Source: a virus
Lineage: Duplodnaviria; Caudoviricetes
IMG/VR virus record: IMGVR_UViG_3300031450_000204
Location: 1-53,593 of that record
Strand: one strand, 5' to 3'
Length of the DNA: 53,593 bases
In this document: piece by piece, positions 1 to 53,593 of the stretch
Position numbering within the stretch: position 1 is the first letter of the stretch
Layout of the letters: every line of letters starts with the position of its first letter
Notes under the pieces: model-generated
Told to the model about the DNA's origin: nothing
Seen by the model: only the letters and a program-made list of their open reading frames with translations
Database searches by the model: none
Made by a program: the position numbers and the translations under genes

Positions 1-144
1 ATGAGCAGCTTGGACTTGTGGCTGACCGCCGACGAGTACCTGCGCGGCCGGCTCCCCGAGCTGCCCGAGTACGACGACGACCAGCCGAGCCGCGCCGAAG
101 CCGCCATGGACGAGCGCGACCCGTGGTCGCGGTCGTCGTCCTGA
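1..144 (+). CDS. Small hypothetical protein (47 aa)
   Basis: ATG at 1 to TGA at 142-144, MSSLDLWLTADEYLRGRLPELPEYDDD..., high-GC codon usage. Confidence 0.5.
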   Translation: MSSLDLWLTADEYLRGRLPELPEYDDDQPSRAEAAMDERDPWSRSSS

Positions 145-230
145 CCAGCCCGCAGACGCAAGGGGCGGGCACCCGCACTACCGGATGCCCGCCAGCAAAC
201 CCCACCCAAAGCAGAGAAGGGCAGGACCGC

Positions 231-1172
231 ATGGCAAGTATCGCAAACCTCGACCTCGACCGGCTGCGCCTAGGCACCGGCAGTCACGAACCGGCAGACC
301 TCGCGGACGATTGCGACGGCACCGCCTGCCTGTGGGAAGCGATCGCATGGGCAACGGGTGCGGGTGCGACGAACGAGCCGTGGGACGACGACCCCGACTG
401 GGTAGGCACCCCCGTCCTGCGCGTCTACGGCCGCGACCTCAACGACTCCTTGCCCGACGACCGGCGGCAGGAACTGAAGGCGCTGATTCCCGACTTGGCC
501 GCTGTCACCCCCGACGACGGACTCGACGAACGCCGCAGCTACATGGCACTCGACTGGTTGATCCGGGTCTACACCCCGGCCTGGCTGCGGCTTGTCGACG
601 GGCTCGAGGTCCACGCGGACCGGCTCGCAAATGCGGCACAGATTGTCGACCTGGACACGGCCGAGGCTGTCGGTACCGCTGTCCGTAGCGCGGCGTGGGA
701 TGCGGTGCGGGTCGCGGCGGGGGATGCGGCGGGGGCTGCGGCGCGGGCTGCGGCGCGGGTCGCGGCGCGGGATGCGGCGGGGGATGCAGCGGGGGCTGCG
801 GCGCGGGTCGCGGCGGGGGATGCGGCGGGGGATGCGGCGCGGGATGCGGCGCGGGTCGCGGCGGGGGATGCGGCGCGGGTCGCGGCGCGGGTCGCGGCGG
901 GGGATGCGGCGCGGGCTGCGGCGCGGGCTGCGGCGCGGGTCGCGGCGGGGGATGCGGCGCGGGCTGCGGCGTGGGATGCGGCGCGGGTCGCGGCGGGGGA
1001 TGCAGCGTGGGATGCGGCGTGGGATGCGGCGCGGGATGCGGCGCGGGATGCGGCGCGGGTCGCGGCGGGGGATGCGGCGCGGGTCGCGCTAGCCCCAACC
1101 GTCACTGAACTCCAGACCTCAGCTATTGAGCTGTACCGCTCGATGATTCACCCCGAGCCGGTGTCGGCGTGA
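231..1172 (+). CDS. Actinophage hypothetical protein with AA(G/R/W)(D/A/V) tetrapeptide repeats
   Basis: ATG at 231 after AGGA; N-terminal GSH..CLWEA..WDDDP..LND.L.D..RQ.L segment, then Ala-rich repeat. Confidence 0.8.
   Translation: MASIANLDLDRLRLGTGSHEPADLADDCDGTACLWEAIAWATGAGATNEPWDDDPDWVGTPVLRVYGRDLNDSLPDDRRQELKALIPDLAAVTPDDGLDERRSYMALDWLIRVYTPAWLRLVDGLEVHADRLANAAQIVDLDTAEAVGTAVRSAAWDAVRVAAGDAAGAAARAAARVAARDAAGDAAGAAARVAAGDAAGDAARDAARVAAGDAARVAARVAAGDAARAAARAAARVAAGDAARAAAWDAARVAAGDAAWDAAWDAARDAARDAARVAAGDAARVALAPTVTELQTSAIELYRSMIHPEPVSA
690..1085 (+). repeat. About 33 tandem 12-bp units GCGGCG-NGG-GNY (coding)
   Basis: Directly visible tandem repeat inside 231..1172. Confidence 0.9.
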
Positions 1173-1750
1173 CCGCCCTTGGCCCCGGCGACCGGGTGCA
1201 GAACCGGTTGACCAAGCACGTCGGCACCGTCACCGATCGCGAAACAGACACCACCGTCAACGTCCGCTTCGACGGCCATCCCGACATCGACTGCCACATC
1301 CCCATCGCCGACCTTGCGGCGCTGCCCCGCGTCGAGGAGATGATCCACCGGGATCGGCTGTCCGCAGCGGGCGAGCTACTCATCGGCCTCGTCGCCCAGC
1401 TCTCCGACGCCCTCGAAGACCACGCCGCGGGCAGCGTCGGCGAGCAGCTCCCCCGGCTCGCCTGCCTGCTGCGCGCCGTCCGCGACCGCGACCAGGTCCA
1501 GCTCGAACGGGACCGCTCGTGGTACCCGGCCGAGTACGACGGGCCGATCGCCGTGGCCGAGCAGGACGTCCTCGCCGCCGCCTCGACCCTGATCCAGGGT
1601 GACGTTACGTGGTGCGCCGCCTGCTACACCGGAGCGGCAGCAGTCGGCCACATGCGGCTCGCGACCCGCCGCGTCGGCACCGTGCCCTGCTGCGACGGCT
1701 GCGCCCGCACCGTCGCGATGCGGCTGCACCCCGCCGGAAGTGTCGCATGA
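1169..1750 (+). CDS. Hypothetical protein, SH3-like N-terminus and C-terminal CxxC pair
   Basis: GTGA overlap with upstream gene; LGPGDRV..VGTV; CAAC...CCDGC. Confidence 0.7.
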   Translation: MTALGPGDRVQNRLTKHVGTVTDRETDTTVNVRFDGHPDIDCHIPIADLAALPRVEEMIHRDRLSAAGELLIGLVAQLSDALEDHAAGSVGEQLPRLACLLRAVRDRDQVQLERDRSWYPAEYDGPIAVAEQDVLAAASTLIQGDVTWCAACYTGAAAVGHMRLATRRVGTVPCCDGCARTVAMRLHPAGSVA

Positions 1751-2115
1751 CCTTCAACGCCGAGCTGGCCCGCCAGGCCCTCGCCGACATCGACGCCGAC
1801 CCTGAGCGCTGGAACCAGATGTTCTATCGAGGACGCTGCGGCACCACCCAGTGCTTCGCCGGGTTCGTCGCCATGCGCGCCGGCGCTCAATGGCGGAATG
1901 TCGACCACCTGAGCCTTGCGTACGACATGGTCGTCGGGCCGCTCGTCGACGATTGGGTGCACGTCTCCGACTACGCCGTGCTGGCGCTGTTCGGGCGCAA
2001 CCTCAGCTCTGACGAACAGCTCGACCTAGACCGAGACGGCTTGTTCGCCGACACCAACACCCGCGAGCGCCTCGCCCAGCTCGTCGACGAGCTTGCCGCG
2101 GACGGTGCGGCATGA
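1747..2115 (+). CDS. Phage hypothetical protein
   Basis: ATGA overlap; MTFNAELARQALADIDADPERWNQ...CGTTQCFAG. Confidence 0.75.
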   Translation: MTFNAELARQALADIDADPERWNQMFYRGRCGTTQCFAGFVAMRAGAQWRNVDHLSLAYDMVVGPLVDDWVHVSDYAVLALFGRNLSSDEQLDLDRDGLFADTNTRERLAQLVDELAADGAA

Positions 2116-2282
2116 CCGGCACCGTGTACGTCCTCGCCGTCATCGGCGCGATCACCATCTTGAACTTCGCGTTCGCGTTCGTCCTGATCGCCGACGCCGT
2201 ATGGGCCGAGCGTCGGCGTAAGAAGCGTCGCAGCGCCCGGATCGACGCCGAACTTGCCCGCCTCCTAGAGCGCGCCCAATGA
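2112..2282 (+). CDS. Small membrane protein
   Basis: ATGA overlaps at both ends; hydrophobic helix then basic tail. Confidence 0.6.
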   Translation: MTGTVYVLAVIGAITILNFAFAFVLIADAVWAERRRKKRRSARIDAELARLLERAQ

Positions 2283-2533
2283 CCGCCCGGACCTGCCTGC
2301 GGTGCCAGACCGACGAGCTGCCCTCCACCCCCGCCGCGCCCGGGCACGTGCTGTGCGCCACCCACCTCGCGATGGGCCACGCCGAGCTGTTCGCCGCGAT
2401 CGCCCAGGACTGCTGCCGGGCCTGCGGTCACACCCGGGCACCCGGCGACCAGCTCTGCGCCGGGTGCCGCGAGTCGGTGCAACGCGCGCAGACCTACGTC
2501 CAGCAGCGTGAGCCGAAACGGCCCGGCCGATGA
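2279..2533 (+). CDS. Small zinc-finger protein
   Basis: CLRC, CATH, CRAC, CAGC motifs; ATGA overlaps. Confidence 0.6.
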   Translation: MTARTCLRCQTDELPSTPAAPGHVLCATHLAMGHAELFAAIAQDCCRACGHTRAPGDQLCAGCRESVQRAQTYVQQREPKRPGR

Positions 2534-2790
2534 GCGGCCTCACCCAAGCCACCGCCGGCCTCGTCATCGCCTTGCTGGCCTGGGCCGCCGGCGCCGTGTG
2601 GGAAGGCTGCCGCCGCGGAGGCACCGTCCAGTTACGCCAGCAGCTCACCCGCATCGAAGCGGAACGCGACGACCTGCTCGACAAGCAGGCCCAAGCTGAG
2701 CATCGCGCCGAGCTTGGCGCCCAAGCCCTCGACGACGCTCGCCGGCGCCAGCACTTGCGCGCCATCCCCTGCCCGCGTGACGGCGCCTGA
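2530..2790 (+). CDS. Membrane-anchored coiled-coil protein
   Basis: N-terminal TM helix and coiled coil. Confidence 0.6.
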   Translation: MSGLTQATAGLVIALLAWAAGAVWEGCRRGGTVQLRQQLTRIEAERDDLLDKQAQAEHRAELGAQALDDARRRQHLRAIPCPRDGA

Positions 2791-2941
2791 TGGCCGCCGC
2801 CGTCGCCCGCGTCTGGCGCTCGCCGTGGTGCGCCATGCACCCGATCACCGCTGACGCCGCCCACCTGCGCTGCCGCGGCTACACCGCCGGCCTGACCCGC
2901 CTTTCCTGCAGCTGCGTCTGCCACCTCTACCGGAGCACACC

Positions 2942-3520
2942 GTGACTACGACCACCGTCGCCTCAGCGGCCATGGCAGAGGAATGGCGGTCGATGGTCGG
3001 TTGGGAGTCGCTCTACGAGGTGTCAAGCTTTGGGCGAGTGCGGTCATTAGGCCGAACATTTACTACTTCGGCCGGCCGGGCGTATCGAGTGCGCGGCCGA
3101 CTCCTCAAGCCGGGCCGCGATCCCTCGGGCTACGCCGTGGTGTACCCATCACGAGGTGGGAGAACGACTGCGCCCAAAGTCCACGCGCTTGTTGCGGCGG
3201 CATTTATTGGTCCGCGGCCGGTGGATTTCGAGGTAGCCCACAACGACGGAGATAAGCACAATAATCACTACTCAAACTTGAGATACGCCACTCGGCTTGA
3301 CAATGTCGCAGACATGGCTTTACACGGCACCTTGCCGCGCGGAGCCCGGAATGGTCGGTCAAGGCTAGTCGAGCCCGAGATACTAGGAATGCTGCGACGA
3401 CTGAATGCGGGTGAGTCCCACCAGTCGATCGCGGACGACTTCGGTCTGTCTCGGCAGCACGTCTCGAAGGTTGATAGCGGTGCACGCTGGGGCTGGCTAA
3501 CTGGTCGAGGTGCAGCATGA
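2942..3520 (+). CDS. NUMOD4 + HNH homing endonuclease
   Basis: EEWRSMVGWESLYEVSSFGRVRSL (NUMOD4); VHALVAAAF...HNDGDKHNNHYSNL (HNH); lower GC than flanks. Confidence 0.9.
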   Translation: MTTTTVASAAMAEEWRSMVGWESLYEVSSFGRVRSLGRTFTTSAGRAYRVRGRLLKPGRDPSGYAVVYPSRGGRTTAPKVHALVAAAFIGPRPVDFEVAHNDGDKHNNHYSNLRYATRLDNVADMALHGTLPRGARNGRSRLVEPEILGMLRRLNAGESHQSIADDFGLSRQHVSKVDSGARWGWLTGRGAA

Positions 3521-4530
3521 CCCCCCCGCGTCTTGTCCTAAGCCACACCGCGCCGAGGAGCGACTGGCTCGCCGCCCGCCGGTGCGGCATCACCGCCACG
3601 AAGATCGCCGCGGTCGCGGGGGTCCACCCGTGGCTGTCAGCCCTCGAGGTCTACGACGACATGATCGGCGTCGCGGTCGACGTCGAGGAGAACACGGCGA
3701 TGCGCGCCGGCACGTTCCTCGAGCCGTTCATCTGCCGCGAGTGGGCCGCCGACACCGGCCGGGCCATCGCCCGCAGCGGGTTGTACGCCCACCCCGACCG
3801 GGCGTGGCAGATGGCGACCCCCGACCGGCTCGTGCTCAAGCCGGGCCGCACGTCCTGGTTCGGCCGGTGGGTCAACGTCGACAGTCTGCTCGAAGCGAAG
3901 ACGGCACTCGGCTGGGGTGCGCTCGCCTGGTCCGACGAGGTCCCTACCCACGTCCAGATGCAGGTGCAGTGGCAGCTCGCCGTTACCGGTCTGGACCGGG
4001 CATGGGTCGTCGCCCTCGCCGGTCCGCAGATCAAGCCGTTCGCCGTCGAACGCGACGACGAGCTGATCGCCGACCTGACCGACATCGGCGAGGCGTTCCT
4101 GCTCGATCACGTCGCGAGGAAGGTGCCGCCGACCCCGGATGGCACCGAGCGCACCGCCCGCTACCTGGCGCGGCGGACCCCGGCGGTAGCGGGTGCGACG
4201 ACGGTCCTCGACCCCGAGCAGTGGGCCGACCTCTACGAGACCTACTGGGGCGCGCATCGCCAGGCCGCCGAGCACGAGCAGGACAAGGCCGCCGCCGCTA
4301 ACCGGATGCGGCTGCTGCTCGGCTCAGCCGAGGAGGGCTACCTACCCGGCGAAACCAAGCCGGCGGTCACGTTCCGCGAGTCCCGCCCGGTCCGGTTCGA
4401 CGCCAAGGCGTTCGCCGCCGACCACCCGGACCTGTACGCCGCCTACCGCCGTCCGGCCAGCGAGCCGCAACGCACCCTGTCCCCCCGCAAGCCACCGCGC
4501 ACGTCCTCACGCAAGGAGCAGGCAGCATGA
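3517..4530 (+). CDS. YqaJ-like viral recombinase exonuclease (RecE-like)
   Basis: WLAARRCGITAT, GTFLEP, ATPDRL, LEAKT, QVQWQL motifs. Confidence 0.9.
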   Translation: MTPPRLVLSHTAPRSDWLAARRCGITATKIAAVAGVHPWLSALEVYDDMIGVAVDVEENTAMRAGTFLEPFICREWAADTGRAIARSGLYAHPDRAWQMATPDRLVLKPGRTSWFGRWVNVDSLLEAKTALGWGALAWSDEVPTHVQMQVQWQLAVTGLDRAWVVALAGPQIKPFAVERDDELIADLTDIGEAFLLDHVARKVPPTPDGTERTARYLARRTPAVAGATTVLDPEQWADLYETYWGAHRQAAEHEQDKAAAANRMRLLLGSAEEGYLPGETKPAVTFRESRPVRFDAKAFAADHPDLYAAYRRPASEPQRTLSPRKPPRTSSRKEQAA

Positions 4531-5486
4531 CCGTCTCCACCGACGTCGCCCACACCAACGGAGCGCAGCAGGAGCCCCGGACCCGCGGCGGGGCCGTCGC
4601 GCTCCGCCAGCCCGACGCCCCCCTCGGCACATTCGCCGAGCGGCTCCGTTTCGCCGACGAGCTGTCGAAGGCGAAGATGCTGCCCCGGCACCTGCAGGGC
4701 TCCCCCGCCGACGTCCTGTTCGCGATGGAGCTGGCCGACAGCCTCGGCATCCACCACATCCAGGCCTTCACGTCGGTGTGGGTTGTGGAGGGCAAGCCGG
4801 AGGCGTCCGCTGAGCTGGTCCGCGCGCTGATCCTGCGCGCCGGCCACCGCTTCGACGTCGAGATGGGTGACACCAAGTGCGTCATCACCGCCGCCCGTAG
4901 GGAGCGGCCCGACCAGGAGCGGACGTTCGTCTGGACGATCGATGACGCGCGGACCGCTGGACTGGCGAACAAGCAGGTGTGGAAGTCCTACCCGCGGCGG
5001 ATGCTGCTCGCCCGCGCCACCTCCGACGCGGCCGCGGCGATGTTCCCGGACGTCAAGCGCGGCATGGGCGTGGAGGGCGACGCGGAGATGACGATCGTCG
5101 ACGTCACCCCCGAGGCGTCGACGGCGCAGGTCGCACCGTCGGCGCGGGACAGCATCCGGGAGAAGGCGCAGCGGACCCGGGCAAGCCGGCAGCAGCCGGC
5201 GCCCGAGCCGGAGGCGCCGGCTGCTGAGCCGGAGACGCAGCAGGAGCAGCCCGCTGCCGAAGTGGTCGAGGGCGAGGTCGTCGAGGTCGACCAGCGGACC
5301 GCAAGCGACCTGCGGGCCGCGATCATGCGGGCCGCGCGGACCATCGGCTGGGACCAGTCCGACGTCGAGCAGTCGTTCGCCCAGGACCACGGCGGCAACA
5401 TCGCTGCGGCCCCCCGCGACCAGCTCGTCGCGTTCGCCTACACCGTCGAGCAGTTCGCTGCGGCGTACACCGAGGACCCGCAGTGA
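4527..5486 (+). CDS. RecT-like single-strand annealing protein
   Basis: PADVLFAMELADSLGI, VVEGKP, WTIDDARTAGL, WKSYPRRMLLARA, FPDV; follows YqaJ gene. Confidence 0.8.
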   Translation: MTVSTDVAHTNGAQQEPRTRGGAVALRQPDAPLGTFAERLRFADELSKAKMLPRHLQGSPADVLFAMELADSLGIHHIQAFTSVWVVEGKPEASAELVRALILRAGHRFDVEMGDTKCVITAARRERPDQERTFVWTIDDARTAGLANKQVWKSYPRRMLLARATSDAAAAMFPDVKRGMGVEGDAEMTIVDVTPEASTAQVAPSARDSIREKAQRTRASRQQPAPEPEAPAAEPETQQEQPAAEVVEGEVVEVDQRTASDLRAAIMRAARTIGWDQSDVEQSFAQDHGGNIAAAPRDQLVAFAYTVEQFAAAYTEDPQ

Positions 5487-5707
5487 GCGCCCGGCTTGCC
5501 GGGGTGCCTTGGCGGCCCGGCAACCCCCCCGCGCAGTGCAGCTATTACGTGCCCGCCGGCGGCGACATGTGCGGCGCACCGTCGCAGTACCGCGTGTGGG
5601 CTGACGACTGCCTGTGCGGCGGTCCGTGCTCCGGTCACGGTGCATGCGCCACTCACGCGGCTGCCCGCCGCGCTGAGGGCGGAGTCCTTCGGGTGGTTTC
5701 CGCATGA
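5483..5707 (+). CDS. Small Cys-rich hypothetical protein
   Basis: GTGA/ATGA overlaps. Confidence 0.5.
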   Translation: MSARLAGVPWRPGNPPAQCSYYVPAGGDMCGAPSQYRVWADDCLCGGPCSGHGACATHAAARRAEGGVLRVVSA

Positions 5708-6054
5708 CCTCGCTGTTTCCTGCAACCGGGCCGCAGGCTGTGCCGACGATCACCACCCCGCTGAACGTGCGGCTGTGGGCCGAATGGTCGGAGGCCAACC
5801 GCCGGGCCCGTGCCGACGCCTACGACAGCCGTGGGCAACGTGGCCAGCGGGTCCGGTGGGTGCTGGAGCTCTCCCAGCAGGGCTGGACCGTCGGCCGGAT
5901 CGCCCGCGCTACGGGCTACACCCGGCACACCGTCGCCGTCGACAGGCTGGCGCTGGCCCGCGCCGGGGTCGACCTGGCTGCCACTACTCCCGTGGGGTCC
6001 GCTGCGGCGGGCACGGGCCCCACGGGGCTCCACCACACGCAGGCGGCGGCGTGA
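5704..6054 (+). CDS. Putative HTH DNA-binding protein
   Basis: VLELSQQGWTVGRIARATGYTRHTV helix-turn-helix pattern. Confidence 0.65.
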   Translation: MTSLFPATGPQAVPTITTPLNVRLWAEWSEANRRARADAYDSRGQRGQRVRWVLELSQQGWTVGRIARATGYTRHTVAVDRLALARAGVDLAATTPVGSAAAGTGPTGLHHTQAAA

Positions 6055-6347
6055 AGACCCTGCCGGTGTCGGAGGTGGCCTTTCAAGGCCGCATCCTCGA
6101 CTACGCCCGGCTGAAGGGGTGGCGGGCGATCCACCATCCCGACTCACGCAGGGTCACCGAACCCGGCCTTCCAGATTTGATCTTGGTACGTCCCCCGCGG
6201 ATCATCTTCGCCGAGCTGAAGTCGGCGTCGGGGGTGCTCAGGCCGGCGCAGATCGACATGCTCGCCAAGCTCAAGCTCTGCCCCGGCATCGAAACCTGCC
6301 TTTGGAGGCCAGCGGACTGGGCGCAGGTCATGGAGACGCTGGCGTGA
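6051..6347 (+). CDS. VRR-NUC domain nuclease (putative Holliday junction resolvase)
   Basis: SEVAFQ..I, PGLPDL, FAELKS, Q..L motifs. Confidence 0.85.
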   Translation: MKTLPVSEVAFQGRILDYARLKGWRAIHHPDSRRVTEPGLPDLILVRPPRIIFAELKSASGVLRPAQIDMLAKLKLCPGIETCLWRPADWAQVMETLA

Positions 6348-6670
6348 CCACCACCCTCCCGCCGGCGACTGTGGGCACGTCGGTGCTGTACGGCCTGTGG
6401 CCCTGCCCCGAACGGCTGTCATTCGCCGTCGCCCGTACCGAGGCGCTGCACGCGTTGGCCGGCATGTGCGCCGACAACCGGGTGCTGCCCACCTGCAACC
6501 CGGTCGTAGTCGTCATCGCCGACCGGGTTGACCTGCTCACCTCCGGCCGCCAGCTCGGCATCCCCTCCGCGCAGCTGCGGGCCGATGCCGCCAGGCTCGG
6601 GTTCCGGCGCGGAACCGTGCTCGTCGCCGCGTCCGTCCCAGTCCGTCACCTCGACGGGGTGGCCGCGTGA
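6344..6670 (+). CDS. Hypothetical protein
   Basis: GTGA overlaps on both sides. Confidence 0.55.
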   Translation: MTTTLPPATVGTSVLYGLWPCPERLSFAVARTEALHALAGMCADNRVLPTCNPVVVVIADRVDLLTSGRQLGIPSAQLRADAARLGFRRGTVLVAASVPVRHLDGVAA

Positions 6671-6870
6671 ACGAGCACGGCTTGAATTTCGGGACGAGCC
6701 AGACCCTCACCCCCGAGTGGCGCTTGTTCGCCCAGGTGGTCGATGACTGCCCCATCGGGAACCTACTCACGTCCGGGGAGCGCATCGCCCTCATCCAGCA
6801 GCTCTGCGAAGCGTTCGACGAGGCGTTCACCGAGCGGCACAGCGAGTGCGAAGCCGAGGTTGACTGGTGA
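6667..6870 (+). CDS. Hypothetical protein
   Basis: GTGA overlaps on both sides. Confidence 0.55.
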   Translation: MNEHGLNFGTSQTLTPEWRLFAQVVDDCPIGNLLTSGERIALIQQLCEAFDEAFTERHSECEAEVDW

Positions 6871-7691
6871 CCGGGCTCGGCGCCGAGCTGCCGCCAATGG
6901 CGGACGGGCTGTGCGACGAACCGACCCTGCCGCTGCCGTACTACTCCGACGGAACGGTGACGCTGTACCACGGCCGGATGCAGGACGTCGTCCCCCTGCT
7001 GGACGCGGTGGACCTGATCTGCACCGACCCGCCGTACGGGGAGACGTCGCTCGCGTGGGACCGCTGGCCGTCCGGCTGGCCCGCCATCGTCAAGCCGCTC
7101 GGGTCGTCGATGTGGTGCTTCGGCTCGATGCGGATGTTCCTTGACCGCCGCGACGATTTCGCTGGCTGGAAGTTCGCCCAGGACATCGTGTGGGAGAAGC
7201 CTCGCGGAACGTCGTTCGTGACGGACAGGTTCGCCCGTGTTCACGAGCACGCCCTGCACTGGTATCGAGGCGAGTGGTCATCGCTGCATCATGAGACGCC
7301 ACGGGAGCAGAACTACGGCCGACGGGTGAGCCTGCCCGTGAGGAAGGGCCGCAGCGAGTACGTCCACGGAGCAATCGCTCAGGACGTGAGTTGGGTTGAT
7401 GACGGGACACGGCTAAGTCGGTCCGTCGTGAAAGTCGCGGGTATTAGGCAGGGGCAGCGCACCGGAACTCACCCGACGGAGAAGCCGACGGGCATCCTCG
7501 AGCCGCTCATTGCCTACGCGTGTCCGCCGGGCGGCACTGTCCTCGACGTGTTCGCCGGGTCGGGCAGCACCCTCGACGCGGCCCGTCGGCTCGGCCGCAA
7601 GGCGGTGGGGGTGGAGGCGTCCGAGGCGTACTGCGAGGTCATCGTCAACCGGCTCCGGCAAGACGTTCTCGATTTCGGCGGTACCGAATGA
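6867..7691 (+). CDS. Orphan N6-adenine/N4-cytosine DNA methyltransferase (beta class)
   Basis: DPPY catalytic motif precedes HPTEKP and DVFAGSGST SAM-binding motif. Confidence 0.92.
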   Translation: MTGLGAELPPMADGLCDEPTLPLPYYSDGTVTLYHGRMQDVVPLLDAVDLICTDPPYGETSLAWDRWPSGWPAIVKPLGSSMWCFGSMRMFLDRRDDFAGWKFAQDIVWEKPRGTSFVTDRFARVHEHALHWYRGEWSSLHHETPREQNYGRRVSLPVRKGRSEYVHGAIAQDVSWVDDGTRLSRSVVKVAGIRQGQRTGTHPTEKPTGILEPLIAYACPPGGTVLDVFAGSGSTLDAARRLGRKAVGVEASEAYCEVIVNRLRQDVLDFGGTE

Positions 7692-7993
7692 CCGGCCTGC
7701 ATCCAGCGAACCCGAACACGGGCCGCACCCCCCAGCATCAGGTCGACGAGACGCTGGTCGGCGTCCCCCGCGGCGTCCTCGACGACCTGATTTCCATCGC
7801 CGGGCAGGCCCACGCCGAACGCACCGCCGGACGTCCCAACGTCCACTGCCGCGCCTGCCGGATCATCGGCGACCTGCCCAACCACGTCCTCGCCGTCCTC
7901 ACGCCCACCGTCCGGCACGCCCACGGCATCCCCGCGCTGCTGCTCGGCTGCGCCTGCGCCGACCCCGCCTGCCCGATGAAGGAGGCCGGGTGA
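7688..7993 (+). CDS. Hypothetical protein
   Basis: ATGA overlap; CRAC and CACADPAC motifs. Confidence 0.55.
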   Translation: MTGLHPANPNTGRTPQHQVDETLVGVPRGVLDDLISIAGQAHAERTAGRPNVHCRACRIIGDLPNHVLAVLTPTVRHAHGIPALLLGCACADPACPMKEAG

Positions 7994-8196
7994 GCCACCT
8001 GAAGTGCCAGACCGAGCGCGGCCATGTGTGCCAGCAGCCCAGCGGCCGGACATGCGTCGAGCACGGCTGCGACGAGGCCGCTGGCACGAGCTGGGGACCG
8101 ATGTGGTGCCCGCAGCACGACCAGGAGCGGCTGGACCGGCTCAGGTCATCGTGGCGCGACTTGGAAGCCACCGCAGCCGAGCTGGGGACCGACTGA
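7990..8196 (+). CDS. Small Cys-rich hypothetical protein
   Basis: GGAGG RBS, GTGA overlap; CVEHGC...WCPQH. Confidence 0.55.
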   Translation: MSHLKCQTERGHVCQQPSGRTCVEHGCDEAAGTSWGPMWCPQHDQERLDRLRSSWRDLEATAAELGTD

Positions 8197-8331
8197 TGAC
8201 CGCGCGTCCCCTCAGCGTTGCGTGTCCCCTGGGACGGCAGACGAGGGGTAGCGTCAGCCCGGACAAGCGGAAGCCGCCGGGACTTGGCAGACCGGCGGCT
8301 CCCCGCCCCCCGACCGACCGGGAGACTTGAC

Positions 8332-8559
8332 GTGAGCCTATCTAGCAGTCCCAGCCCCGGGCCGTGGGACACACCGTTGCCCGTTGCGGGTGACGATCAG
8401 CCGCCGCAGGCGCTCGTCGTCAACTGGGCGCTTCACGACGTCTGCCGTCGCCTCTGCGGCAACCCGGACCGGTGGCGCGCGACGCCCTCACGGACCGGCG
8501 GCCTGCGGCACGACGATGCGTGCATCACCCTGCGGCGCGCGCTCGGCCGGCGCCTCTGA
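8332..8559 (+). CDS. Hypothetical protein
   Basis: GGAG RBS; TGATG junction with next gene. Confidence 0.45.
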   Translation: MSLSSSPSPGPWDTPLPVAGDDQPPQALVVNWALHDVCRRLCGNPDRWRATPSRTGGLRHDDACITLRRALGRRL

Positions 8560-9554
8560 TGGCCCGCAGCCACGGGCGCATCCTCGCCCGCATCTGGACC
8601 GATCCCGAGTTTCTGGCCCTCGACGGTGAGGCTCAGCGCGCCTACATGATGCTGCTGTCTCAGCCCGACCTAACGCACGCCGGCACTCTGCCGCTCACGA
8701 TCCGACGGTGGTCTCGGCTGTGTGGCGACGGTGACGTGAAGGCCCTCACTGCTTCCCTACGCCGCCTCGCAGATGCCCGCTTCGTGCTCGTCGACGGCGA
8801 CACCGAGGAGTTGCTGATCCGGACCCTGATCCGCAACGACGGGGTGTTCAAGCAGCCGAAGGTGCTGCTGTCCGCGAAGTCGGACGCAGCTGCCATCTCG
8901 TCTCCGAAACTGCGGTCTGCACTCGCCGCCGAGCTGTCCTTGTGCCCGCTGGATGAGGTGACGGAGAAGGCTCGCGCCGACGTCGCGGCCACGCTCGCGG
9001 AGATGGTGGAGACCCTTTCCCCACCACCAGATACCCCTACCGATACCCATTCGGATACCCCTGGCGAGGGGTCTGCGGTAGGCACAACGTACGCGTGCGC
9101 CCGCGGGGGTTCCCCTACCCCTACCCCTACCCCTGCCCCTACCGTTACCCCTACCCCTGCCCCTACCGTCTCCGACGGGGCGCCCAGCGCCGCGCCCAGC
9201 GCCGCGCTCGCCCTCGTCGAGGACCACCAGCCGACCACCGCAGGCGACATGGTCGCCGAGTACGTCGACGCCTGCCGTAAGCGACCACCCGAGGCACACC
9301 TCAAACGCATCGGCCAACAGGTCAAGGCGCTGCTCGCCGAAAGCATCGACGCCGACGACATCCGCGCTGGCCTCGTCATCGCCCGAGAGCGCGGCCTCCA
9401 GCCAACCGCCCTGCCCGGAGCGGTCAACGAAGCCATGAACGCGGGCGGACGCATCGCGAGCCGCGCCGGACCGCCGCCGAACCACACCGCCCAGCGCACC
9501 GCCGCCAACCTCGAAATCGTCGCCCGCTACGAAGCGCAGGAGCGTGGAGCATGA
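8559..9554 (+). CDS. Phage replication initiator protein
   Basis: MARSHGRILARIWTDPEFLAL..AQRAYMMLLSQPDL.HAG N-terminus typical of actinophage initiators; central repeat linker; followed by helicase loader. Confidence 0.8.
   Translation: MARSHGRILARIWTDPEFLALDGEAQRAYMMLLSQPDLTHAGTLPLTIRRWSRLCGDGDVKALTASLRRLADARFVLVDGDTEELLIRTLIRNDGVFKQPKVLLSAKSDAAAISSPKLRSALAAELSLCPLDEVTEKARADVAATLAEMVETLSPPPDTPTDTHSDTPGEGSAVGTTYACARGGSPTPTPTPAPTVTPTPAPTVSDGAPSAAPSAALALVEDHQPTTAGDMVAEYVDACRKRPPEAHLKRIGQQVKALLAESIDADDIRAGLVIARERGLQPTALPGAVNEAMNAGGRIASRAGPPPNHTAQRTAANLEIVARYEAQERGA
9030..9168 (+). repeat. GATACCC x3 and CCCCTA-type hexamer repeats, candidate origin iterons
   Basis: Repeats visible in the initiator linker. 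Confidence 0.55.
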
Positions 9555-10060
9555 CCAAGGCCGAGACCGCGAAACTGCTCACCCTCGCCGCCGTCTACGA
9601 CAACCGAACGTTCGACGACCTGACCGTCGGCGCCTGGCATGACGCGCTCGACGGCTTGCGCTTCGAGGACTGCGTCGAGGCGGTCAAACGCCATTACCGG
9701 ATCACCCGCGACTGGATCATGCCCGCCGACATCCGCCAGCACGCCGTCCGCATCGGCAACGCCCGCGCCCAGGACCGCGAGCGCCAGCAGCTCAAGGCAC
9801 TCGAAGCCAGTCCCGTCGGTCGCGAGAAGGCCGATGAGCGGCTGGCGCAGGTCCACGCGATGGGCTTGCGGTTCGGGCGCATCCCCCAAGCCGATCCGGT
9901 ACACCCGACGGTCGACCCTGAGACCGTCCGGGCCGCGCGCAGCCGTCGCTGTCCGTGGTGCAAAGCGGCGGTCGGCCAGCCGTGTACGACGCCGGGCACG
10001 GGCCGGCCACTGTCGACCCTGCACCCGTCCCGCGCCGAGCCGCTGAGGAAGTCCGCATGA
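9551..10060 (+). CDS. Helicase loader/inhibitor-like protein with C-terminal zinc finger
   Basis: MTKAETAKLL..AAVYDNR..AWHDAL..AVKRHY..IMPADI; CPWCKAAVGQPC..H. Confidence 0.75.
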   Translation: MTKAETAKLLTLAAVYDNRTFDDLTVGAWHDALDGLRFEDCVEAVKRHYRITRDWIMPADIRQHAVRIGNARAQDRERQQLKALEASPVGREKADERLAQVHAMGLRFGRIPQADPVHPTVDPETVRAARSRRCPWCKAAVGQPCTTPGTGRPLSTLHPSRAEPLRKSA

Positions 10061-10200
10061 CCGACCCGGCAGACGAAGTGTGGACCGACGAGGCCCGCGC
10101 CCAATGGGTCCACGAAGCGTGCGAGCGCTACTGGGCGTCGCTGCCCGACGTGGCTTTGACCCAGCACGGATGGGAAGCCCACCTCGAGGAGAACCGGTGA
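10057..10200 (+). CDS. Small hypothetical protein
   Basis: Chain of ATGA/GTGA-coupled ORFs. Confidence 0.45.
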   Translation: MTDPADEVWTDEARAQWVHEACERYWASLPDVALTQHGWEAHLEENR

Positions 10201-10409
10201 CCTTCTTCGCCGCGACCGCTGCTCGTGACGCACTCGAACACCTTGAGGCCTGCATCCGCCTCTCAGCGTCCCGTTTCAGCCCGGCCCCTCCGGTACCCCA
10301 CCGGGAGCCTGGTAGCGCCCTGTGCTCCGCGTGGGGCCATCTGGCGAACCCCACAGGTCCAGGCTGGTGCCCACGGTGCGGGGCGCTCACCGACGAGGAG
10401 GCAGCATGA
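10197..10409 (+). CDS. Small hypothetical protein
   Basis: GAGGAG RBS, GTGA overlap, CPRCG. Confidence 0.5.
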   Translation: MTFFAATAARDALEHLEACIRLSASRFSPAPPVPHREPGSALCSAWGHLANPTGPGWCPRCGALTDEEAA

Positions 10410-10663
10410 ACGCTGACCTGACCGCCCGCTGCCTGGCAGAGATCGATCGACGCCTTGAAAGCGCCACTGATCTCGGCTTCCGGCCCGAGCATCACCGCGA
10501 CTGGCCCTACCTGGCAGCGTTCCGCGCTATCCTCGACCTGCATAAGCGGTATGTCGTGGCCGAGCGACACGTTAGCCCCGGGACGTACTGCATTCACGAT
10601 GACGACGCTTGGCCTTGCCAGACCGTTCGGGCTGTCGCTACCGCTCTAGGGGTCGAACCGTGA
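10406..10663 (+). CDS. Actinophage hypothetical protein
   Basis: GAGGAGG RBS; ILDLH...C..D...WPCQTVRA motif. Confidence 0.7.
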   Translation: MNADLTARCLAEIDRRLESATDLGFRPEHHRDWPYLAAFRAILDLHKRYVVAERHVSPGTYCIHDDDAWPCQTVRAVATALGVEP

Positions 10664-10863
10664 ACGAAGAGCGCAACTGCGGCACCTGCCAGCACTGGAT
10701 TCTCATTGACGCACCGTGGGAGGCTGGCCTTGATCACGGGCTCTGCAAAGGCATGGACGGCGACGAGGGGGCTCCGGCTTTCATTAGTGGTCCAGACTTG
10801 TATGGCGTGGAGCTTCGGACCCTGACGTCGTTCTCCTGCTCACTGTGGGAGGCCAAGCCGTGA
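10660..10863 (+). CDS. Small Cys-rich hypothetical protein
   Basis: CGTCQHW...C...FSCSLWE. Confidence 0.6.
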   Translation: MNEERNCGTCQHWILIDAPWEAGLDHGLCKGMDGDEGAPAFISGPDLYGVELRTLTSFSCSLWEAKP

Positions 10864-10994
10864 GCTTCTGCTGGCTGTTCCTGCCGCACAACTGGTCGAC
10901 GTGGGAACTTACGGCCGACTGCAAGGCTCAGCGTCGCCTCTGCGGGGTCTGCGGGCTGCGGCAGTTCAAGCAACTACGGGAAGCCAAGCCGTGA
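10860..10994 (+). CDS. Small zinc-finger-like protein
   Basis: C....HNW...RRLCGVCG; GTGA overlap. Confidence 0.45.
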   Translation: MSFCWLFLPHNWSTWELTADCKAQRRLCGVCGLRQFKQLREAKP

Positions 10995-11133
10995 GGCACA
11001 CGTCCACGTTGTTACCCGCACGTGTGTTGCTGCTGTGCTGGGTGCTGTGGCTGCTGGCTGGGCGGCGTGGCGCTGGCAGGACGCACTGAGCGCGGTGCTC
11101 GGCCCATGACGGCTACGCCCCGGACCTGCCCCC

Positions 11134-11688
11134 ATGGCATCTGACCTGCGCTGCGGCGCCCGGACCCGCGCCGGCGGGACGTGCGCCTACCGTCCGCTTC
11201 CAGGGCAGGTCCGGTGCCGGATGCACGGCGGCCGGACCCCCGCCGCCCTCGCCCGGGGAGCTGAGCGGGTGCTGGAAGCGAAGGTCCGCAAGCTCGTCCC
11301 AGACCATGTGGCCCCGATGGCCAACCCGCTGCTCAGCCTGCTGACGGTGGCCGCCGAGGCGGAAGCGTTCAAAGACGCGCTCCGCAGCCTCGTAGGCGAT
11401 TTGGGTGACCGGATCCGCTACTCCGGCCTGGAGGGCGGTGAGCAGCTCCGCGCCGAGGTGGTGGTCTACGAACGGGCTTTGGACCGAGTCGGCCGGATGT
11501 GCGTCGACATCGCCAAACTCGGCCTGGAGGAAAGGCTGGTCCGGCAGCAGGAAGCGCTAGGCGCGGGCCTAATCACCGTGCTGACCGCAGCGCTGACCGA
11601 GTTGGGTCAGGACCCGGCGGAGGACCGGGTCCGGAGTGTGGTAGCGGCGCAACTCAGCCGGCTTGAGCTGACAGCCGGCGGCCGATGA
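11134..11688 (+). CDS. Terminase small subunit (HGG-motif type)
   Basis: CGARTRAGGTC...RCRMHGG; immediately upstream of large terminase. Confidence 0.75.
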   Translation: MASDLRCGARTRAGGTCAYRPLPGQVRCRMHGGRTPAALARGAERVLEAKVRKLVPDHVAPMANPLLSLLTVAAEAEAFKDALRSLVGDLGDRIRYSGLEGGEQLRAEVVVYERALDRVGRMCVDIAKLGLEERLVRQQEALGAGLITVLTAALTELGQDPAEDRVRSVVAAQLSRLELTAGGR

Positions 11689-13118
11689 GCCTAGCCCCGT
11701 CGCCGTGGCAGATCGCCGCGCGCGCGTTCTCCCAGCCGGCTGTTCCCGCGTTGTTGCCGTGGCGGAAGCAGGCACGGCCGGAGCAGCTGCTCCCCGACGG
11801 CGACTGGCGCACGACCTATTGGCGTGGCGGCAGAGGCAGCGGCAAAACACGCAGCTCCGCGGAAGGTTTCGCTGAGCTGATCCGTGCCAACCCGGCCACT
11901 CCCGAGCACGGCAACGAATGGGCGGTGATCGCCCCGACGTTCGGCGACGCCCGCGACGTCTGCCTCGAAGGCGACTCGGGGCTGATCCGCGCCTTGGGCG
12001 GCAAGTCCGGTGGCGGCCGGCTCGTCGAGAAGGGGCCGCTGATCGCTGCGTGGAACCGGAGCATGGGCCAGCTGTACCTGGTCGACGGAACGGTGATCTA
12101 CGCCGACGGCGCCGACGACGGCGCCCTGCGAATCCAAGGGAAGAACCTGCGGGGCTGCTGGGCCGACGAGATCGGCTTGTGGGTCCGGTGGCGCACCGCA
12201 TGGGACGAGTCGATCAAGTATGCGGTCCGGAAGTACCCGGCGCAGCGGATCGTGTCCGGCACCCCGAAACGCAACATGCCCGCCATCGAACTGGTCCGCC
12301 GGCTGGTCCACGACCCGAACGTCGTCAACCGCCGGCTACGAACCGAGGACAACGCCGACAACCTCAACCCTGCCGCCCTCGCCGAACTGCTCGAAGCGAA
12401 AGGCACCGCGCTGGGGGCGCAGGAACTCGAAGGCGACGTGCTGGAGGAAGCTGAGGGGGCGATGTGGACCCGCGACCCGGCGAAGGCCGATGCGGACCGG
12501 CTCGGGCTGATCGTCGCCGAGCCGGCTCAGATCGACGGTGACGCCGGAACGCTCACGTTCGCCGCTGACGGTCGCACTGTCCGGCTCGGGCGCCGTGTGG
12601 TCGCGCTGGACCCCGCCGAAGGCGAAGGCGACGAACAAGGCCGCGCCGTCGTCGCAGTCGGAGCTGACAAGCGGTACTACGTGCTTCACGCCGCCGGCGA
12701 GCACCTGTCACCCATGGGCTGGCTGCGTACCAGCGTCGGCGTATTCGACCGGTACCGCGGCGACCGGCTCGTCTACGAAAAGAACGGCGCCATGTTCCTA
12801 CGCCCGTTGCTGGAGCAGGAGTTCCCCCAGGTCCCGACCGATCACGTGACGGCAACGCAAGGCAAACGGACCCGGGCCGAGCCGATCGCTGCGCTGTACG
12901 CCCGGCGGATGGTGACCCACGCGATCCTGGCCGGTGAGGACCTCGGCCCGTTGGAGGCGCAGATGACGTCGTTCACCGGCGACCCGGGAGAAGCGTCACC
13001 AGGCCTGGTCGATGCACTCACTTGGTGCATCGCCTACCTGCATGGCATCAGCCGCCCGGCCCGGTCGGTGTCTGTCGCGGCGATGCAGCTCCCGCCGTCG
13101 GGTCCGCGCGGCAGATAG
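11685..13118 (+). CDS. terL: Terminase large subunit
   Basis: GRGSGKT Walker A, CWADE Walker B, GTP coupling motif, VVALDPA nuclease domain, KRTRAEPI, LVDAL. Confidence 0.95.
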   Translation: MSLAPSPWQIAARAFSQPAVPALLPWRKQARPEQLLPDGDWRTTYWRGGRGSGKTRSSAEGFAELIRANPATPEHGNEWAVIAPTFGDARDVCLEGDSGLIRALGGKSGGGRLVEKGPLIAAWNRSMGQLYLVDGTVIYADGADDGALRIQGKNLRGCWADEIGLWVRWRTAWDESIKYAVRKYPAQRIVSGTPKRNMPAIELVRRLVHDPNVVNRRLRTEDNADNLNPAALAELLEAKGTALGAQELEGDVLEEAEGAMWTRDPAKADADRLGLIVAEPAQIDGDAGTLTFAADGRTVRLGRRVVALDPAEGEGDEQGRAVVAVGADKRYYVLHAAGEHLSPMGWLRTSVGVFDRYRGDRLVYEKNGAMFLRPLLEQEFPQVPTDHVTATQGKRTRAEPIAALYARRMVTHAILAGEDLGPLEAQMTSFTGDPGEASPGLVDALTWCIAYLHGISRPARSVSVAAMQLPPSGPRGR

Positions 13119-13138
13119 CGCTGCGTCAGGCTCGCCAT

Positions 13139-13157
13139 GTCCCGTGTGGTGTGGCAC
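13139..13157. promoter_or_regulatory. 19-bp operator-like motif GTCCCGTG-TGG-TGTGGCAC
   Basis: Matches motif family found at ten intergenic sites. Confidence 0.55.
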
Positions 13158-13193
13158 GGTGGACACGCAGCCGACACCACAGGGGGCAGCAGC

Positions 13194-13400
13194 ATGGGCA
13201 GCCTGATCGGGTTCACCAGCGCGGACACCGGCAGCCAGGTGTGGGTCAACACCGCACACGTCGTTGCCATCACCCATCGGCTGCCCCCGGCCAAGCCAGC
13301 GGACGGCGCAATGATCCTCCTGCCTGGCGTGACTCTCGCCGTAACCGAGACCCTCGACGAGGTCATCACCCTCGTCCGCCGTGCGGTCGAGACAGTCTGA
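13194..13400 (+). CDS. Small beta-rich hypothetical protein (FlbD-like pattern)
   Basis: VWVNTAHVVAI...VTETLDEV. Confidence 0.6.
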   Translation: MGSLIGFTSADTGSQVWVNTAHVVAITHRLPPAKPADGAMILLPGVTLAVTETLDEVITLVRRAVETV

Positions 13401-13648
13401 TGGCGTACCAGGTGAACCACGTCGGTGGCAACAGCTCCGGCTGGACCATCATCGACGGCGACGCGTGGGAAACCGTCGACTACCCCGGTGTGGGACTCGG
13501 CCTAGAGGTCCTCGCCGGCGGGGATGTGGTCGCCGAGTTCGCGCCCGGGAAATGGTCGGCGATCTGCCCGGAGCCCGCGCCGCCGGTACAGCCCCCAGCG
13601 CCAGCGCCAGCGCCCTCGTACTTGCCCCAGCCTGGGCGACGCGGATGA
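13400..13648 (+). CDS. Hypothetical protein
   Basis: TGATG junction; Pro-rich C-terminus. Confidence 0.55.
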   Translation: MAYQVNHVGGNSSGWTIIDGDAWETVDYPGVGLGLEVLAGGDVVAEFAPGKWSAICPEPAPPVQPPAPAPAPSYLPQPGRRG

Positions 13649-13788
13649 GCGACGTGTGGGACCGGCTCGACGTCTGCGAGCAACGCGTCCGGACCGCCCG
13701 GTCCGAGCTCGCCGCCGCCGAGGGTGAGCTTCGCGACGTCCAACGCGAGGTCGAAGCCGCGCACCCCGACACGGCCGGTGGCCGGTGA
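13645..13788 (+). CDS. Small coiled-coil protein
   Basis: ATGA overlap. Confidence 0.5.
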   Translation: MSDVWDRLDVCEQRVRTARSELAAAEGELRDVQREVEAAHPDTAGGR

Positions 13789-13970
13789 AGGCCCCCTGGC
13801 GAGCGTTCCGCCGCTGGCTCACCCCCGGCACCTCGAAAGCATCCTGGCGCTGCCTGCGGTGCACCCAGACGGGCCACGGCTACGGCAACACGGGGTCCGA
13901 CGCGATAGCCGACGCGATCCGCAACGGCAACGCCCACCAGCATCTCGGGCACGGCCAGGCAGCACCATGA
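13785..13970 (+). CDS. Small zinc-binding protein
   Basis: WRCLRC...H...H; coupled junctions. Confidence 0.5.
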   Translation: MKAPWRAFRRWLTPGTSKASWRCLRCTQTGHGYGNTGSDAIADAIRNGNAHQHLGHGQAAP

Positions 13971-14302
13971 GCGTCGTCGAGTCGCTGCGGATCACCCCCG
14001 CAGAAGTCACCGACCAGGCCACCCGGGACAGCATCGCCAGCCAGGTCCTCGTCATCGTCGACGGTGAGAACCAGCGGTTCTACATCTACGAGCAGACGGC
14101 GGCGGGGATTGTGGCGACGACGGACGAGGCGATCGTCGGGTTCGAAGCACCACTGCCAGGTGATCGGTACATGCGCTCGACCGTGACCCTGGCCGACGGC
14201 CGCAGGCTGGACCTGTCATCGCCGGGTGGCTGCTCAGCGTGCGGCAACCGGCTCGCCGCCTGGCACCCGCCGGGCGCCACATCGGGGCGGGTGCTGCGGT
14301 GA
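13967..14302 (+). CDS. Hypothetical protein
   Basis: ATGA overlap; GGCSACGNRL. Confidence 0.6.
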   Translation: MSVVESLRITPAEVTDQATRDSIASQVLVIVDGENQRFYIYEQTAAGIVATTDEAIVGFEAPLPGDRYMRSTVTLADGRRLDLSSPGGCSACGNRLAAWHPPGATSGRVLR

Positions 14303-14448
14303 CCGTCGTCTGGTTCCTGATCGGCTGGGCCACCGCCGTCGTCAGCCTCGTCGGCGCGGTGCTGTTCGTCGTCTGGTACGTCGCCCGGATACCACCGGCG
14401 GAGGAACCACCTGGCGAGGGCCAGCGCTACACCGGGATCGAACGATGA
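14299..14448 (+). CDS. Small membrane protein
   Basis: Single hydrophobic helix. Confidence 0.5.
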   Translation: MTVVWFLIGWATAVVSLVGAVLFVVWYVARIPPAEEPPGEGQRYTGIER

Positions 14449-14714
14449 GAAACCGCGGGCACATCTCCGGGCCGGACGTCCCGGTCCTGCCGGTCGTGCC
14501 GGACGGACCGGCAGCCAGCGCATCACTGATCCAGTTGGTGTTGTCCGCCGAGGACACGCGGCCCGTCGCAGATCTTTGCCGCTGGTGCCGAGAGCCGTCC
14601 GTGGTCGAGATCGATGTGGTGTCGCGTCTCGAAGGCACGGGGAAACCGAATGCGGTTGGGACGCTCCAAGTCTGCTGCTTGTGCATGCGTGTCCCCGAAC
14701 CGGACCGCCGGTGA
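14445..14714 (+). CDS. Zinc-binding hypothetical protein
   Basis: CRWC...CCLC. Confidence 0.55.
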   Translation: MRNRGHISGPDVPVLPVVPDGPAASASLIQLVLSAEDTRPVADLCRWCREPSVVEIDVVSRLEGTGKPNAVGTLQVCCLCMRVPEPDRR

Positions 14715-15004
14715 CCGGGGCTGTCGAGGCAGTCGAGGACGCGCTGGCGGTGGCCCGGCTGGTGCAGCTCGCCCAACGCGACCACCTACCGCTCGTGGCC
14801 CGGCCCCGGAACTGGCTGCTGGCCAGGTTGCCCGACGAGTCGAATGGCCTGTATCTCGCTACCTGCCCGGTGTGCCTCGCGGTGTGGGTAGCCGCCGGCG
14901 TGGTGGCCGCCAGGGCGGTAGCGCCCCGCTGGTGGGGTCCGGCGGCCCGCCTGCTGGCAGCTGCCTACGTCGGCGGGGAACTCGTCGCACGCCAACCGCT
15001 GTGA
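14711..15004 (+). CDS. DUF1360-like membrane protein
   Basis: LAVARLVQL..D...PR.W....L.TCPVCLAVWVA; typical position before portal. Confidence 0.75.
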   Translation: MTGAVEAVEDALAVARLVQLAQRDHLPLVARPRNWLLARLPDESNGLYLATCPVCLAVWVAAGVVAARAVAPRWWGPAARLLAAAYVGGELVARQPL

Positions 15005-15408
15005 ACGCGCACACTCGGCAGGTGAAGCGATACCGGCAGCCCGTGATGGTGTACCGGCTGGGCGTAGTCAGCGTCGAGCTGGCCGACGTGCCCGACTGCC
15101 TGGACGCCGCAGCTATCCCCATCACCGCCGGCATCCGGCACGGGTGGGACCTGACTGGCGAGCAGTGGCAGGCTTTGCCGTTGCTGTTCATCCGCACCGA
15201 CCGGATCGTCGGCAGGCACACGGACAGGACCCGGCTGGACAGGTGGCGTGCGCTGGAAGCCGTCGACTGGCCGCCGCTGTACCTCGAGGCCCGGCAGTTC
15301 CCCATGGTCGGGTTCGTGTTCTACCCCCACGACGGGCAGCACCGCACGCAGGTAGCGCGAGAGCGTGGCCTCGGGGCGCTCCCCGCCTACGTCTACCGCC
15401 GCCGGTAG
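15001..15408 (+). CDS. ParB-like nuclease domain protein
   Basis: PPL...HDGQHR..VA..G...LPA. Confidence 0.6.
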   Translation: MNAHTRQVKRYRQPVMVYRLGVVSVELADVPDCLDAAAIPITAGIRHGWDLTGEQWQALPLLFIRTDRIVGRHTDRTRLDRWRALEAVDWPPLYLEARQFPMVGFVFYPHDGQHRTQVARERGLGALPAYVYRRR

Positions 15409-15429
15409 CCCCCCGGCGCGCCACCCCAT

Positions 15430-15456
15430 GTCCCGCGCAACGCGGGACCGTACGCT
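15430..15456 (+). promoter_or_regulatory. Perfect palindrome GTCCCGCG-CAA-CGCGGGAC next to TACGCT -10 box upstream of portal
   Basis: 8-bp perfect inverted repeat 15430-15448; TANNNT at 15451-15456. Confidence 0.65.
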
Positions 15457-15496
15457 TACCGGCAGGTATTACCGCTGACGGTGAGGGGACTGGCAG

Positions 15497-18037
15497 GTGG
15501 CAGGACCGCTCCAGCGCCTCCGGACCGCCTTCGCCCCCCCGCCGCGCCGCCTGCTGACCGCCGCTAGCCGCCCGGCTGCTGCGAGCCTCCCACCAGTCGG
15601 CCAGCTTCCCGTCAACGCGCAAGGCAGCGCAAGTGCGCTCGGCGGCCGCCGGACAGTCGGCCAGGCATGGCAGCTCGACGCCCAGGCCTACTTCGACACC
15701 CTCGGGTGCATCAAATACGCGGCCAGGTATGTGGGCAACGCCTACGCCCGCGTCGTCCTCTACCCCGCCGTCGTCGTCACCGACGACGAGAACCCCGTCG
15801 GCGTCACCGACCTGCTCACCGACGCCGCACCACCATCGCAAGGCGGCGACGGCGAAGGCACCCCGCTGCCGGTCCCCCGCGACCTGCTTGAACAAGCACA
15901 AGTCGAAATGGCCCGCGTCCGGTCAGCGGTTGACGGCCAGGCAGGCATCCTGCGTGACATCGGTGTCAACTTCACCGTCCCCGGCGAGTGCTACGCGTGC
16001 TGCCGCCCCGAAACGGCGACGGCCCGGGAGACGTGGGACATCTACTCGGTGTCGGAGATGGTCCGCCGCGACCCCGACCCGGCGACCGGCGCCGAACGGT
16101 GGGCGCTTCGCGGCGACGGCATGACCCTCGACCGGCCGCTACCCGATGACGCGTTCGTCCGCCGGCTGTACTGGCCGCACCCGTTCCGCAAGCAGCTCGC
16201 CGACAGCCCGCTGCGGGGCATCCTCGACGACCTCGAAGAACTCGCCCTACTCAACCGCAGCATCCGCTCGACCGCGAAGTCCAGGATCGCCGGCTCTGGC
16301 ATCTTCCTCGTCCCGAACGAGCTCGACTACGACGCCGACAACCCTGCCGACCCCGACGGCCTGGACGCGCTGACCCGCGACCTGGCGATCCACCTGCAGG
16401 CCCCCCTGTCCGATGAGGGCTCCGCGGCCAACGTGGTGCCGCACATCCTGCGGGGCCCGTCGGAGCACCTGAAAAACGTCCGGCACCTGCGGTTCGACCG
16501 GCCGATCGACAAAGACCTCGCTGAGCAACGCAAGGAGAAGATCTCAGCGATCGCGATGGGCCTGGAAATGCCACCGGAAGTATTATTAGGAATCGGAGAC
16601 GTCAACCACTGGGGCGCCTACCAGGTGGCGGAGGAGACGTTCAAAGCCCACATCGAACCGGGCATCCTGATGGTCTGCGCCCAGGTCGGGTCGCAGATCC
16701 TCCAAGCGCTGCTGACCGCGCACGACCGGTGGGCGCCAGCTGACGTCGCCCGGATCACCTGCTGGTACGACGCGACCGCGCTGATCAACCACCCCGACCA
16801 GTCCAAGAGCGCGATGGACGCCTACAACGTCATCGAACTCTCCGGCGACGCGCTCCGCAAGTACATGGGGTTCCTCGACGACGACAAGCCGTCCGACGAC
16901 GAGGTCGCTGCTCACATCGAACGGTTCCGCCTGATGCACTCCCGCGGCGCCGAACCGGGCGTCATCCCGACGGGGGATGTGAACGCCCCGGTCGGCAACC
17001 AGGTGCTGCCGACCGGGGTTCCGGGCATGGCTCCGGCGGCAGCGCAGCAGCCGGTCAACCCCGGCATGCCACCGGCCCGGACCGCGCCTACCGGGCCGCC
17101 TGCCCGTACCGCGGCGCTGGTCGCCGCTGCCCGCCAGCCACGCCCGTTGGGCGCGCGGCTCGCCGAACTCGACCAGCGCCTCGCCGCCCGCGTCCAGGGC
17201 GCCGCGGACATGGCGACCCGTCGGCTGCTCGAGAAGGCGGGTGGGCGGATCACGTCGGCGGCGGCGAAGAACCGGGAGCTTGCGGCGACGGCCCGTAGCG
17301 TGCCGAAGGCTCAGGTCGCGTCCACGTTGGGCCGGACTGTCGTCGCGTCGCTCGGCGTCGACGACGCGAGCCTGCTCGACGGTGGCTACGACGAGCTGTT
17401 GGACGACGTCGACGTGTGGGTGGCGCAGACGAGGGACCGGTCCCGGCAGATGATCGCCGGCTGGCTCGCCCAGCACGGCGTGACCGTCTCGGCGGCGGCG
17501 TTGGCCGAGCTCGCCGGCTACGACGACCGGGACTCGGAAGCCGGGCGGCAGGCGCTCATCTCCGGGCTGTTGGGGTATGCGACGGCGCGGCTGTACCGCA
17601 TGGACATGCCCGGCCAGGACTTGGGTGAAGGGTTCGCTGACGGGTCGCTGCCCGCGGGGGTGACCCGCCGGCCGCTGGGGGTGTACGGCGGGCAGGACGT
17701 TGGCCAGGTCGGCAGCCTGGACAGTCGGGGTGCGGTCATCCCGTTGCGGGGCGTCGCCTCCGGCGACCGTCAGCTGTCGTTTCTCGCTTCGAACGGGGCG
17801 ACGACGGGGGCGTGGATGTGGGTGCACGGCAGCCCGCAGCACCCGTTCGAACCCCACGAGGAGCTGGACGGCAGTGTCTTCGGCGACGACCTGGTGGCTG
17901 ACGAGCACCTGCTGGCCAACACGACGGACGCGTGGACAGGGCTGCCGAACTACTCGATCGGCGACCACGACGGCTGCCAATGTTCCGCTGTCGACCTCGT
18001 GATCGCACCCGGTCAGTCCGTGGACCAGGCCGCCTGA
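15497..18037 (+). CDS. Portal protein with C-terminal MuF-like extension
   Basis: ADSPLR, SRIAGSGIFLVPNE, PPEVLLG..NHW actinophage portal motifs; C-terminal W.H...H..LDG..F...HDGCQC. Confidence 0.85.
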   Translation: MAGPLQRLRTAFAPPPRRLLTAASRPAAASLPPVGQLPVNAQGSASALGGRRTVGQAWQLDAQAYFDTLGCIKYAARYVGNAYARVVLYPAVVVTDDENPVGVTDLLTDAAPPSQGGDGEGTPLPVPRDLLEQAQVEMARVRSAVDGQAGILRDIGVNFTVPGECYACCRPETATARETWDIYSVSEMVRRDPDPATGAERWALRGDGMTLDRPLPDDAFVRRLYWPHPFRKQLADSPLRGILDDLEELALLNRSIRSTAKSRIAGSGIFLVPNELDYDADNPADPDGLDALTRDLAIHLQAPLSDEGSAANVVPHILRGPSEHLKNVRHLRFDRPIDKDLAEQRKEKISAIAMGLEMPPEVLLGIGDVNHWGAYQVAEETFKAHIEPGILMVCAQVGSQILQALLTAHDRWAPADVARITCWYDATALINHPDQSKSAMDAYNVIELSGDALRKYMGFLDDDKPSDDEVAAHIERFRLMHSRGAEPGVIPTGDVNAPVGNQVLPTGVPGMAPAAAQQPVNPGMPPARTAPTGPPARTAALVAAARQPRPLGARLAELDQRLAARVQGAADMATRRLLEKAGGRITSAAAKNRELAATARSVPKAQVASTLGRTVVASLGVDDASLLDGGYDELLDDVDVWVAQTRDRSRQMIAGWLAQHGVTVSAAALAELAGYDDRDSEAGRQALISGLLGYATARLYRMDMPGQDLGEGFADGSLPAGVTRRPLGVYGGQDVGQVGSLDSRGAVIPLRGVASGDRQLSFLASNGATTGAWMWVHGSPQHPFEPHEELDGSVFGDDLVADEHLLANTTDAWTGLPNYSIGDHDGCQCSAVDLVIAPGQSVDQAA

Positions 18038-18510
18038 TGACCTTCCCGTACCCGACCGGCAAGGGCCGGACCGAGGGCGTCGCGCCGATCCGACCGCAGC
18101 CGCCGGTGCCGGTGGCCGCGGTCGAGGTCGAGAACTGGCTGCGCAGACGTGCGACGACGACGGTCGAGGCCGCAGAGGCGAACCGGGCCTTCGTAAAGCG
18201 CTACCTGGCCGAAGCCGTCGAGGCACTCGCGCGGGCGAACGTGCGCGTTTCCCGCGGGGAGGCGGAGTCGGTCGAAGCCGAGTTGGCCGAGAAGGAACAC
18301 CAGGTGGCGAAGCTGCACGAGGCTGACGTCGAGCTCGCGGGCTCTCTCGCGGCGTCCGGATACATGATCCGCGGGGCGAACGGCGACATCGACTCGTCCT
18401 GGCGTGCCCGAGACGGAGCCGCCGTCGACCTCGATCTCGCCGCGAATGTCCACGCCACTTTCCACTACGCGCTCGCCCGGTATGGACCAGACGGGCCGGG
18501 TGGCGCATGA
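18037..18510 (+). CDS. Hypothetical protein
   Basis: TGATG junction. Confidence 0.6.
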   Translation: MTFPYPTGKGRTEGVAPIRPQPPVPVAAVEVENWLRRRATTTVEAAEANRAFVKRYLAEAVEALARANVRVSRGEAESVEAELAEKEHQVAKLHEADVELAGSLAASGYMIRGANGDIDSSWRARDGAAVDLDLAANVHATFHYALARYGPDGPGGA

Positions 18511-18866
18511 GCACCGTCGTCAAAGTCGCCTGCCCACACTGCGGCGACGAACTCACCATCCCCTCGGCCGCGTGCAGGCTCGTCCTCGCCGGCCAAGCCA
18601 ACGAGTTTCTCTCCGCTCGCTGCCCCAACTGCGGCGGGCAGATCAACAAGCTGGTACCGCCGCCCGTCGCCGGTGAGCTGCTCGGCGTCGGGGTGAAGGC
18701 TGTCGACATTCCGGGGTTCCCGACCCCGACGGGCCGCAAGGCGCTGACCGAAGACGACCTGATCGACTTCGGCCTCGCGTTGCAAGCCGATCCCACATTC
18801 CCGGGTGCGGCTGGCGGCGGGGAACCCCAGTCGCATTCGGCTCCATACCCGAGGAGCGGACAGTGA
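18507..18866 (+). CDS. Actinobacterial zinc-ribbon protein
   Basis: CPHCG...CPNCG...LTEDDLIDF. Confidence 0.7.
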   Translation: MSTVVKVACPHCGDELTIPSAACRLVLAGQANEFLSARCPNCGGQINKLVPPPVAGELLGVGVKAVDIPGFPTPTGRKALTEDDLIDFGLALQADPTFPGAAGGGEPQSHSAPYPRSGQ

Positions 18867-18877
18867 GCTGGTCTACC

Positions 18878-18896
18878 GTTCTAGGCAACACGCGAC
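18878..18896. promoter_or_regulatory. 19-bp operator-like motif GTTCTAGG-CAA-CACGCGAC
   Basis: Upstream of the protease RBS (GAGAGG). Confidence 0.55.
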
Positions 18897-18908
18897 GAGA
18901 GGTGTGAC

Positions 18909-20096
18909 ATGGCCCTGTCGATCCAGGAGTCCGACGGCCGGTGGCTGGTCCTGCGCGACGGGGAGCGGCTGTCCGTCCACGACGATGAGATGGCAGCGTT
19001 CACCGCCCTGCGCACCGCACGCGAGCCTGTCGTCGATCCGCTGACCGCAGGGGCCTACCCAGCACCGGTCCGCCCCCCGGCCGGCTGGTTCGCTGATCCC
19101 CAGTTCGATGACAGCACCACCACCGAACACCCCGACTACCCCGGCGTCCGTGGTCGCAGCCTGACAATCCACGACGACGGCCGGGTCTTCGGCCACCTCG
19201 CGCTCTGGGACGTGCCGCACACCGGCTTCCAAGGCGAGAAGATCTACGCCCCGAAGTCGAAGACGAACTACGCCAAGTTCCGCGAGGGGCACGTCGTCAC
19301 CGACGACGGGAAGCAGATCGCTACCGGGCCGATCACCGCCGGGACGGGGCATGCATCGGTTGACCCGCGGAACCCGATCACCGCGACGCAGGCCGTCCGG
19401 CATTACGACGACTCGGGGATCGCCGTCGCCGACGTGGCCGCAGGCGAGGACCGGTACGGCATCTGGGTCGCGGGCACCGTCCGGCCGGGTGTCACCGACG
19501 AGCAGGTCGAAGGCCTGCGCCGTTCCCGGGGCCTGTCGGGTGACTGGCGCGACTACGGCGGCAAACTGGAGCTGATCGCTGCGTTGGCTGTGAACGTGAC
19601 AGGTTTCCCGGTGCCTCAGTACGCCCTCGCCGCCTCGGGTGCTGCCGTATGGGATGGTGACCGGCCGCTCGCCCTCGTCGCCGCCGGCGCCGCGCCGCTG
19701 CTGGCGATGGCGTCGGAGCCGTGGGCGCAGCCGATGGACGAGCTCCGCCGGGACAACGCGTCGCTGCGGGAGACCGTGACGGCGATGCGGGAGCAGCTAG
19801 CGGTCTACCTGCCGGTGCTGCGGCCGATGGTCGCCTCCGCGCAGATCGCCCGCGGTCGGGACGCTGTCACCGCGGCAGCGAAGCCCTACGGCGACGTGAC
19901 CTACGCCGACACCGGGATGCAAGCCGACAAGAAGGCCCGCTACCCGCTGGACACCAAGGAGCACGTCCGGGCGGCCTGGGCCTACGTCAACCAGCAGGCG
20001 AACGCCGCGAAGTACACCGCCCCGCAGCTCGCGACGATCAAGGGCCGGATCAAGGCGGCGGCGAAGAAGTTCAGCGTCGACATCGCGGCCGGCTGA
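18909..20096 (+). CDS. Capsid maturation protease with C-terminal DUF6582-like domain
   Basis: PPAGWF.DP, DDGRVFGHLA.W, HYD, ADV.AGED.YGIW.AG, LSGDWR, LAVN.GFP; tail KPYGDVTYAD..RYPLD..H.RAAW.Y. Confidence 0.85.
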   Translation: MALSIQESDGRWLVLRDGERLSVHDDEMAAFTALRTAREPVVDPLTAGAYPAPVRPPAGWFADPQFDDSTTTEHPDYPGVRGRSLTIHDDGRVFGHLALWDVPHTGFQGEKIYAPKSKTNYAKFREGHVVTDDGKQIATGPITAGTGHASVDPRNPITATQAVRHYDDSGIAVADVAAGEDRYGIWVAGTVRPGVTDEQVEGLRRSRGLSGDWRDYGGKLELIAALAVNVTGFPVPQYALAASGAAVWDGDRPLALVAAGAAPLLAMASEPWAQPMDELRRDNASLRETVTAMREQLAVYLPVLRPMVASAQIARGRDAVTAAAKPYGDVTYADTGMQADKKARYPLDTKEHVRAAWAYVNQQANAAKYTAPQLATIKGRIKAAAKKFSVDIAAG

Positions 20097-20284
20097 TGAC
20101 CCGCCGTCTGCTGGCCCGCCTGGTCAACGTGCTGGTGTTCACGTTCGTCACCCGCGACGAGCTGACCCGCGCCGGCCGCTGGATCTACCGCACAGCGCCG
20201 GTGAAGGCGTTGACGTTGGCTGAGGCCCGTGGCTACCGCAAGGGCTACCACGTCGCCTGCGATAACATGACCCTCGCCAAGTGA
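20096..20284 (+). CDS. Small hypothetical protein
   Basis: TGATG junction. Confidence 0.45.
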   Translation: MTRRLLARLVNVLVFTFVTRDELTRAGRWIYRTAPVKALTLAEARGYRKGYHVACDNMTLAK

Positions 20285-20712
20285 TCCGCCGTCCGCGCCA
20301 CGCCGAGACGCACAAGTCGCCGACGAACCAGGCTGTCTACGCTGCGGCGACCCGCGGTGAGCGGGCAGCGGACCGGACGACGGCAGCGTTCGGGTCGTGG
20401 CAGTTCATCGCCATCCAGACAGCGCTCATCCTCGTCTGGATCGTCTACAACGTCGCCGTCGCAACCGGGGCACTGCAGTTCGACCCGTACCCGTTCATTC
20501 TGCTCAACCTGTTCTTCTCCACCCAGGCGGCTTATGCGGCGCCGCTGATCCTGCTGTCGCAGAACCGGTCAGCTGAACGGGACCGGGTCCACGCCGAAGC
20601 TTCCTACGCCGAAGGCCGTGAGGTGCACCGGCTCGTCGAGGGGCAGCAGACGATCCTGACGGCGATTCACGCGGCGACTGTCGGCCGTGGCGACGGTCCG
20701 CCGCCGATCTAG
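20281..20712 (+). CDS. DUF1003 membrane protein
   Basis: GSW.FI...FDPYPFILLNL..S.QAAYAAPLILLSQNR...RDR. Confidence 0.9.
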   Translation: MIRRPRHAETHKSPTNQAVYAAATRGERAADRTTAAFGSWQFIAIQTALILVWIVYNVAVATGALQFDPYPFILLNLFFSTQAAYAAPLILLSQNRSAERDRVHAEASYAEGREVHRLVEGQQTILTAIHAATVGRGDGPPPI

Positions 20713-20725
20713 TTGGTGGCATGCG

Positions 20726-20908
20726 ATGACCACGGCTGAACGCTTCGGGGTCGCGACCATCGACCGCTGGCTCGCCGACGAGCTTAGGTATCTCGGTCTC
20801 GCCCGCCGTGTCCGCACTCACCGCGACGAGGCTGTCGAGTGCGCCTGGCTGTCGATCGACCGGCTGCTCGACATGCGCAACGCCGCTGTCCGGATGAGGA
20901 TGCCGTGA
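20726..20908 (+). CDS. Small hypothetical protein
   Basis: IDRLLDMR motif; coupled to next gene. Confidence 0.5.
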   Translation: MTTAERFGVATIDRWLADELRYLGLARRVRTHRDEAVECAWLSIDRLLDMRNAAVRMRMP

Positions 20909-21057
20909 GGGTCACAGCGTTGTACGTCATCTACTGCCTGCTCGCCGTCGGCAACATCGTGGGCTTAGTCCAAGCGGTTCGCTACGGGGAATTCGGCTGG
21001 GGCGCCCTCGCTGTCACCGGACTAGCCGCATGCGGCTACATGCTGGTCTTCGGGTGA
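20905..21057 (+). CDS. Small two-TM membrane protein
   Basis: Two hydrophobic helices. Confidence 0.5.
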   Translation: MRVTALYVIYCLLAVGNIVGLVQAVRYGEFGWGALAVTGLAACGYMLVFG

Positions 21058-21188
21058 AGGTCTACATCGCGCTCGTCACCTGCGGCTGCTGCCACCTGCA
21101 GCTGACCTTGCGCCACGCCTGGCTCGCCGACGGCGGGTTCGACCGCCGGGTGATGCGGCTGCACCTGCGTCTGTGCGACGGCTGACTG

Positions 21189-21338
21189 TTAGAGCCGGCG
21201 CCACGCCTGGTTGTACGGCCGGAGCAGGCTGCGGGTGACCGTGCGGCGGGCTAGCCGTTTCGGCAGCGTGCCGCGCTTGAGCGCGTCGTAGTCGCCCATG
21301 GTCCTAGAGCTGAGGTACAGCAGCCTGCGAAGGCTCAT
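21189..21338 (-). CDS. Small basic protein (49 aa), last gene of the RAMP cassette
   Basis: AGGAGGAG RBS, ATGA overlap; MSLRRLLYLSSRTMGDYDALKRGTLPKRLARR... Confidence 0.65.
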   Translation of the reverse strand: MSLRRLLYLSSRTMGDYDALKRGTLPKRLARRTVTRSLLRPYNQAWRRL

Positions 21339-21514
21339 CGCTCTCCTCCTGTGAGTAGCCGGTCGATCTCCGACCGGGGGATACGGATCTTGCGTCCGAC
21401 GTGGACCGCGTGCAGGTCACCCCGCTTGACCATGTCGTAGATCGTCCACTTGGCAACCCGCAGCGCGGCGGCAACCTCGTCGACGGTCAGGACCAGCGGT
21501 AGGTGGTCAGTCAC
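21335..21514 (-). CDS. Excisionase-like HTH DNA-binding protein (59 aa)
   Basis: LTVDEVAAALRVAKWTIYDMVKRGDLHAVHVGRKIRIPRSEIDRLL; not in the ORF track, read manually. Confidence 0.85.
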   Translation of the reverse strand: MTDHLPLVLTVDEVAAALRVAKWTIYDMVKRGDLHAVHVGRKIRIPRSEIDRLLTGGER

Positions 21515-22082
21515 CGGACGGTTCCGAGTTAGTGGCAGGCAGCAGCTTCATCAGTTGCTCCAGCCGCTCCAAGCGCTCCGCGTGCTCCTCCGACGTCATC
21601 TCGACAGTCTCGGTCCGCGCGGTGATCGCCGCGACCTTCTCGGCGAGTTTCTTGTTCCTGACGTCGAGCCGCTGAACCATGTCGCTCTGCATCTGGAAGG
21701 CGTAGGCGACGACCTCGAACGCCTTCCGGGTCTCGACGTCGATCTGGTTGAAGTCGACGTTTACGACCTTCGACCGGCCGCGCTTGAGCGCGTGACCTGC
21801 CCTGCGCTGCTGCGCCCGGGCGAGCCCCAGGTGCTCCTTGGCTTGCACCACCCGGTAGCCGACGTTCATGATCGGTTCGATGGCGCGGCGGTCGACCTCC
21901 TCGTGTTCCTTCGCGGCGCGGCGCATCGCCATCTGGATGCCGTGCCGGTCGTCGGCCGGGTCGAGTTCAAGCGCCTCACCGAGCGACTCGTAGGTGAGGA
22001 CGCCGTCGACGGGGGTCCGGTTCAGCAGCTCGTAGACGACGCGCCAGCGGGCCTTGTCTCCGACCGGCTGGAAGGGGCTCAC
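21507..22082 (-). CDS. Accessory protein of the RAMP cassette (winged-HTH-like N-terminus, coiled-coil C-terminus)
   Basis: GTGA-coupled to the RAMP gene; VLTYESLGEAL...AMRRA...NVGYRVV. Confidence 0.75.
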   Translation of the reverse strand: MSPFQPVGDKARWRVVYELLNRTPVDGVLTYESLGEALELDPADDRHGIQMAMRRAAKEHEEVDRRAIEPIMNVGYRVVQAKEHLGLARAQQRRAGHALKRGRSKVVNVDFNQIDVETRKAFEVVAYAFQMQSDMVQRLDVRNKKLAEKVAAITARTETVEMTSEEHAERLERLEQLMKLLPATNSEPSGD

Positions 22083-22669
22083 CGGCCGGCCGGCTCAAGG
22101 GTGACGGTGAACCGGCCGTACCGAGGACGCCAGTCGCCGATGGCGGTGTAGCGGCCGGCGTCGTCGGCGATGGTTCGGAGGTCTTCGAGGTTCAGCTCGT
22201 GGGTGTCGAGCGCGAGCGTGGCCTGGCATGCCCACTGCCGGAAGATCGGCCGGGTCCGCATGATCTTCGAGCTTTTGGACGCGCTGGGGTTGCCGTTCGC
22301 GACGGCCCGGTGCACAAAGTTCGCGTCGGCATAGAGTTCCTCGGCGGTGCGTGGACCCTTGTAGGCGAGGAGGTTCTGGTCCGTGGGTACGAGCACCGAG
22401 CGTTTGACGAGTGCCCCCTTGTTCTGTCGTCCGCCGGCCATCGCCAGGCAGGACAGGATGTTCGCCCCGGGCAGGTAGGGACCTTCGGGGCCGATGTACA
22501 GCCCGGCGAAGAACTCGATCCGCGCCATCACCTCGTGGTCGGCGTCGGTCTTCTTCCTCTTGCCCTTGACCTCGTTGAACGACTGGCTCCAGGTGTTCAG
22601 CGGATCGACCATCTGGCTGTTGTGCATCAACAGCTCCGAGGTCCCCGTCATGGTCATGATCAGGTCCAT
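22079..22669 (-). CDS. Stand-alone RAMP/Cas7-like RNA-binding protein (196 aa)
   Basis: GGAGG RBS; RAMP-like pattern MTGTSELLMH (beta1), PYLPGANILSCL (P.IPG..KG.R equivalent), C-terminal G-loop AIGDWRPRYGRFTV. Confidence 0.75.
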   Translation of the reverse strand: MDLIMTMTGTSELLMHNSQMVDPLNTWSQSFNEVKGKRKKTDADHEVMARIEFFAGLYIGPEGPYLPGANILSCLAMAGGRQNKGALVKRSVLVPTDQNLLAYKGPRTAEELYADANFVHRAVANGNPSASKSSKIMRTRPIFRQWACQATLALDTHELNLEDLRTIADDAGRYTAIGDWRPRYGRFTVTLEPAGR

Positions 22670-22698
22670 CTTTGTTCCTCCACGTTTGGTTGGAACCC

Positions 22699-22743
22699 AC
22701 GCCTGGCCTAGCCGCGCCCCGCCACGCCCCGCCTTGCCGTGCC
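22699..22743 (-). ncRNA. GGC-NN pentamer array 2 (9 units), putative guide RNA in the leader of the RAMP gene
   Basis: Minus strand: GGCac GGCaa GGCgg GGCgt GGCgg GGCgc GGCta GGCca GGCgt, then GGG. Confidence 0.75.
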
Positions 22744-22754
22744 CTGCAATAGAC

Positions 22755-22783
22755 ACCATAGCGTCTCGCGTCGTATGTGACAA
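22755..22783 (-). promoter_or_regulatory. Sigma70-type promoter TTGTCA-N17-TATGGT with operator-like motif (22763-22781) over the spacer and -35
   Basis: -35 at 22778-22783, -10 at 22755-22760; predicted start a few nt before array 2. Confidence 0.75.
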
Positions 22784-22802
22784 GTAACGCGGTGGACAGC
22801 AT

Positions 22803-22836
22803 GAAGGCCCGGCCGGATTTCTCCGGCCGGGCCTTC
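22803..22836 (-). terminator. Perfect 15-bp stem with GAAA tetraloop at the 3' end of array 1
   Basis: GAAGGCCCGGCCGGA-GAAA-TCCGGCCGGGCCTTC; no U-tract. Confidence 0.7.
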
Positions 22837-22854
22837 CCACGCCTTGCCCTTCCC

Positions 22855-22924
22855 ACGCCTTGCCCTGCCCAGCCTCGCCGTGCCCAGCCTCGCCGTGCCC
22901 AGCCTCGCCGTGCCACGCCGCGCC
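22855..22924 (-). ncRNA. GGC-NN pentamer array 1 (14 units), putative guide RNA
   Basis: Minus-strand NN = gc gt ac ga tg ac ga tg ac ga tg ag aa gt; TAGCGT -10-like box at 22934-22939 upstream, hairpin downstream. Confidence 0.75.
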
Positions 22925-22965
22925 GAGGTGCTCACGCTAGACCCGACACGCCGACCGCGTCTACG

Positions 22966-22984
22966 GTCCTGCGCAACAGGCGAC
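22966..22984. promoter_or_regulatory. 19-bp operator-like motif GTCCTGCG-CAA-CAGGCGAC between array 1 and the capsid gene
   Basis: Motif family match; TACTGT -10-like box downstream on +. Confidence 0.6.
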
Positions 22985-23112
22985 GGGATGCGCTACTGTC
23001 CGTCGTAGATCGAGCAGCCGGCCCTTCGAGGGTCTGGCCGCCGGGACGGGCTGTAGAGCCGCCGGGGCGCTCCACCACCCCCGCATTCTCTCGCCTGTCC
23101 CGGAGGATCATC

Positions 23113-25074
23113 ATGGCTGAGCAGACCCCCGACCGGCTGACCCGCATCAACGACCTGTCCGGTCGGATCGGTGAGCTGACCGCCGACGAGCTTGCCGAAC
23201 TCGGCAACCTGCTCGCCGACGAGATCGACGCCGCCGCCTCAGCGGAGCCGACCGACGAGATCCTCGGTCACATCAACACCGTCGCCGACGCCGCGGAGCA
23301 GGTCGCCGCCGAACGGACCCGCCGTGACGAGGTCGCCGCCGAGCAGACCGCGCGACGGGACGAGGCGCTCGGCCGGGCGCAGGCCGCCCGGGAGCGGATC
23401 GCCCCCCCGGCGGCCGCCGTCGAGCAGGCACCTGAGGCGCGGGCCGAGGGTGACCCGGCCCCAGCGGAGACTGCCGAGCAGCGTGAGGCCGTCGCTGCAT
23501 CCGCCAAGCCCAAGCCGATCCGGATCTCCCAAGTCGTCGCCTCAGCCGCCGGCCGCCGCGACCCCGAGCGGGAGCGCCCCGACGACCCCCAGTCCGACGG
23601 CCGGGTCCGCGCGTCGCTCACCGCAGGCGGCACCCCCACCGGGCCGGCACTCGACGCGCAGACCTTCACCGAGTCGTGGGCGCAGCGCCTCGACAGCCTG
23701 CGGCACACCCCACCCTCATCCGACGGCACCCGCGTCGTCGTCGCGTCCGCCCGCTGGGACTACCCCGAGGCCAACGACCTGCGCCACCGCGACGCCGACA
23801 TGGTCACCGAGCGGATGGACAACGTCGTCACCCCGATGGTCGCCTCAGGCGGCATCTGCCGCCCGGTGAACGTGGACTACGCCATTCCGACCTGGGCCAA
23901 CCTGGAGCGTCCCGTCCGGGACAGCCTGCCGTCGTTCCAGGCGACCCGCGGTGGAATCCACTACGTCGTCCCGACCCCGTTCGACATGAGCGTGTTCGGC
24001 CCGGCGGTGGGGATCTGGACCAACGCCAATGACATCAACCCCGGCGGCCCGGGGACCGGCGTCAACAGCACCCGGACCGTCACCGACGGGGTCACTGTCG
24101 TCGGCACGACCCTCACGTCGGCTACCGCCGCGTTCACCTTCGCCGACGTCGGCCGGTCAGTCGCCGGTGGTTCGATCCCTGCTGGCGCGACCATCGTCTC
24201 GGTGCAGTCCGGCACTTCGGTCACCCTGTCGGCTGCCGGGGCCGCCGCCGCGACTGGGGTCACCGTCGCGATCTCCGGTGTCGGTACCGGCCCGACGGTC
24301 AAGCCCTGCATCGAGATGAACTGCGGCACCGAGATGGAGGTGCTGGTCGAGGCCATCACCCAGTGCGTCACCATCAGCAACTTCCGGGCCCGGTTCAACC
24401 CCGAGCAGGTCGCCAACTTCCTGCAGTACGTGGGGCAGGCATGGGCCGTCACCGCCGAGATCGAACTGCTCCGGCAGATGCGCGCGTTCGCCAAGCACGT
24501 GTCCGGGACGCAGCTGTTCGGCTTCGCCCGCGACTCCTTGGTCACCCTCTCGCTGATCAACGCCTACTTCCGGGACAAGTACCGGATGTCGCAGAACACG
24601 ATGCTCCGCGTCGTGCTCAAGCGGTGGGTGAAGGACGCGGTCCGTGCCGACCTGACGAAGGCCGCGTTCCCCTACGAGGGCGGCGACGGCTACAACAGCC
24701 TGTCGGTGCCGGACGCGGCGATCAACCAGTGGTTCGCCGACCGGAACATGGTCGTCACCTGGGCGTTGGACAGCGACGTTGCCGACCAGAACTTCACCAA
24801 CCAGGCACCGGGCACCGTCGCCAACCCGGCGACGCTGGTCGGCTTCCCGGCGGTGACCCGGATGCTGGTCTACCCGGAGGGGACCTACCAGTTCCTCGAC
24901 GGCGGCCAGCTTGACCTCGGTGTCGTCCGCGACTCGACGCTGAACGCGGTCAACAAGTTCCAGATCTTCTCCGAGTCCTTCGAGGGTGTCGCGCCCCGCG
25001 GCTTTGAAGCCCTCGACTTCTCTGCCGTGTTCCGGGTCAACGGCGCCGCAGCCGGCACCGTCGCCCCCGCCTAA
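23113..25074 (+). CDS. Major capsid protein (hexamer type) with fused N-terminal scaffold-like coiled coil
   Basis: GGAGG RBS; ASGGIC.P...Y, PVRDSLP.FQATRGGI, FNPE, GG.LDLGVVRDS.LN..N.F..F.E.FE. Confidence 0.88.
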   Translation: MAEQTPDRLTRINDLSGRIGELTADELAELGNLLADEIDAAASAEPTDEILGHINTVADAAEQVAAERTRRDEVAAEQTARRDEALGRAQAARERIAPPAAAVEQAPEARAEGDPAPAETAEQREAVAASAKPKPIRISQVVASAAGRRDPERERPDDPQSDGRVRASLTAGGTPTGPALDAQTFTESWAQRLDSLRHTPPSSDGTRVVVASARWDYPEANDLRHRDADMVTERMDNVVTPMVASGGICRPVNVDYAIPTWANLERPVRDSLPSFQATRGGIHYVVPTPFDMSVFGPAVGIWTNANDINPGGPGTGVNSTRTVTDGVTVVGTTLTSATAAFTFADVGRSVAGGSIPAGATIVSVQSGTSVTLSAAGAAAATGVTVAISGVGTGPTVKPCIEMNCGTEMEVLVEAITQCVTISNFRARFNPEQVANFLQYVGQAWAVTAEIELLRQMRAFAKHVSGTQLFGFARDSLVTLSLINAYFRDKYRMSQNTMLRVVLKRWVKDAVRADLTKAAFPYEGGDGYNSLSVPDAAINQWFADRNMVVTWALDSDVADQNFTNQAPGTVANPATLVGFPAVTRMLVYPEGTYQFLDGGQLDLGVVRDSTLNAVNKFQIFSESFEGVAPRGFEALDFSAVFRVNGAAAGTVAPA

Positions 25075-25133
25075 CCCCGACCGGTGACCCCTACAGGTGA
25101 GCAGCGAACGCGGACGGGAGGTGTGAGCAGGCC

Positions 25134-26084
25134 ATGCTGACGACAGTCGCCCCCCCTGCCCTACAGCCGCCCCCGCTGTCGCTGCTGACCTGCTCCTACA
25201 CCCCGCAGGCCGAGGTCGACCTCGACGGCCGGCCGCTGGGTGAGCGGTGGGGCGCCGGGTTCACCTGGACGCCGCCGCCGTGCGGCACGATCCGCGGCTA
25301 CAGCGACTGCGGCCCCCAGCATGTCGTCGTCTACCGCAACCACGGCGCCGCGGGGCAGCGTTACCACCAGCCGGTCGTCCTCGACGCCGAATACCAGTGC
25401 TCCACCCTCGGCATGGCCTGGGACTTCTACTCCGGTCAGGCAGTCGCGCAGCTCATCGCCTGCGAACCCGCCGCGGCCGAGCAGGAACTGTGGGACGGCA
25501 CCCTCGCCCGCGCCGCGACCGGGATCGGCGGGTTCACCGGTTCCGACGGCACCCACAAAGGCGGCTACGACGCCAACCTGTGGCTGACCAAGTTCCAGGT
25601 CGCGACCGACGTCACCACCGTCCCCGGGACGCCGGTGTCGGTACGCAAGGGGCTGGAGCTGCTCGAGCAGTTCCTCGCCGGTTCGGGTTGCGGCAACGCC
25701 GGTGTGATCCACCTGATGCCCGAGCATGTGCCGCAGGTCGGTTTGTACGGCGCGAACCTGACCGGCACGGGGCGGCTCGTTTCCGGCCGGGGGACGACGA
25801 TCAACCCGGGTGTCGGCTACACCGGCAACGGCCCGGCGACCGCAGCGGGTGGGCCGCCGGTGGTGCCGCCGGCTGGTGCGGCGTGGGCGTTCGCCACCGG
25901 CCGGACCACCTACCGCAACTCGCCGATCGTTCTCATCCCCGGCACCGACGTGTCCCCCGCCGAAGCGGTCGCGCAGGCGACTAACCGGTCGACGAACACC
26001 GTCACAGTCCGAGCCCAGCGCGCGTCCGCCGGGACGTGGGACTCGTGCTACGTCGGTGCCTGCCTGCTCGCCCTGGACGCCTGA
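25134..26084 (+). CDS. Second capsid protein (pentamer type)
   Basis: Follows the hexamer-type capsid gene; W..GF, E.ELW, LE..L...G.IH, G.GY, WAFATG, N.V.V.A.R. Confidence 0.7.
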   Translation: MLTTVAPPALQPPPLSLLTCSYTPQAEVDLDGRPLGERWGAGFTWTPPPCGTIRGYSDCGPQHVVVYRNHGAAGQRYHQPVVLDAEYQCSTLGMAWDFYSGQAVAQLIACEPAAAEQELWDGTLARAATGIGGFTGSDGTHKGGYDANLWLTKFQVATDVTTVPGTPVSVRKGLELLEQFLAGSGCGNAGVIHLMPEHVPQVGLYGANLTGTGRLVSGRGTTINPGVGYTGNGPATAAGGPPVVPPAGAAWAFATGRTTYRNSPIVLIPGTDVSPAEAVAQATNRSTNTVTVRAQRASAGTWDSCYVGACLLALDA

Positions 26085-26127
26085 TGACCTTCCCCGTTCC
26101 CGTACCGCCCGAGCAAGGAGTTTGACC

Positions 26128-26997
26128 ATGGCTACTGCACCTCTGCGCGGCGGTTCCGTTCAGGGTGACGCGATCCGCGTCACCGCCCTCGACGTCAACG
26201 GCGCCCCCGCCTGGGGGACGTCGGCGATGGTGCAGTCCGCGAACCTCGTCAAGTTTGACTTCAAGCCCGACCTGCAGGCCGGTGCCAGCATCGACACGGT
26301 CAACGCCCAGGGCGCGATCTGCAACACGTACCACGGTCGCGACACCCTCAAGCGGTTCACCTCCACGCTGCAGATCTGCGACCTCGACACCGAGATGCTG
26401 GCCCTGCTGACCGGTGAGACGGTCTTCACCGGCGCTGGTGGCGTCGAGGAAGGCATGCAGTCCCTCGGTTACGGCCAGATCGGCGCCCCCTACGGCGTCA
26501 GCATCGAAATCTGGTCCAAGCGGATCGTCGGCGACTACCAGGCCGGCTGGTGGCACTGGGTGTTCCCCCGCGGCTTCTTCGATTCCTTGGACAAGACGAT
26601 CGACAACGCGGCGATGGCCGTCAACCTCAACGGCTGGATGAACGAGAACCCCAACTGGGGCAGCGGGCCGAAGGGTGACTTCACCCACGACACGTCCAAG
26701 TTCTGGCAGTACATGGTCGCCGCCGCGCTGCCGGCGCCGCTGCAGGACGGCTACCAGCCGATCGCCGCCCCGGCGTTCGTCGGCCGGACCGTCACCGATG
26801 GTGTGACCACCATCAGCACCCCGGGGGTCACGTCCGCGACTGCGAACTTCTCCAGCCTCGACGTCGGTCATCACATCACCGGTACCGGCATCCCCGTCGG
26901 CACCACGATCCTGTCGGTGCAGTCCGCGACGCAGGCCGCGATGTCCGCGAACGCGACCGCTTCCGGTTCGGGTGTGTCGCTGACCCTCGCCGCCTGA
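26128..26997 (+). CDS. Major tail (tube) protein with C-terminal beta domain
   Basis: AAGGAG RBS; G.AIRVT.LD..G.P, NA.G.IC, L.IC..D, SIEIWSK, WVFP, NPNWG.GP. Confidence 0.85.
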   Translation: MATAPLRGGSVQGDAIRVTALDVNGAPAWGTSAMVQSANLVKFDFKPDLQAGASIDTVNAQGAICNTYHGRDTLKRFTSTLQICDLDTEMLALLTGETVFTGAGGVEEGMQSLGYGQIGAPYGVSIEIWSKRIVGDYQAGWWHWVFPRGFFDSLDKTIDNAAMAVNLNGWMNENPNWGSGPKGDFTHDTSKFWQYMVAAALPAPLQDGYQPIAAPAFVGRTVTDGVTTISTPGVTSATANFSSLDVGHHITGTGIPVGTTILSVQSATQAAMSANATASGSGVSLTLAA

Positions 26998-27028
26998 GCC
27001 CTTCCAGCCTGGCGGAAGGAGCCGGCGG

Positions 27029-30016
27029 ATGACTGTCTACGCCGGCCAGTACGGACCGGAAACACTCACCGACACCACCGGCCGGCCCGCGCCGACCGCG
27101 CTGGTCCAGATCTACCAGCCGGGGACGTTCACCCCCGCGACGCTCTACGGTGCCCGGGACCGGTCGGTCCCGCTCACCGCCAACCCGGTCCCGTCCGGGA
27201 TGGCGGTCAACACCCCCGGCCTCGACATCTACGCCAACCTGCTGTTCTTCGCCGACCCGGGTCGCTACGACCTGGTCGTCACCTCCGGCGGCAAGCAGAC
27301 CCGGCTCACCGTCGTCGTCGACGAGGACCCGGCTGAGCCGGAAGTCGGCGGCGGTGGTGGCACGGCCGGTGCGGCCGGCCCGGCGCCGTTCAAACCACCC
27401 GTCCCCTACAACCCGGCCACCACCTACAGCCCGATCTCCGGAGCGACCCCCGCCGATGCGGTGAGCTTCCAAGGCTCGTCCTACGTCGCGGTCGCCGCGT
27501 CGACGGGCGTGCAGCCCGGTACCGACACGACGAAGTGGGCTTTGCTCGCCGGCGGCGGGTCGTTCTACCCGGCGGGGCAAGGCCCGGTCCTGGTCGATGC
27601 GGTGACCGGCGGCAGTGTGCGGCTCGGCGTGTCCAACGGGGCGCTCACCTTCACCCCCGTCACCGGTGCGCAGGCCCCGACCGTCCCCGGCCCGCCGACC
27701 GCGGTGACCGCATCCGCGGGTAACGGGACGGCGACCGTGTCGGCTACTCCTCCCGCGTCCAACGGTGGCGCGGCGATCACCGGATACACCGCCACCTCGG
27801 CCCCGGGTGGGCTGACCGGCACCGCTCCCCCTGGTACCCCGGTCACCGTCGCCGGCCTCGCGAACGGCACCGCCTACACCTTTATCCTCACGGCCCGGAA
27901 CTCGGTCGGGTCGTCCGCAGCGAGCGCCCCGTCCAATTCGGTGACACCGTCGGCGACCGCCAACGTCCCCGGGATCCCCACCGCCCTGGTGGTCACCGCC
28001 CTGTCCCGCACGTCGCTGTCGGTCAATGCCACCGCCCCCGCCAGCGGCGGGTCGGCGATCACCGGCTACACCGCCACGGCGACCCCTGTGTCGACCGCTA
28101 CGGTCCGCGGGTCGTGGGACACCGGCACCGAAGGCTGGGTAGGTCGGGGGTCGGCGCCGTTCGTCACCTGGGACACCGGCACCAAGCACGACGGAGCAGG
28201 GTCGCTGCGCGGCGTCAAGCAGATCACCGCCGCCGACAACTACATCCTGATGTCGGACTACCCGACGGCCACCGCCCGGAACTGGTCGGGTGGCAGCCCC
28301 ACGTTCACCGCATGGGTGAAGGTCGCCGCCGGCGCCCCTGCCGGCACCTACACCGGCATCTTGCGGTTCAACTACGCAGACGGCACCCAAACACAGGCGT
28401 TCGTCGACGTGTCCGACAACGCGTGGCACCAGCTGACGGTCACCGTGCCGACGGCGCAGCTCGCGAACATCGTCCTGGTCGACTTCGAGGTCGACTACGG
28501 CGGCAGCGGGTCGGGCAACGCCACCGTCAACTGGGACACGTTCCTGCAAGGCGCCGGCTCGACCGGAGGGCCGGTGTCGGCGACGGGGCCGGCCCTTCCG
28601 GTCACCGTCGGCGGCCTCGTCCCCGGCGGCCTGTACACCGCGACGGTCCACGCGACGAACAGCGTCGGCAACGGACCTGAGTCGGCGGCGTCGTCGCCGT
28701 CGACCAGCCTGAACATCGTCACCGTGCCGGGAGCACCGACGAGCGCCGGCGCGGCGGCTGGGAACGCCTCGGCGACCGTGTCGGCCGTCGCCCCCGCCGA
28801 CAACGGCGGCAGCGCGATCTTGGACTACACCGCCACGTCCTCCCCGGGAGGCCTGACCGCGACAGCCGCGCCCGGCACGCCGCCTACCGTGACCGGGTTG
28901 ACGAACGGCACGGCCTACACCTTCACGGTCACGGCGCGGAACAGCTCCGGGTCGTCGGCTCCGTCGGCTCCGTCGAACAGTGTCACCCCGACCGCGACCG
29001 CGACCACCAACAACTTCTCCATCAGCCCGTCGGGGCAGATCCTCGACCCCGCCGGGGCGATCTTCGTCCCCAATGGGGTCAACGCCAACGGCACAGACTT
29101 CGTGTGGCAGGGGCCGACGCTGAACCAGAGCGGAAAGGCGCAGAACTGGCGGTTCAACGCGCTGCGGTTGAACTGCGGGCTGCCGGGCGCGGGTGGTGTC
29201 GACAACGGCGGCGGGTACGACTTCCCCGGTGACAGCCTGGCGTCGGTCATCAGCGAGTACACCGCGAAGAAGATCGTCATCAAGCTGGACATGCAGCAGC
29301 AGAACCCCGGCACCTACGCCGCCGGCCAGCGGCTCACCGACATCCAGAACTGGTGGGTAGGGATCGCCAACACCTACAAGGACAACCCCTACGTGTGGTT
29401 CAACCTGTTCAACGAACCGGGTTCGGGCGGCGCGAGCGCGCTCGCGCAGTGGCAGCAGGTCCACCAGCAGGTCGCGGCCGCGATCCGCGCTACCGGCGCG
29501 AAGAACGTGATCGTGATGGACGGCTGCCAGTACGGCCAGGAGACCAACGACTTCGGCTCCGGCCCGGCGCCGACCTCCGGCTCGGCGATCGTCAACTACG
29601 GCGCGAGCATGCAGCAGTCCTACGGCCCGGTCGTGTTCTCCCTCCACGTGTACGCCGCGTGGGGCGGCGGGTCACAAGGCGCGACCAACGCCCAGCTCGA
29701 CGCCCGGCTGAACGGCTTTCTCGACGCGGTGCAGAACGCGAACATCCCGATCATGATCGGCGAGTGCGGCACCCACCCGAACCAGGCCGATGAGCAGCCG
29801 TACGAGATCGGCCAGACCCCCGCCACGCAGTGCCTGTACCGGGTGCTGCCGACGCGGGCGAAGAAGATCGGCGCGATGCCGTGGCACGGCGACGGTGCGT
29901 CGGGCTACCAGCAGGTCACCAACAGCCAGCACTGGTCGGACATCAACAGCCCGACGGCTCCGACGAACCTGACGTGGATCGGGCAGCTTCACTGGAACTA
30001 CTGCCACAGCTTCTGA
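27029..30016 (+). CDS. Modular protein: CBM5/12-like, FN3 repeats, carbohydrate-binding-like domain and GH5 glycoside hydrolase
   Basis: YNPATTY..DAVSFQGSSY..KW; FN3 NGG.AI..YT..LANGTAYTF...ARN..G; GH5 WFNLFNEP, SLHVY, IMIGECG. Confidence 0.85.
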   Translation: MTVYAGQYGPETLTDTTGRPAPTALVQIYQPGTFTPATLYGARDRSVPLTANPVPSGMAVNTPGLDIYANLLFFADPGRYDLVVTSGGKQTRLTVVVDEDPAEPEVGGGGGTAGAAGPAPFKPPVPYNPATTYSPISGATPADAVSFQGSSYVAVAASTGVQPGTDTTKWALLAGGGSFYPAGQGPVLVDAVTGGSVRLGVSNGALTFTPVTGAQAPTVPGPPTAVTASAGNGTATVSATPPASNGGAAITGYTATSAPGGLTGTAPPGTPVTVAGLANGTAYTFILTARNSVGSSAASAPSNSVTPSATANVPGIPTALVVTALSRTSLSVNATAPASGGSAITGYTATATPVSTATVRGSWDTGTEGWVGRGSAPFVTWDTGTKHDGAGSLRGVKQITAADNYILMSDYPTATARNWSGGSPTFTAWVKVAAGAPAGTYTGILRFNYADGTQTQAFVDVSDNAWHQLTVTVPTAQLANIVLVDFEVDYGGSGSGNATVNWDTFLQGAGSTGGPVSATGPALPVTVGGLVPGGLYTATVHATNSVGNGPESAASSPSTSLNIVTVPGAPTSAGAAAGNASATVSAVAPADNGGSAILDYTATSSPGGLTATAAPGTPPTVTGLTNGTAYTFTVTARNSSGSSAPSAPSNSVTPTATATTNNFSISPSGQILDPAGAIFVPNGVNANGTDFVWQGPTLNQSGKAQNWRFNALRLNCGLPGAGGVDNGGGYDFPGDSLASVISEYTAKKIVIKLDMQQQNPGTYAAGQRLTDIQNWWVGIANTYKDNPYVWFNLFNEPGSGGASALAQWQQVHQQVAAAIRATGAKNVIVMDGCQYGQETNDFGSGPAPTSGSAIVNYGASMQQSYGPVVFSLHVYAAWGGGSQGATNAQLDARLNGFLDAVQNANIPIMIGECGTHPNQADEQPYEIGQTPATQCLYRVLPTRAKKIGAMPWHGDGASGYQQVTNSQHWSDINSPTAPTNLTWIGQLHWNYCHSF
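27785..27936 (+). repeat. 152-bp exact direct repeat, copy 1 (FN3 domain)
   Basis: Identical to 43578-43729. Confidence 0.9.
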
Positions 30017-30045
30017 CCCCCCGACTAGCTACCGAAAGGACCGCC

Positions 30046-30864
30046 GTGACCGCCCCGTGGTGCGACCCGAACGTCGTCGTCACCCGTTCCGGTGTCCCCC
30101 CGGTGTCGCTCGCGCTCGCCACCGAGGCAGTCGACGGTGCGACCGACATCCTGAACCGGCTGACCGGCGGCCAGTTCCCCGCCCCCGTCACCGGTGACAC
30201 GGTCCGCCCGGCGGGCTGCCGCGGCTACGGCGACTGGGGCCCGCCGTCGCTGCGGGGCGTCGTCGGCTGGTCCCTGTCGGTCCCGCTGGCCCGGGTCGTC
30301 GGCCCCTGGCCGTTGGCCGGTCCCGAAGGCGGCATGTACGCCGGCGCTGGGTGCGGTGCGTGCGGCAACCTGTGGGGCCGCGAACTGCTCCTGTCCGGCC
30401 CCGTCACCACCATCGCCGCAGTGTCGATCGACGGCAGCCCGCTGCCGCCGGCGGCCTACCGCGTCGACGACGGCCACATCCTCGTCCGCGTCGACGGCGG
30501 GGTGTGGCCCCACTGCCAAGACATGACCAAACCGCCGACCGCGGTCGGAACCTTCCAAGTCGTCTACAACCACGGCAACCCGTTGCCAGCCGGGGCTGTC
30601 CGTTCCGCGGAGTCGCTCGCTGTCGAGCTCGCCAAGCTGTGGGACCCGACGATCGGTGTCTGCAAGCTGCCGTCGCGGGTCACGACCATCACCCGGCAGA
30701 ACCTGACGATGGTCGCCATCGACCCCCTGACCGTCATCAAAGAAGGCGGCACCGGCCTCGTCGACGTCGACATGTGGCTCGCGTCCCTCAAGGTCGCCCG
30801 CTCGACCCGGCGGGCCAGGATCTACACCCCCGGTGTCGAACCCGCACTTCGGCACACCGGCTAG
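30046..30864 (+). CDS. Head-to-tail adaptor
   Basis: GAAAGGA RBS; L..LTG.QF, VRP, V.IDG, LVR.DG..WP.CQD, LA.EL.K, C.LP.RV..ITRQ, TG...VD.W. Confidence 0.85.
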   Translation: MTAPWCDPNVVVTRSGVPPVSLALATEAVDGATDILNRLTGGQFPAPVTGDTVRPAGCRGYGDWGPPSLRGVVGWSLSVPLARVVGPWPLAGPEGGMYAGAGCGACGNLWGRELLLSGPVTTIAAVSIDGSPLPPAAYRVDDGHILVRVDGGVWPHCQDMTKPPTAVGTFQVVYNHGNPLPAGAVRSAESLAVELAKLWDPTIGVCKLPSRVTTITRQNLTMVAIDPLTVIKEGGTGLVDVDMWLASLKVARSTRRARIYTPGVEPALRHTG

Positions 30865-30879
30865 ACCAAGGAGAACCCG

Positions 30880-31293
30880 ATGACCGTCCACGACTACGCC
30901 ACCAACCCGACCGGAAGCTGGACAGACACCATGCCCACCGAGAACACCATCACCCGCCTGCAGCGCCCCGCGGTCGGTGCCACCCCCGACGAGGCTGCGG
31001 CCCTCGCCGGGCAGCTCGACGAGGCGCACGTCCTCGCCGTCTCCGACGACATACTCGCCCAGGCAGTCGTCGCCTACCGCGACGCCGCCAAGCCCCGGGA
31101 TGAGGTGAAGGCTGTCGCGCTGGTCGCGGAGCAGGCCACCGTCGACGCCTACGACCCTTCCATCCACACGGTCGACGAGGTCCTCAGCTACGTCGACGAG
31201 GAGCCGTCCCGGGCGCCTGTCGTCCTTGCCGCGGAGAAGGCGGGTAAGAACCGGGGCAGCGTCGTGTCCGTGCTCGAGGGGCTCGCCGAGTGA
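30880..31293 (+). CDS. Virion-associated hypothetical protein
   Basis: AAGGAG RBS; C-terminal DPS.HTVDEV..Y....VL.AE..GKNR. Confidence 0.7.
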   Translation: MTVHDYATNPTGSWTDTMPTENTITRLQRPAVGATPDEAAALAGQLDEAHVLAVSDDILAQAVVAYRDAAKPRDEVKAVALVAEQATVDAYDPSIHTVDEVLSYVDEEPSRAPVVLAAEKAGKNRGSVVSVLEGLAE

Positions 31294-31793
31294 CCGTACC
31301 GGTCCCGCTCGTCCCGGACCTGCCGGCCATCGCCGGCCGGCTGCTGGCCCTCGCGGTCGCAGCGGTTCCCAGCCCTCCGCTGCGTCAGTTCCGGTCGGCT
31401 GGGACCGAGGCGTGGGATGCTGAGCAGCTGACGGTACGGGCAGGGCCGATGTCCCCCGGGTTCCCGGGCCGGACCGCGACGGGGCAGTATGAGCTGCCGA
31501 ACTCGCGGCAGCGGCAGGTCATGTTCACCGTCGAGCTGGTCCGTTGCGTTCCCGCCCCCGGCAACGACGGCACACCGCCGCCCGCGGCGGCGTTGGACGC
31601 GGTGGGTGCGCGGCAGATGGCCGACTGGAACGCGCTGGACATGATGGTCCGGCACATCGGCTGGGGCTCGGCCATCGACGATCAGGCACTGACCGACTTC
31701 GGGGTCAAGTCGGTCGCGCCCGGTGTGCTCGCCGTCGTCGGACCCGAAGGCGGCATGGTCGCCGTCACCTGCGCCGTGATCCTGACGATCTGA
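31290..31793 (+). CDS. Tail terminator-like protein
   Basis: AWD..QL.V, VELVRC.P, GP.GG. Confidence 0.7.
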   Translation: MTVPVPLVPDLPAIAGRLLALAVAAVPSPPLRQFRSAGTEAWDAEQLTVRAGPMSPGFPGRTATGQYELPNSRQRQVMFTVELVRCVPAPGNDGTPPPAAALDAVGARQMADWNALDMMVRHIGWGSAIDDQALTDFGVKSVAPGVLAVVGPEGGMVAVTCAVILTI

Positions 31794-32305
31794 TGGCCGG
31801 CCTGTTCGAAGGGCGGTACGTCAAGCTCAACCCCGTGGCGATGCACGAACTGCTCGAAGGCTCAGCGGGGCCGGTGATGCGCGACGCGTTCGAGCACGGT
31901 GCGCGGATCAAGGAGATGGCTGCGGCGAAGATCCGCCCGTCCCGGATCAGGGGCGGACGGGGAGGGAACTCGACGAGCCTGCGGGACTCGGGGCATGTCA
32001 TCTTCGCCCGCGCCGGAGGTGAGACGTGCGTCGTCGTCACCTTCACCAAGCCGTACGCCACCTACGTCCACGAAGGGACCCGGCCGCACATCATCATGCC
32101 GAAGAAGGCCGGCGGGGTGCTGGCGTTCTACTGGCCGAAGGCCGGCAAGACGGTCTTCATGCGGCAGGTCCACCACCCGGGCACCCAGGGCCAGCATTAC
32201 CTGACCGACGCCGCCGAAGCGGAATTCGGCTTCCACATCACCGCCGTGTCGGGCGCCGGGATGTTCTCCTACGGCGGCTACGAGGCGTTCGCCGGCTCTC
32301 TGTGA
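31793..32305 (+). CDS. HK97 gp10-like tail completion protein
   Basis: LR.S, YA.YVHEGTRPH.I.P, V.HPGT...YL.DA. Confidence 0.8.
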   Translation: MAGLFEGRYVKLNPVAMHELLEGSAGPVMRDAFEHGARIKEMAAAKIRPSRIRGGRGGNSTSLRDSGHVIFARAGGETCVVVTFTKPYATYVHEGTRPHIIMPKKAGGVLAFYWPKAGKTVFMRQVHHPGTQGQHYLTDAAEAEFGFHITAVSGAGMFSYGGYEAFAGSL

Positions 32306-32613
32306 CGCCGGTGCGCCCCCCGGGGTCGTAGCTCGCGGTGCTCGGGCTTGACGCACAACGACTGGCCGCACCGTGGGGACAGCTGCATCCCCGGCGGGCG
32401 CGAGCCGTGCTTGCGTTCCCAGGCCCAGACGTGCGGGTACAGCGTCCGCCGATCGGGGCGCTTCCCCACGCACATGACCGGGGTCTTGTTGCCGTAGCGG
32501 CCGAGGTTCTTCGCCCCGACCCACAGGTCACACATGCCGGCGACGCCAGCGACGAGCGGTGGCGTTCCGGCGCGGGCGGTGTGCTTCCAGAAGCGGTGCT
32601 CGAGGGCGTCCAT
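32278..32613 (-). CDS. Degenerate HNH-endonuclease-like protein
   Basis: RFWK, C.LW.GA, H..AWE..HG..P.G, C...LCV.P.H; canonical HNH His/Asn residues replaced. Confidence 0.6.
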   Translation of the reverse strand: MDALEHRFWKHTARAGTPPLVAGVAGMCDLWVGAKNLGRYGNKTPVMCVGKRPDRRTLYPHVWAWERKHGSRPPGMQLSPRCGQSLCVKPEHRELRPRGAHRRHREPANAS

Positions 32614-32635
32614 AGGCCGGATTGTGTCGCGACTT

Positions 32636-32654
32636 GTCCCGCGCTGCATGCAAC
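32636..32654. promoter_or_regulatory. 19-bp operator-like motif GTCCCGCG-CTG-CATGCAAC
   Basis: Between the divergent HNH-like gene and tail chaperone. Confidence 0.6.
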
Positions 32655-32704
32655 GCGCAGCAAAATCCCTACCGTGGCTGGCAGACCATCACAAGGGAGC
32701 GGAC

Positions 32705-33223
32705 ATGGCCGACCTGATCGAGTTCGACTACGAGGAGCCGGAAGGCGCGGACGCTGACAGCGAGTACGAGCCGATCGTGCTGCGCATCCCGTTCAAGGAC
32801 AAGACCGGGAAGATCGGCCACGAGGACTTCACCTGCCGACCCGAGATCCCGTTCGGTGTCCTCATCGACCTCGAGTCCGCCGCCTCCTCCGCCGGCATCC
32901 AAGAGTTCCTCAACACGGCACTGCTCGACGATGACGGCGAGCTGGACGCCGACGGTGAGCCCGTCGAGGACACGTCGAGCGTGGACCGTTACGACGCGCT
33001 GGTCCACGACCCGGCCCGCAAAGTCCCCGGCCCTCTGTTGGGGAAGGTGTTCAACGGGCTGTACGAGGAGTACGGCCGCCGCCACGGCTCGGGTGAGGCC
33101 AACCGCCCTACACGGCGAGCCGTGCGCTCACAGGCGCGGCCGCGGCGGACTGGCAGTACCTCGACGGCAAAGCTCAACGGGAAGGTGTCGACCTCCGCTC
33201 GCTCCCGGCAGGCCGCGGGCTGA
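32705..33223 (+). CDS. Tail assembly chaperone (short form)
   Basis: GGGAG RBS; position before tape measure; ends YG...RPT. Confidence 0.8.
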   Translation: MADLIEFDYEEPEGADADSEYEPIVLRIPFKDKTGKIGHEDFTCRPEIPFGVLIDLESAASSAGIQEFLNTALLDDDGELDADGEPVEDTSSVDRYDALVHDPARKVPGPLLGKVFNGLYEEYGRRHGSGEANRPTRRAVRSQARPRRTGSTSTAKLNGKVSTSARSRQAAG

Positions 33224-33444
33224 ACGTGGTCTACAGCCTGCTCGTCGACGACACCTGGCGGGCCATGCAGTCCGAGAAGGACGCAGGCCCCGCCGACGCA
33301 CGCACCAAGGTCGACGAGCACCTCGCCGCTGTCGGGGCGCAGGTCGGGGGTTCCACGTCGCCGGGCCGGCGGGGGAAGCCGGATCCGGCGACGTGGGGTT
33401 GGACTCCCAGCCCGGATGCCGACACCCCACCGGGCCTGTCATGA
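33109..33444 (+). CDS. Tail assembly chaperone -1 frameshift extension
   Basis: -1 frame open from 33097 reads YTASRAL..DWQYLDG...GVDLRSLP..R.LNVVY. Confidence 0.7.
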   Translation, partial: YTASRALTGAAAADWQYLDGKAQREGVDLRSLPAGRGLNVVYSLLVDDTWRAMQSEKDAGPADARTKVDEHLAAVGAQVGGSTSPGRRGKPDPATWGWTPSPDADTPPGLS

Positions 33445-36400
33445 TCGTCGGTGAGGCGTCGATCCTCATCCGGCCGATCACCGCCGGGTTCGGCAAGCAG
33501 CTGCTCGAAGGCGCCGACAAGGAACTCGCCGCCTCGGGTGCGACCGCCGGGAGCCGGTTTGGTGGCATGTTCGCCAAAGGGCTCGCCGGGATCGGTATCG
33601 CCACCGCAGCCATCGGCATCGCTGCGATCAAGATGGGATCGGACTACCAGCGCAGCCTGCTGATGATCCACACCCAGGCGGGTGCGACAGGCGAAAACCT
33701 CGGGCAGATCACCAAGCAGATCTTCGCGATGGCACCGGCTGTCGGGTTCGGTCCCAAGGCGCTGGTCGACGCGCTGTACCACATTGAGTCGGTCGGCTAC
33801 CGCGGCGCGCAGGCGATGGACATCCTCAAGATCGCCGCGCAAGGCGCGAAGATCGGCCACGAAGACCTCGAGAAGACAGCCAACAGCCTTGTCGCGACGA
33901 TGGCGTCGGGAATCACCGGCTTCCACGGCGCCGCCCAGGCGATGGGCGTCCTCGACGCGATCATCGGCGCTGGGAACATGCGGATGGACGGGCTGAACGC
34001 CGCCATCGGCACCGGGCTGTTCGCCAGCGCCCAGACGTTCGGTATTTCCATCCAGTCGGTGGGTGCAGCGCTCGCGTTCATGACCGACCGCGGCTCGGGG
34101 GCGCAGGAGTCGGCGACCCGGCTGCGGATGTCGATCGCGTTGATGGCCGCCCCGTCGGCCGCGGCGTCGAAGATTATGGGGACCCTCGGGTTGTCGACCA
34201 CCGAGGTGCACTCCCGGACGACGGCCATGTCCGAGGCGCTGAAGAAGGCGCACATCACCACGTCGATGCTCGCTTCGGACCTTCGGAAGCCGGACGGGTT
34301 CGAGGTCGCGCTCAGGCATCTGAAGACGGCGCTGGCCGATTCGGGGGTGTCGGCTGTAACCGCGTCGGCGATTATTTCGCGGGCGTTCGGCGGCGGCCGG
34401 TCCGGCGCGACGATCATGGCGATGTACGGCAACCTCGACGTCCTCAAGGGCAAGTTCGACCAGATCACGCGGACAAGCAACAACTTCGGCCAAAGCTGGG
34501 CAGCTACGCAGAAGACCGCGTCGTTCCAGTTCTCCCGGTTCACCGCCCTCGTCGAGACCGGGCTGACCAGGCTCGGGATGTTCCTGCTGCCGCAGGTGAC
34601 GCGGGCGACTAAGGGCCTCGTCGACGGGGTCATTGCGGCCGGGCCGGTGATCAGCCGGGCGTGGGACTCGATCATGGGCGGGTTCCGGAACCCGGGCGCG
34701 AAGCTCGGGGCGTCGGCGTCGGTGTTCAACGCGGTCTCGCCGCTGAACGCGATCCTCCTGAGCGCCGGGCAGAACATCCGCAAGTTCTCCGACCTACTGC
34801 TACCCGCGCTGCGCTCTGCGGGGTCGGCGATCATGGGCGCGCTCGGCCCGACGTGGGACCTGATCCGCAACCTCGCTCGCGACCTCGCGCCGCTGGCCGG
34901 GCTGCTGCTCAAGGTCTTCGCCGGGGCTGTGATCGTCGGGATACGAGCGTTCGCGGTCGCGGTCCGCGACGTGCTCACCCCGATGATCCGATTCGCCGGG
35001 TCGCTCGTCGGCTTCCTCGGGAAACTCGCCGGCAACACCGCTTTCCAGGCCCTCGCTGTCGGCGTCGCCGTGCTACTCGTCCCGTTCGGGGCGCTGCTCG
35101 TCGTCCTCAAAGGCATGGAGCTCGCGACGGCGGCGAACCTGTTGATAACCAAGGCGTGGACGGTAGCTACGAACATCGCCAAAGAGGCCACTATCGCGTT
35201 CCGGTTCGCGGTGTGGCTGCTGAACGCGGCGTGGGAGGCCAACCCGATCGGTGTGGTCGTCCTCGCCCTGACAGCCCTCGCCGCGGGGCTGGTGTTCGCC
35301 TACGAGAAGTCCAAGGCGTTCCGTGACATCGTCGACTCGGTCGGCCGGGTGTTCCGCACCCTCTGGGACGCCATCACCGGCGGAGCCGCGGCGCAGGAGA
35401 AGGTCAAGCGGTTCTTCTCCGACCTGCCGGGGATGATCCTGCGCGGCGTCGAAGCCGGCGGCCGTGCGCTGGCTGACTTCGGCAAGCGCATCCCCGGCTG
35501 GATCATGTCGGGGCTCGGGGCCGCCGGGGGCTTCGGCAAGAAGCTCCTCGACATGGTCGTCTCCGGCCTAGCGACCGGCGGGCAGCTGCTGGCCGACGTC
35601 GGCCGCAGAATCCCCGGCTGGCTATGGGACGGCATCAAGGGCGCTGTCAACCTCGGTGTCGGCCTGCTCAACCTGATCCACGAAGGCATCCAGAGCGGCG
35701 GCCGGGTCGTCACCGACGTCGCGAAGAAAATCCCCGGCTGGATCCTCGACGGGATCAAGAGCGCCGTCACCAGCATCCCTTCGTTCTTCGCCAACCTGTT
35801 CACCCACCTGTTCGACGGCGGTGGCGGCGGGGGTGGCGGTGGCAAGGGCAACGAGGGCGCGAAGAAGGCCGGCAAGGGGATCGTCGCTTCCATCATCGGC
35901 GGGCTGACCGGCGCAGCGAAGGACCTGCTCGACTGGTTCACCAAGCTCCCCGGCAAGATCGCCGGCTGGGTCGGCTCCATCGACTTCGGCGCCATCGGCA
36001 AGAAGATCCTCACGCTGGTCGGCCACGCCTTCCAGGACGCGGGAACCATCCTCAAGGTCGCAGGGTTCCTCGCCCTCGGCCTTGCCGCGGTCGGCCTCGC
36101 AGTCGTCCTGATCCTGCCCGCCATCGGTCTTGCCATCGCCTTCGCTTTGGTCACCGCGCTGCTGCACGCCCTCGGGACCAACTGGTCCAAGATCGGCCAG
36201 TTCTTCACCGGCGCCTGGAACGGGATCAAGAGCTCGGCCATCGAAGGGATGCACGCTGTCGGCGGTGCCGTGTCACACGGCGCCGAGCAGATCGCCGGGT
36301 TCTTCACGCGGATGTGGCATGACGTGACAACGTTTTTCCGCGTCGGTTGGCTGGCTATTACCGCAATTGCTACCAGCTTGTGGCACGACGTGACAGGGGT

Positions 36401-39400
36401 CTTTAACCGTATCAAGACTGACGTGTCGAATATCGTCACTGACATTCTCGCGTTTATCGACAGGCACTGGCGACTGCTGCTCGTCATATTCACCGGACCG
36501 ATCGGTCTGGTGATCGTCATAGTTGACTACTTCCATAAGCAGATCGGCGCATTCTTTACGCAAATGTGGCACGACGTGTCCGGCTTCGTCGAGCGCATGT
36601 GGCATGACGTGACGACCTTCTTCCACGTCGGCGCGCTCGCCGTAGCCGCAATCGCCGCCAGTTCGTATCAGGCCGTGACCGGTTTCGTGATGCGGATGCG
36701 CGACGACGTGAATACGTTCGTGTCTCGGATGTGGCACGACGTGACCGGCTTTTTTTACGTGGGCTGGCTGGCTGTCACCGCAATTGTCACTAGCTTGTGG
36801 CGAGACGTGACGGCCTGGGTCACGCGCATGTGGCATGACGTGTCCGGGTTTGTGGTCCGAATGTGGAATGACGTAACCGCCTTTTTCCACGTGGGATATC
36901 TAGCGGTTATCGCGATAGTCACCAGTCTGTGGAATACAGTTGTCGACCTGTTTACCCGCCTATGGCATGACGTGACCGGGTGGGTCACGCGAATGTGGAC
37001 CGACGTGACCACGTTCTTCCACGTGGGCGCGATGGCCGTCACGGCAATCGTCACGAGCCTGTGGCGGACGGTCGTAGACCTGTTCACCCGTCTGTGGACC
37101 GACGTGTCCAACTGGGTGACCCGCATGTGGCACGACGTGATCACCTTCATCATGCGCATGGCTGTGGACGCGTGGGACATCGTCCGCCCGTTCGTCACGC
37201 GGATCGTCGGCGGATTCGGCGACCTGTGGACCGGGGCCACGGGGTTCGCGAGCCGACTGTGGCACGACGTGGCCGGGTTCTTCGGCCGGATGCGTGACGA
37301 CGTCGTCGGCATCTTCGACGACCTGGTGACCAAAGCGGGCCAGGTCTGGGACCGGGTCAAGGACCTGGTCGCGGTCCCGATCCGCTGGGTGATCGAAAAC
37401 CCGTACGACAAGGGCATCGTGCCGCTGATCCGCGGCATCGGCGACATCCTGCACGAGCCGGGGATGCAGAACCTCGCGCCACTGCACTTTGCTGGTGGTG
37501 GCGCGGTCCCCGGCAATCACGACCGGGACGACGTGCCGCTGTACGGCACCCCCGGCGAGGTCATGGTCGACAAGCCAACTGTCGCCCGGCACGGCGGACC
37601 CAACCTCCTCATGCGCGCCCTCGGCATGACCGGTGGTGGCGGTACGGGCGGGCACTACGCGGTCGGCGGCCCCGTCCTGCCGCCCGGCCTCAACTTCCAG
37701 GGCCTCTCCAGCTTCAACCCCAACAGCCTCCAGGGGAGCCTCACGGCAGGAACGGCTACCGGCGCGGCTGCCGGCCGCCAGTTCGTCACCAAACAGGACG
37801 CGCTGCGCATCTCCGGCGGCAAGGCCGACACCGGCATCCTCGGCCGGATCGTCCACGACATCGCCCACCCGACCGACCTGCTGGGTGATTTGAAGAAGTT
37901 GGCCCTCGGTGCTCTGGCGATCGGCGCCACCCCGGTCGTTCACACCATCGAAGGTGCGGCCGACGGGGCGCTGAAGAGTCTGGGTGAGCCGGGCCGGTGG
38001 ATGGACAAAGAGGTCCACAACATCGGCGATGCGCTGCTGTCGTTGCTGGCCGGTAAGGACGCCGCCTACAACGCGGCTCAGGCCGCCGCGGCGGCCGCGG
38101 GGGGCGGCGCTGGGCTGCTGCAGGTCGGTAACGGCACCGACATCGTTAACGACGCCCGCAAGTACCTCGGGCAGCAGTACATCCTCGGCGGCGACCCGTA
38201 CGGCGGCGGCGGTACAGACTGCTCCGGCCTCGTCGACAGGGTAATGGCCGACCTGGGCCACAAGCTGCCGGGCCGGCCGCTGACGTGGGACCTCGTCAAG
38301 ATGGGCACCGCGGTCAACTACGCCGACGCCCTGCCTGGCGACCTCGTGTTCACCAACTACGGCGAGGGCGGCATCCCCGGTCCCGGCCACGTGGGGATTT
38401 ACGAGGGCGGCGGTCGGATGATCGACGACCCGAACCCGTCGAGCCACGTCCGTGAGGAGGCTGTCTGGGAGACGCCGGGCGCGGTCCGCAGGCTGCTGGT
38501 CGACCACCTGCCGACGGCGGTTGCTGCGGCTGCGGTCAACGGTTCGTGGGCCGACGTTGTCTATCAGGCGTTGAAGATGGAGAACCTGCCGGCGTCAGCC
38601 GCCGGTGGTGTGCTCAGGCTGATCCAGTCCGAGTCCGGCGGGGACGCAAACGCGCAGAACAACTGGGACTCGAACGCCCGTGCGGGGACGCCGTCGCAAG
38701 GGCTGATGCAGCTCATCCCCGGCACGTTCGCGGCGAACCACTGGCCCGGGACGTCGGACAACATCCGTGACCCGCTCGCGAACATCGCCGCCGGCATCAA
38801 CTACGCGGTGAAGACGTACGGCATCGGGATGCTGATGGGCGGCGGGCGGCACGACGGCACCGGCCGCTACGTCGGCTACGAGCAGGGCACGATGTTCGTC
38901 CCGTCCACCGGGCCGGCCACTCTGCACCAGGGTGAGATCGTCATTCCCCGTGGCCCGTCCGACACGATCCGGCAGCACATGGCGACCGGTGGGGTGGTGC
39001 ATCACCCCCGGCACCACCTGACGCACCACCCGCTTCATCACGCCGCTCACCATGCCGCCGCTCACCACGCCAGCTCTTATGCGGCGTTGTACCGGCATGC
39101 GGTCGAGCTGTACGCCAAGCTCATCACCGACCAGCTGCATCACCTGTCTCCTGCGACTATCCGCTCCGACATCGCGCGGATCGCGGTGGCGAACAGGGCC
39201 GCTGATGTCGCGCGAGGCCATCCCCTTGCGCACCATCACGCCACGCATCACCTTGCGCACCACCGTCTGCACCACCCCGCGCATCACCTCACTCACCACC
39301 CGCACCATCACGCAGCTCACCACCCGCATCACGTCTTGCACCCGCACCACCCGCTGCACCCCCATCACCGGGTGCTGCATCCCCACCACCCGCTCCACCA

Positions 39401-40139
39401 CGCGGCGCATCACCTGACGCACCCCCGTCATCACCCGCTCCATCACCTGCAGCACCCGAGTCACCACGCCGCGCATCACGCTGGCTGGTCGGCGCTCACC
39501 CGGCTGCACCACGCTGGCTGGTCGGCGCTCGCCCGGCTCCATCACCTGCAGCACCCGAGTCACCACGCCGCGCATCACGCTGGCTGGTCGGCGCTCACCC
39601 GGCTGCACCACGCTGGCTGGTCGGCGCTCGCCCGGCTGCATCACCTGCAGCACCCGAGTCACCACGCCGCGCATCACGCTGGCTGGTCGGCGCTCACCCG
39701 GCTGCACCACGCTGGCTGGTCGGCGCTCGCCCGGCTGCACCACCTGCAGCACCCGAGTCACCACGCCGCGCACCACGCTGGCTGGTCGGCCCTGGCCCGG
39801 CTCCACCACCCCCATCACTGGTCGGCGCTCCAGCGGGCTCACCACCCGCTCCACTGGTCGGCACTTGAGCGGCTGCACCACCCGCACCACTACCGTCGTC
39901 ACCCCCGCGTGTTCGACACCGGCGGCTACCTCGAGAGCGGAGCGGTCGGCGTCAACCTGTCCGGCCGACGGGAACGGGTCCTGAACCCTGACGAGACCGC
40001 GACCTACGACCGGACCCGCGGCAGGACCGGGACCACCGTGCATCAGAACAACCACTTCAACGGCGTCGACCTACCGACCGCCCAAGCCCAGGCAGCCCGC
40101 GAGCTGACGTTGGCGCTCGCCGGGGCAGGGGTCGGCTGA
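33441..40139 (+). CDS. Tape measure protein (2232 aa) with NlpC/P60 and lytic transglycosylase domains and His-rich tail
   Basis: TP901-like core, ANPIG motif, W/F 11-residue repeats, DCSGLV..HVGIY, QSESGG..GLMQ. Confidence 0.93.
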   Translation: MIVGEASILIRPITAGFGKQLLEGADKELAASGATAGSRFGGMFAKGLAGIGIATAAIGIAAIKMGSDYQRSLLMIHTQAGATGENLGQITKQIFAMAPAVGFGPKALVDALYHIESVGYRGAQAMDILKIAAQGAKIGHEDLEKTANSLVATMASGITGFHGAAQAMGVLDAIIGAGNMRMDGLNAAIGTGLFASAQTFGISIQSVGAALAFMTDRGSGAQESATRLRMSIALMAAPSAAASKIMGTLGLSTTEVHSRTTAMSEALKKAHITTSMLASDLRKPDGFEVALRHLKTALADSGVSAVTASAIISRAFGGGRSGATIMAMYGNLDVLKGKFDQITRTSNNFGQSWAATQKTASFQFSRFTALVETGLTRLGMFLLPQVTRATKGLVDGVIAAGPVISRAWDSIMGGFRNPGAKLGASASVFNAVSPLNAILLSAGQNIRKFSDLLLPALRSAGSAIMGALGPTWDLIRNLARDLAPLAGLLLKVFAGAVIVGIRAFAVAVRDVLTPMIRFAGSLVGFLGKLAGNTAFQALAVGVAVLLVPFGALLVVLKGMELATAANLLITKAWTVATNIAKEATIAFRFAVWLLNAAWEANPIGVVVLALTALAAGLVFAYEKSKAFRDIVDSVGRVFRTLWDAITGGAAAQEKVKRFFSDLPGMILRGVEAGGRALADFGKRIPGWIMSGLGAAGGFGKKLLDMVVSGLATGGQLLADVGRRIPGWLWDGIKGAVNLGVGLLNLIHEGIQSGGRVVTDVAKKIPGWILDGIKSAVTSIPSFFANLFTHLFDGGGGGGGGGKGNEGAKKAGKGIVASIIGGLTGAAKDLLDWFTKLPGKIAGWVGSIDFGAIGKKILTLVGHAFQDAGTILKVAGFLALGLAAVGLAVVLILPAIGLAIAFALVTALLHALGTNWSKIGQFFTGAWNGIKSSAIEGMHAVGGAVSHGAEQIAGFFTRMWHDVTTFFRVGWLAITAIATSLWHDVTGVFNRIKTDVSNIVTDILAFIDRHWRLLLVIFTGPIGLVIVIVDYFHKQIGAFFTQMWHDVSGFVERMWHDVTTFFHVGALAVAAIAASSYQAVTGFVMRMRDDVNTFVSRMWHDVTGFFYVGWLAVTAIVTSLWRDVTAWVTRMWHDVSGFVVRMWNDVTAFFHVGYLAVIAIVTSLWNTVVDLFTRLWHDVTGWVTRMWTDVTTFFHVGAMAVTAIVTSLWRTVVDLFTRLWTDVSNWVTRMWHDVITFIMRMAVDAWDIVRPFVTRIVGGFGDLWTGATGFASRLWHDVAGFFGRMRDDVVGIFDDLVTKAGQVWDRVKDLVAVPIRWVIENPYDKGIVPLIRGIGDILHEPGMQNLAPLHFAGGGAVPGNHDRDDVPLYGTPGEVMVDKPTVARHGGPNLLMRALGMTGGGGTGGHYAVGGPVLPPGLNFQGLSSFNPNSLQGSLTAGTATGAAAGRQFVTKQDALRISGGKADTGILGRIVHDIAHPTDLLGDLKKLALGALAIGATPVVHTIEGAADGALKSLGEPGRWMDKEVHNIGDALLSLLAGKDAAYNAAQAAAAAAGGGAGLLQVGNGTDIVNDARKYLGQQYILGGDPYGGGGTDCSGLVDRVMADLGHKLPGRPLTWDLVKMGTAVNYADALPGDLVFTNYGEGGIPGPGHVGIYEGGGRMIDDPNPSSHVREEAVWETPGAVRRLLVDHLPTAVAAAAVNGSWADVVYQALKMENLPASAAGGVLRLIQSESGGDANAQNNWDSNARAGTPSQGLMQLIPGTFAANHWPGTSDNIRDPLANIAAGINYAVKTYGIGMLMGGGRHDGTGRYVGYEQGTMFVPSTGPATLHQGEIVIPRGPSDTIRQHMATGGVVHHPRHHLTHHPLHHAAHHAAAHHASSYAALYRHAVELYAKLITDQLHHLSPATIRSDIARIAVANRAADVARGHPLAHHHATHHLAHHRLHHPAHHLTHHPHHHAAHHPHHVLHPHHPLHPHHRVLHPHHPLHHAAHHLTHPRHHPLHHLQHPSHHAAHHAGWSALTRLHHAGWSALARLHHLQHPSHHAAHHAGWSALTRLHHAGWSALARLHHLQHPSHHAAHHAGWSALTRLHHAGWSALARLHHLQHPSHHAAHHAGWSALARLHHPHHWSALQRAHHPLHWSALERLHHPHHYRRHPRVFDTGGYLESGAVGVNLSGRRERVLNPDETATYDRTRGRTGTTVHQNNHFNGVDLPTAQAQAARELTLALAGAGVG
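39441..39802 (+). repeat. 99-bp (33-aa) tandem repeat, about 3.7 copies, in the His-rich tail
   Basis: HHLQHPSHHAAHHAGWSALTRLHHAGWSALARL starting at 39441, 39540, 39639, 39738. Confidence 0.9.
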
Positions 40140-41044
40140 TGGCCGTCGTCACCGCCGACACTCAGCCCACCACCTGGGAGTTCCGGCTCGGCAGCATCTT
40201 CTTCAACACCTGCGGCGAACCCGACGACCTGGGATGCACCTGGGCGATGCCGACCCCCGACGGCTGGTTCTCCCCCGAAAGCCGAGTCGCCACTACCGAC
40301 GTACCGTTCGCCGACGGCGCCGAGATCTCCCGCGTCTTCTTCGGCGCGCGGATCCTGCACGGCGTCGGCAGCGTCATCGCACCGACATGGGCCGCACTCG
40401 ACCAGGCGATCCGCCGGCTGCACGCCACGACCCGGCTCGTCGACCCGGCCGCTCCGGGCGTGTTCGTCGGCCGCGAAACCGACGGCGACTGGGGCTGCGG
40501 CGTGCTCCGCGGGGGCAAGACGGCGATCACCAGCCGGCACGGCACCCCCGGCGGCCAGTCCGTCGCCGAGTTCGACTTCCTTCTCGTCGCCGGCGACCCC
40601 CACAAGTACTCGATCATCCCGACCGTCTCCATCGTCCGGTCCTCGACGTTGGCCGGCGGGTTCTCCAGCCCGTTCACCAGCCCCGTCGTGTCCACCCCCG
40701 ACACCGACACGCTCACCGCCACCTCAACGTCCGTGAACAGCGGCGACCTCGACACCCCGATCGTCGTCACCTTCTACGGCCCGCTGTCCGGCCCGCTGCT
40801 CGTCGATCGTCTCTCCGGCCGCAGGCTCGGTCTGACGGTCGACGTCCCCGACGGCCGGACCGTCGTCGTCGACGCGCAAGACCAGACGGTGATGGCCGAC
40901 GACACGTCGATGTACAGCGCGCTCGACCCGACCAGCAGCCCTCTCGACACCCTCGTCGTCCCCGGCGACGGCAGCTGCGCGTGGCTGCTGCTCGGCGCCG
41001 GACCCGGGTCGGCGGTCGTTACCAGCAGCAGCGCGAAGGAGTAG
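40139..41044 (+). CDS. Distal tail protein (Dit)
   Basis: After tape measure; GW..P, DGA....R, L.A.DP.KYS, NSGD..TP....GP. Confidence 0.8.
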   Translation: MAVVTADTQPTTWEFRLGSIFFNTCGEPDDLGCTWAMPTPDGWFSPESRVATTDVPFADGAEISRVFFGARILHGVGSVIAPTWAALDQAIRRLHATTRLVDPAAPGVFVGRETDGDWGCGVLRGGKTAITSRHGTPGGQSVAEFDFLLVAGDPHKYSIIPTVSIVRSSTLAGGFSSPFTSPVVSTPDTDTLTATSTSVNSGDLDTPIVVTFYGPLSGPLLVDRLSGRRLGLTVDVPDGRTVVVDAQDQTVMADDTSMYSALDPTSSPLDTLVVPGDGSCAWLLLGAGPGSAVVTSSSAKE

Positions 41045-41046
41045 GC

Positions 41047-41859
41047 ATGACGATCTATGGCGGTCTGCACGAGATCGGTGTGCAGAACAAGGTGACCGAC
41101 ATCCGCCGGGCGCTGTCCCGGTGGCTGACTTCCGAGGGTGTGGTCTACAACGGCGACTTCGACGTCACGGGCGACCCGTCGCGGCTCGCGGTCAACATCG
41201 CCCCCGGGCAGGGCGTCGTCGCTTACAAGCAGGCGATCCTGACGGACTTCGCCCTGTTCGACTCCGACAGCGTCGAGCAGCGCACGCTCGCCGCCGCCCC
41301 CGGCTCAGGGTCCCGGATCGACCTGGTCTACTGCGGGGCGAAGGACAAGGCGTACGGCGACGCGGTGAACAGCGCCGACTTCTACGTCAAGACGGGGCGG
41401 GTCAACTCCGGTGTCGCACCGGCACCGGACATCATGGCCGGCGCCTACGCAATAGCCCAGGTGACGGTCCCGGCGGGTGCGACGCTCGGGTCGCAATGCC
41501 AGGTGCAGATGCTGACCGAGACGACGGCGCCGGTCCGGGACGGCGGCTACAGCGGGTCCGACCTGGTCATCCCGCCGCCGGTTCACGTCCAGCACGACGT
41601 GATCGGCTACTGGTTCGGGAACGGGATCACCGCACGGGGTCATGGCGCGCCGTTCACCCCGTCGGCGATCCACGTTCAAATCACCGGCCCGCTGTTCGCC
41701 ACCCAACTGCCCGGAAACCCGGTCGTCATCAGCAACACGATCACGGCGACGCAGTTCCAATGGCACTGCGCGAACCTCAACGGCGGTAACTACACGAACA
41801 TGTCCGGGCAGTTGCCGAAAGGCTCGGAGGTCACCGCTACCTACCTGTGCGTGCCGTAG
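41047..41859 (+). CDS. Minor tail protein
   Basis: V.IAPG, AAP...SRIDLV, G..P.P, IA.V.VPAGAT. Confidence 0.75.
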   Translation: MTIYGGLHEIGVQNKVTDIRRALSRWLTSEGVVYNGDFDVTGDPSRLAVNIAPGQGVVAYKQAILTDFALFDSDSVEQRTLAAAPGSGSRIDLVYCGAKDKAYGDAVNSADFYVKTGRVNSGVAPAPDIMAGAYAIAQVTVPAGATLGSQCQVQMLTETTAPVRDGGYSGSDLVIPPPVHVQHDVIGYWFGNGITARGHGAPFTPSAIHVQITGPLFATQLPGNPVVISNTITATQFQWHCANLNGGNYTNMSGQLPKGSEVTATYLCVP

Positions 41860-42969
41860 ATGGCCCGCTACCGGGTGGACCTGACCGACCGGGCCGGCAA
41901 CGTCCTCGGCGTCCTGCCGCCGTCGGGGAAGGGCAGTGGTGGGCTGACGTACGGCACGACGATCAACGGCGGCGGGTCTGCGACTGTGACCCCGCGGCTG
42001 ACGCTGCCGCTGATCTCCGGGGCGAACCGGGACAACCTGCACTCGTGGGCGTCGGAGATCGTCATTCACCGCGTCGACGGGCCGGGTGAGCTCGGCCCGG
42101 TGTTCGCCGGCCCCGTCGTCAAACCCGGCGCCAACCTCGACCAGGAGACGTTGAGCATCGAAGCGCGCCCGGTGTGGGCGTGGCTCGCCGAGCGGATCAT
42201 CCTGGACAACCTGGTCTATAAGCAGCGTGAGCAGACCCAAGCCGCCGCGGACCTGATCCGGCGGTACACGACCGGGCTGGGTGAGGACGGGGACATCCGC
42301 CTCGACCTCGCCCCGTTTACGAGGACGACGGATCTGATCGACCGGACCTACGCCGCCACCGACAACAAGACGGTCGACGTGGCGGTCGCCGACCTCGCCT
42401 CCCCTGGTACAGGCTTCGACTTCGACATCGTGCTGCGGACCGATCCGCGCACCGGGCTGGTGACACGGACGTGGCAGCCGTTCTACCCGCAGATGGGCCG
42501 GCGGGTCGAACGGCCGCTGACGCCGGGCCGGGGCGGCCTGCGCTCGTTCGGCGCCTCCCGCGCGAAGAACATCGCGACGTGGATCATCGGCGACGGAGCC
42601 GGCGACGGGCCGGCTCACCTGGCGGTGACGGTCAAAGCACCGGCGAGTGCCAGCGCCCGGTACGGCATCCACATGCAGGCCCTGTCGTTGCGGGACACGA
42701 CGGTCAAGACGACGCTGTTCCGGCAGGCGCAGGAGTATCTGCGGCACCGCACCCCGCCGGTGTCGATCATCACCTTTTCTTATGTGGTGTCGCAGACGGT
42801 GCCGTTCGGCTTCGTCAGCATCGGCGACTCGGTGCGGGTGCGAGTCGACAGGGGCTGGCTGTTCTACGACAACTGGGTGCGGATCATCGGCCAGAGCGTC
42901 GCGGTCGACGCGTCAGGCCAGGAGGTCGTGACATGCACCGCTGAGGGTGTACCGGGGTTGACCGAGTAG
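41860..42969 (+). CDS. Baseplate hub / minor tail protein
   Basis: L.Y...IN..G.A, GFDF, G.G.G, IGD.V.V. Confidence 0.75.
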   Translation: MARYRVDLTDRAGNVLGVLPPSGKGSGGLTYGTTINGGGSATVTPRLTLPLISGANRDNLHSWASEIVIHRVDGPGELGPVFAGPVVKPGANLDQETLSIEARPVWAWLAERIILDNLVYKQREQTQAAADLIRRYTTGLGEDGDIRLDLAPFTRTTDLIDRTYAATDNKTVDVAVADLASPGTGFDFDIVLRTDPRTGLVTRTWQPFYPQMGRRVERPLTPGRGGLRSFGASRAKNIATWIIGDGAGDGPAHLAVTVKAPASASARYGIHMQALSLRDTTVKTTLFRQAQEYLRHRTPPVSIITFSYVVSQTVPFGFVSIGDSVRVRVDRGWLFYDNWVRIIGQSVAVDASGQEVVTCTAEGVPGLTE

Positions 42970-43748
42970 TGCCAAGCTTCAACGGGACTGAACACGACGA
43001 CTACGCGTCGGTCGGCCGCCTGCTGGGGTCGCTGGTCGGCCGGGTCCGCAGACTGGAGACCCGCATCCCGACGCAGGTGCTGCCCGCGCTGCCCGCCGGG
43101 GCTGTGCCGTCGGTGACCGGCGCCGAAGTTGCCTTGTGGCGGGTCCCGGCGGTCGGTTCTACGGGGCTGGTGAGCGTGGCGTTGGACGTGTCCTACTCCG
43201 CCGCCGCGACGTCGGGGACGGTGGCCCTGGTCGACTGGCGCGGCGCCCGGCAAGCGGAGGTCGTCGCGTGGGCGGGGCGGGTGCTGCTCGGCCCGGTCGA
43301 CCCGTCCGGTGGGCGACTGACCGTTGTGGGTCGCACTGACACCGGTGCCGGGTCGATGTCGGTGGATCTGGTCGCGGCGTGGTGCGGGCCGGTGCTGGTC
43401 GACGACGTCGACGCGGGAGGTGCCGACCCGACCGCCCCGGGGTCGACCACCACCACCCCGGGTTCGACCCCCACCTTCCCCGATCCGCCGACGGGCGCCA
43501 GCGCGACCGCGGGTAACGGGACGGCCACAATCTCGGGGGCTGCTCCGGTCAACAATGGTGGCGCGGCCATCCTCGACTACACCGCCACCTCGGCCCCGGG
43601 TGGGCTGACCGGCACCGCTCCCCCTGGTACCCCGGTCACCGTCGCCGGCCTCGCGAACGGCACCGCCTACACCTTTATCCTCACGGCCCGGAACTCGGTC
43701 GGGTCGTCCGCAGCGAGCGCCCCGTCCAACAGTGTCACTCCGGCCTAG
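42969..43748 (+). CDS. Minor tail protein with C-terminal FN3 domain
   Basis: RVRRLE N-terminal motif; FN3 copy. Confidence 0.75.
   Translation: MPSFNGTEHDDYASVGRLLGSLVGRVRRLETRIPTQVLPALPAGAVPSVTGAEVALWRVPAVGSTGLVSVALDVSYSAAATSGTVALVDWRGARQAEVVAWAGRVLLGPVDPSGGRLTVVGRTDTGAGSMSVDLVAAWCGPVLVDDVDAGGADPTAPGSTTTTPGSTPTFPDPPTGASATAGNGTATISGAAPVNNGGAAILDYTATSAPGGLTGTAPPGTPVTVAGLANGTAYTFILTARNSVGSSAASAPSNSVTPA
43578..43729 (+). repeat. 152-bp exact direct repeat, copy 2
   Basis: Identical to 27785-27936. Confidence 0.9.
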
Positions 43749-43756
43749 CGTGCCCC

Positions 43757-43775
43757 GTCCTGTAGAACGCGGGAC
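43757..43775. promoter_or_regulatory. 19-bp operator-like motif GTCCTGTA-GAA-CGCGGGAC
   Basis: Intergenic, motif family match. Confidence 0.6.
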
Positions 43776-43816
43776 TGTGCGATGATCGCAGGGACCGACC
43801 TGCGCGAGGAGCGGCG

Positions 43817-44080
43817 ATGCTGAACGGCAACACGGATGTCCGCGCCATCCTGACCCGCCTCGCCCGCATCGGGCTCACCGGCCCTACGGCCTACAACTAC
43901 GCACAGACCGCCGACCCGGCATGGGTCGCCTCCGTCTCAGACTCGGTGCTGGCAGCCGCTGTCGGCGCCGGGAGCACGCCTGTGCCGCACATCGCGACCA
44001 TCTACACCTCCGCGTCGGACCCGGCGCTGAGCACGGCTGTCGCCGTCGTCGACGGCGACGTGTGGCTGCGCACCAGCTAG
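43817..44080 (+). CDS. Small tail-associated protein
   Basis: GAGGAG RBS; DGDVWL C-terminus. Confidence 0.6.
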   Translation: MLNGNTDVRAILTRLARIGLTGPTAYNYAQTADPAWVASVSDSVLAAAVGAGSTPVPHIATIYTSASDPALSTAVAVVDGDVWLRTS

Positions 44081-44092
44081 AGAAAGGCTGAC

Positions 44093-44398
44093 ATGGCCCT
44101 CACGTGGACGCAGGTCGGGACCCTCCCGGACGGCTCCCCGCATTTCACCGTCGAGTCCGACTCGCCTGAGCCGCATTTCGTCATCACCGGTCAGCGTGCG
44201 TCGGGGACGGTGCGGACCCCGGACGGCACGTCGTATGACGTGACACCGCCGGTGATCGAAGTTCAGACGGAGGAGCACGCCGGGCACCTGAACCATCTGA
44301 TCGGCGAGCAGCTCGAAGCATCGTCCGACCCGGCGACCGAAGGTTTCGTCCATACCTGCACCGACCACTGCGGGTCGTTGAAGCGGGAGACGGTCTGA
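44093..44398 (+). CDS. Hypothetical protein
   Basis: GAAAGG RBS; GTV..PDGT.YDVTP.VIEV. Confidence 0.65.
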   Translation: MALTWTQVGTLPDGSPHFTVESDSPEPHFVITGQRASGTVRTPDGTSYDVTPPVIEVQTEEHAGHLNHLIGEQLEASSDPATEGFVHTCTDHCGSLKRETV

Positions 44399-44760
44399 TG
44401 GCGCTCGCGTCCGGGGCTGCGGAGGCGGCGGCGGCGAACGGTGTCACCGGCATCACGCCCTTCACGAACCTGCACGGGGCGACCCCTGGCACGACGGGGG
44501 CGAACGAGCTGGGCTCGACGCGGCAGGCCACGTCGTGGACCGCGGGCACCGCGGCCGCGCCGAACCCGTCGAACAGCGCGGGCCTGTCCTACACGCTGGC
44601 CGCTTCGACCACGGCGGGGTTCGTCGGCGGCTGGTCCGTGGTGACCGCCGCCTCGGGTGTCTACAGCATCGGCTTCACCCTGTCGCCGTCGGTGACGACC
44701 GGCACGAGCGCGGGCACGGTGACCGTCGCTGCCGGGGCGCTGTCCATCGCCGCTTCGTGA
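44398..44760 (+). CDS. Small tail fiber-associated protein
   Basis: LH...PG.TGANE...RQ...W pattern. Confidence 0.7.
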   Translation: MALASGAAEAAAANGVTGITPFTNLHGATPGTTGANELGSTRQATSWTAGTAAAPNPSNSAGLSYTLAASTTAGFVGGWSVVTAASGVYSIGFTLSPSVTTGTSAGTVTVAAGALSIAAS

Positions 44761-44768
44761 GCTGACCG

Positions 44769-46541
44769 GTGGCGTGGGCGCTCGCCCAAGGCGCTGTTTC
44801 GGCTACCGCGTTCCCGCCGGCCACCGAGACGGCAACCTTCAGCGCGAACGTCACCGCCGGGAACCGGATCTTCGCGTTCTGCGCCTTCACCGATGGTGGT
44901 TCGGCGACCGGCACGCCGGGTGCCCCGACTGACAGCCAGGGCAACGCGTACTCGCTGCTGACCACGGTCGCCTTCGGCACCACGACGGCGGTGACGCGGG
45001 TCTACACCGCCGTGGCGGGTTCCACTGGCGCTTTGACGGTGACGTTCCCGATCGGCACGTTCTCCGGTTCGGGTGCGGCGATGGGTGTCGCCGTCGCCGA
45101 GTTCTCCGGGCTTAGCGCTGCGACCGGCAGCGGCTGTCTCAACCAGTCGTCGTCAGGGTCGGGGACCGCTACCCCGGTGTCGATGGGGACTACGCCTGCG
45201 ACGACGGGGGGGAGTCAGCTCGCGCTGGCGTTCCTCGGCGACGACGGCAACACCACGGCGTACACGCCGAGCACGGGCTGGACGAGACTAACCGCGGCGT
45301 GCCGGGATAACAGTTCGGCGTTGTGCCAGTCGGTGGGGTACAAGTCGAGTGCGAGCGGGGCGGCTGAGACGGGGTCGTTTGCGGCGTCGCCTGCAAACCC
45401 GTTGTCTGCCTCGGCGGGGATCGTCGTCGTCAAGCTGGCGTCCGCGTCTGCGGCTGGCACAGCCGCCGCGGCGCTCAGTCTTGCCGGCACCGCCGGCGCA
45501 GCTCTGCGGCTACCCGGCACGGGCACGGCGGTCGTAGCCCTCGTCGGCACGGCGGCCGGCTCGCTGCTCCTGCCCGCGTCAGGCGCGGCGACAGTATCGC
45601 TGTCCGGCGCCGCTGGCGACACAGCCGCGAGCATCAGCCCAGCTACCGGTGCGGCGGCCCTCACCCTGACCGGTACTGCTGCGGCTGGGCTGCGGACTGC
45701 CACTGCAGGGTCAGCGTCGCTCACGCTGACCGGGGCCGGCGCTGCGGGCCTGCAGACAGCAGGGGCAGGTTCGGCGACGCTGGCCCTGACCGGCGCTGCC
45801 GGCGCAGCACTGACCACGGCAGCGGCCACCTCGGGCACTGCCTCCCTGGTACTGGCCGGCGCCGGTAGCGGCAGCCTGACCGTGGCGACCGGCGCGGCAG
45901 CGGCGCTGACCCTGACGGGTGCTGCGGCCGGCACGTTCAACCCGGCCGGGGGCGCTGCCGCGGCCCTCACGGTGTCGGGCAGCGCCGCATCCGTCGCCAG
46001 CTTCGGCTCGACCGGGGCGGCAGCGCTCGTCCTGACCGGTACTGCCGCTCCCCCGATGTCGGCTGGCGGCACGGCCCTGGTGTCCCTGGCCGCGTCCGCG
46101 ACCGGCCTGACGAGCTTCGGCGCGGCCGCGGCAGGCGTCGTGTCCCTCACCGGCGGAGCCGCCGCCGTTCTCGCCATAGCCAGCGTCGCCACGGCCGGAC
46201 TCACGCTGACCGGCCTGTCATCCCTCTCGCTGGGCTACCCCCAGACCGGGACGGCGACAGTAACGATCACCGGGACTGTCACCGTTGCCCTAGCGGGGCA
46301 GACGGCGCCTGCCGGCGGCGCTGCCACGGTCACCCTCGTCGGCACCGTCCAGGCGACGCTCAGCCTCTCCAGCTCCGGCGCCGCATCGCTCGTACTCACC
46401 GGCAGCAGCTTCGGGCTCGTGGCCGGCATCGTGATGCTGCGACGGGCCGGCAGGTGGGTGCGTGGGGCGCTGCTCGTCCGTGCCGGCGGCCAGTGGCTGG
46501 AGACCCCCCCTCGGGTCCGGGCCGGCGCCTGGCAGCTCTAA
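44769..46541 (+). CDS. Ala/Gly/Thr-rich tail fiber-like protein
   Basis: TDSQGNAY head domain then beta-strand repeats (A.L.LTG.A). Confidence 0.7.
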   Translation: MAWALAQGAVSATAFPPATETATFSANVTAGNRIFAFCAFTDGGSATGTPGAPTDSQGNAYSLLTTVAFGTTTAVTRVYTAVAGSTGALTVTFPIGTFSGSGAAMGVAVAEFSGLSAATGSGCLNQSSSGSGTATPVSMGTTPATTGGSQLALAFLGDDGNTTAYTPSTGWTRLTAACRDNSSALCQSVGYKSSASGAAETGSFAASPANPLSASAGIVVVKLASASAAGTAAAALSLAGTAGAALRLPGTGTAVVALVGTAAGSLLLPASGAATVSLSGAAGDTAASISPATGAAALTLTGTAAAGLRTATAGSASLTLTGAGAAGLQTAGAGSATLALTGAAGAALTTAAATSGTASLVLAGAGSGSLTVATGAAAALTLTGAAAGTFNPAGGAAAALTVSGSAASVASFGSTGAAALVLTGTAAPPMSAGGTALVSLAASATGLTSFGAAAAGVVSLTGGAAAVLAIASVATAGLTLTGLSSLSLGYPQTGTATVTITGTVTVALAGQTAPAGGAATVTLVGTVQATLSLSSSGAASLVLTGSSFGLVAGIVMLRRAGRWVRGALLVRAGGQWLETPPRVRAGAWQL

Positions 46542-46571
46542 CGCGGCGGGCAAGCATCCGGGGTCTACCCT

Positions 46572-46590
46572 GTCCCATAGGACACACAAC
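46572..46590. promoter_or_regulatory. 19-bp operator-like motif GTCCCATA-GGA-CACACAAC
   Basis: Directly after TACCCT -10-like box. Confidence 0.55.
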
Positions 46591-46666
46591 ACCGAGGTTG
46601 TCCCACTCGCCCGAGAGACGCTAACCCATGCCCTGGCTACGTCGGACCGACAGAGGGGACGATCCG

Positions 46667-47599
46667 ATGCCGCAAGAGGGCTACTCGGACGCTGCGCTCC
46701 GGGCCGCAGCGGAAGCGTCGCAGCACATGGCGGCGCAGGTCGCGGCGGAAGCCCGGACGGCGCACCAGCTTGAGCTGTCCATCAACGCGGTCAAAGAGTT
46801 CGCGCAGACCGGGCTAGATGCGCAGTGGAAGCAGTCGGACGCGGCGCATGAGATGCTCAGCCAGCAGATAGCCGACGCGAAGTCAGCGCTGTGCAACAAG
46901 ATCGCTGAGGTTGACCGGCAGTCGATGTTCCGGGACGCGGAACATGAGCGCGAAACCACCCGACTTGCCGAACAGATGGTCCGGACGGTTGACGACCGGG
47001 CCGGCGCGGTCTCCGAGATGGTGCGGGACTGGCGCGTCGGCCATGAGCGAATCCACGAACGGGACGCCGAAGCCCTCCGCGTCGCGCTCAGCGACGTAGC
47101 CCGCGTAGCCGAGTTGCACGCCCGTGCGCATGAGCAGCAGCACGCCGCGCACAACGAGGTCCACGGCCGGGAACGCGAAGCCGGAGAGAAAGCCGAGAAC
47201 CGGCTCGACCAGCGGCTTGCCGACACGAATCACGCTAAAGAGCAGGCGCGGGAAGATTCCCGGACGTTCATCACCCGTGAGGTGATGGAGGCGCAAATCC
47301 ACATCGTCGAAGGCCGGGTCGAGTCTGGCACGAAGGAGCGCGCTGCCAACTCCGAAGCGATCCTGAAGTTGCAGTCGACGGTGATGACCCGTGACGCGGT
47401 TGACGAGAAGCTGGGCGCGGCGGCGACGGCATCCCGTGAGGCGGAGCGGATCGCGACGGCGCGGATCGAAGCGCTGGAGAAGACCTCGACGGGTTCGAGC
47501 GCGGCGTCGTTGCAGACGCGCTACCTGTTCGCCGCGTTCATTTCGGTGGCATCGATCGCTCTGGTCATCTGGGGTTTGTACCTGACCCACCACAAATAG
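46667..47599 (+). CDS. Coiled-coil protein with C-terminal TM anchor
   Basis: GAGGGG RBS (alternative start 46628); long helical region, terminal hydrophobic helix. Confidence 0.7.
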   Translation: MPQEGYSDAALRAAAEASQHMAAQVAAEARTAHQLELSINAVKEFAQTGLDAQWKQSDAAHEMLSQQIADAKSALCNKIAEVDRQSMFRDAEHERETTRLAEQMVRTVDDRAGAVSEMVRDWRVGHERIHERDAEALRVALSDVARVAELHARAHEQQHAAHNEVHGREREAGEKAENRLDQRLADTNHAKEQAREDSRTFITREVMEAQIHIVEGRVESGTKERAANSEAILKLQSTVMTRDAVDEKLGAAATASREAERIATARIEALEKTSTGSSAASLQTRYLFAAFISVASIALVIWGLYLTHHK

Positions 47600-47608
47600 G
47601 AGGCAGTT

Positions 47609-48127
47609 GTGCACCCTGCAGGAACCATCTTCGTGCTCCGGTCAGGCGGGCTGGTCGGCGAGGCGATCCGGCTGTTGACCCATTCACGTGTCAACCATGC
47701 TGGTGTGTGCCTCGGCGACGGCCGGACCGTCGAGGCGCAGGCCAAGGGGGCCGTCATCAAACGGGAACAGGACAACCCGCGGGTGATCTACGGCCTCGAC
47801 CTATACGCCCACATCAACGGCCTCGATCCGTACGCCAACGCTCGGATCGCCGACGAAGCCCTCAGGTTGGTCGGCACGCCGTACGGCTTCACCGACATCG
47901 CCGCGCTCGGCCTCGCCGACCTCGGGCTGCGCTGGCCGTGGCTCGAGCGCAAGGTCGACAAGCAGCATGCGCTGATCTGCTCCCAGCTGGTCGACCAGGC
48001 GTGCCTGAACGCTGGGGTGCACCTATTCTCCGACGGCAGGATGCCGGGCCGGGTCGACCCCGGCGACCTCGAATGGATCATCGCCGACGGCGGCCAGGGC
48101 GTCACCGTCGGAACGGGGAGTGCGTGA
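47609..48127 (+). CDS. Permuted papain-like NlpC/P60 amidase (YiiX/YaeF-like)
   Basis: N-terminal NHAGV, G.PY, C-terminal LICSQLV, P.DL. Confidence 0.8.
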   Translation: MHPAGTIFVLRSGGLVGEAIRLLTHSRVNHAGVCLGDGRTVEAQAKGAVIKREQDNPRVIYGLDLYAHINGLDPYANARIADEALRLVGTPYGFTDIAALGLADLGLRWPWLERKVDKQHALICSQLVDQACLNAGVHLFSDGRMPGRVDPGDLEWIIADGGQGVTVGTGSA

Positions 48128-48228
48128 TGGGTCTTGTCGTCCAAATCTTCGCCGGGATCGGCGCGGTTAGCGTCGTGCTGCTGGTGATGGCCCTCTTCGT
48201 CATGCTGGGCAACAGCGGTCCCCGATGA
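48127..48228 (+). CDS. Very small TM peptide
   Basis: Single hydrophobic helix, coupled at both ends. Confidence 0.45.
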   Translation: MGLVVQIFAGIGAVSVVLLVMALFVMLGNSGPR

Positions 48229-48749
48229 GCATGCGACGAGCCCCGGTCGCCGTCCTGCTGCTGCTCGCCGCGGCCTGTGGCGGTTCGCCTGCCGTGCAGT
48301 CGCGCTACGTCCCGGTCCGGCCACCGCAGCGCAGCCCCACGCCCACGATCCCCCCGGCAGCATGCACCGCACCCGCAGCCGACCCGCACATCTACCACCC
48401 GGACCGGCTCGCCTTCCTCGGCTGCCGAACCGCCACCGGCACCGTCGACGTCATCCGATCCGAACCCGACGGGGACAACCACACCCTGCTGAAACTCGAC
48501 CCCGCCTACGCGGGGCTACTCGACCCGGCCAACCAGGGCAAGGAACGCGGCGACCTCGTGCTCGAACAGCCCTGCGACCATGCCGTGACCCAGGCTGATG
48601 CGGTCGCTGGCTGCGAGATCGGCGGTGAGCCGCGGTTCGCCTTCACCGTCGGCGAGCACGTCCAGGTCACGGGCGCGTGGGTCGCCGACCTCGACCACGG
48701 CGGCTGGCACGAGTTCCACCCCCTGACCACGGTCGCCCCCCTCGGGTAA
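48225..48749 (+). CDS. Lipoprotein with OB-fold-like domain
   Basis: Lipobox LAAAC; G.V.....E.DGD.H..L, G.WV.D..HGGW.E.HP. Confidence 0.75.
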   Translation: MSMRRAPVAVLLLLAAACGGSPAVQSRYVPVRPPQRSPTPTIPPAACTAPAADPHIYHPDRLAFLGCRTATGTVDVIRSEPDGDNHTLLKLDPAYAGLLDPANQGKERGDLVLEQPCDHAVTQADAVAGCEIGGEPRFAFTVGEHVQVTGAWVADLDHGGWHEFHPLTTVAPLG

Positions 48750-48794
48750 GCGCGCCTGCGCCGCCGTGGCAGTGCTCGGCGTAGCGTGTCCCTT

Positions 48795-48813
48795 GTCCTA
48801 CACGACAGGAGAC
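48795..48813. promoter_or_regulatory. 19-bp operator-like motif GTCCTACA-CGA-CAGGAGAC
   Basis: Upstream of endolysin, after TAGCGT -10-like box. Confidence 0.55.
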
Positions 48814-48856
48814 CCACGACGTGGCGCTCGTCGTAGCTGGTTCCCAAGGAGCACGC

Positions 48857-49738
48857 ATGGCAGACATCTGGATGCCGGGAGTGACCCGGCTCGGAGCAGG
48901 CACCCACGGCTGGCAGCTCGACGGCGGCACACCCAAGGCTGTCTGGCACTCCACCGAGAACAACCCTGAAACCACCGCGGCCGCTATCGGCGAGTACCTC
49001 ATCGGCATGGGCTACGAACCGCACCTGTGCTGGAACCCCTGGACCGGCGAGATCGTGCAGCTCATCCCCGCCAACATCGGCGGGAGCGCGCTCGTCACCG
49101 GCAACAACTCCGGCAGCGCGGTCATCCAGATCGAATGCATCGGCAAGGCCAACAACCTCGCCAACAGTGGGCCGCACAACGGCCAGCTCGTCCGGCCGCT
49201 CACCGACAGCCCGTTGATCGGCTTCGGCGCGATCCTCGCCTGGCTCGACTCGTTCGGCATCTCCCGCAACTGGCCCGCCGGCCCGCCTCTCGCGTCGGGC
49301 TACGGACCGAACCCGACCCGGCAGGTGTTCGGCGGCAACTCCCCCGCCGGGCACTACTCCCACAGCCAGATCCCCGGCAACGACCACGGCGACCCCGGCC
49401 TGGTCAACGTCGCCAACTTCGGCGGCACATTCACACCAGGAGGCGACCCGGTCATGGCAGTTCTCGAAGGTCTCGCGTTCGACGGCAGCCACACCTTCAC
49501 CCACGCCGACCTCGCGAAGGTCGAGGCACTGCAACTGTTCCTCGCCCAAGCAGGGGTGTGGATCGCGCCGTACGAGAAGAGTCTGGTCCGGCCGTGGGCC
49601 GCCCGGTACGACAACTTACGCGCCGTCCTCGGTAGCTTCCAAGCCGCGACGAAGACCGGCAACCCGGACGGCACCCCGGACTACATCGTCGGGCCTGCGA
49701 CCGCTGCTGCGCTGGGCAAGCAGACCCGGGTCTTCTGA
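48857..49738 (+). CDS. Endolysin, N-acetylmuramoyl-L-alanine amidase with C-terminal peptidoglycan-binding domain
   Basis: AAGGAG RBS; VWHSTE, PH, IQIECIG, HSQIPGNDHGDPG; FQ...D.IVGPAT..AL. Confidence 0.88.
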   Translation: MADIWMPGVTRLGAGTHGWQLDGGTPKAVWHSTENNPETTAAAIGEYLIGMGYEPHLCWNPWTGEIVQLIPANIGGSALVTGNNSGSAVIQIECIGKANNLANSGPHNGQLVRPLTDSPLIGFGAILAWLDSFGISRNWPAGPPLASGYGPNPTRQVFGGNSPAGHYSHSQIPGNDHGDPGLVNVANFGGTFTPGGDPVMAVLEGLAFDGSHTFTHADLAKVEALQLFLAQAGVWIAPYEKSLVRPWAARYDNLRAVLGSFQAATKTGNPDGTPDYIVGPATAAALGKQTRVF

Positions 49739-50046
49739 TGACCACCGCCAAGGCGATCGTCGGGGCGCTCATCGCGATCCTCACCTACCTCGCCGGCCAG
49801 TTCCTCCCCGGGTCGTTGCCGTACGTCGTCGTCGGCGCGGCGCTGGCCGGTGTCGCCGCGTACAGCACGGTCTTCGCCGTCCCGAACAAGCCAGCCCCGG
49901 CGCTGGGTGTGCAGCTGGCGCCAGTCGCCAGCGTCGCCGAGCCGCGGTTCACCCTCGCCGAGATCGACGCGATCCGGGCTCTGCTCGCCGGGGCGCCGCC
50001 TTCCCCTACCCAGCCCCCGACGATGCAGGGAGCGGTACGCCGATGA
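49738..50046 (+). CDS. Holin
   Basis: AKAIVGAL, two TM helices, V..VPN; directly after endolysin. Confidence 0.75.
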   Translation: MTTAKAIVGALIAILTYLAGQFLPGSLPYVVVGAALAGVAAYSTVFAVPNKPAPALGVQLAPVASVAEPRFTLAEIDAIRALLAGAPPSPTQPPTMQGAVRR

Positions 50047-51713
50047 CCGATGACTACGACGTTCACGTCCACCCCGCGCGCGGCGAGGTCACCGTCGTCC
50101 TGACCCCCCCCACGCTCCTGCCGGTCGAGGGACCGCCGCTGACCCGCGACGAGCACGCCGTCCTCTACGGCGCAGCCTTCGACGACGCGGAAGCTGTCCG
50201 TCACCGCGCCGACGCCGACGGGCTGACCGTCGACTGGGAACACACCGAAGCCCGCACCATGCGGCTGACCGGTGACCGGGACGCGCTCGAGCGGTTCGCC
50301 GCCACCCCCCCGGCGGGGGTCGTCGCCGTCCTCGGACTCGACCCCGCACCGGTCGCCTACCCGCGTCTTCGCCCTGCTGCCGCTTCCGCGCAGCTGCTCA
50401 CCGCCGTCCAGGTCGCGGGCGCCTACCGCTTCCCCGCCTCCGACGGCGCCGGGCAGTCCATCGCCGTCATCGAGCTCGGCGGCGGTTTCGGTCCGGCCGA
50501 CCTGCAGGCGTACTTCTCTGGCCTCGGCCTACCCCGCCCGGAGGTGACGTCTATCCCGGTCGCTGGCGGGTCGAACACCCCCGACGGGCCGAACGGCGCC
50601 GACGGTGAGGTGCTGCTCGACATCGAGGTCGCTGGTGCGGTCGCTCCCGGCGCGAAGATCGGCGTCTACTTCGGTCCGAACACGGACGCCGGGTTCCTGT
50701 CGGCGATCAACGCTGCCATCCACGACGTGACCCTCAACCCCTCGGTGATTTCGATCAGCTGGGGGCAGGCCGAGTCGGGCTGGTCGCCGGCGGCGATGGA
50801 CGCTTTCGACCAGGCGTTCGCCTCCGCCGCGGCGCTGGGTATCAGCGTGTTCTGCGCCGCCGGGGACAACGGCGCCTCCGACGGGGGGCAGGGGATGAAC
50901 GCTGACTTCCCCGCGTCGAGCCCGCACGTCACGGCCTGCGGCGGTACCCGGCTCACCCTCGACGTCACGGGTGGGATCGCTTCCGAGGTGGTCTGGAACG
51001 ACGGGCCGTCGTCGGCGACCGGCGGTGGCTACTCGGCTCGGTTCCCCCGCCCTGCCTACCAGGCCGGGGTGGTGCCGGGTGCGTTACGCGGGCTGCCGGA
51101 CATGTCGGCCAACGCCGACCCGCAGACGGGTTACAAGGTGATCGTCGACGGCCAGGCGATGGGCGTCGGCGGCACGTCCGCGGTCGCTCCGCTGCTGGCC
51201 GGCCTCGTCGCCCGGCTGAACGCCCTGTCCGGCAAGCGGGTCGGGTTGCTGAACGCGCCGGCCTACGCCGACCCTTCCGCGTTTCGGGACGTGACCGTCG
51301 GGGGCAACGGCGGCTACAACGCGGGCGCCGGCTGGGACGCTGCGTCGGGGCTGGGTTCCCCTGACGGGTCCAAGCTGGTCTCCCCGGTCGCCCCGGTTCC
51401 GCCGGTCGTGCCTGCGCCGGTGCCGCCGGTAGTGCCACCCGCTCCTCCGGTGGTCACTCCCGTCCCACCTGCGCCTGTTCCGCCTGCGCCGCCGGTTCCA
51501 GCGCCTGGGCCGAGCCCCACGCCGGGGCCCGTTCCGCCACCGCCCGCACCGCCACCGGTTCCGTCACCGCGGCACCACACAGTCACCCTCTCCCCTTCCG
51601 ACGACCTGCGTGCTCAAGCGCTGGCCCGCCGGCATCACATGACCGAGGACGCCTACCTGTCGCTCGTCCTGTCCGAGGTGCTCCACCCCTACTTCGACCG
51701 GGACGAGGACTAG
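50043..51713 (+). CDS. Sedolisin/kumamolisin (peptidase S53) with Pro-rich linker
   Basis: IAVIELGGG, EVLLDIE, SISWG, AAGDNG, FPASSP, GGTSAVAP, GWD..SGLGSP. Confidence 0.92.
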   Translation: MTDDYDVHVHPARGEVTVVLTPPTLLPVEGPPLTRDEHAVLYGAAFDDAEAVRHRADADGLTVDWEHTEARTMRLTGDRDALERFAATPPAGVVAVLGLDPAPVAYPRLRPAAASAQLLTAVQVAGAYRFPASDGAGQSIAVIELGGGFGPADLQAYFSGLGLPRPEVTSIPVAGGSNTPDGPNGADGEVLLDIEVAGAVAPGAKIGVYFGPNTDAGFLSAINAAIHDVTLNPSVISISWGQAESGWSPAAMDAFDQAFASAAALGISVFCAAGDNGASDGGQGMNADFPASSPHVTACGGTRLTLDVTGGIASEVVWNDGPSSATGGGYSARFPRPAYQAGVVPGALRGLPDMSANADPQTGYKVIVDGQAMGVGGTSAVAPLLAGLVARLNALSGKRVGLLNAPAYADPSAFRDVTVGGNGGYNAGAGWDAASGLGSPDGSKLVSPVAPVPPVVPAPVPPVVPPAPPVVTPVPPAPVPPAPPVPAPGPSPTPGPVPPPPAPPPVPSPRHHTVTLSPSDDLRAQALARRHHMTEDAYLSLVLSEVLHPYFDRDED

Positions 51714-51735
51714 CCCCGGTACGGCTTGGCATCCT

Positions 51736-52113
51736 TCACTCGTCTGCTCCTGACCCGCGGGCGTCGAGCATCGCGTCGATGACGGTGATGACGGCCTGAC
51801 GTTCCCGGACGGTGAGCCTGTGTGCCCGGTCGGGGAGCTCGAACGGGCCGGGGGTGACGGGCACCCCGGCAGCGGCCCGGACCTCATCCAGCGGGCGTCC
51901 TGTCGCGATCGAGATGCCCAGCAGGGTCGACGACGACGGGTTGGACGCCTTGCCCGTGGCGTACCGGTTCAGATTCGAGGGGGAGATCAGTCCCTCCGTC
52001 CTGCTGGCGGCTGTCCGGAAGTCGATGTCGGCTTCTGCCAGGCTAGAGCGGATGAGTTGGGCGAGCGCGTTGCAGGCGACCACGGTCTGGGGACGGTCGG
52101 CGAGGACGGTCAT
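51736..52113 (-). CDS. XRE-family HTH regulator, probable immunity repressor
   Basis: ISPSNLNRYATG...PSSSTL..I...EV..AAG; next to integrase block. Confidence 0.75.
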   Translation of the reverse strand: MTVLADRPQTVVACNALAQLIRSSLAEADIDFRTAASRTEGLISPSNLNRYATGKASNPSSSTLLGISIATGRPLDEVRAAAGVPVTPGPFELPDRAHRLTVRERQAVITVIDAMLDARGSGADE

Positions 52114-52137
52114 GCAGCGGCACCCATACCGCGCAGC

Positions 52138-52156
52138 GTTGCACATCGCGCGCAAC
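52138..52156. promoter_or_regulatory. 19-bp operator-like palindrome GTTGCACA-TCG-CGCGCAAC upstream of the repressor
   Basis: Motif family match, consistent with autoregulation. Confidence 0.6.
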
Positions 52157-52180
52157 ACGCGCAAGTGCGCGCACTAGCGC

Positions 52181-52717
52181 TCAGGCGGCGTAGCGCGTCA
52201 CGTCCGTCACCCGGCACGTGTAGCCCGCCGGCGCCGTCTGCAGCGACGACACGTCCTGCGGCACCGACTTCTGCCCCGGCAGCAGCCCGTCGACCGTCGC
52301 AAGTCCTGTCCCGACCTGCGTCGCGCCGCCGGCCGTCTCGAAGGTGACGGTGACGGCGTAGTTGCTCGCCTTGCTGGACGTGTTCGTCACGACCACCTTC
52401 GCCGCGGCATAGCCGACCGAGTCCGGGACGCATGAGGTGACGACGACGTCGCTCGCGTGCTGCAACGGCTTGCTGCCGCTGCTGCTGGTCGAGGACTGAA
52501 CCGCGGGGGTGGTTGATGAGCTCTTACCGCCGCCACCACCCCCGCCGCCGCCGGCTGCGTTCGCGATGCCGATGACGACGAACAGAGCGAGTAAGCCGAG
52601 CAGCGCCCAGCGCAGCTTGTGCGTCTTCTTCTTCGGTGGCGGCCCGTAGCCGGGCGGTACCCCTCCGGGAGGCGGTTCCCATCCTGGCGGTGGACCCTGC
52701 GGCGGTGGCGTGCTCAT
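52181..52717 (-). CDS. Membrane-anchored extracellular protein (FxLYD-like domain)
   Basis: Pro-rich N-terminus, TM helix, VTN.SSK.SNY.V.V.F...G......L.PGQ. Confidence 0.75.
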   Translation of the reverse strand: MSTPPPQGPPPGWEPPPGGVPPGYGPPPKKKTHKLRWALLGLLALFVVIGIANAAGGGGGGGGGKSSSTTPAVQSSTSSSGSKPLQHASDVVVTSCVPDSVGYAAAKVVVTNTSSKASNYAVTVTFETAGGATQVGTGLATVDGLLPGQKSVPQDVSSLQTAPAGYTCRVTDVTRYAA

Positions 52718-52735
52718 GGCGGGACTGTAGACCCC

Positions 52736-53593
52736 TCAGACTGAGGCGGGCGAGTGGGGGTTGAGCGTCAGGTCAAGCGCCCGTAGCAGCACGTCGGGTG
52801 CGATCGGGCTGACCTTGGCGTAGCCAGCGGTTGTCTTCGTGCTGCTGTGACCGAGGTAGTCCCGAATCAGCAGCAGGTCATGCGTGGCGGCGTAGGAGAC
52901 GGTGGCATAGCGATGCCGCAGGGAGTGCAGTGTCGCCTCGATGCCAATGGAGCGCAGGTAGTCCGACGTCACCTTGCTGAGCCGGGCGGGGCTGATCGGA
53001 CCTGACAGCCCGTCGCCGCGGCGGAACACGGGGCCCCGGACGGGCAGGCGACAGGCGCGCAGTTCGGCGATGACCCCGCGTGGGAGTGGGACGCTGCGCT
53101 GCTTACCTCCTTTGCCGTCACGTACGAACAGGGTCGGCGGGGTGTCCTGGTCGCGGATATCGGCCCGTTCGAGCAGGGCGATCTCACGGGCTCGCAGGCC
53201 GCACCACCCGGCGAGGATCAGCCACGGGCGGATGCGGTCGGGGGCGCAGGCGAGCGCCATTTGCAAGTCAGCTTCGGAGATGGGCCGGGGGAGGGTGGCG
53301 GGAATCTTTGGCCGGGGGAGGGTGGCGGTCGGGTTGTCGGGCCGGTGGTGGAAGCGTTGCGCCCATCCGTAGAACTGGCAGACATGGGCGGTTTCGCTGG
53401 ACAGGGCGTGCCGCCCGAGGCGCAGGCTTTCCTGCCAGGCGTGGAGTTCGTTTTCGGTGGCGCCGAGCAAGCTGTCGGGCAGGTTGCGGGTGAGGCGGCC
53501 GAGTGCTCCGCGACGGGCTTTGAGGGTGGCGGGGCGTAGCCCTCGGGTGCGGAGCCAGGTGAGGTGGGCGATCACTGCTTCGGCGTCAGTCAT
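52736..53593 (-). CDS. Tyrosine recombinase / integrase (compact XerC/D-like)
   Basis: GLRAREI, GKGGKQR, HSLRH, LGHSS, TAGY catalytic residues. Confidence 0.92.
   Translation of the reverse strand: MTDAEAVIAHLTWLRTRGLRPATLKARRGALGRLTRNLPDSLLGATENELHAWQESLRLGRHALSSETAHVCQFYGWAQRFHHRPDNPTATLPRPKIPATLPRPISEADLQMALACAPDRIRPWLILAGWCGLRAREIALLERADIRDQDTPPTLFVRDGKGGKQRSVPLPRGVIAELRACRLPVRGPVFRRGDGLSGPISPARLSKVTSDYLRSIGIEATLHSLRHRYATVSYAATHDLLLIRDYLGHSSTKTTAGYAKVSPIAPDVLLRALDLTLNPHSPASV

Follow-up and report, generated by a model that had tools for sequence, protein, structure and literature searches.

Cas7/Csm3 proteins form polymers along guide RNA at a regular period, and the guide that they carry is a contiguous spacer in which every sixth base is flipped. 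In VIPR (Viral Interference Programmable Repeat), by contrast, the guide is spelled in a 5-nt repeat code that supplies 2 guide bases per protomer. VIPR is described in three 2026 preprints (10.64898/2026.04.26.720920, 10.64898/2026.04.26.720927, 10.64898/2026.10.15.759431), and a bioRxiv preprint has a reference set of 670 Vipr proteins with type labels. Solo (orphan) vrRNAs in satellites and VIPR-null phages are also reported in one of these studies (10.64898/2026.10.15.759431).

The locus considered here lies within the window, which is the whole stretch of DNA analysed (53,593 nt; IMG/VR record IMGVR_UViG_3300031450_000204). Its source is a temperate, high-GC phage from a rock metagenome, with an integrase found by family scan at 52736-53593. 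The portal protein is at best ~33% identical to those of sequenced phages, no near match to the genome appeared in a phage collection, and no tRNA was detected in the window. An earlier note, made from the sequence alone, had described a leftward cassette interrupting a rightward head module, and this arrangement was borne out, the cassette lying between the portal (15497-18037) and protease/scaffold-like (18909-20096) genes on one side and the major head gene (23113-25074) on the other, each of which reads rightward. The coupling that the note had seen between a 196-aa gene and three small genes also held, with predicted products of 196, 191, 59 and 49 aa in leftward order and start/stop overlaps of 4, 8 and 4 nt. 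We are highly confident that the locus is a VIPR, which a temperate siphovirus of a high-GC actinobacterium carries in its head-gene block as a moron-like cassette. It looks most like type II, a likeness judged from similarity to the SUSP1 Vipr and to the vap1-position gene of wV8 only. The features are as follows.

22853-22927, minus strand: vrRNA1 guide tract (array 1), 15 perfect YNNGG (C-NN-GG) units, NN order TC GC GT AC GA TG AC GA TG AC GA TG AG AA GT
22837-22852, minus strand: out-of-register duplicate, 16 nt copying the last array 1 units, one base off the pentamer register
22803-22836, minus strand: vrRNA1 3' tail, 15-bp GC-rich hairpin, loop GAAA
22755-22783, minus strand: sigma-70-like promoter match just upstream of array 2 (TTGTCA, 17-nt spacer, TATGGT)
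22697-22746, minus strand: vrRNA2 guide tract (array 2), 10 perfect YNNGG units, NN order AG AC AA GG GT GG GC TA CA GT
22670-22696, minus strand: array 2-vipr junction, a short stem, GUUCC/GGAAC, with the GGAGGAAC ribosome-binding site inside it
22079-22669, minus strand: vipr, 196-aa RAMP protein, homologue of the SUSP1 Vipr (phrog_4652)
21507-22082, minus strand: vap-like gene, 191 aa, its start overlapping the vipr stop (GTGA)
21335-21514, minus strand: HTH gene, 59 aa, excisionase family (HTH_17 / TIGR01764), sharing 8 nt with vap
21189-21338, minus strand: basic ORF, 49 aa, sharing 4 nt (ATGA) with the HTH gene

The two non-coding GGC-NN arrays that had drawn attention to the locus stand far above background. 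The longest YNNGG run was 15 units, compared with a mean of 3.6 and a maximum of 5 in 200 first-order Markov versions of the window, and the only other run of at least 4 units on either strand of the 53.6 kb was a coding one of 4 units (27568-27587, plus strand). Every one of the 25 units in the two arrays together has C as its pyrimidine, and each guide uses 8 distinct NN dinucleotides. Array 1 holds an AC-GA-TG block three times, seen by TRF as a 15-nt period, and the 16-nt stretch that follows it looks, from its sequence, like a duplicated array/tail junction. Minus-strand ORFs of 273 and 75 aa that run across the arrays were rejected as genes and put down to high GC and the repeat; alignments to Vipr homologues begin within residues 1-5 of the product starting at the ATG at 22669, and a GGAGG site lies 7 nt upstream of that ATG.

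The fold of the array 1 tail (140 nt) has a z of -4.7, with none of 200 shuffles equally stable, and the GC-rich hairpin is likely the 3' end of vrRNA1 or its terminator. An analogous order, array then GC hairpin, occurs in two Streptomyces-prophage relatives (L033 and L006). The fold following array 2 is no better than shuffles (z -0.44). A promoter scan of 21000-23200 found 1 site, the one ahead of array 2, where shuffles lead one to expect 0.1; the same scan, with its sigma-70-like consensus, returned no promoter for array 1. Since array 2 abuts the vipr ribosome-binding site, it would form the 5' leader of the predicted vipr transcript, and vrRNA2 can be read as having its own promoter-like site while also serving as the putative vipr mRNA leader. 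No Rfam family matched the window or five homologue loci.

The 196-aa protein is matched along its full length by PDB 36pp, "SUSP1 Vipr protein" (E 8.4e-25; residues 5-193 here, 6-191 there). The likeness to VIPR-type systems that the note had suggested proved sound, VIPR being the subject of the 2026 preprints and the protein a direct homologue of the solved SUSP1 Vipr. Identity to SUSP1-type Viprs is ~29% by tblastn, and the same search reached 130 phage records, with Felixounaviruses among them. One preprint (10.64898/2026.04.26.720927) names SUSP1 H17, R138, D177, W178 and R179 as contacts to the GGY scaffold, and these residues align with H16, R140, D179, W180 and R181 here; across 39 homologues no variation is seen at H16, R140 or D179 and almost none at R181. 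K33 of SUSP1, a contact to the target backbone, aligns with N32 here, at a position that is not conserved. Pfam, PADLOC and NCBIfam offered no family for either this protein or its Vap-like neighbour.

Structure prediction points the same way. The AF2 model of Vipr (pLDDT 93.4) has a beta-alpha-beta core, and a strand pair at 119-143, with its tip at lower confidence, was read as thumb-like; the C-terminal loop IGDWRPRYGRF is present. In a Foldseek search of the PDB, the top matches listed were all CRISPR effector complexes or their subunits, such as Csm3 in 5yjd and 6ae2 (best E 1.2e-5, 73 matches at E <= 1e-3, top TM about 0.45-0.52). Vipr is thus modelled with a RAMP fold comprising an RRM core, a glycine-rich loop and a thumb-like hairpin, in agreement with the Cas7/Csm3-type layout that had been read from the sequence. 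Equally upheld was the reported lack of CRISPR machinery, as TRF detected no CRISPR-like repeat-spacer array in the window and none of the 42 ORFs scanned against Pfam belonged to a Cas family.

The 191-aa gene is, by sequence comparison, a conserved Vap-like partner of vipr. A Vap homologue was found by tblastn 3' of vipr in 6 of 35 loci, adjacent in 5 and beyond the array in Trine. A 7-sequence alignment of the Vap-like family was obtained, and a profile of the family matched wV8 gp94 (hhalign probability 76.7%, E 2.1e-5). That gene occupies the vap1 slot, immediately behind vipr, in a Felixounavirus, and the Vipr of this phage has a tblastn score on par with SUSP1-type Viprs. The neighbour gene of Pseudomonas LESphi2 showed no similarity to the Vap-like protein. 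The model of this protein has a winged-helix-like N-terminal domain (~12-80) and a long C-terminal helix (116-180). Foldseek gave 0 matches at E <= 1e-3, and its weak rows were nearly all winged-helix DNA-binding domains, which lends the winged-helix-like reading of the modelled N-terminal domain weak support.

A search of 35 homologue loci found the HTH gene next to vipr in none of them, the 49-aa ORF had no family match in Pfam or phrog searches, and both genes are absent from the compared Gordonia, Mycobacterium and Streptomyces Vipr-Vap loci. In one relative's contig the whole cassette is missing as a 1579-nt skip, arrays and genes gone together; since the 49-aa ORF lies outside the missing stretch, it may belong to the phage backbone and not to the cassette. 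Rock-metagenome runs from other studies contain related phages, some carrying the cassette and others lacking it. Relatives' contigs carry unit-scale insertions and deletions, and the listed array 2 substitutions (22720 and 22729) both fall at NN positions, which is weak evidence with two substitutions only. Public data include proteins that share 91% and 83% identity with this Vipr and are likewise 196 aa long, and one such relative has a Vap-like protein that is 94% identical; the loci of the 91% and 83% proteins were absent from the viral, metagenome and genome scans.

Examination of homologue neighbourhoods, which the earlier note had proposed as a check, yielded 65 perfect runs (at least 5 units) in 33 loci, every one on the strand that encodes vipr and 0 opposite it, with at least one run in 21 of the 33, some loci duplicating one contig. 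Unannotated Vipr-Vap loci were recognised in Gordonia phages MakoManhole (gp78/77) and Trine (gp41), in Mycobacterium phages LittleE (gp34/33) and prophiBWHA-1 (gp43/42), and in a Streptomyces sp. (L033). In these loci Vipr is 35-51% and the Vap-like protein 27-52% identical to the window proteins, and the arrays lie, as here, on the vipr strand. The LittleE and L033 loci are also inverted among structural or packaging genes, as is the cassette in the window. Next to the arrays of the Gordonia and Mycobacterium phage loci lie T-loop-like GGTTCGANTCC motifs, of which the window locus has none, and the one array of L033 is located downstream of vap, whereas the window has two arrays upstream of vipr.

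By analogy with SUSP1 and Pseudomonas fulva, two vrRNAs would be transcribed from the arrays, vrRNA1 stopping at the GC-rich hairpin and vrRNA2 starting from its own promoter and continuing into the vipr-vap-HTH mRNA. Among the sequencing runs listed as containing this stretch none is an RNA run, which weighs neither for nor against transcription. Vipr protomers would then polymerise on the repeats, about one per GGC-NN unit, flipping out GGC and presenting NN. The resulting filament could bind double-stranded DNA at (NNx)n sites, following a 1-nt skip rule, and block transcription there with the assistance of Vap. The targets would probably be a competing prophage, a satellite or a superinfecting phage in the same host.

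Searches for such targets took a match at 80% or more of the NN positions under the 1-nt skip rule as the criterion, and no natural target was found at that level in IMG/VR, the Streptomycetaceae sample or the homologue loci. Exact full-guide patterns had 0 matches in IMG/VR for both guides. Four half-guide seeds (16 fixed bases) matched IMG/VR 11, 4, 10 and 3 times (28 matches), and on extension to the full guide these reached at most 22/30 and 18/20, with many of them, including the best-scoring, in low-GC phages; the extended matches are at chance level. The best scores in the fetched homologue loci were 19/30 and 15/20, and guide 1 had 0 matches with up to 3 mismatches in the L033 genome. 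No self-target was detected in the phage's own genome, where the best scores, 20/30 and 14/20, were close to what shuffled guides gave on average (18.5 and 14.1) and lower than their maxima (22 and 16). The VIPR preprints describe characterised systems as likewise being without self-targets.

The empty searches bear on two other explanations. It is possible, if unlikely, that this is a working VIPR whose guides act on host genes or close phage relatives, in superinfection exclusion or lysogeny control. The lack of any phage target in the IMG/VR scans would fit, as would the sigma-70-like promoter that the cassette has of its own inside a late-gene block, the integrase of a temperate phage, the predicted co-transcription of an excisionase-family HTH gene and the coexistence of related phages with and without the cassette. 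Against this, most targets in characterised clades are satellites and resident prophages, as stated in one preprint (10.64898/2026.04.26.720920), the phage's own genome has no guide match, and guide 1, with as many as 3 mismatches allowed, was found in 0 of 401 Streptomycetaceae genomes, a sample from which the true host may differ. The same empty searches could also mean that arrays and gene were inherited together and no longer work together, and array 1, with its register-breaking 16-nt duplication and triplicated 15-nt block, the unit-scale indels in relatives and the relative lacking the cassette could all be taken as signs of decay. We consider this very improbable, however, given four intact and translationally coupled ORFs, conserved contact residues, 25 of 25 perfect units and the preservation of both Vipr and its Vap-like partner in relatives.

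A further explanation is that the pentamer arrays serve not as guide RNA but as DNA, for instance by offering iterated sites to the Vap-like or HTH protein. Two DNA-binding-type proteins are indeed encoded beside them. The arrays' 65:0 bias towards the strand of vipr across homologue loci nevertheless argues for a role at the RNA level, 35 other loci that lack the HTH gene still have arrays, and in SUSP1 transcripts of the same kind of array co-purify with Vipr and are seen bound to it in cryo-EM, according to two preprints (10.64898/2026.04.26.720920, 10.64898/2026.04.26.720927). The DNA-site explanation is barely credible.

Within the VIPR identification, it is conceivable that the cassette is self-limiting and tied to lysogeny, though as a joint reading of leader feedback, an HTH third component and a dual-role tail this is speculative and quite doubtful. 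Here vrRNA2, as mRNA leader, would end a few bases before the ribosome-binding site, so that a Vipr filament on its own leader could occlude that site and feed back on the supply of Vipr. The co-translated HTH protein could be a lineage-specific third component that couples the silencing of rivals to the control of excision or immunity, and the plain hairpin, simpler than the SUSP1 pseudoknot, might double as the vrRNA1 terminator.

The locus is one more member of VIPR, which is itself already known, and it opens no new question, because the mechanism, targeting code and biological role are already in the 2026 preprints. What it adds is a complete VIPR locus from an uncultured actinophage distantly related to sequenced phages. 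In addition, the cultured LittleE, Trine, MakoManhole and prophiBWHA-1, for which laboratory strains serve as hosts, mean that VIPR could be tested in actinobacteria.

Compared with Cas7/Csm3 (type III-A Csm3, type III-D and type VII Cas7), this Vipr shares the RRM-based RAMP fold, the glycine-rich loop and the thumb-like hairpin in its model, at a sequence identity of 8-15%. Class 1 CRISPR-Cas systems join such proteins with a CRISPR array and cas genes, neither of which was detected in this genome. With the solo vrRNAs the locus has in common a GGYNN repeat RNA and the loss or gain of a vipr-vap segment among close relatives; it differs in that its arrays accompany an intact vipr and that the cassette-less relative retains no solo vrRNA.

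The closest likeness is to the type II VIPRs of SUSP1 and the Pseudomonas fulva prophage. Shared with these are a Vipr homologue with conserved GGY contacts, a vrRNA upstream of vipr, a vipr-vap pair in which the Vap-like protein is predicted to bind DNA, and a phage-borne setting without a self-target. The arrays of 10 and 15 units fall within the 9-16 units given in the literature on these systems. The differences are that the setting here is a high-GC actinophage, that K33 of the SUSP1 Vipr is replaced by N32, and that both arrays lie upstream of vipr with none downstream, the proximal one abutting the vipr ribosome-binding site. The tail is a plain GC-rich hairpin where that of the SUSP1 clade is described as a pseudoknot, and the operon includes an extra excisionase-family HTH gene.

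The leftward cassette set between the rightward head genes is a VIPR (Viral Interference Programmable Repeat) system, identified by a homologue of the Cas7-like protein Vipr with its RAMP fold and GGY contacts, strand-specific YNNGG arrays and a vap-like (accessory) neighbour gene. Its organization, a 196-aa gene followed by three translationally coupled small genes, is as the earlier note had read it: the genes after vipr encode 191 aa (21507-22082), 59 aa and 49 aa, with start-stop overlaps of 4, 8 and 4 nt from one gene to the next. The elements upstream of these genes, and vipr itself, are as follows.

22853-22927, minus strand: array 1 (guide tract of vrRNA1), 15 perfect C-NN-GG units
22837-22852, minus strand: out-of-register stretch of 16 nt, copying the last array 1 units shifted by one base
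22803-22836, minus strand: GC-rich hairpin of 15 bp with a GAAA loop
22783-22755, minus strand: promoter-like site TTGTCA-17-TATGGT, from a consensus scan
22697-22746, minus strand: array 2 (guide tract of vrRNA2), 10 perfect units
between array 2 and the 196-aa gene, minus strand: ribosome-binding site GGAGGAAC
22079-22669, minus strand: vipr, 196 aa

No model for the 196-aa protein exists in Pfam, PADLOC or NCBIfam, and PHROGs places it in phrog_4652, with no function assigned. In a search of solved-structure sequences it matched the "SUSP1 Vipr protein" (36pp) at E 8.4e-25 (residues 5-193 against 6-191), confirming the resemblance to VIPR that the earlier note had suggested. The structural companion preprint describes contacts of H17 and D177 with G1, R138 and W178 with G2, R179 with Y3 and K33 with the target backbone (10.64898/2026.04.26.720927). 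In the 36pp alignment, H17, D177, R138, W178, R179 and K33 correspond here to H16, D179, R140, W180, R181 and N32, such that all of the GGY-scaffold contacts described there are retained and the backbone contact is not. All 39 aligned homologues share H16, R140 and D179, and R181 is almost invariant. An AlphaFold2 model built on a 39-homologue alignment (mean pLDDT 93.4, pTM 0.87) bears out the proposed RAMP fold, with top Foldseek matches solely to Csm3/Cas7 subunits of type III and type VII complexes (best E 1.2e-5, TM 0.45-0.52, 73 matches at E <= 1e-3) in a PDB copy older than the VIPR entries.

The longest YNNGG run reaches 15 units, compared with 3-5 in 200 Markov surrogates, and the two GGC-NN arrays previously noted, of 15 and 10 perfect units, are therefore real and far above chance. 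Elsewhere in the whole genome, runs of at least 4 units are limited to a single one of 4 units, which lies within coding sequence. Within array 1, the block AC-GA-TG is present three times (TRF period 15). The 140-nt array 1 region is more stable than 200 of 200 shuffles (z -4.7) because of its terminal hairpin. Downstream of array 2 the predicted folding is no more stable than that of shuffles. Likeness to the structured 3′ tail of VIPR systems is at most partial. Two features set this locus apart. First, vrRNA1 appears to form a unit of its own, with the hairpin as its end, but the consensus scan found no promoter for it. Second, we infer that vrRNA2 starts at the promoter-like site and runs on into the vipr mRNA, in which case it would have to be cut off or else serve as a leader.

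Vipr homologues number 190 at E <= 1e-3 in a large protein collection, including two at 91% and 83% identity, and tblastn places vipr in 130 phage records, among them Felixounaviruses and Pseudomonas phages. It also occurs, annotated as "hypothetical protein", in the cultured actinophages MakoManhole, Trine, LittleE and prophiBWHA-1. The earlier note had proposed looking for pentamer arrays beside homologues, and they are there: over 33 loci from phage records, IMG/VR, metagenomes and one Streptomyces genome (a few being the same contig fetched twice), perfect YNNGG runs of at least 5 units number 65 on the vipr strand versus 0 on the opposite strand. At least one such run occurs in 21 of the 33 loci, the other 12 being mostly short or cut contigs. 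The closest available locus, in a Streptomyces prophage, carries a 51%-identical Vipr, then a counterpart of the 191-aa gene at 52% identity and a 7-unit array with a GC-rich hairpin at its end, all inverted as a whole between the portal and terminase genes.

Several side observations came from these loci. T-loop-like motifs (GGTTCGANTCC type) lie beside YNNGG arrays, on the vipr strand, in MakoManhole, Trine, LittleE and prophiBWHA-1 (Gordonia/Mycobacterium phage loci L001 1672, 3005, 3123; L002, Trine, 3606, 3727, 3836; L003, LittleE, 2757, 2892, 4356; L004 2888), and in Trine ARAGORN predicts a single unusual tRNA-like gene (L002 3789-3857). Such motifs, which may be processing signals, are absent from the window's VIPR locus, and the word "tRNA" is absent from the main text of the discovery preprint (10.64898/2026.04.26.720920). 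Two "hypothetical protein" CDSs overlap arrays and are probably mis-annotations or mis-called starts: Trine gp40 (L002 3591-4394; array 3631-3695) and LittleE gp35 (L003 2548-2937, opposite strand; arrays 2657-2716 and 2802-2851). The Trine Vap homologue starts only near L002 3978. In phage wV8 (L034), annotated "DR_4" direct repeats (2250-2307, 3643-3700) flank vipr-gp94, where a SUSP1-like locus would have vrRNAs or vrRNA tails.

The 191-aa protein has 195 homologues and can be aligned with neighbour genes of actinophage vipr; of 35 loci searched by tblastn, 6 have a homologue downstream of vipr, five directly and Trine's beyond the array. Its family profile matches gp94 of wV8, the gene directly after vipr in this Felixounavirus (hhalign probability 76.7%, E 2.1e-5, 111 columns; pairwise BLASTP E 3e-5), and the corresponding gene of Pseudomonas phage LESphi2 gave no match. 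The predicted structure of the 191-aa protein (pLDDT 79.7) begins with a helix-strand-helix-helix-wing arrangement and continues as a 65-residue helix. Foldseek returned nothing at E <= 1e-3, its weak rows being almost all winged-helix DNA-binding domains, a predicted resemblance that fits the DNA-binding Vap proteins described for type II systems. By its likeness to SUSP1 Vipr and to a vap1-position gene, the locus looks most like type II. Once the nearest relatives are set aside, conservation is higher in the Vap-like protein than in Vipr (top matches 55-63% versus 45-53% identity). The 59-aa protein belongs to the excisionase family of HTH domain proteins (HTH_17 E 2.1e-15; TIGR01764 53.7 bits versus a cutoff of 28.8); no counterpart of this protein or of the 49-aa ORF turned up in the other 35 loci, which marks both, by this comparison, as local additions.

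Two rock-metagenome runs contain the sequence almost in full and may be where it came from. Four further runs of this kind yield contigs that span the locus at ~85-99% identity; being metagenomic and aligned at 80% likeness, they give hints, not proof. One joins 21351 to 22931 (depth 11.8; shorter flank of 79 letters), and the missing 1579 nt span both arrays, vipr, vap and almost the entire HTH gene, hinting that the cassette acts as a single insertion/deletion unit and that the 49-aa ORF belongs with the backbone. Others show unit-scale changes, with 35 nt duplicated in array 2 and 5 nt lost from array 1, and in one low-depth contig different GCC-NN units replace array 1. Both substitutions listed inside array 2 fall on NN positions.

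The window spans the whole record, a 53,593-bp virus genome of 69.7% G+C, in which PHROG and Pfam scans reveal a siphovirus layout, including a major tail protein and an endolysin-like gene.

3517-5486: RecE/RecT-like genes
6867-7691: DNA methylase
11685-13118: large terminase
15497-18037, rightward: portal
18909-20096, rightward: protease/scaffold-like gene
23113-25074, rightward: major head protein
32856-40139: tape measure
52736-53593, minus strand: tyrosine integrase, running past the right end of the record

This integrase-bearing layout marks the phage as temperate, judging from gene content. No close relative occurs among 50,697 phage records, and its portal is ~33% identical at best to known actinophage portals. 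A DUF1003 membrane-protein gene (20281-20712, plus strand, E 4.1e-30), an unusual passenger for a head-gene block, sits between the protease-like gene and the cassette. In the tail region, a 995-aa protein (27029-30016, plus strand) combines domains of glycosyl hydrolase family 5 (cellulase) and of fibronectin type III, and may serve the virion as a polysaccharide depolymerase. A 12-nt repeat (690-1088, plus strand, ~33 copies, TRF score 494) within an ORF ending at 1172 encodes four-residue repeats of the AARD, AAGD, AAWD or AARV type in a ~384-aa protein with no assigned function.

The VIPR components and conserved contacts are present in the locus, and its activity can be pictured by analogy with SUSP1 and P. 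fulva VIPR (10.64898/2026.04.26.720920; also 10.64898/2026.04.26.720927 and 10.64898/2026.10.15.759431). The arrays would be transcribed into vrRNAs, and Vipr protomers would polymerise on the repeats, with each GGC flipped out and the NN pairs presented. The filament would then bind double-stranded DNA, successive NN pairs being spaced by one skipped base, and silence transcription at the target site, with Vap required in vivo. The phage genome has no self-target: the best scores, 20/30 and 14/20, lie close to the averages for shuffled guides (18.5 and 14.1) and under the highest shuffled values (22 and 16), and the discovery work likewise reports no self-targeting (10.64898/2026.04.26.720920). 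No natural target was found in IMG/VR, searched with both full guides and with four 16-base half-guide seeds, in 401 Streptomycetaceae genomes or the Streptomyces prophage's genome, searched with guide 1 at up to 3 mismatches, or in the fetched homologue loci; the mobile elements of the phage's host probably lie outside these collections.

By analogy, the system would work much as a Cas7 filament does, as a backbone filament. It is not, however, a member of CRISPR-Cas, as TRF showed no CRISPR array in the genome and no Cas family appeared among 42 ORFs compared with Pfam, in line with the earlier note. VIPR itself has already been described, and the present locus adds one more such system.

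What the first reader, a model, noticed from the sequence alone, without database searches (positions are those of the whole stretch)
22670..22783. Array 2 is the 5' leader of the RAMP mRNA behind a near-consensus promoter
TTGTCA-N17-TATGGT predicts a start just before 9 GGC-NN units (AC AA GG GT GG GC TA CA GT), which end about 30 nt before the start codon. Both arrays end in the same AGGCGTGGG, a likely conserved 3' handle. Inference: this is a second guide with different specificity, and protein coating its own leader could autoregulate translation.
Basis: partly seen in the sequence, partly recalled or inferred. Interest (0 to 1): 0.78.

Follow-up and report, generated by a model that had tools for sequence, protein, structure and literature searches.

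The report
Phage VIPR guide RNA in leader
The five-base repeat tract in front of this phage gene is a guide RNA of a VIPR system, a CRISPR-related viral DNA-silencing system first described in 2026, so it is a new example of a known kind rather than a new kind of thing.

Summary
On the minus strand, a sigma-70-like promoter (TTGTCA-N17-TATGGT, 22783..22755) is followed 8 nt later by ten perfect C-NN-GG units (22746..22697). Then come 27 nt holding GGAGGA, and the ATG (22669) of a 196-aa protein.

That protein is a Vipr RAMP. A profile of 46 homologues matches PDB chain 36pp_D, "SUSP1 Vipr protein", at E 4.5e-57. The five residues that contact GGY in SUSP1 Vipr are conserved, and the AF2 model resembles Cas7/Csm3. 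A vap1-like gene follows.

The locus is therefore a VIPR system (bioRxiv 10.64898/2026.04.26.720920), and array 2 is a vrRNA that also forms the vipr mRNA leader.

Comparison supports the architecture:
- 20 of the 80 best IMG/VR relatives have an array ending 40 nt or less before the vipr start.
- The 14-mer TATGGTGTCTATTG abuts the first repeat unit in two distant loci.

Three points are not supported or not settled:
- Autoregulation is untested. The hairpin overlapping the ribosome-binding site is no more stable than shuffled sequence.
- AGGCGTGGG is not a family-wide handle.
- No natural target and no RNA data were found.

Verdict: new member of a known kind, with modest interest.

The parts
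22755..22783 (-). Predicted promoter: -35 TTGTCA (22783..22778), 17-nt spacer, -10 TATGGT (22760..22755)
   Evidence: It is the only sigma-70-like match in 21300..23400; shuffles give a mean of 0.1. The 14-mer TATGGTGTCTATTG (22760..22747) is found exactly, and directly before the first repeat unit, in loci L188 and L227 as well, and nowhere else in 1.68 Mb of held sequence. The transcription start is predicted, not mapped.
22697..22746 (-). vrRNA 2 repeat tract ('array 2'): ten C-NN-GG units with NN = AG AC AA GG GT GG GC TA CA GT
   Evidence: All ten units have GG and all ten have a pyrimidine at Y. Ten units falls within the published 9-16 and within the 7-37 range of 268 arrays.
22670..22696 (-). 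27-nt linker with the ribosome-binding site GGAGGA (22681..22676); weak hairpin GUUCC..GGAAC
   Evidence: Read directly from the sequence. Fold energy -12.1 kcal/mol, z -0.49; 60 of 200 shuffles fold at least as well. There is no canonical structured tail.
22079..22669 (-). vipr: 196-aa Vipr RAMP protein (P0001)
   Evidence: PDB 36pp_D 'SUSP1 Vipr protein': E 8.4e-25 with the single sequence and 4.5e-57 with the profile. It matches phrog_4652. AF2 pLDDT is 93.9. Foldseek top matches are Csm3/Cas7 chains.
21507..22082 (-). vap1-like accessory gene (P0121, 191 aa); its GTG start overlaps the vipr stop
   Evidence: BLASTP to the gene after vipr in other loci: L008/L010/L011 at 1e-57 to 1e-58, LittleE gp33 at 8e-19, MakoManhole gp77 ('DNA binding protein') at 2e-12, wV8 gp94 at 3.5e-4. 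No Pfam family matches. Weak winged-helix leads only, TM below 0.5.
21335..21514 (-). Third gene of the minus-strand operon: 59-aa HTH_17 (excisionase-type helix-turn-helix) protein, overlapping the vap stop
   Evidence: Pfam PF12728 at E 2.1e-15. Whether it belongs to the VIPR system is an inference from position alone.
22827..22927 (-). vrRNA 1 repeat tract ('array 1'): 16 units at 22927..22848, plus a staggered second copy of CAAGG CGTGG GAAGG; it holds a 15-nt unit repeated three times
22803..22836 (-). Tail hairpin of vrRNA 1: 15-bp GC-rich stem with a GAAA loop and no U run after it
   Evidence: Fold energy -41.2 kcal/mol, z -5.06, 0 of 200 shuffles as good. Hairpins of different sequence sit in the same place, directly after the last unit, in L008, L010 and L011 (z -3.06 to -4.49).

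Best explanation
The feature is the promoter-proximal guide RNA (vrRNA) of a type II-like VIPR system carried by a high-GC provirus.

Proposed sequence of events:
1. Transcription from TTGTCA-N17-TATGGT is predicted to start at or 1-2 nt before the first of ten C-NN-GG units.
2. The same transcript runs on through a 27-nt linker holding the ribosome-binding site into vipr, a vap1-like gene and a small HTH gene. The repeat tract is therefore both a guide RNA and the 5' leader of the vipr mRNA.
3. By homology with the solved SUSP1 system, one Vipr protomer binds each repeat. It sequesters GGY and exposes the NN pair.
4. The resulting helical filament reads double-stranded DNA of the form AGxACxAAxGGxGTxGGxGCxTAxCAxGT (1-nt skip) and silences it, most likely in a rival phage or other mobile element.

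Array 1 is a separate guide with a different code and a canonical hairpin tail.

Shown here: the protein family, the conserved contact residues, the repeat grammar, the gene order, and comparative recurrence of the promoter motif and of leader-embedded arrays. Inferred: the transcription start, co-transcription, Vipr binding, DNA targeting and silencing.
For: Protein:
- A profile of 46 homologues matches PDB 36pp_D 'SUSP1 Vipr protein' at E 4.5e-57; the single sequence gives 8.4e-25.
- The residues that the structural preprint says hold GGY (H17, R138, D177, W178, R179; section read) align with H16, R140, D179, W180, R181. H16 and R140 are invariant, and D179 and R181 at least 90% conserved, in alignment A1.
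- The AF2 model has pLDDT 93.9. Its best PDB matches are Cas7-family chains: type III-D, Csm3 and type VII Cas7, E 9e-6 to 1e-4, TM 0.43-0.53.

RNA grammar:
- Ten of ten units fit YNNGG.
- Strict arrays lie on the vipr strand in 23 of 36 related loci and on the opposite strand in 0 of 36. There are none in 1.2 Mb of background. The 36 include near-duplicates (L013/L026, L019/L020, L024/L025).
- Over 268 distinct arrays, interior NN entropy is about 3.9 of 4 bits.

Leader architecture:
- In the 80 best IMG/VR relatives, 20 have an array ending 40 nt or less before the vipr start, 23 at 41-150 nt, 1 further upstream, 34 only downstream, and 2 have none.
- In L188 the same 14-mer heads a two-array tract that runs up to the vipr ribosome-binding site.
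- In the preprint's constructs, SUSP1 vrRNA1 and vipr were expressed as one amplified unit from one inducible promoter (methods passage).

Promoter. The exact 14-mer TATGGTGTCTATTG abuts the first unit in the window, L188 and L227 only.

Accessory gene: it is homologous to the gene after vipr in every compared locus.

Close relatives: related rock-metagenome contigs keep vipr together with this array. Two runs from two studies show an extra 35 nt, which is 7 units, inside it.
Against: - No RNA evidence: no listed sequencing run is on record as RNA. The start site, co-transcription and any processing are predictions.
- No natural target was found by the published rule, so guide function here rests on homology.
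- Array 2 lacks the structured tail that array 1 and the Streptomyces relatives carry. The preprint describes a tail as part of a vrRNA, so array 2 may not mature like a canonical guide.
- The -35 element is not shared with L188 or L227 (my reading of the printed flanks). The conserved 14-mer could therefore be a 5' RNA element rather than a -10 region.
- The contigs laid come from metagenomes at 80% likeness, which makes them weak evidence.
Confidence: 0.8

Rival explanations
1. Autogenous translational control. Vipr polymerises on the repeat tract of its own mRNA, 15 nt upstream of the ribosome-binding site, and blocks or tunes translation of vipr. This may happen in addition to, or instead of, release of a free guide.
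For: Geometry: the last unit ends 15 nt before GGAGGA and 27 nt before the ATG. Leader-embedded arrays with an 18-33 nt linker, too short for a structured tail, recur in 20 of 80 relatives. A predicted hairpin pairs GUUCC with the GGAAC of the ribosome-binding region.
Against: The hairpin is not better than shuffles: z -0.49, with 60 of 200 shuffles as good. The leader arrays of L001, L005 and L027 show no hairpin pairing the ribosome-binding site. Nothing here measures binding or translation. Recurrence of the layout is equally explained by simple co-expression of guide and protein. The word stem 'autoregul' has 0 occurrences in the main text of three VIPR preprints; supplements could not be seen.
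Confidence: 0.25
2. Array 2 is not an independent transcription unit. It is transcribed by read-through from a start upstream of array 1 as part of one long precursor, and the TTGTCA/TATGGT match is not a working promoter.
For: The hairpin after array 1 has no U run, so it need not terminate transcription. In other loci (L176, L177, L185, L188) the leader array directly follows the tail of a preceding vrRNA with no promoter-like site between them.
Against: This is the only sigma-70-like site in 2.1 kb. Its -10 plus the next 8 nt is conserved exactly at the head of arrays in two distant loci.
Confidence: 0.12
3. Array 2 is a decaying or duplicated remnant without function, or a DNA-level element such as protein-binding iterons or a G-rich structure.
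For: No target was found. There is no canonical tail. Array content turns over among close relatives: a 35-nt gain, and loss of array 1 in one contig.
Against: Ten of ten units are perfect, whereas degenerate arrays in other loci carry broken units. Arrays are strictly co-oriented with vipr, 23 against 0, which fits an RNA and not a symmetric DNA site. The array is retained in every related contig that spans it.
Confidence: 0.05

Closest known systems
Type II VIPR systems (Escherichia phage SUSP1 and a Pseudomonas fulva prophage): bioRxiv 10.64898/2026.04.26.720920 (Results, Discussion and methods sections 20, 26, 27 read), 10.64898/2026.04.26.720927 (abstract and section 5 read), 10.64898/2026.10.15.759431 (abstract and section 17 read)
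   Same: A small Vipr RAMP with the same GGY-contact residues; a vap1-like second gene; YNNGG tandem tracts of 10 and 16 units on the same strand; one vrRNA upstream of vipr; carried by a phage or provirus.
   Different: - The host range is high-GC (70% GC provirus; the nearest named relative is in a Streptomyces genome).
- Vipr is only 28.6% identical to most Felixounavirus copies.
- Both guides lie upstream and none lies after vap.
- The tail of array 1 is a plain GC hairpin with a GAAA loop, not the pseudoknot described for the SUSP1 clade.
- Array 2 has no structured tail and abuts the ribosome-binding site. In wV8, a Felixounavirus in whose genus SUSP1 was placed from recall, the gap to the start codon is 108 nt.
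Class 1 CRISPR-Cas backbone proteins (Cas7/Csm3) with crRNA
   Same: The RRM core, G-rich loop and thumb fold. One protomer binds per short RNA register, and bases are flipped at a fixed period.
   Different: There is no CRISPR repeat-spacer array near the locus. There is a single RAMP gene. The register is 5 nt, not 6. Specificity lies in NN pairs and not in a contiguous spacer.
TRAP on the trp leader and CsrA on GGA leaders (recalled from general knowledge; no call made)
   Same: An oligomeric protein that reads short repeats spaced a few nucleotides apart in an mRNA leader can control translation. This is the analogy behind the autoregulation idea.
   Different: The protein folds are unrelated. 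No evidence here shows that Vipr regulates translation.

Membership tests
VIPR system | A Vipr protein: a minimal RAMP homologous to the SUSP1 or P. fulva Vipr | tested here: met
   PDB 36pp_D 'SUSP1 Vipr protein' at E 4.5e-57 with the profile and 8.4e-25 with the single sequence, covering residues 5-193. The fold resembles Csm3/Cas7.
VIPR system | Residues that sequester GGY (SUSP1 H17, R138, D177, W178, R179) | tested here: met
   They align with H16, R140, D179, W180 and R181 of P0001. H16 and R140 are invariant, and D179 and R181 at least 90% conserved, in 46 homologues.
VIPR system | Tandem YNNGG (GGY/NN) repeats, at least 4 units and typically 9-16, beside vipr on the same strand | tested here: met
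   There are 10 and 16 units. There are no strict arrays elsewhere in the window or in 1.2 Mb of background.
VIPR system | NN hypervariable while GGY is conserved | tested here: inconclusive
   Met at family level: interior NN entropy is about 3.9 of 4 bits over 268 arrays. For close relatives of this locus, only unit-sized gains and losses could be seen; the letters inside the arrays were not listed.
VIPR system | A conserved, structured 3' tail after the repeat tract | tested here: not met
   For array 2, the subject of this finding: z -0.49, and the linker runs straight into the ribosome-binding site. Array 1 of the same locus meets it (z -5.06). The preprint itself reports other array architectures (staggered, ribozyme-interspersed), so I read this as a variant and not an exclusion.
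VIPR system | An accessory vap gene next to vipr | tested here: met
   P0121 is homologous to the gene after vipr in the compared loci, including wV8 gp94.
VIPR system | The vrRNA is expressed and co-purifies with Vipr | not testable with these tools
   No RNA run is listed.
VIPR system | A natural DNA target that obeys the 1-nt-skip rule | tested here: inconclusive
   - Window: best 14 of 20 and 20 of 32, which is control level.
- IMG/VR: 0 exact hits for the 10-unit and 9-unit patterns. The 8-unit patterns gave 4 and 3 hits, rescored at 16-18 of 20, in contigs of 34-58% GC.
- 401 Streptomyces genomes: 44 places at 3 or fewer mismatches, against about 37 for the reversed control by my count.
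CRISPR-Cas (class 1) | A repeat-spacer array and further cas genes | tested here: not met
   No such array lies near the locus. The neighbouring genes are phage structural genes, vap and an HTH gene.

The most novel reading that the evidence does not exclude
Leader-embedded, tail-less vrRNAs form a distinct functional class. Because the repeat tract ends 18-33 nt before the vipr start codon, each transcript must either be coated by Vipr or be translated. This would give the system built-in negative feedback that matches Vipr supply to guide supply. The layout recurs in a quarter of this clade (20 of 80 relatives).
Probability: 0.25. Interest if true: 0.6.

Novelty: new member of a known kind. 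Interest (0 to 1): 0.35.

Why it matters
The locus extends VIPR, a very recently described RNA-guided DNA-silencing system thought to be related to the ancestry of CRISPR, into a high-GC provirus from a rock community.

It also shows a simple, recurrent layout: promoter, then guide, then ribosome-binding site, then vipr. That layout gives a clean test case for two open questions: how vrRNA 5' and 3' ends are made when there is no tail, and whether Vipr controls its own synthesis.

For annotation, the repeat tracts can be mistaken for coding sequence. The longest ORF here starts at a GTG inside the arrays, and a Gordonia phage gene model runs through two arrays.

Tried and rejected
- Rfam: no family for the arrays or tails. 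The window at 21000..23600 and five related loci gave only sub-threshold chance matches.
- ARAGORN: no tRNA in six of seven loci, and one 'tRNA-???' in L002.
- Pfam and PADLOC on P0001: nothing.
- RNA evidence: no RNA holder is listed among 16 runs.
- Self-targeting in the window: none above control level.
- IMG/VR pattern scans:
  - The 10-unit and 9-unit array 2 patterns gave 0 hits.
  - The 8-unit patterns gave 4 and 3 hits at chance level.
  - The array 1 core (ACnGAnTG three times) hit at least 120 generic 9-bp tandem repeats. The best full-array score was 25 of 32.
  - The array 1 3' part gave 2 hits that did not reach 23 of 32.
- 401 Streptomyces genomes: no excess over the reversed-pattern control. 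One recurrent 17-of-20 site is a conserved chromosomal sequence counted in about 11 genomes.
- Scan of held loci for rival-VIPR targets: the top array 2 rows were the loci preselected, so that result is circular. Array 1 was at control level.
- Early ideas dropped once the protein was identified: a TRAP-like or CsrA-like sponge RNA, DNA iterons, and a Rho loading site on the C-rich plus strand.
- Closest relatives (proteins P0002 at 91% and P0003 at 83% identity): their DNA could not be fetched, so NN turnover at short distance could not be read.
- Supplements of the VIPR preprints could not be seen. They may already show leader-embedded or tRNA-like architectures.

Full report
**What is there.** The window is a whole IMG/VR provirus record of 53,593 bases with 70% GC. 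It carries terminase, portal, a major head protein gene from about 23104 and a tape-measure gene, all on the plus strand. A short operon lies in reverse orientation between the head-assembly genes and the major head gene:
- a 196-aa protein, P0001 (22669..22079);
- a 191-aa protein, P0121 (22082..21507), whose start overlaps the first gene's stop;
- a 59-aa HTH_17 protein (21514..21335).

Codon-position GC shows that 22670 to about 23090 is non-coding.

On the minus strand this gap reads as follows:
- array 1: 16 five-base units at 22927..22848, plus a staggered repeat of its last three units;
- a 15-bp GC hairpin with a GAAA loop (22836..22803);
- TTGTCA-N17-TATGGT (22783..22755), then 8 nt;
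- array 2: ten perfect C-NN-GG units at 22746..22697;
- a 27-nt linker with GGAGGA, then the ATG.

**Is it more than chance?** Yes. Runs of four or more GGCNN units occur only at these two places in the window, on either strand. Under a strict rule (8 or more GG units, at least 80% pyrimidine at Y), the rest of the window and 1,206,037 bases of unrelated loci hold none. The promoter is the only sigma-70-like match in 2.1 kb, against 0.1 expected.

**What it is.** P0001 has no Pfam or PADLOC match and falls in phrog_4652, a family of unknown function. tblastn finds it in 130 phage records, including Felixounavirus, Gordonia, Mycobacterium and Pseudomonas phages, all below 60% identity. In all seven records that I opened, a 146- to 267-aa gene follows it directly. 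In six of those seven, five-base GG-repeat tracts flank the pair on the same strand by eye. The seventh, Trine, has them inside a gene model.

A profile of 46 homologues matches PDB chain 36pp_D, named "SUSP1 Vipr protein", at E 4.5e-57. That led to the preprint that defines VIPR systems (Results and Discussion read). A VIPR system comprises:
- a small ancestral RAMP (Vipr);
- an accessory vap gene;
- vrRNAs made of 9-16 YNNGG repeats followed by a 3' tail.

The NN pairs read double-stranded DNA with one base skipped per repeat, and this silences rival phages and satellites.

The structural companion paper names the residues that hold GGY: H17, R138, D177, W178 and R179. In the pairwise alignment these fall on H16, R140, D179, W180 and R181 of P0001. 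The AF2 model (pLDDT 93.9) finds Csm3 and other Cas7-family chains as its best solved matches. P0121 is homologous to the gene after vipr in every compared locus, including the Felixounavirus one.

**Is array 2 the vipr leader behind its own promoter?** No RNA data exist for this sequence, so I tested the idea by comparison.
- In the 80 best IMG/VR relatives of P0001, a same-strand array ends 40 nt or less before the vipr start in 20. It ends at 41-150 nt in 23 and further upstream in 1. Arrays lie only downstream in 34, and 2 have none. In the 20, the linker is 18-33 nt and holds little more than a ribosome-binding site.
- The 14-mer TATGGTGTCTATTG, which is the -10 hexamer plus the next 8 nt, occurs exactly in only three independent places in 1.68 Mb of held sequence. 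These are this window, L188 (Vipr 45% identical) and L227 (38% identical). Each time it lies directly before the first repeat unit.
- Other leader arrays are headed either by a different -10-like element 8-14 nt upstream (L182, L193, L201, L219) or by the tail of a preceding vrRNA (L176, L177, L181, L185, L188).
- In L188 the 14-mer heads a two-array tract that runs up to the vipr ribosome-binding site. There the arrays are plainly upstream in the same transcription direction, with no other promoter-like site seen.
- A TANNNT hexamer (TAGCGT, 22939..22934) lies 6 nt before array 1. This is my reading of the sequence only.

**What remains unsupported.**
- The shared AGGCGTGGG is real but weak. 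Over 268 distinct arrays the last unit is constrained (2.89 bits against about 3.9 inside), but towards C-A-(A/T/G)-GG and not CGTGG. Some 3' end constraint exists, though not the one proposed.
- Array 2 has no canonical tail. The hairpin that pairs GUUCC with the GGAAC of the ribosome-binding region is no more stable than shuffles (z -0.49). Array 1's tail (z -5.06) and the equivalent hairpins of the Streptomyces relatives (z -3.06 to -4.49) stand out clearly.
- The leader arrays of L001, L005 and L027 show no pairing with the ribosome-binding site.
- Translational autoregulation is therefore a reasonable idea from geometry alone, and I put it at about one in four.
- The stem "autoregul" does not occur in the main text of three VIPR preprints. 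The fourth paper was searched only for VIPR, vrRNA and tRNA-like. Supplements were closed.

**Targets.** I applied the published NNx rule (methods read).
- Neither array matches the provirus itself above shuffled-order controls: 14 of 20 and 20 of 32. This agrees with the preprint's report of no self-targeting.
- Exact 10-unit and 9-unit patterns of array 2 have no hit in IMG/VR.
- The 8-unit patterns give 4 and 3 hits, which rescore at 16-18 of 20 in contigs of 34-58% GC.
- In 401 Streptomyces genomes there are 44 places with 3 or fewer mismatches, against about 37 for the reversed control by my count of the table.
- Array 1 contains a 15-nt unit three times, so its code holds a 9-bp triple repeat. 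That core hits at least 120 generic tandem repeats, none extending beyond 25 of 32.
- The natural targets are unknown.

**Close relatives.** Contigs of four other rock-metagenome runs, laid at 80% likeness, cover the locus.
- One 1,346-nt contig bridges vap, vipr, array 2 and part of array 1.
- Two runs from two studies carry an extra 35 nt, which is seven units, inside array 2.
- One contig skips 22817..22943 and so lacks array 1.

This is weak evidence, but it fits unit-wise turnover of guides with the leader array retained.

**Verdict.** The system, however, is already described: four 2026 preprints, and several earlier notes of this scan. This is a new member from a high-GC provirus. Its leader-embedded, tail-less guide is a layout that is common in its clade and that I did not find discussed in the parts of the papers I could read.

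Noticed in passing
L001 1668-1710, 3001-3045, 3119-3160; L002 about 3085-3360; L003 about 2225-2420 and 3685-3880; L005 about 2360-2410: In actinophage VIPR loci (Gordonia phages MakoManhole and Trine, Mycobacterium phage LittleE, prophiBWHA-1), each vrRNA ends in a miniature tRNA-like module. It has a 5-6 bp acceptor-like stem, an 11-12 nt linker, and a T-arm with a TTCGAnT loop. This may be a cue for host tRNA-processing enzymes. The window has none. The word 'tRNA' has 0 occurrences in the main text of three VIPR preprints. Earlier notes of this scan report the same thing (e1-6055562).
   Followed up: partly
L002 3091-3894 (Gordonia phage Trine gp40): The annotated 267-aa gene model runs through two YNNGG arrays (3131-3195 and 3255-3304) and their tRNA-like tails. 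Homology to other vap proteins begins only at about residue 106-130. The first ~105 residues are therefore probably translated guide RNA genes. ARAGORN calls a 'tRNA-???' at 3289-3357.
   Followed up: partly
L007 2250-2307 and 3643-3700 (Escherichia phage wV8): The 58-bp direct repeats annotated 'DR_4' in the 2008 record flank the vipr-vap pair. The copy at 3643-3700 starts at the end of a GGT-NN array and covers the hairpin plus T-run that follows it. It corresponds to a vrRNA tail.
   Followed up: partly
window 21335-21514 (-): A 59-aa HTH_17 (excisionase-type) gene overlaps the vap stop and occupies the place where the Streptomyces relatives L008, L010 and L011 carry their vrRNA arrays. Whether it works with VIPR is unknown.
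   Followed up: partly
window 22855-22899 (-), inside array 1: Array 1 holds CACGG CGAGG CTGGG three times in a row. Its decoded target would therefore contain a 9-bp triple repeat. This is either a recent slippage duplication or a guide aimed at a tandem repeat.
   Followed up: partly
L021 about 612-945 and L027 about 2655-2986: In two metagenome loci, a small ORF with CxxC...HH...CxxCH motifs (HNH-like, by eye only) lies between the last upstream array and vipr. The array abuts that ORF's ribosome-binding site instead.
   Followed up: no
window 690-1088 (+) and 39437-39809 (+): Long in-frame tandem repeats: period 12/48 in the first ORF, and period 33/99 in the tape-measure gene. They are unrelated to the finding.
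   Followed up: no
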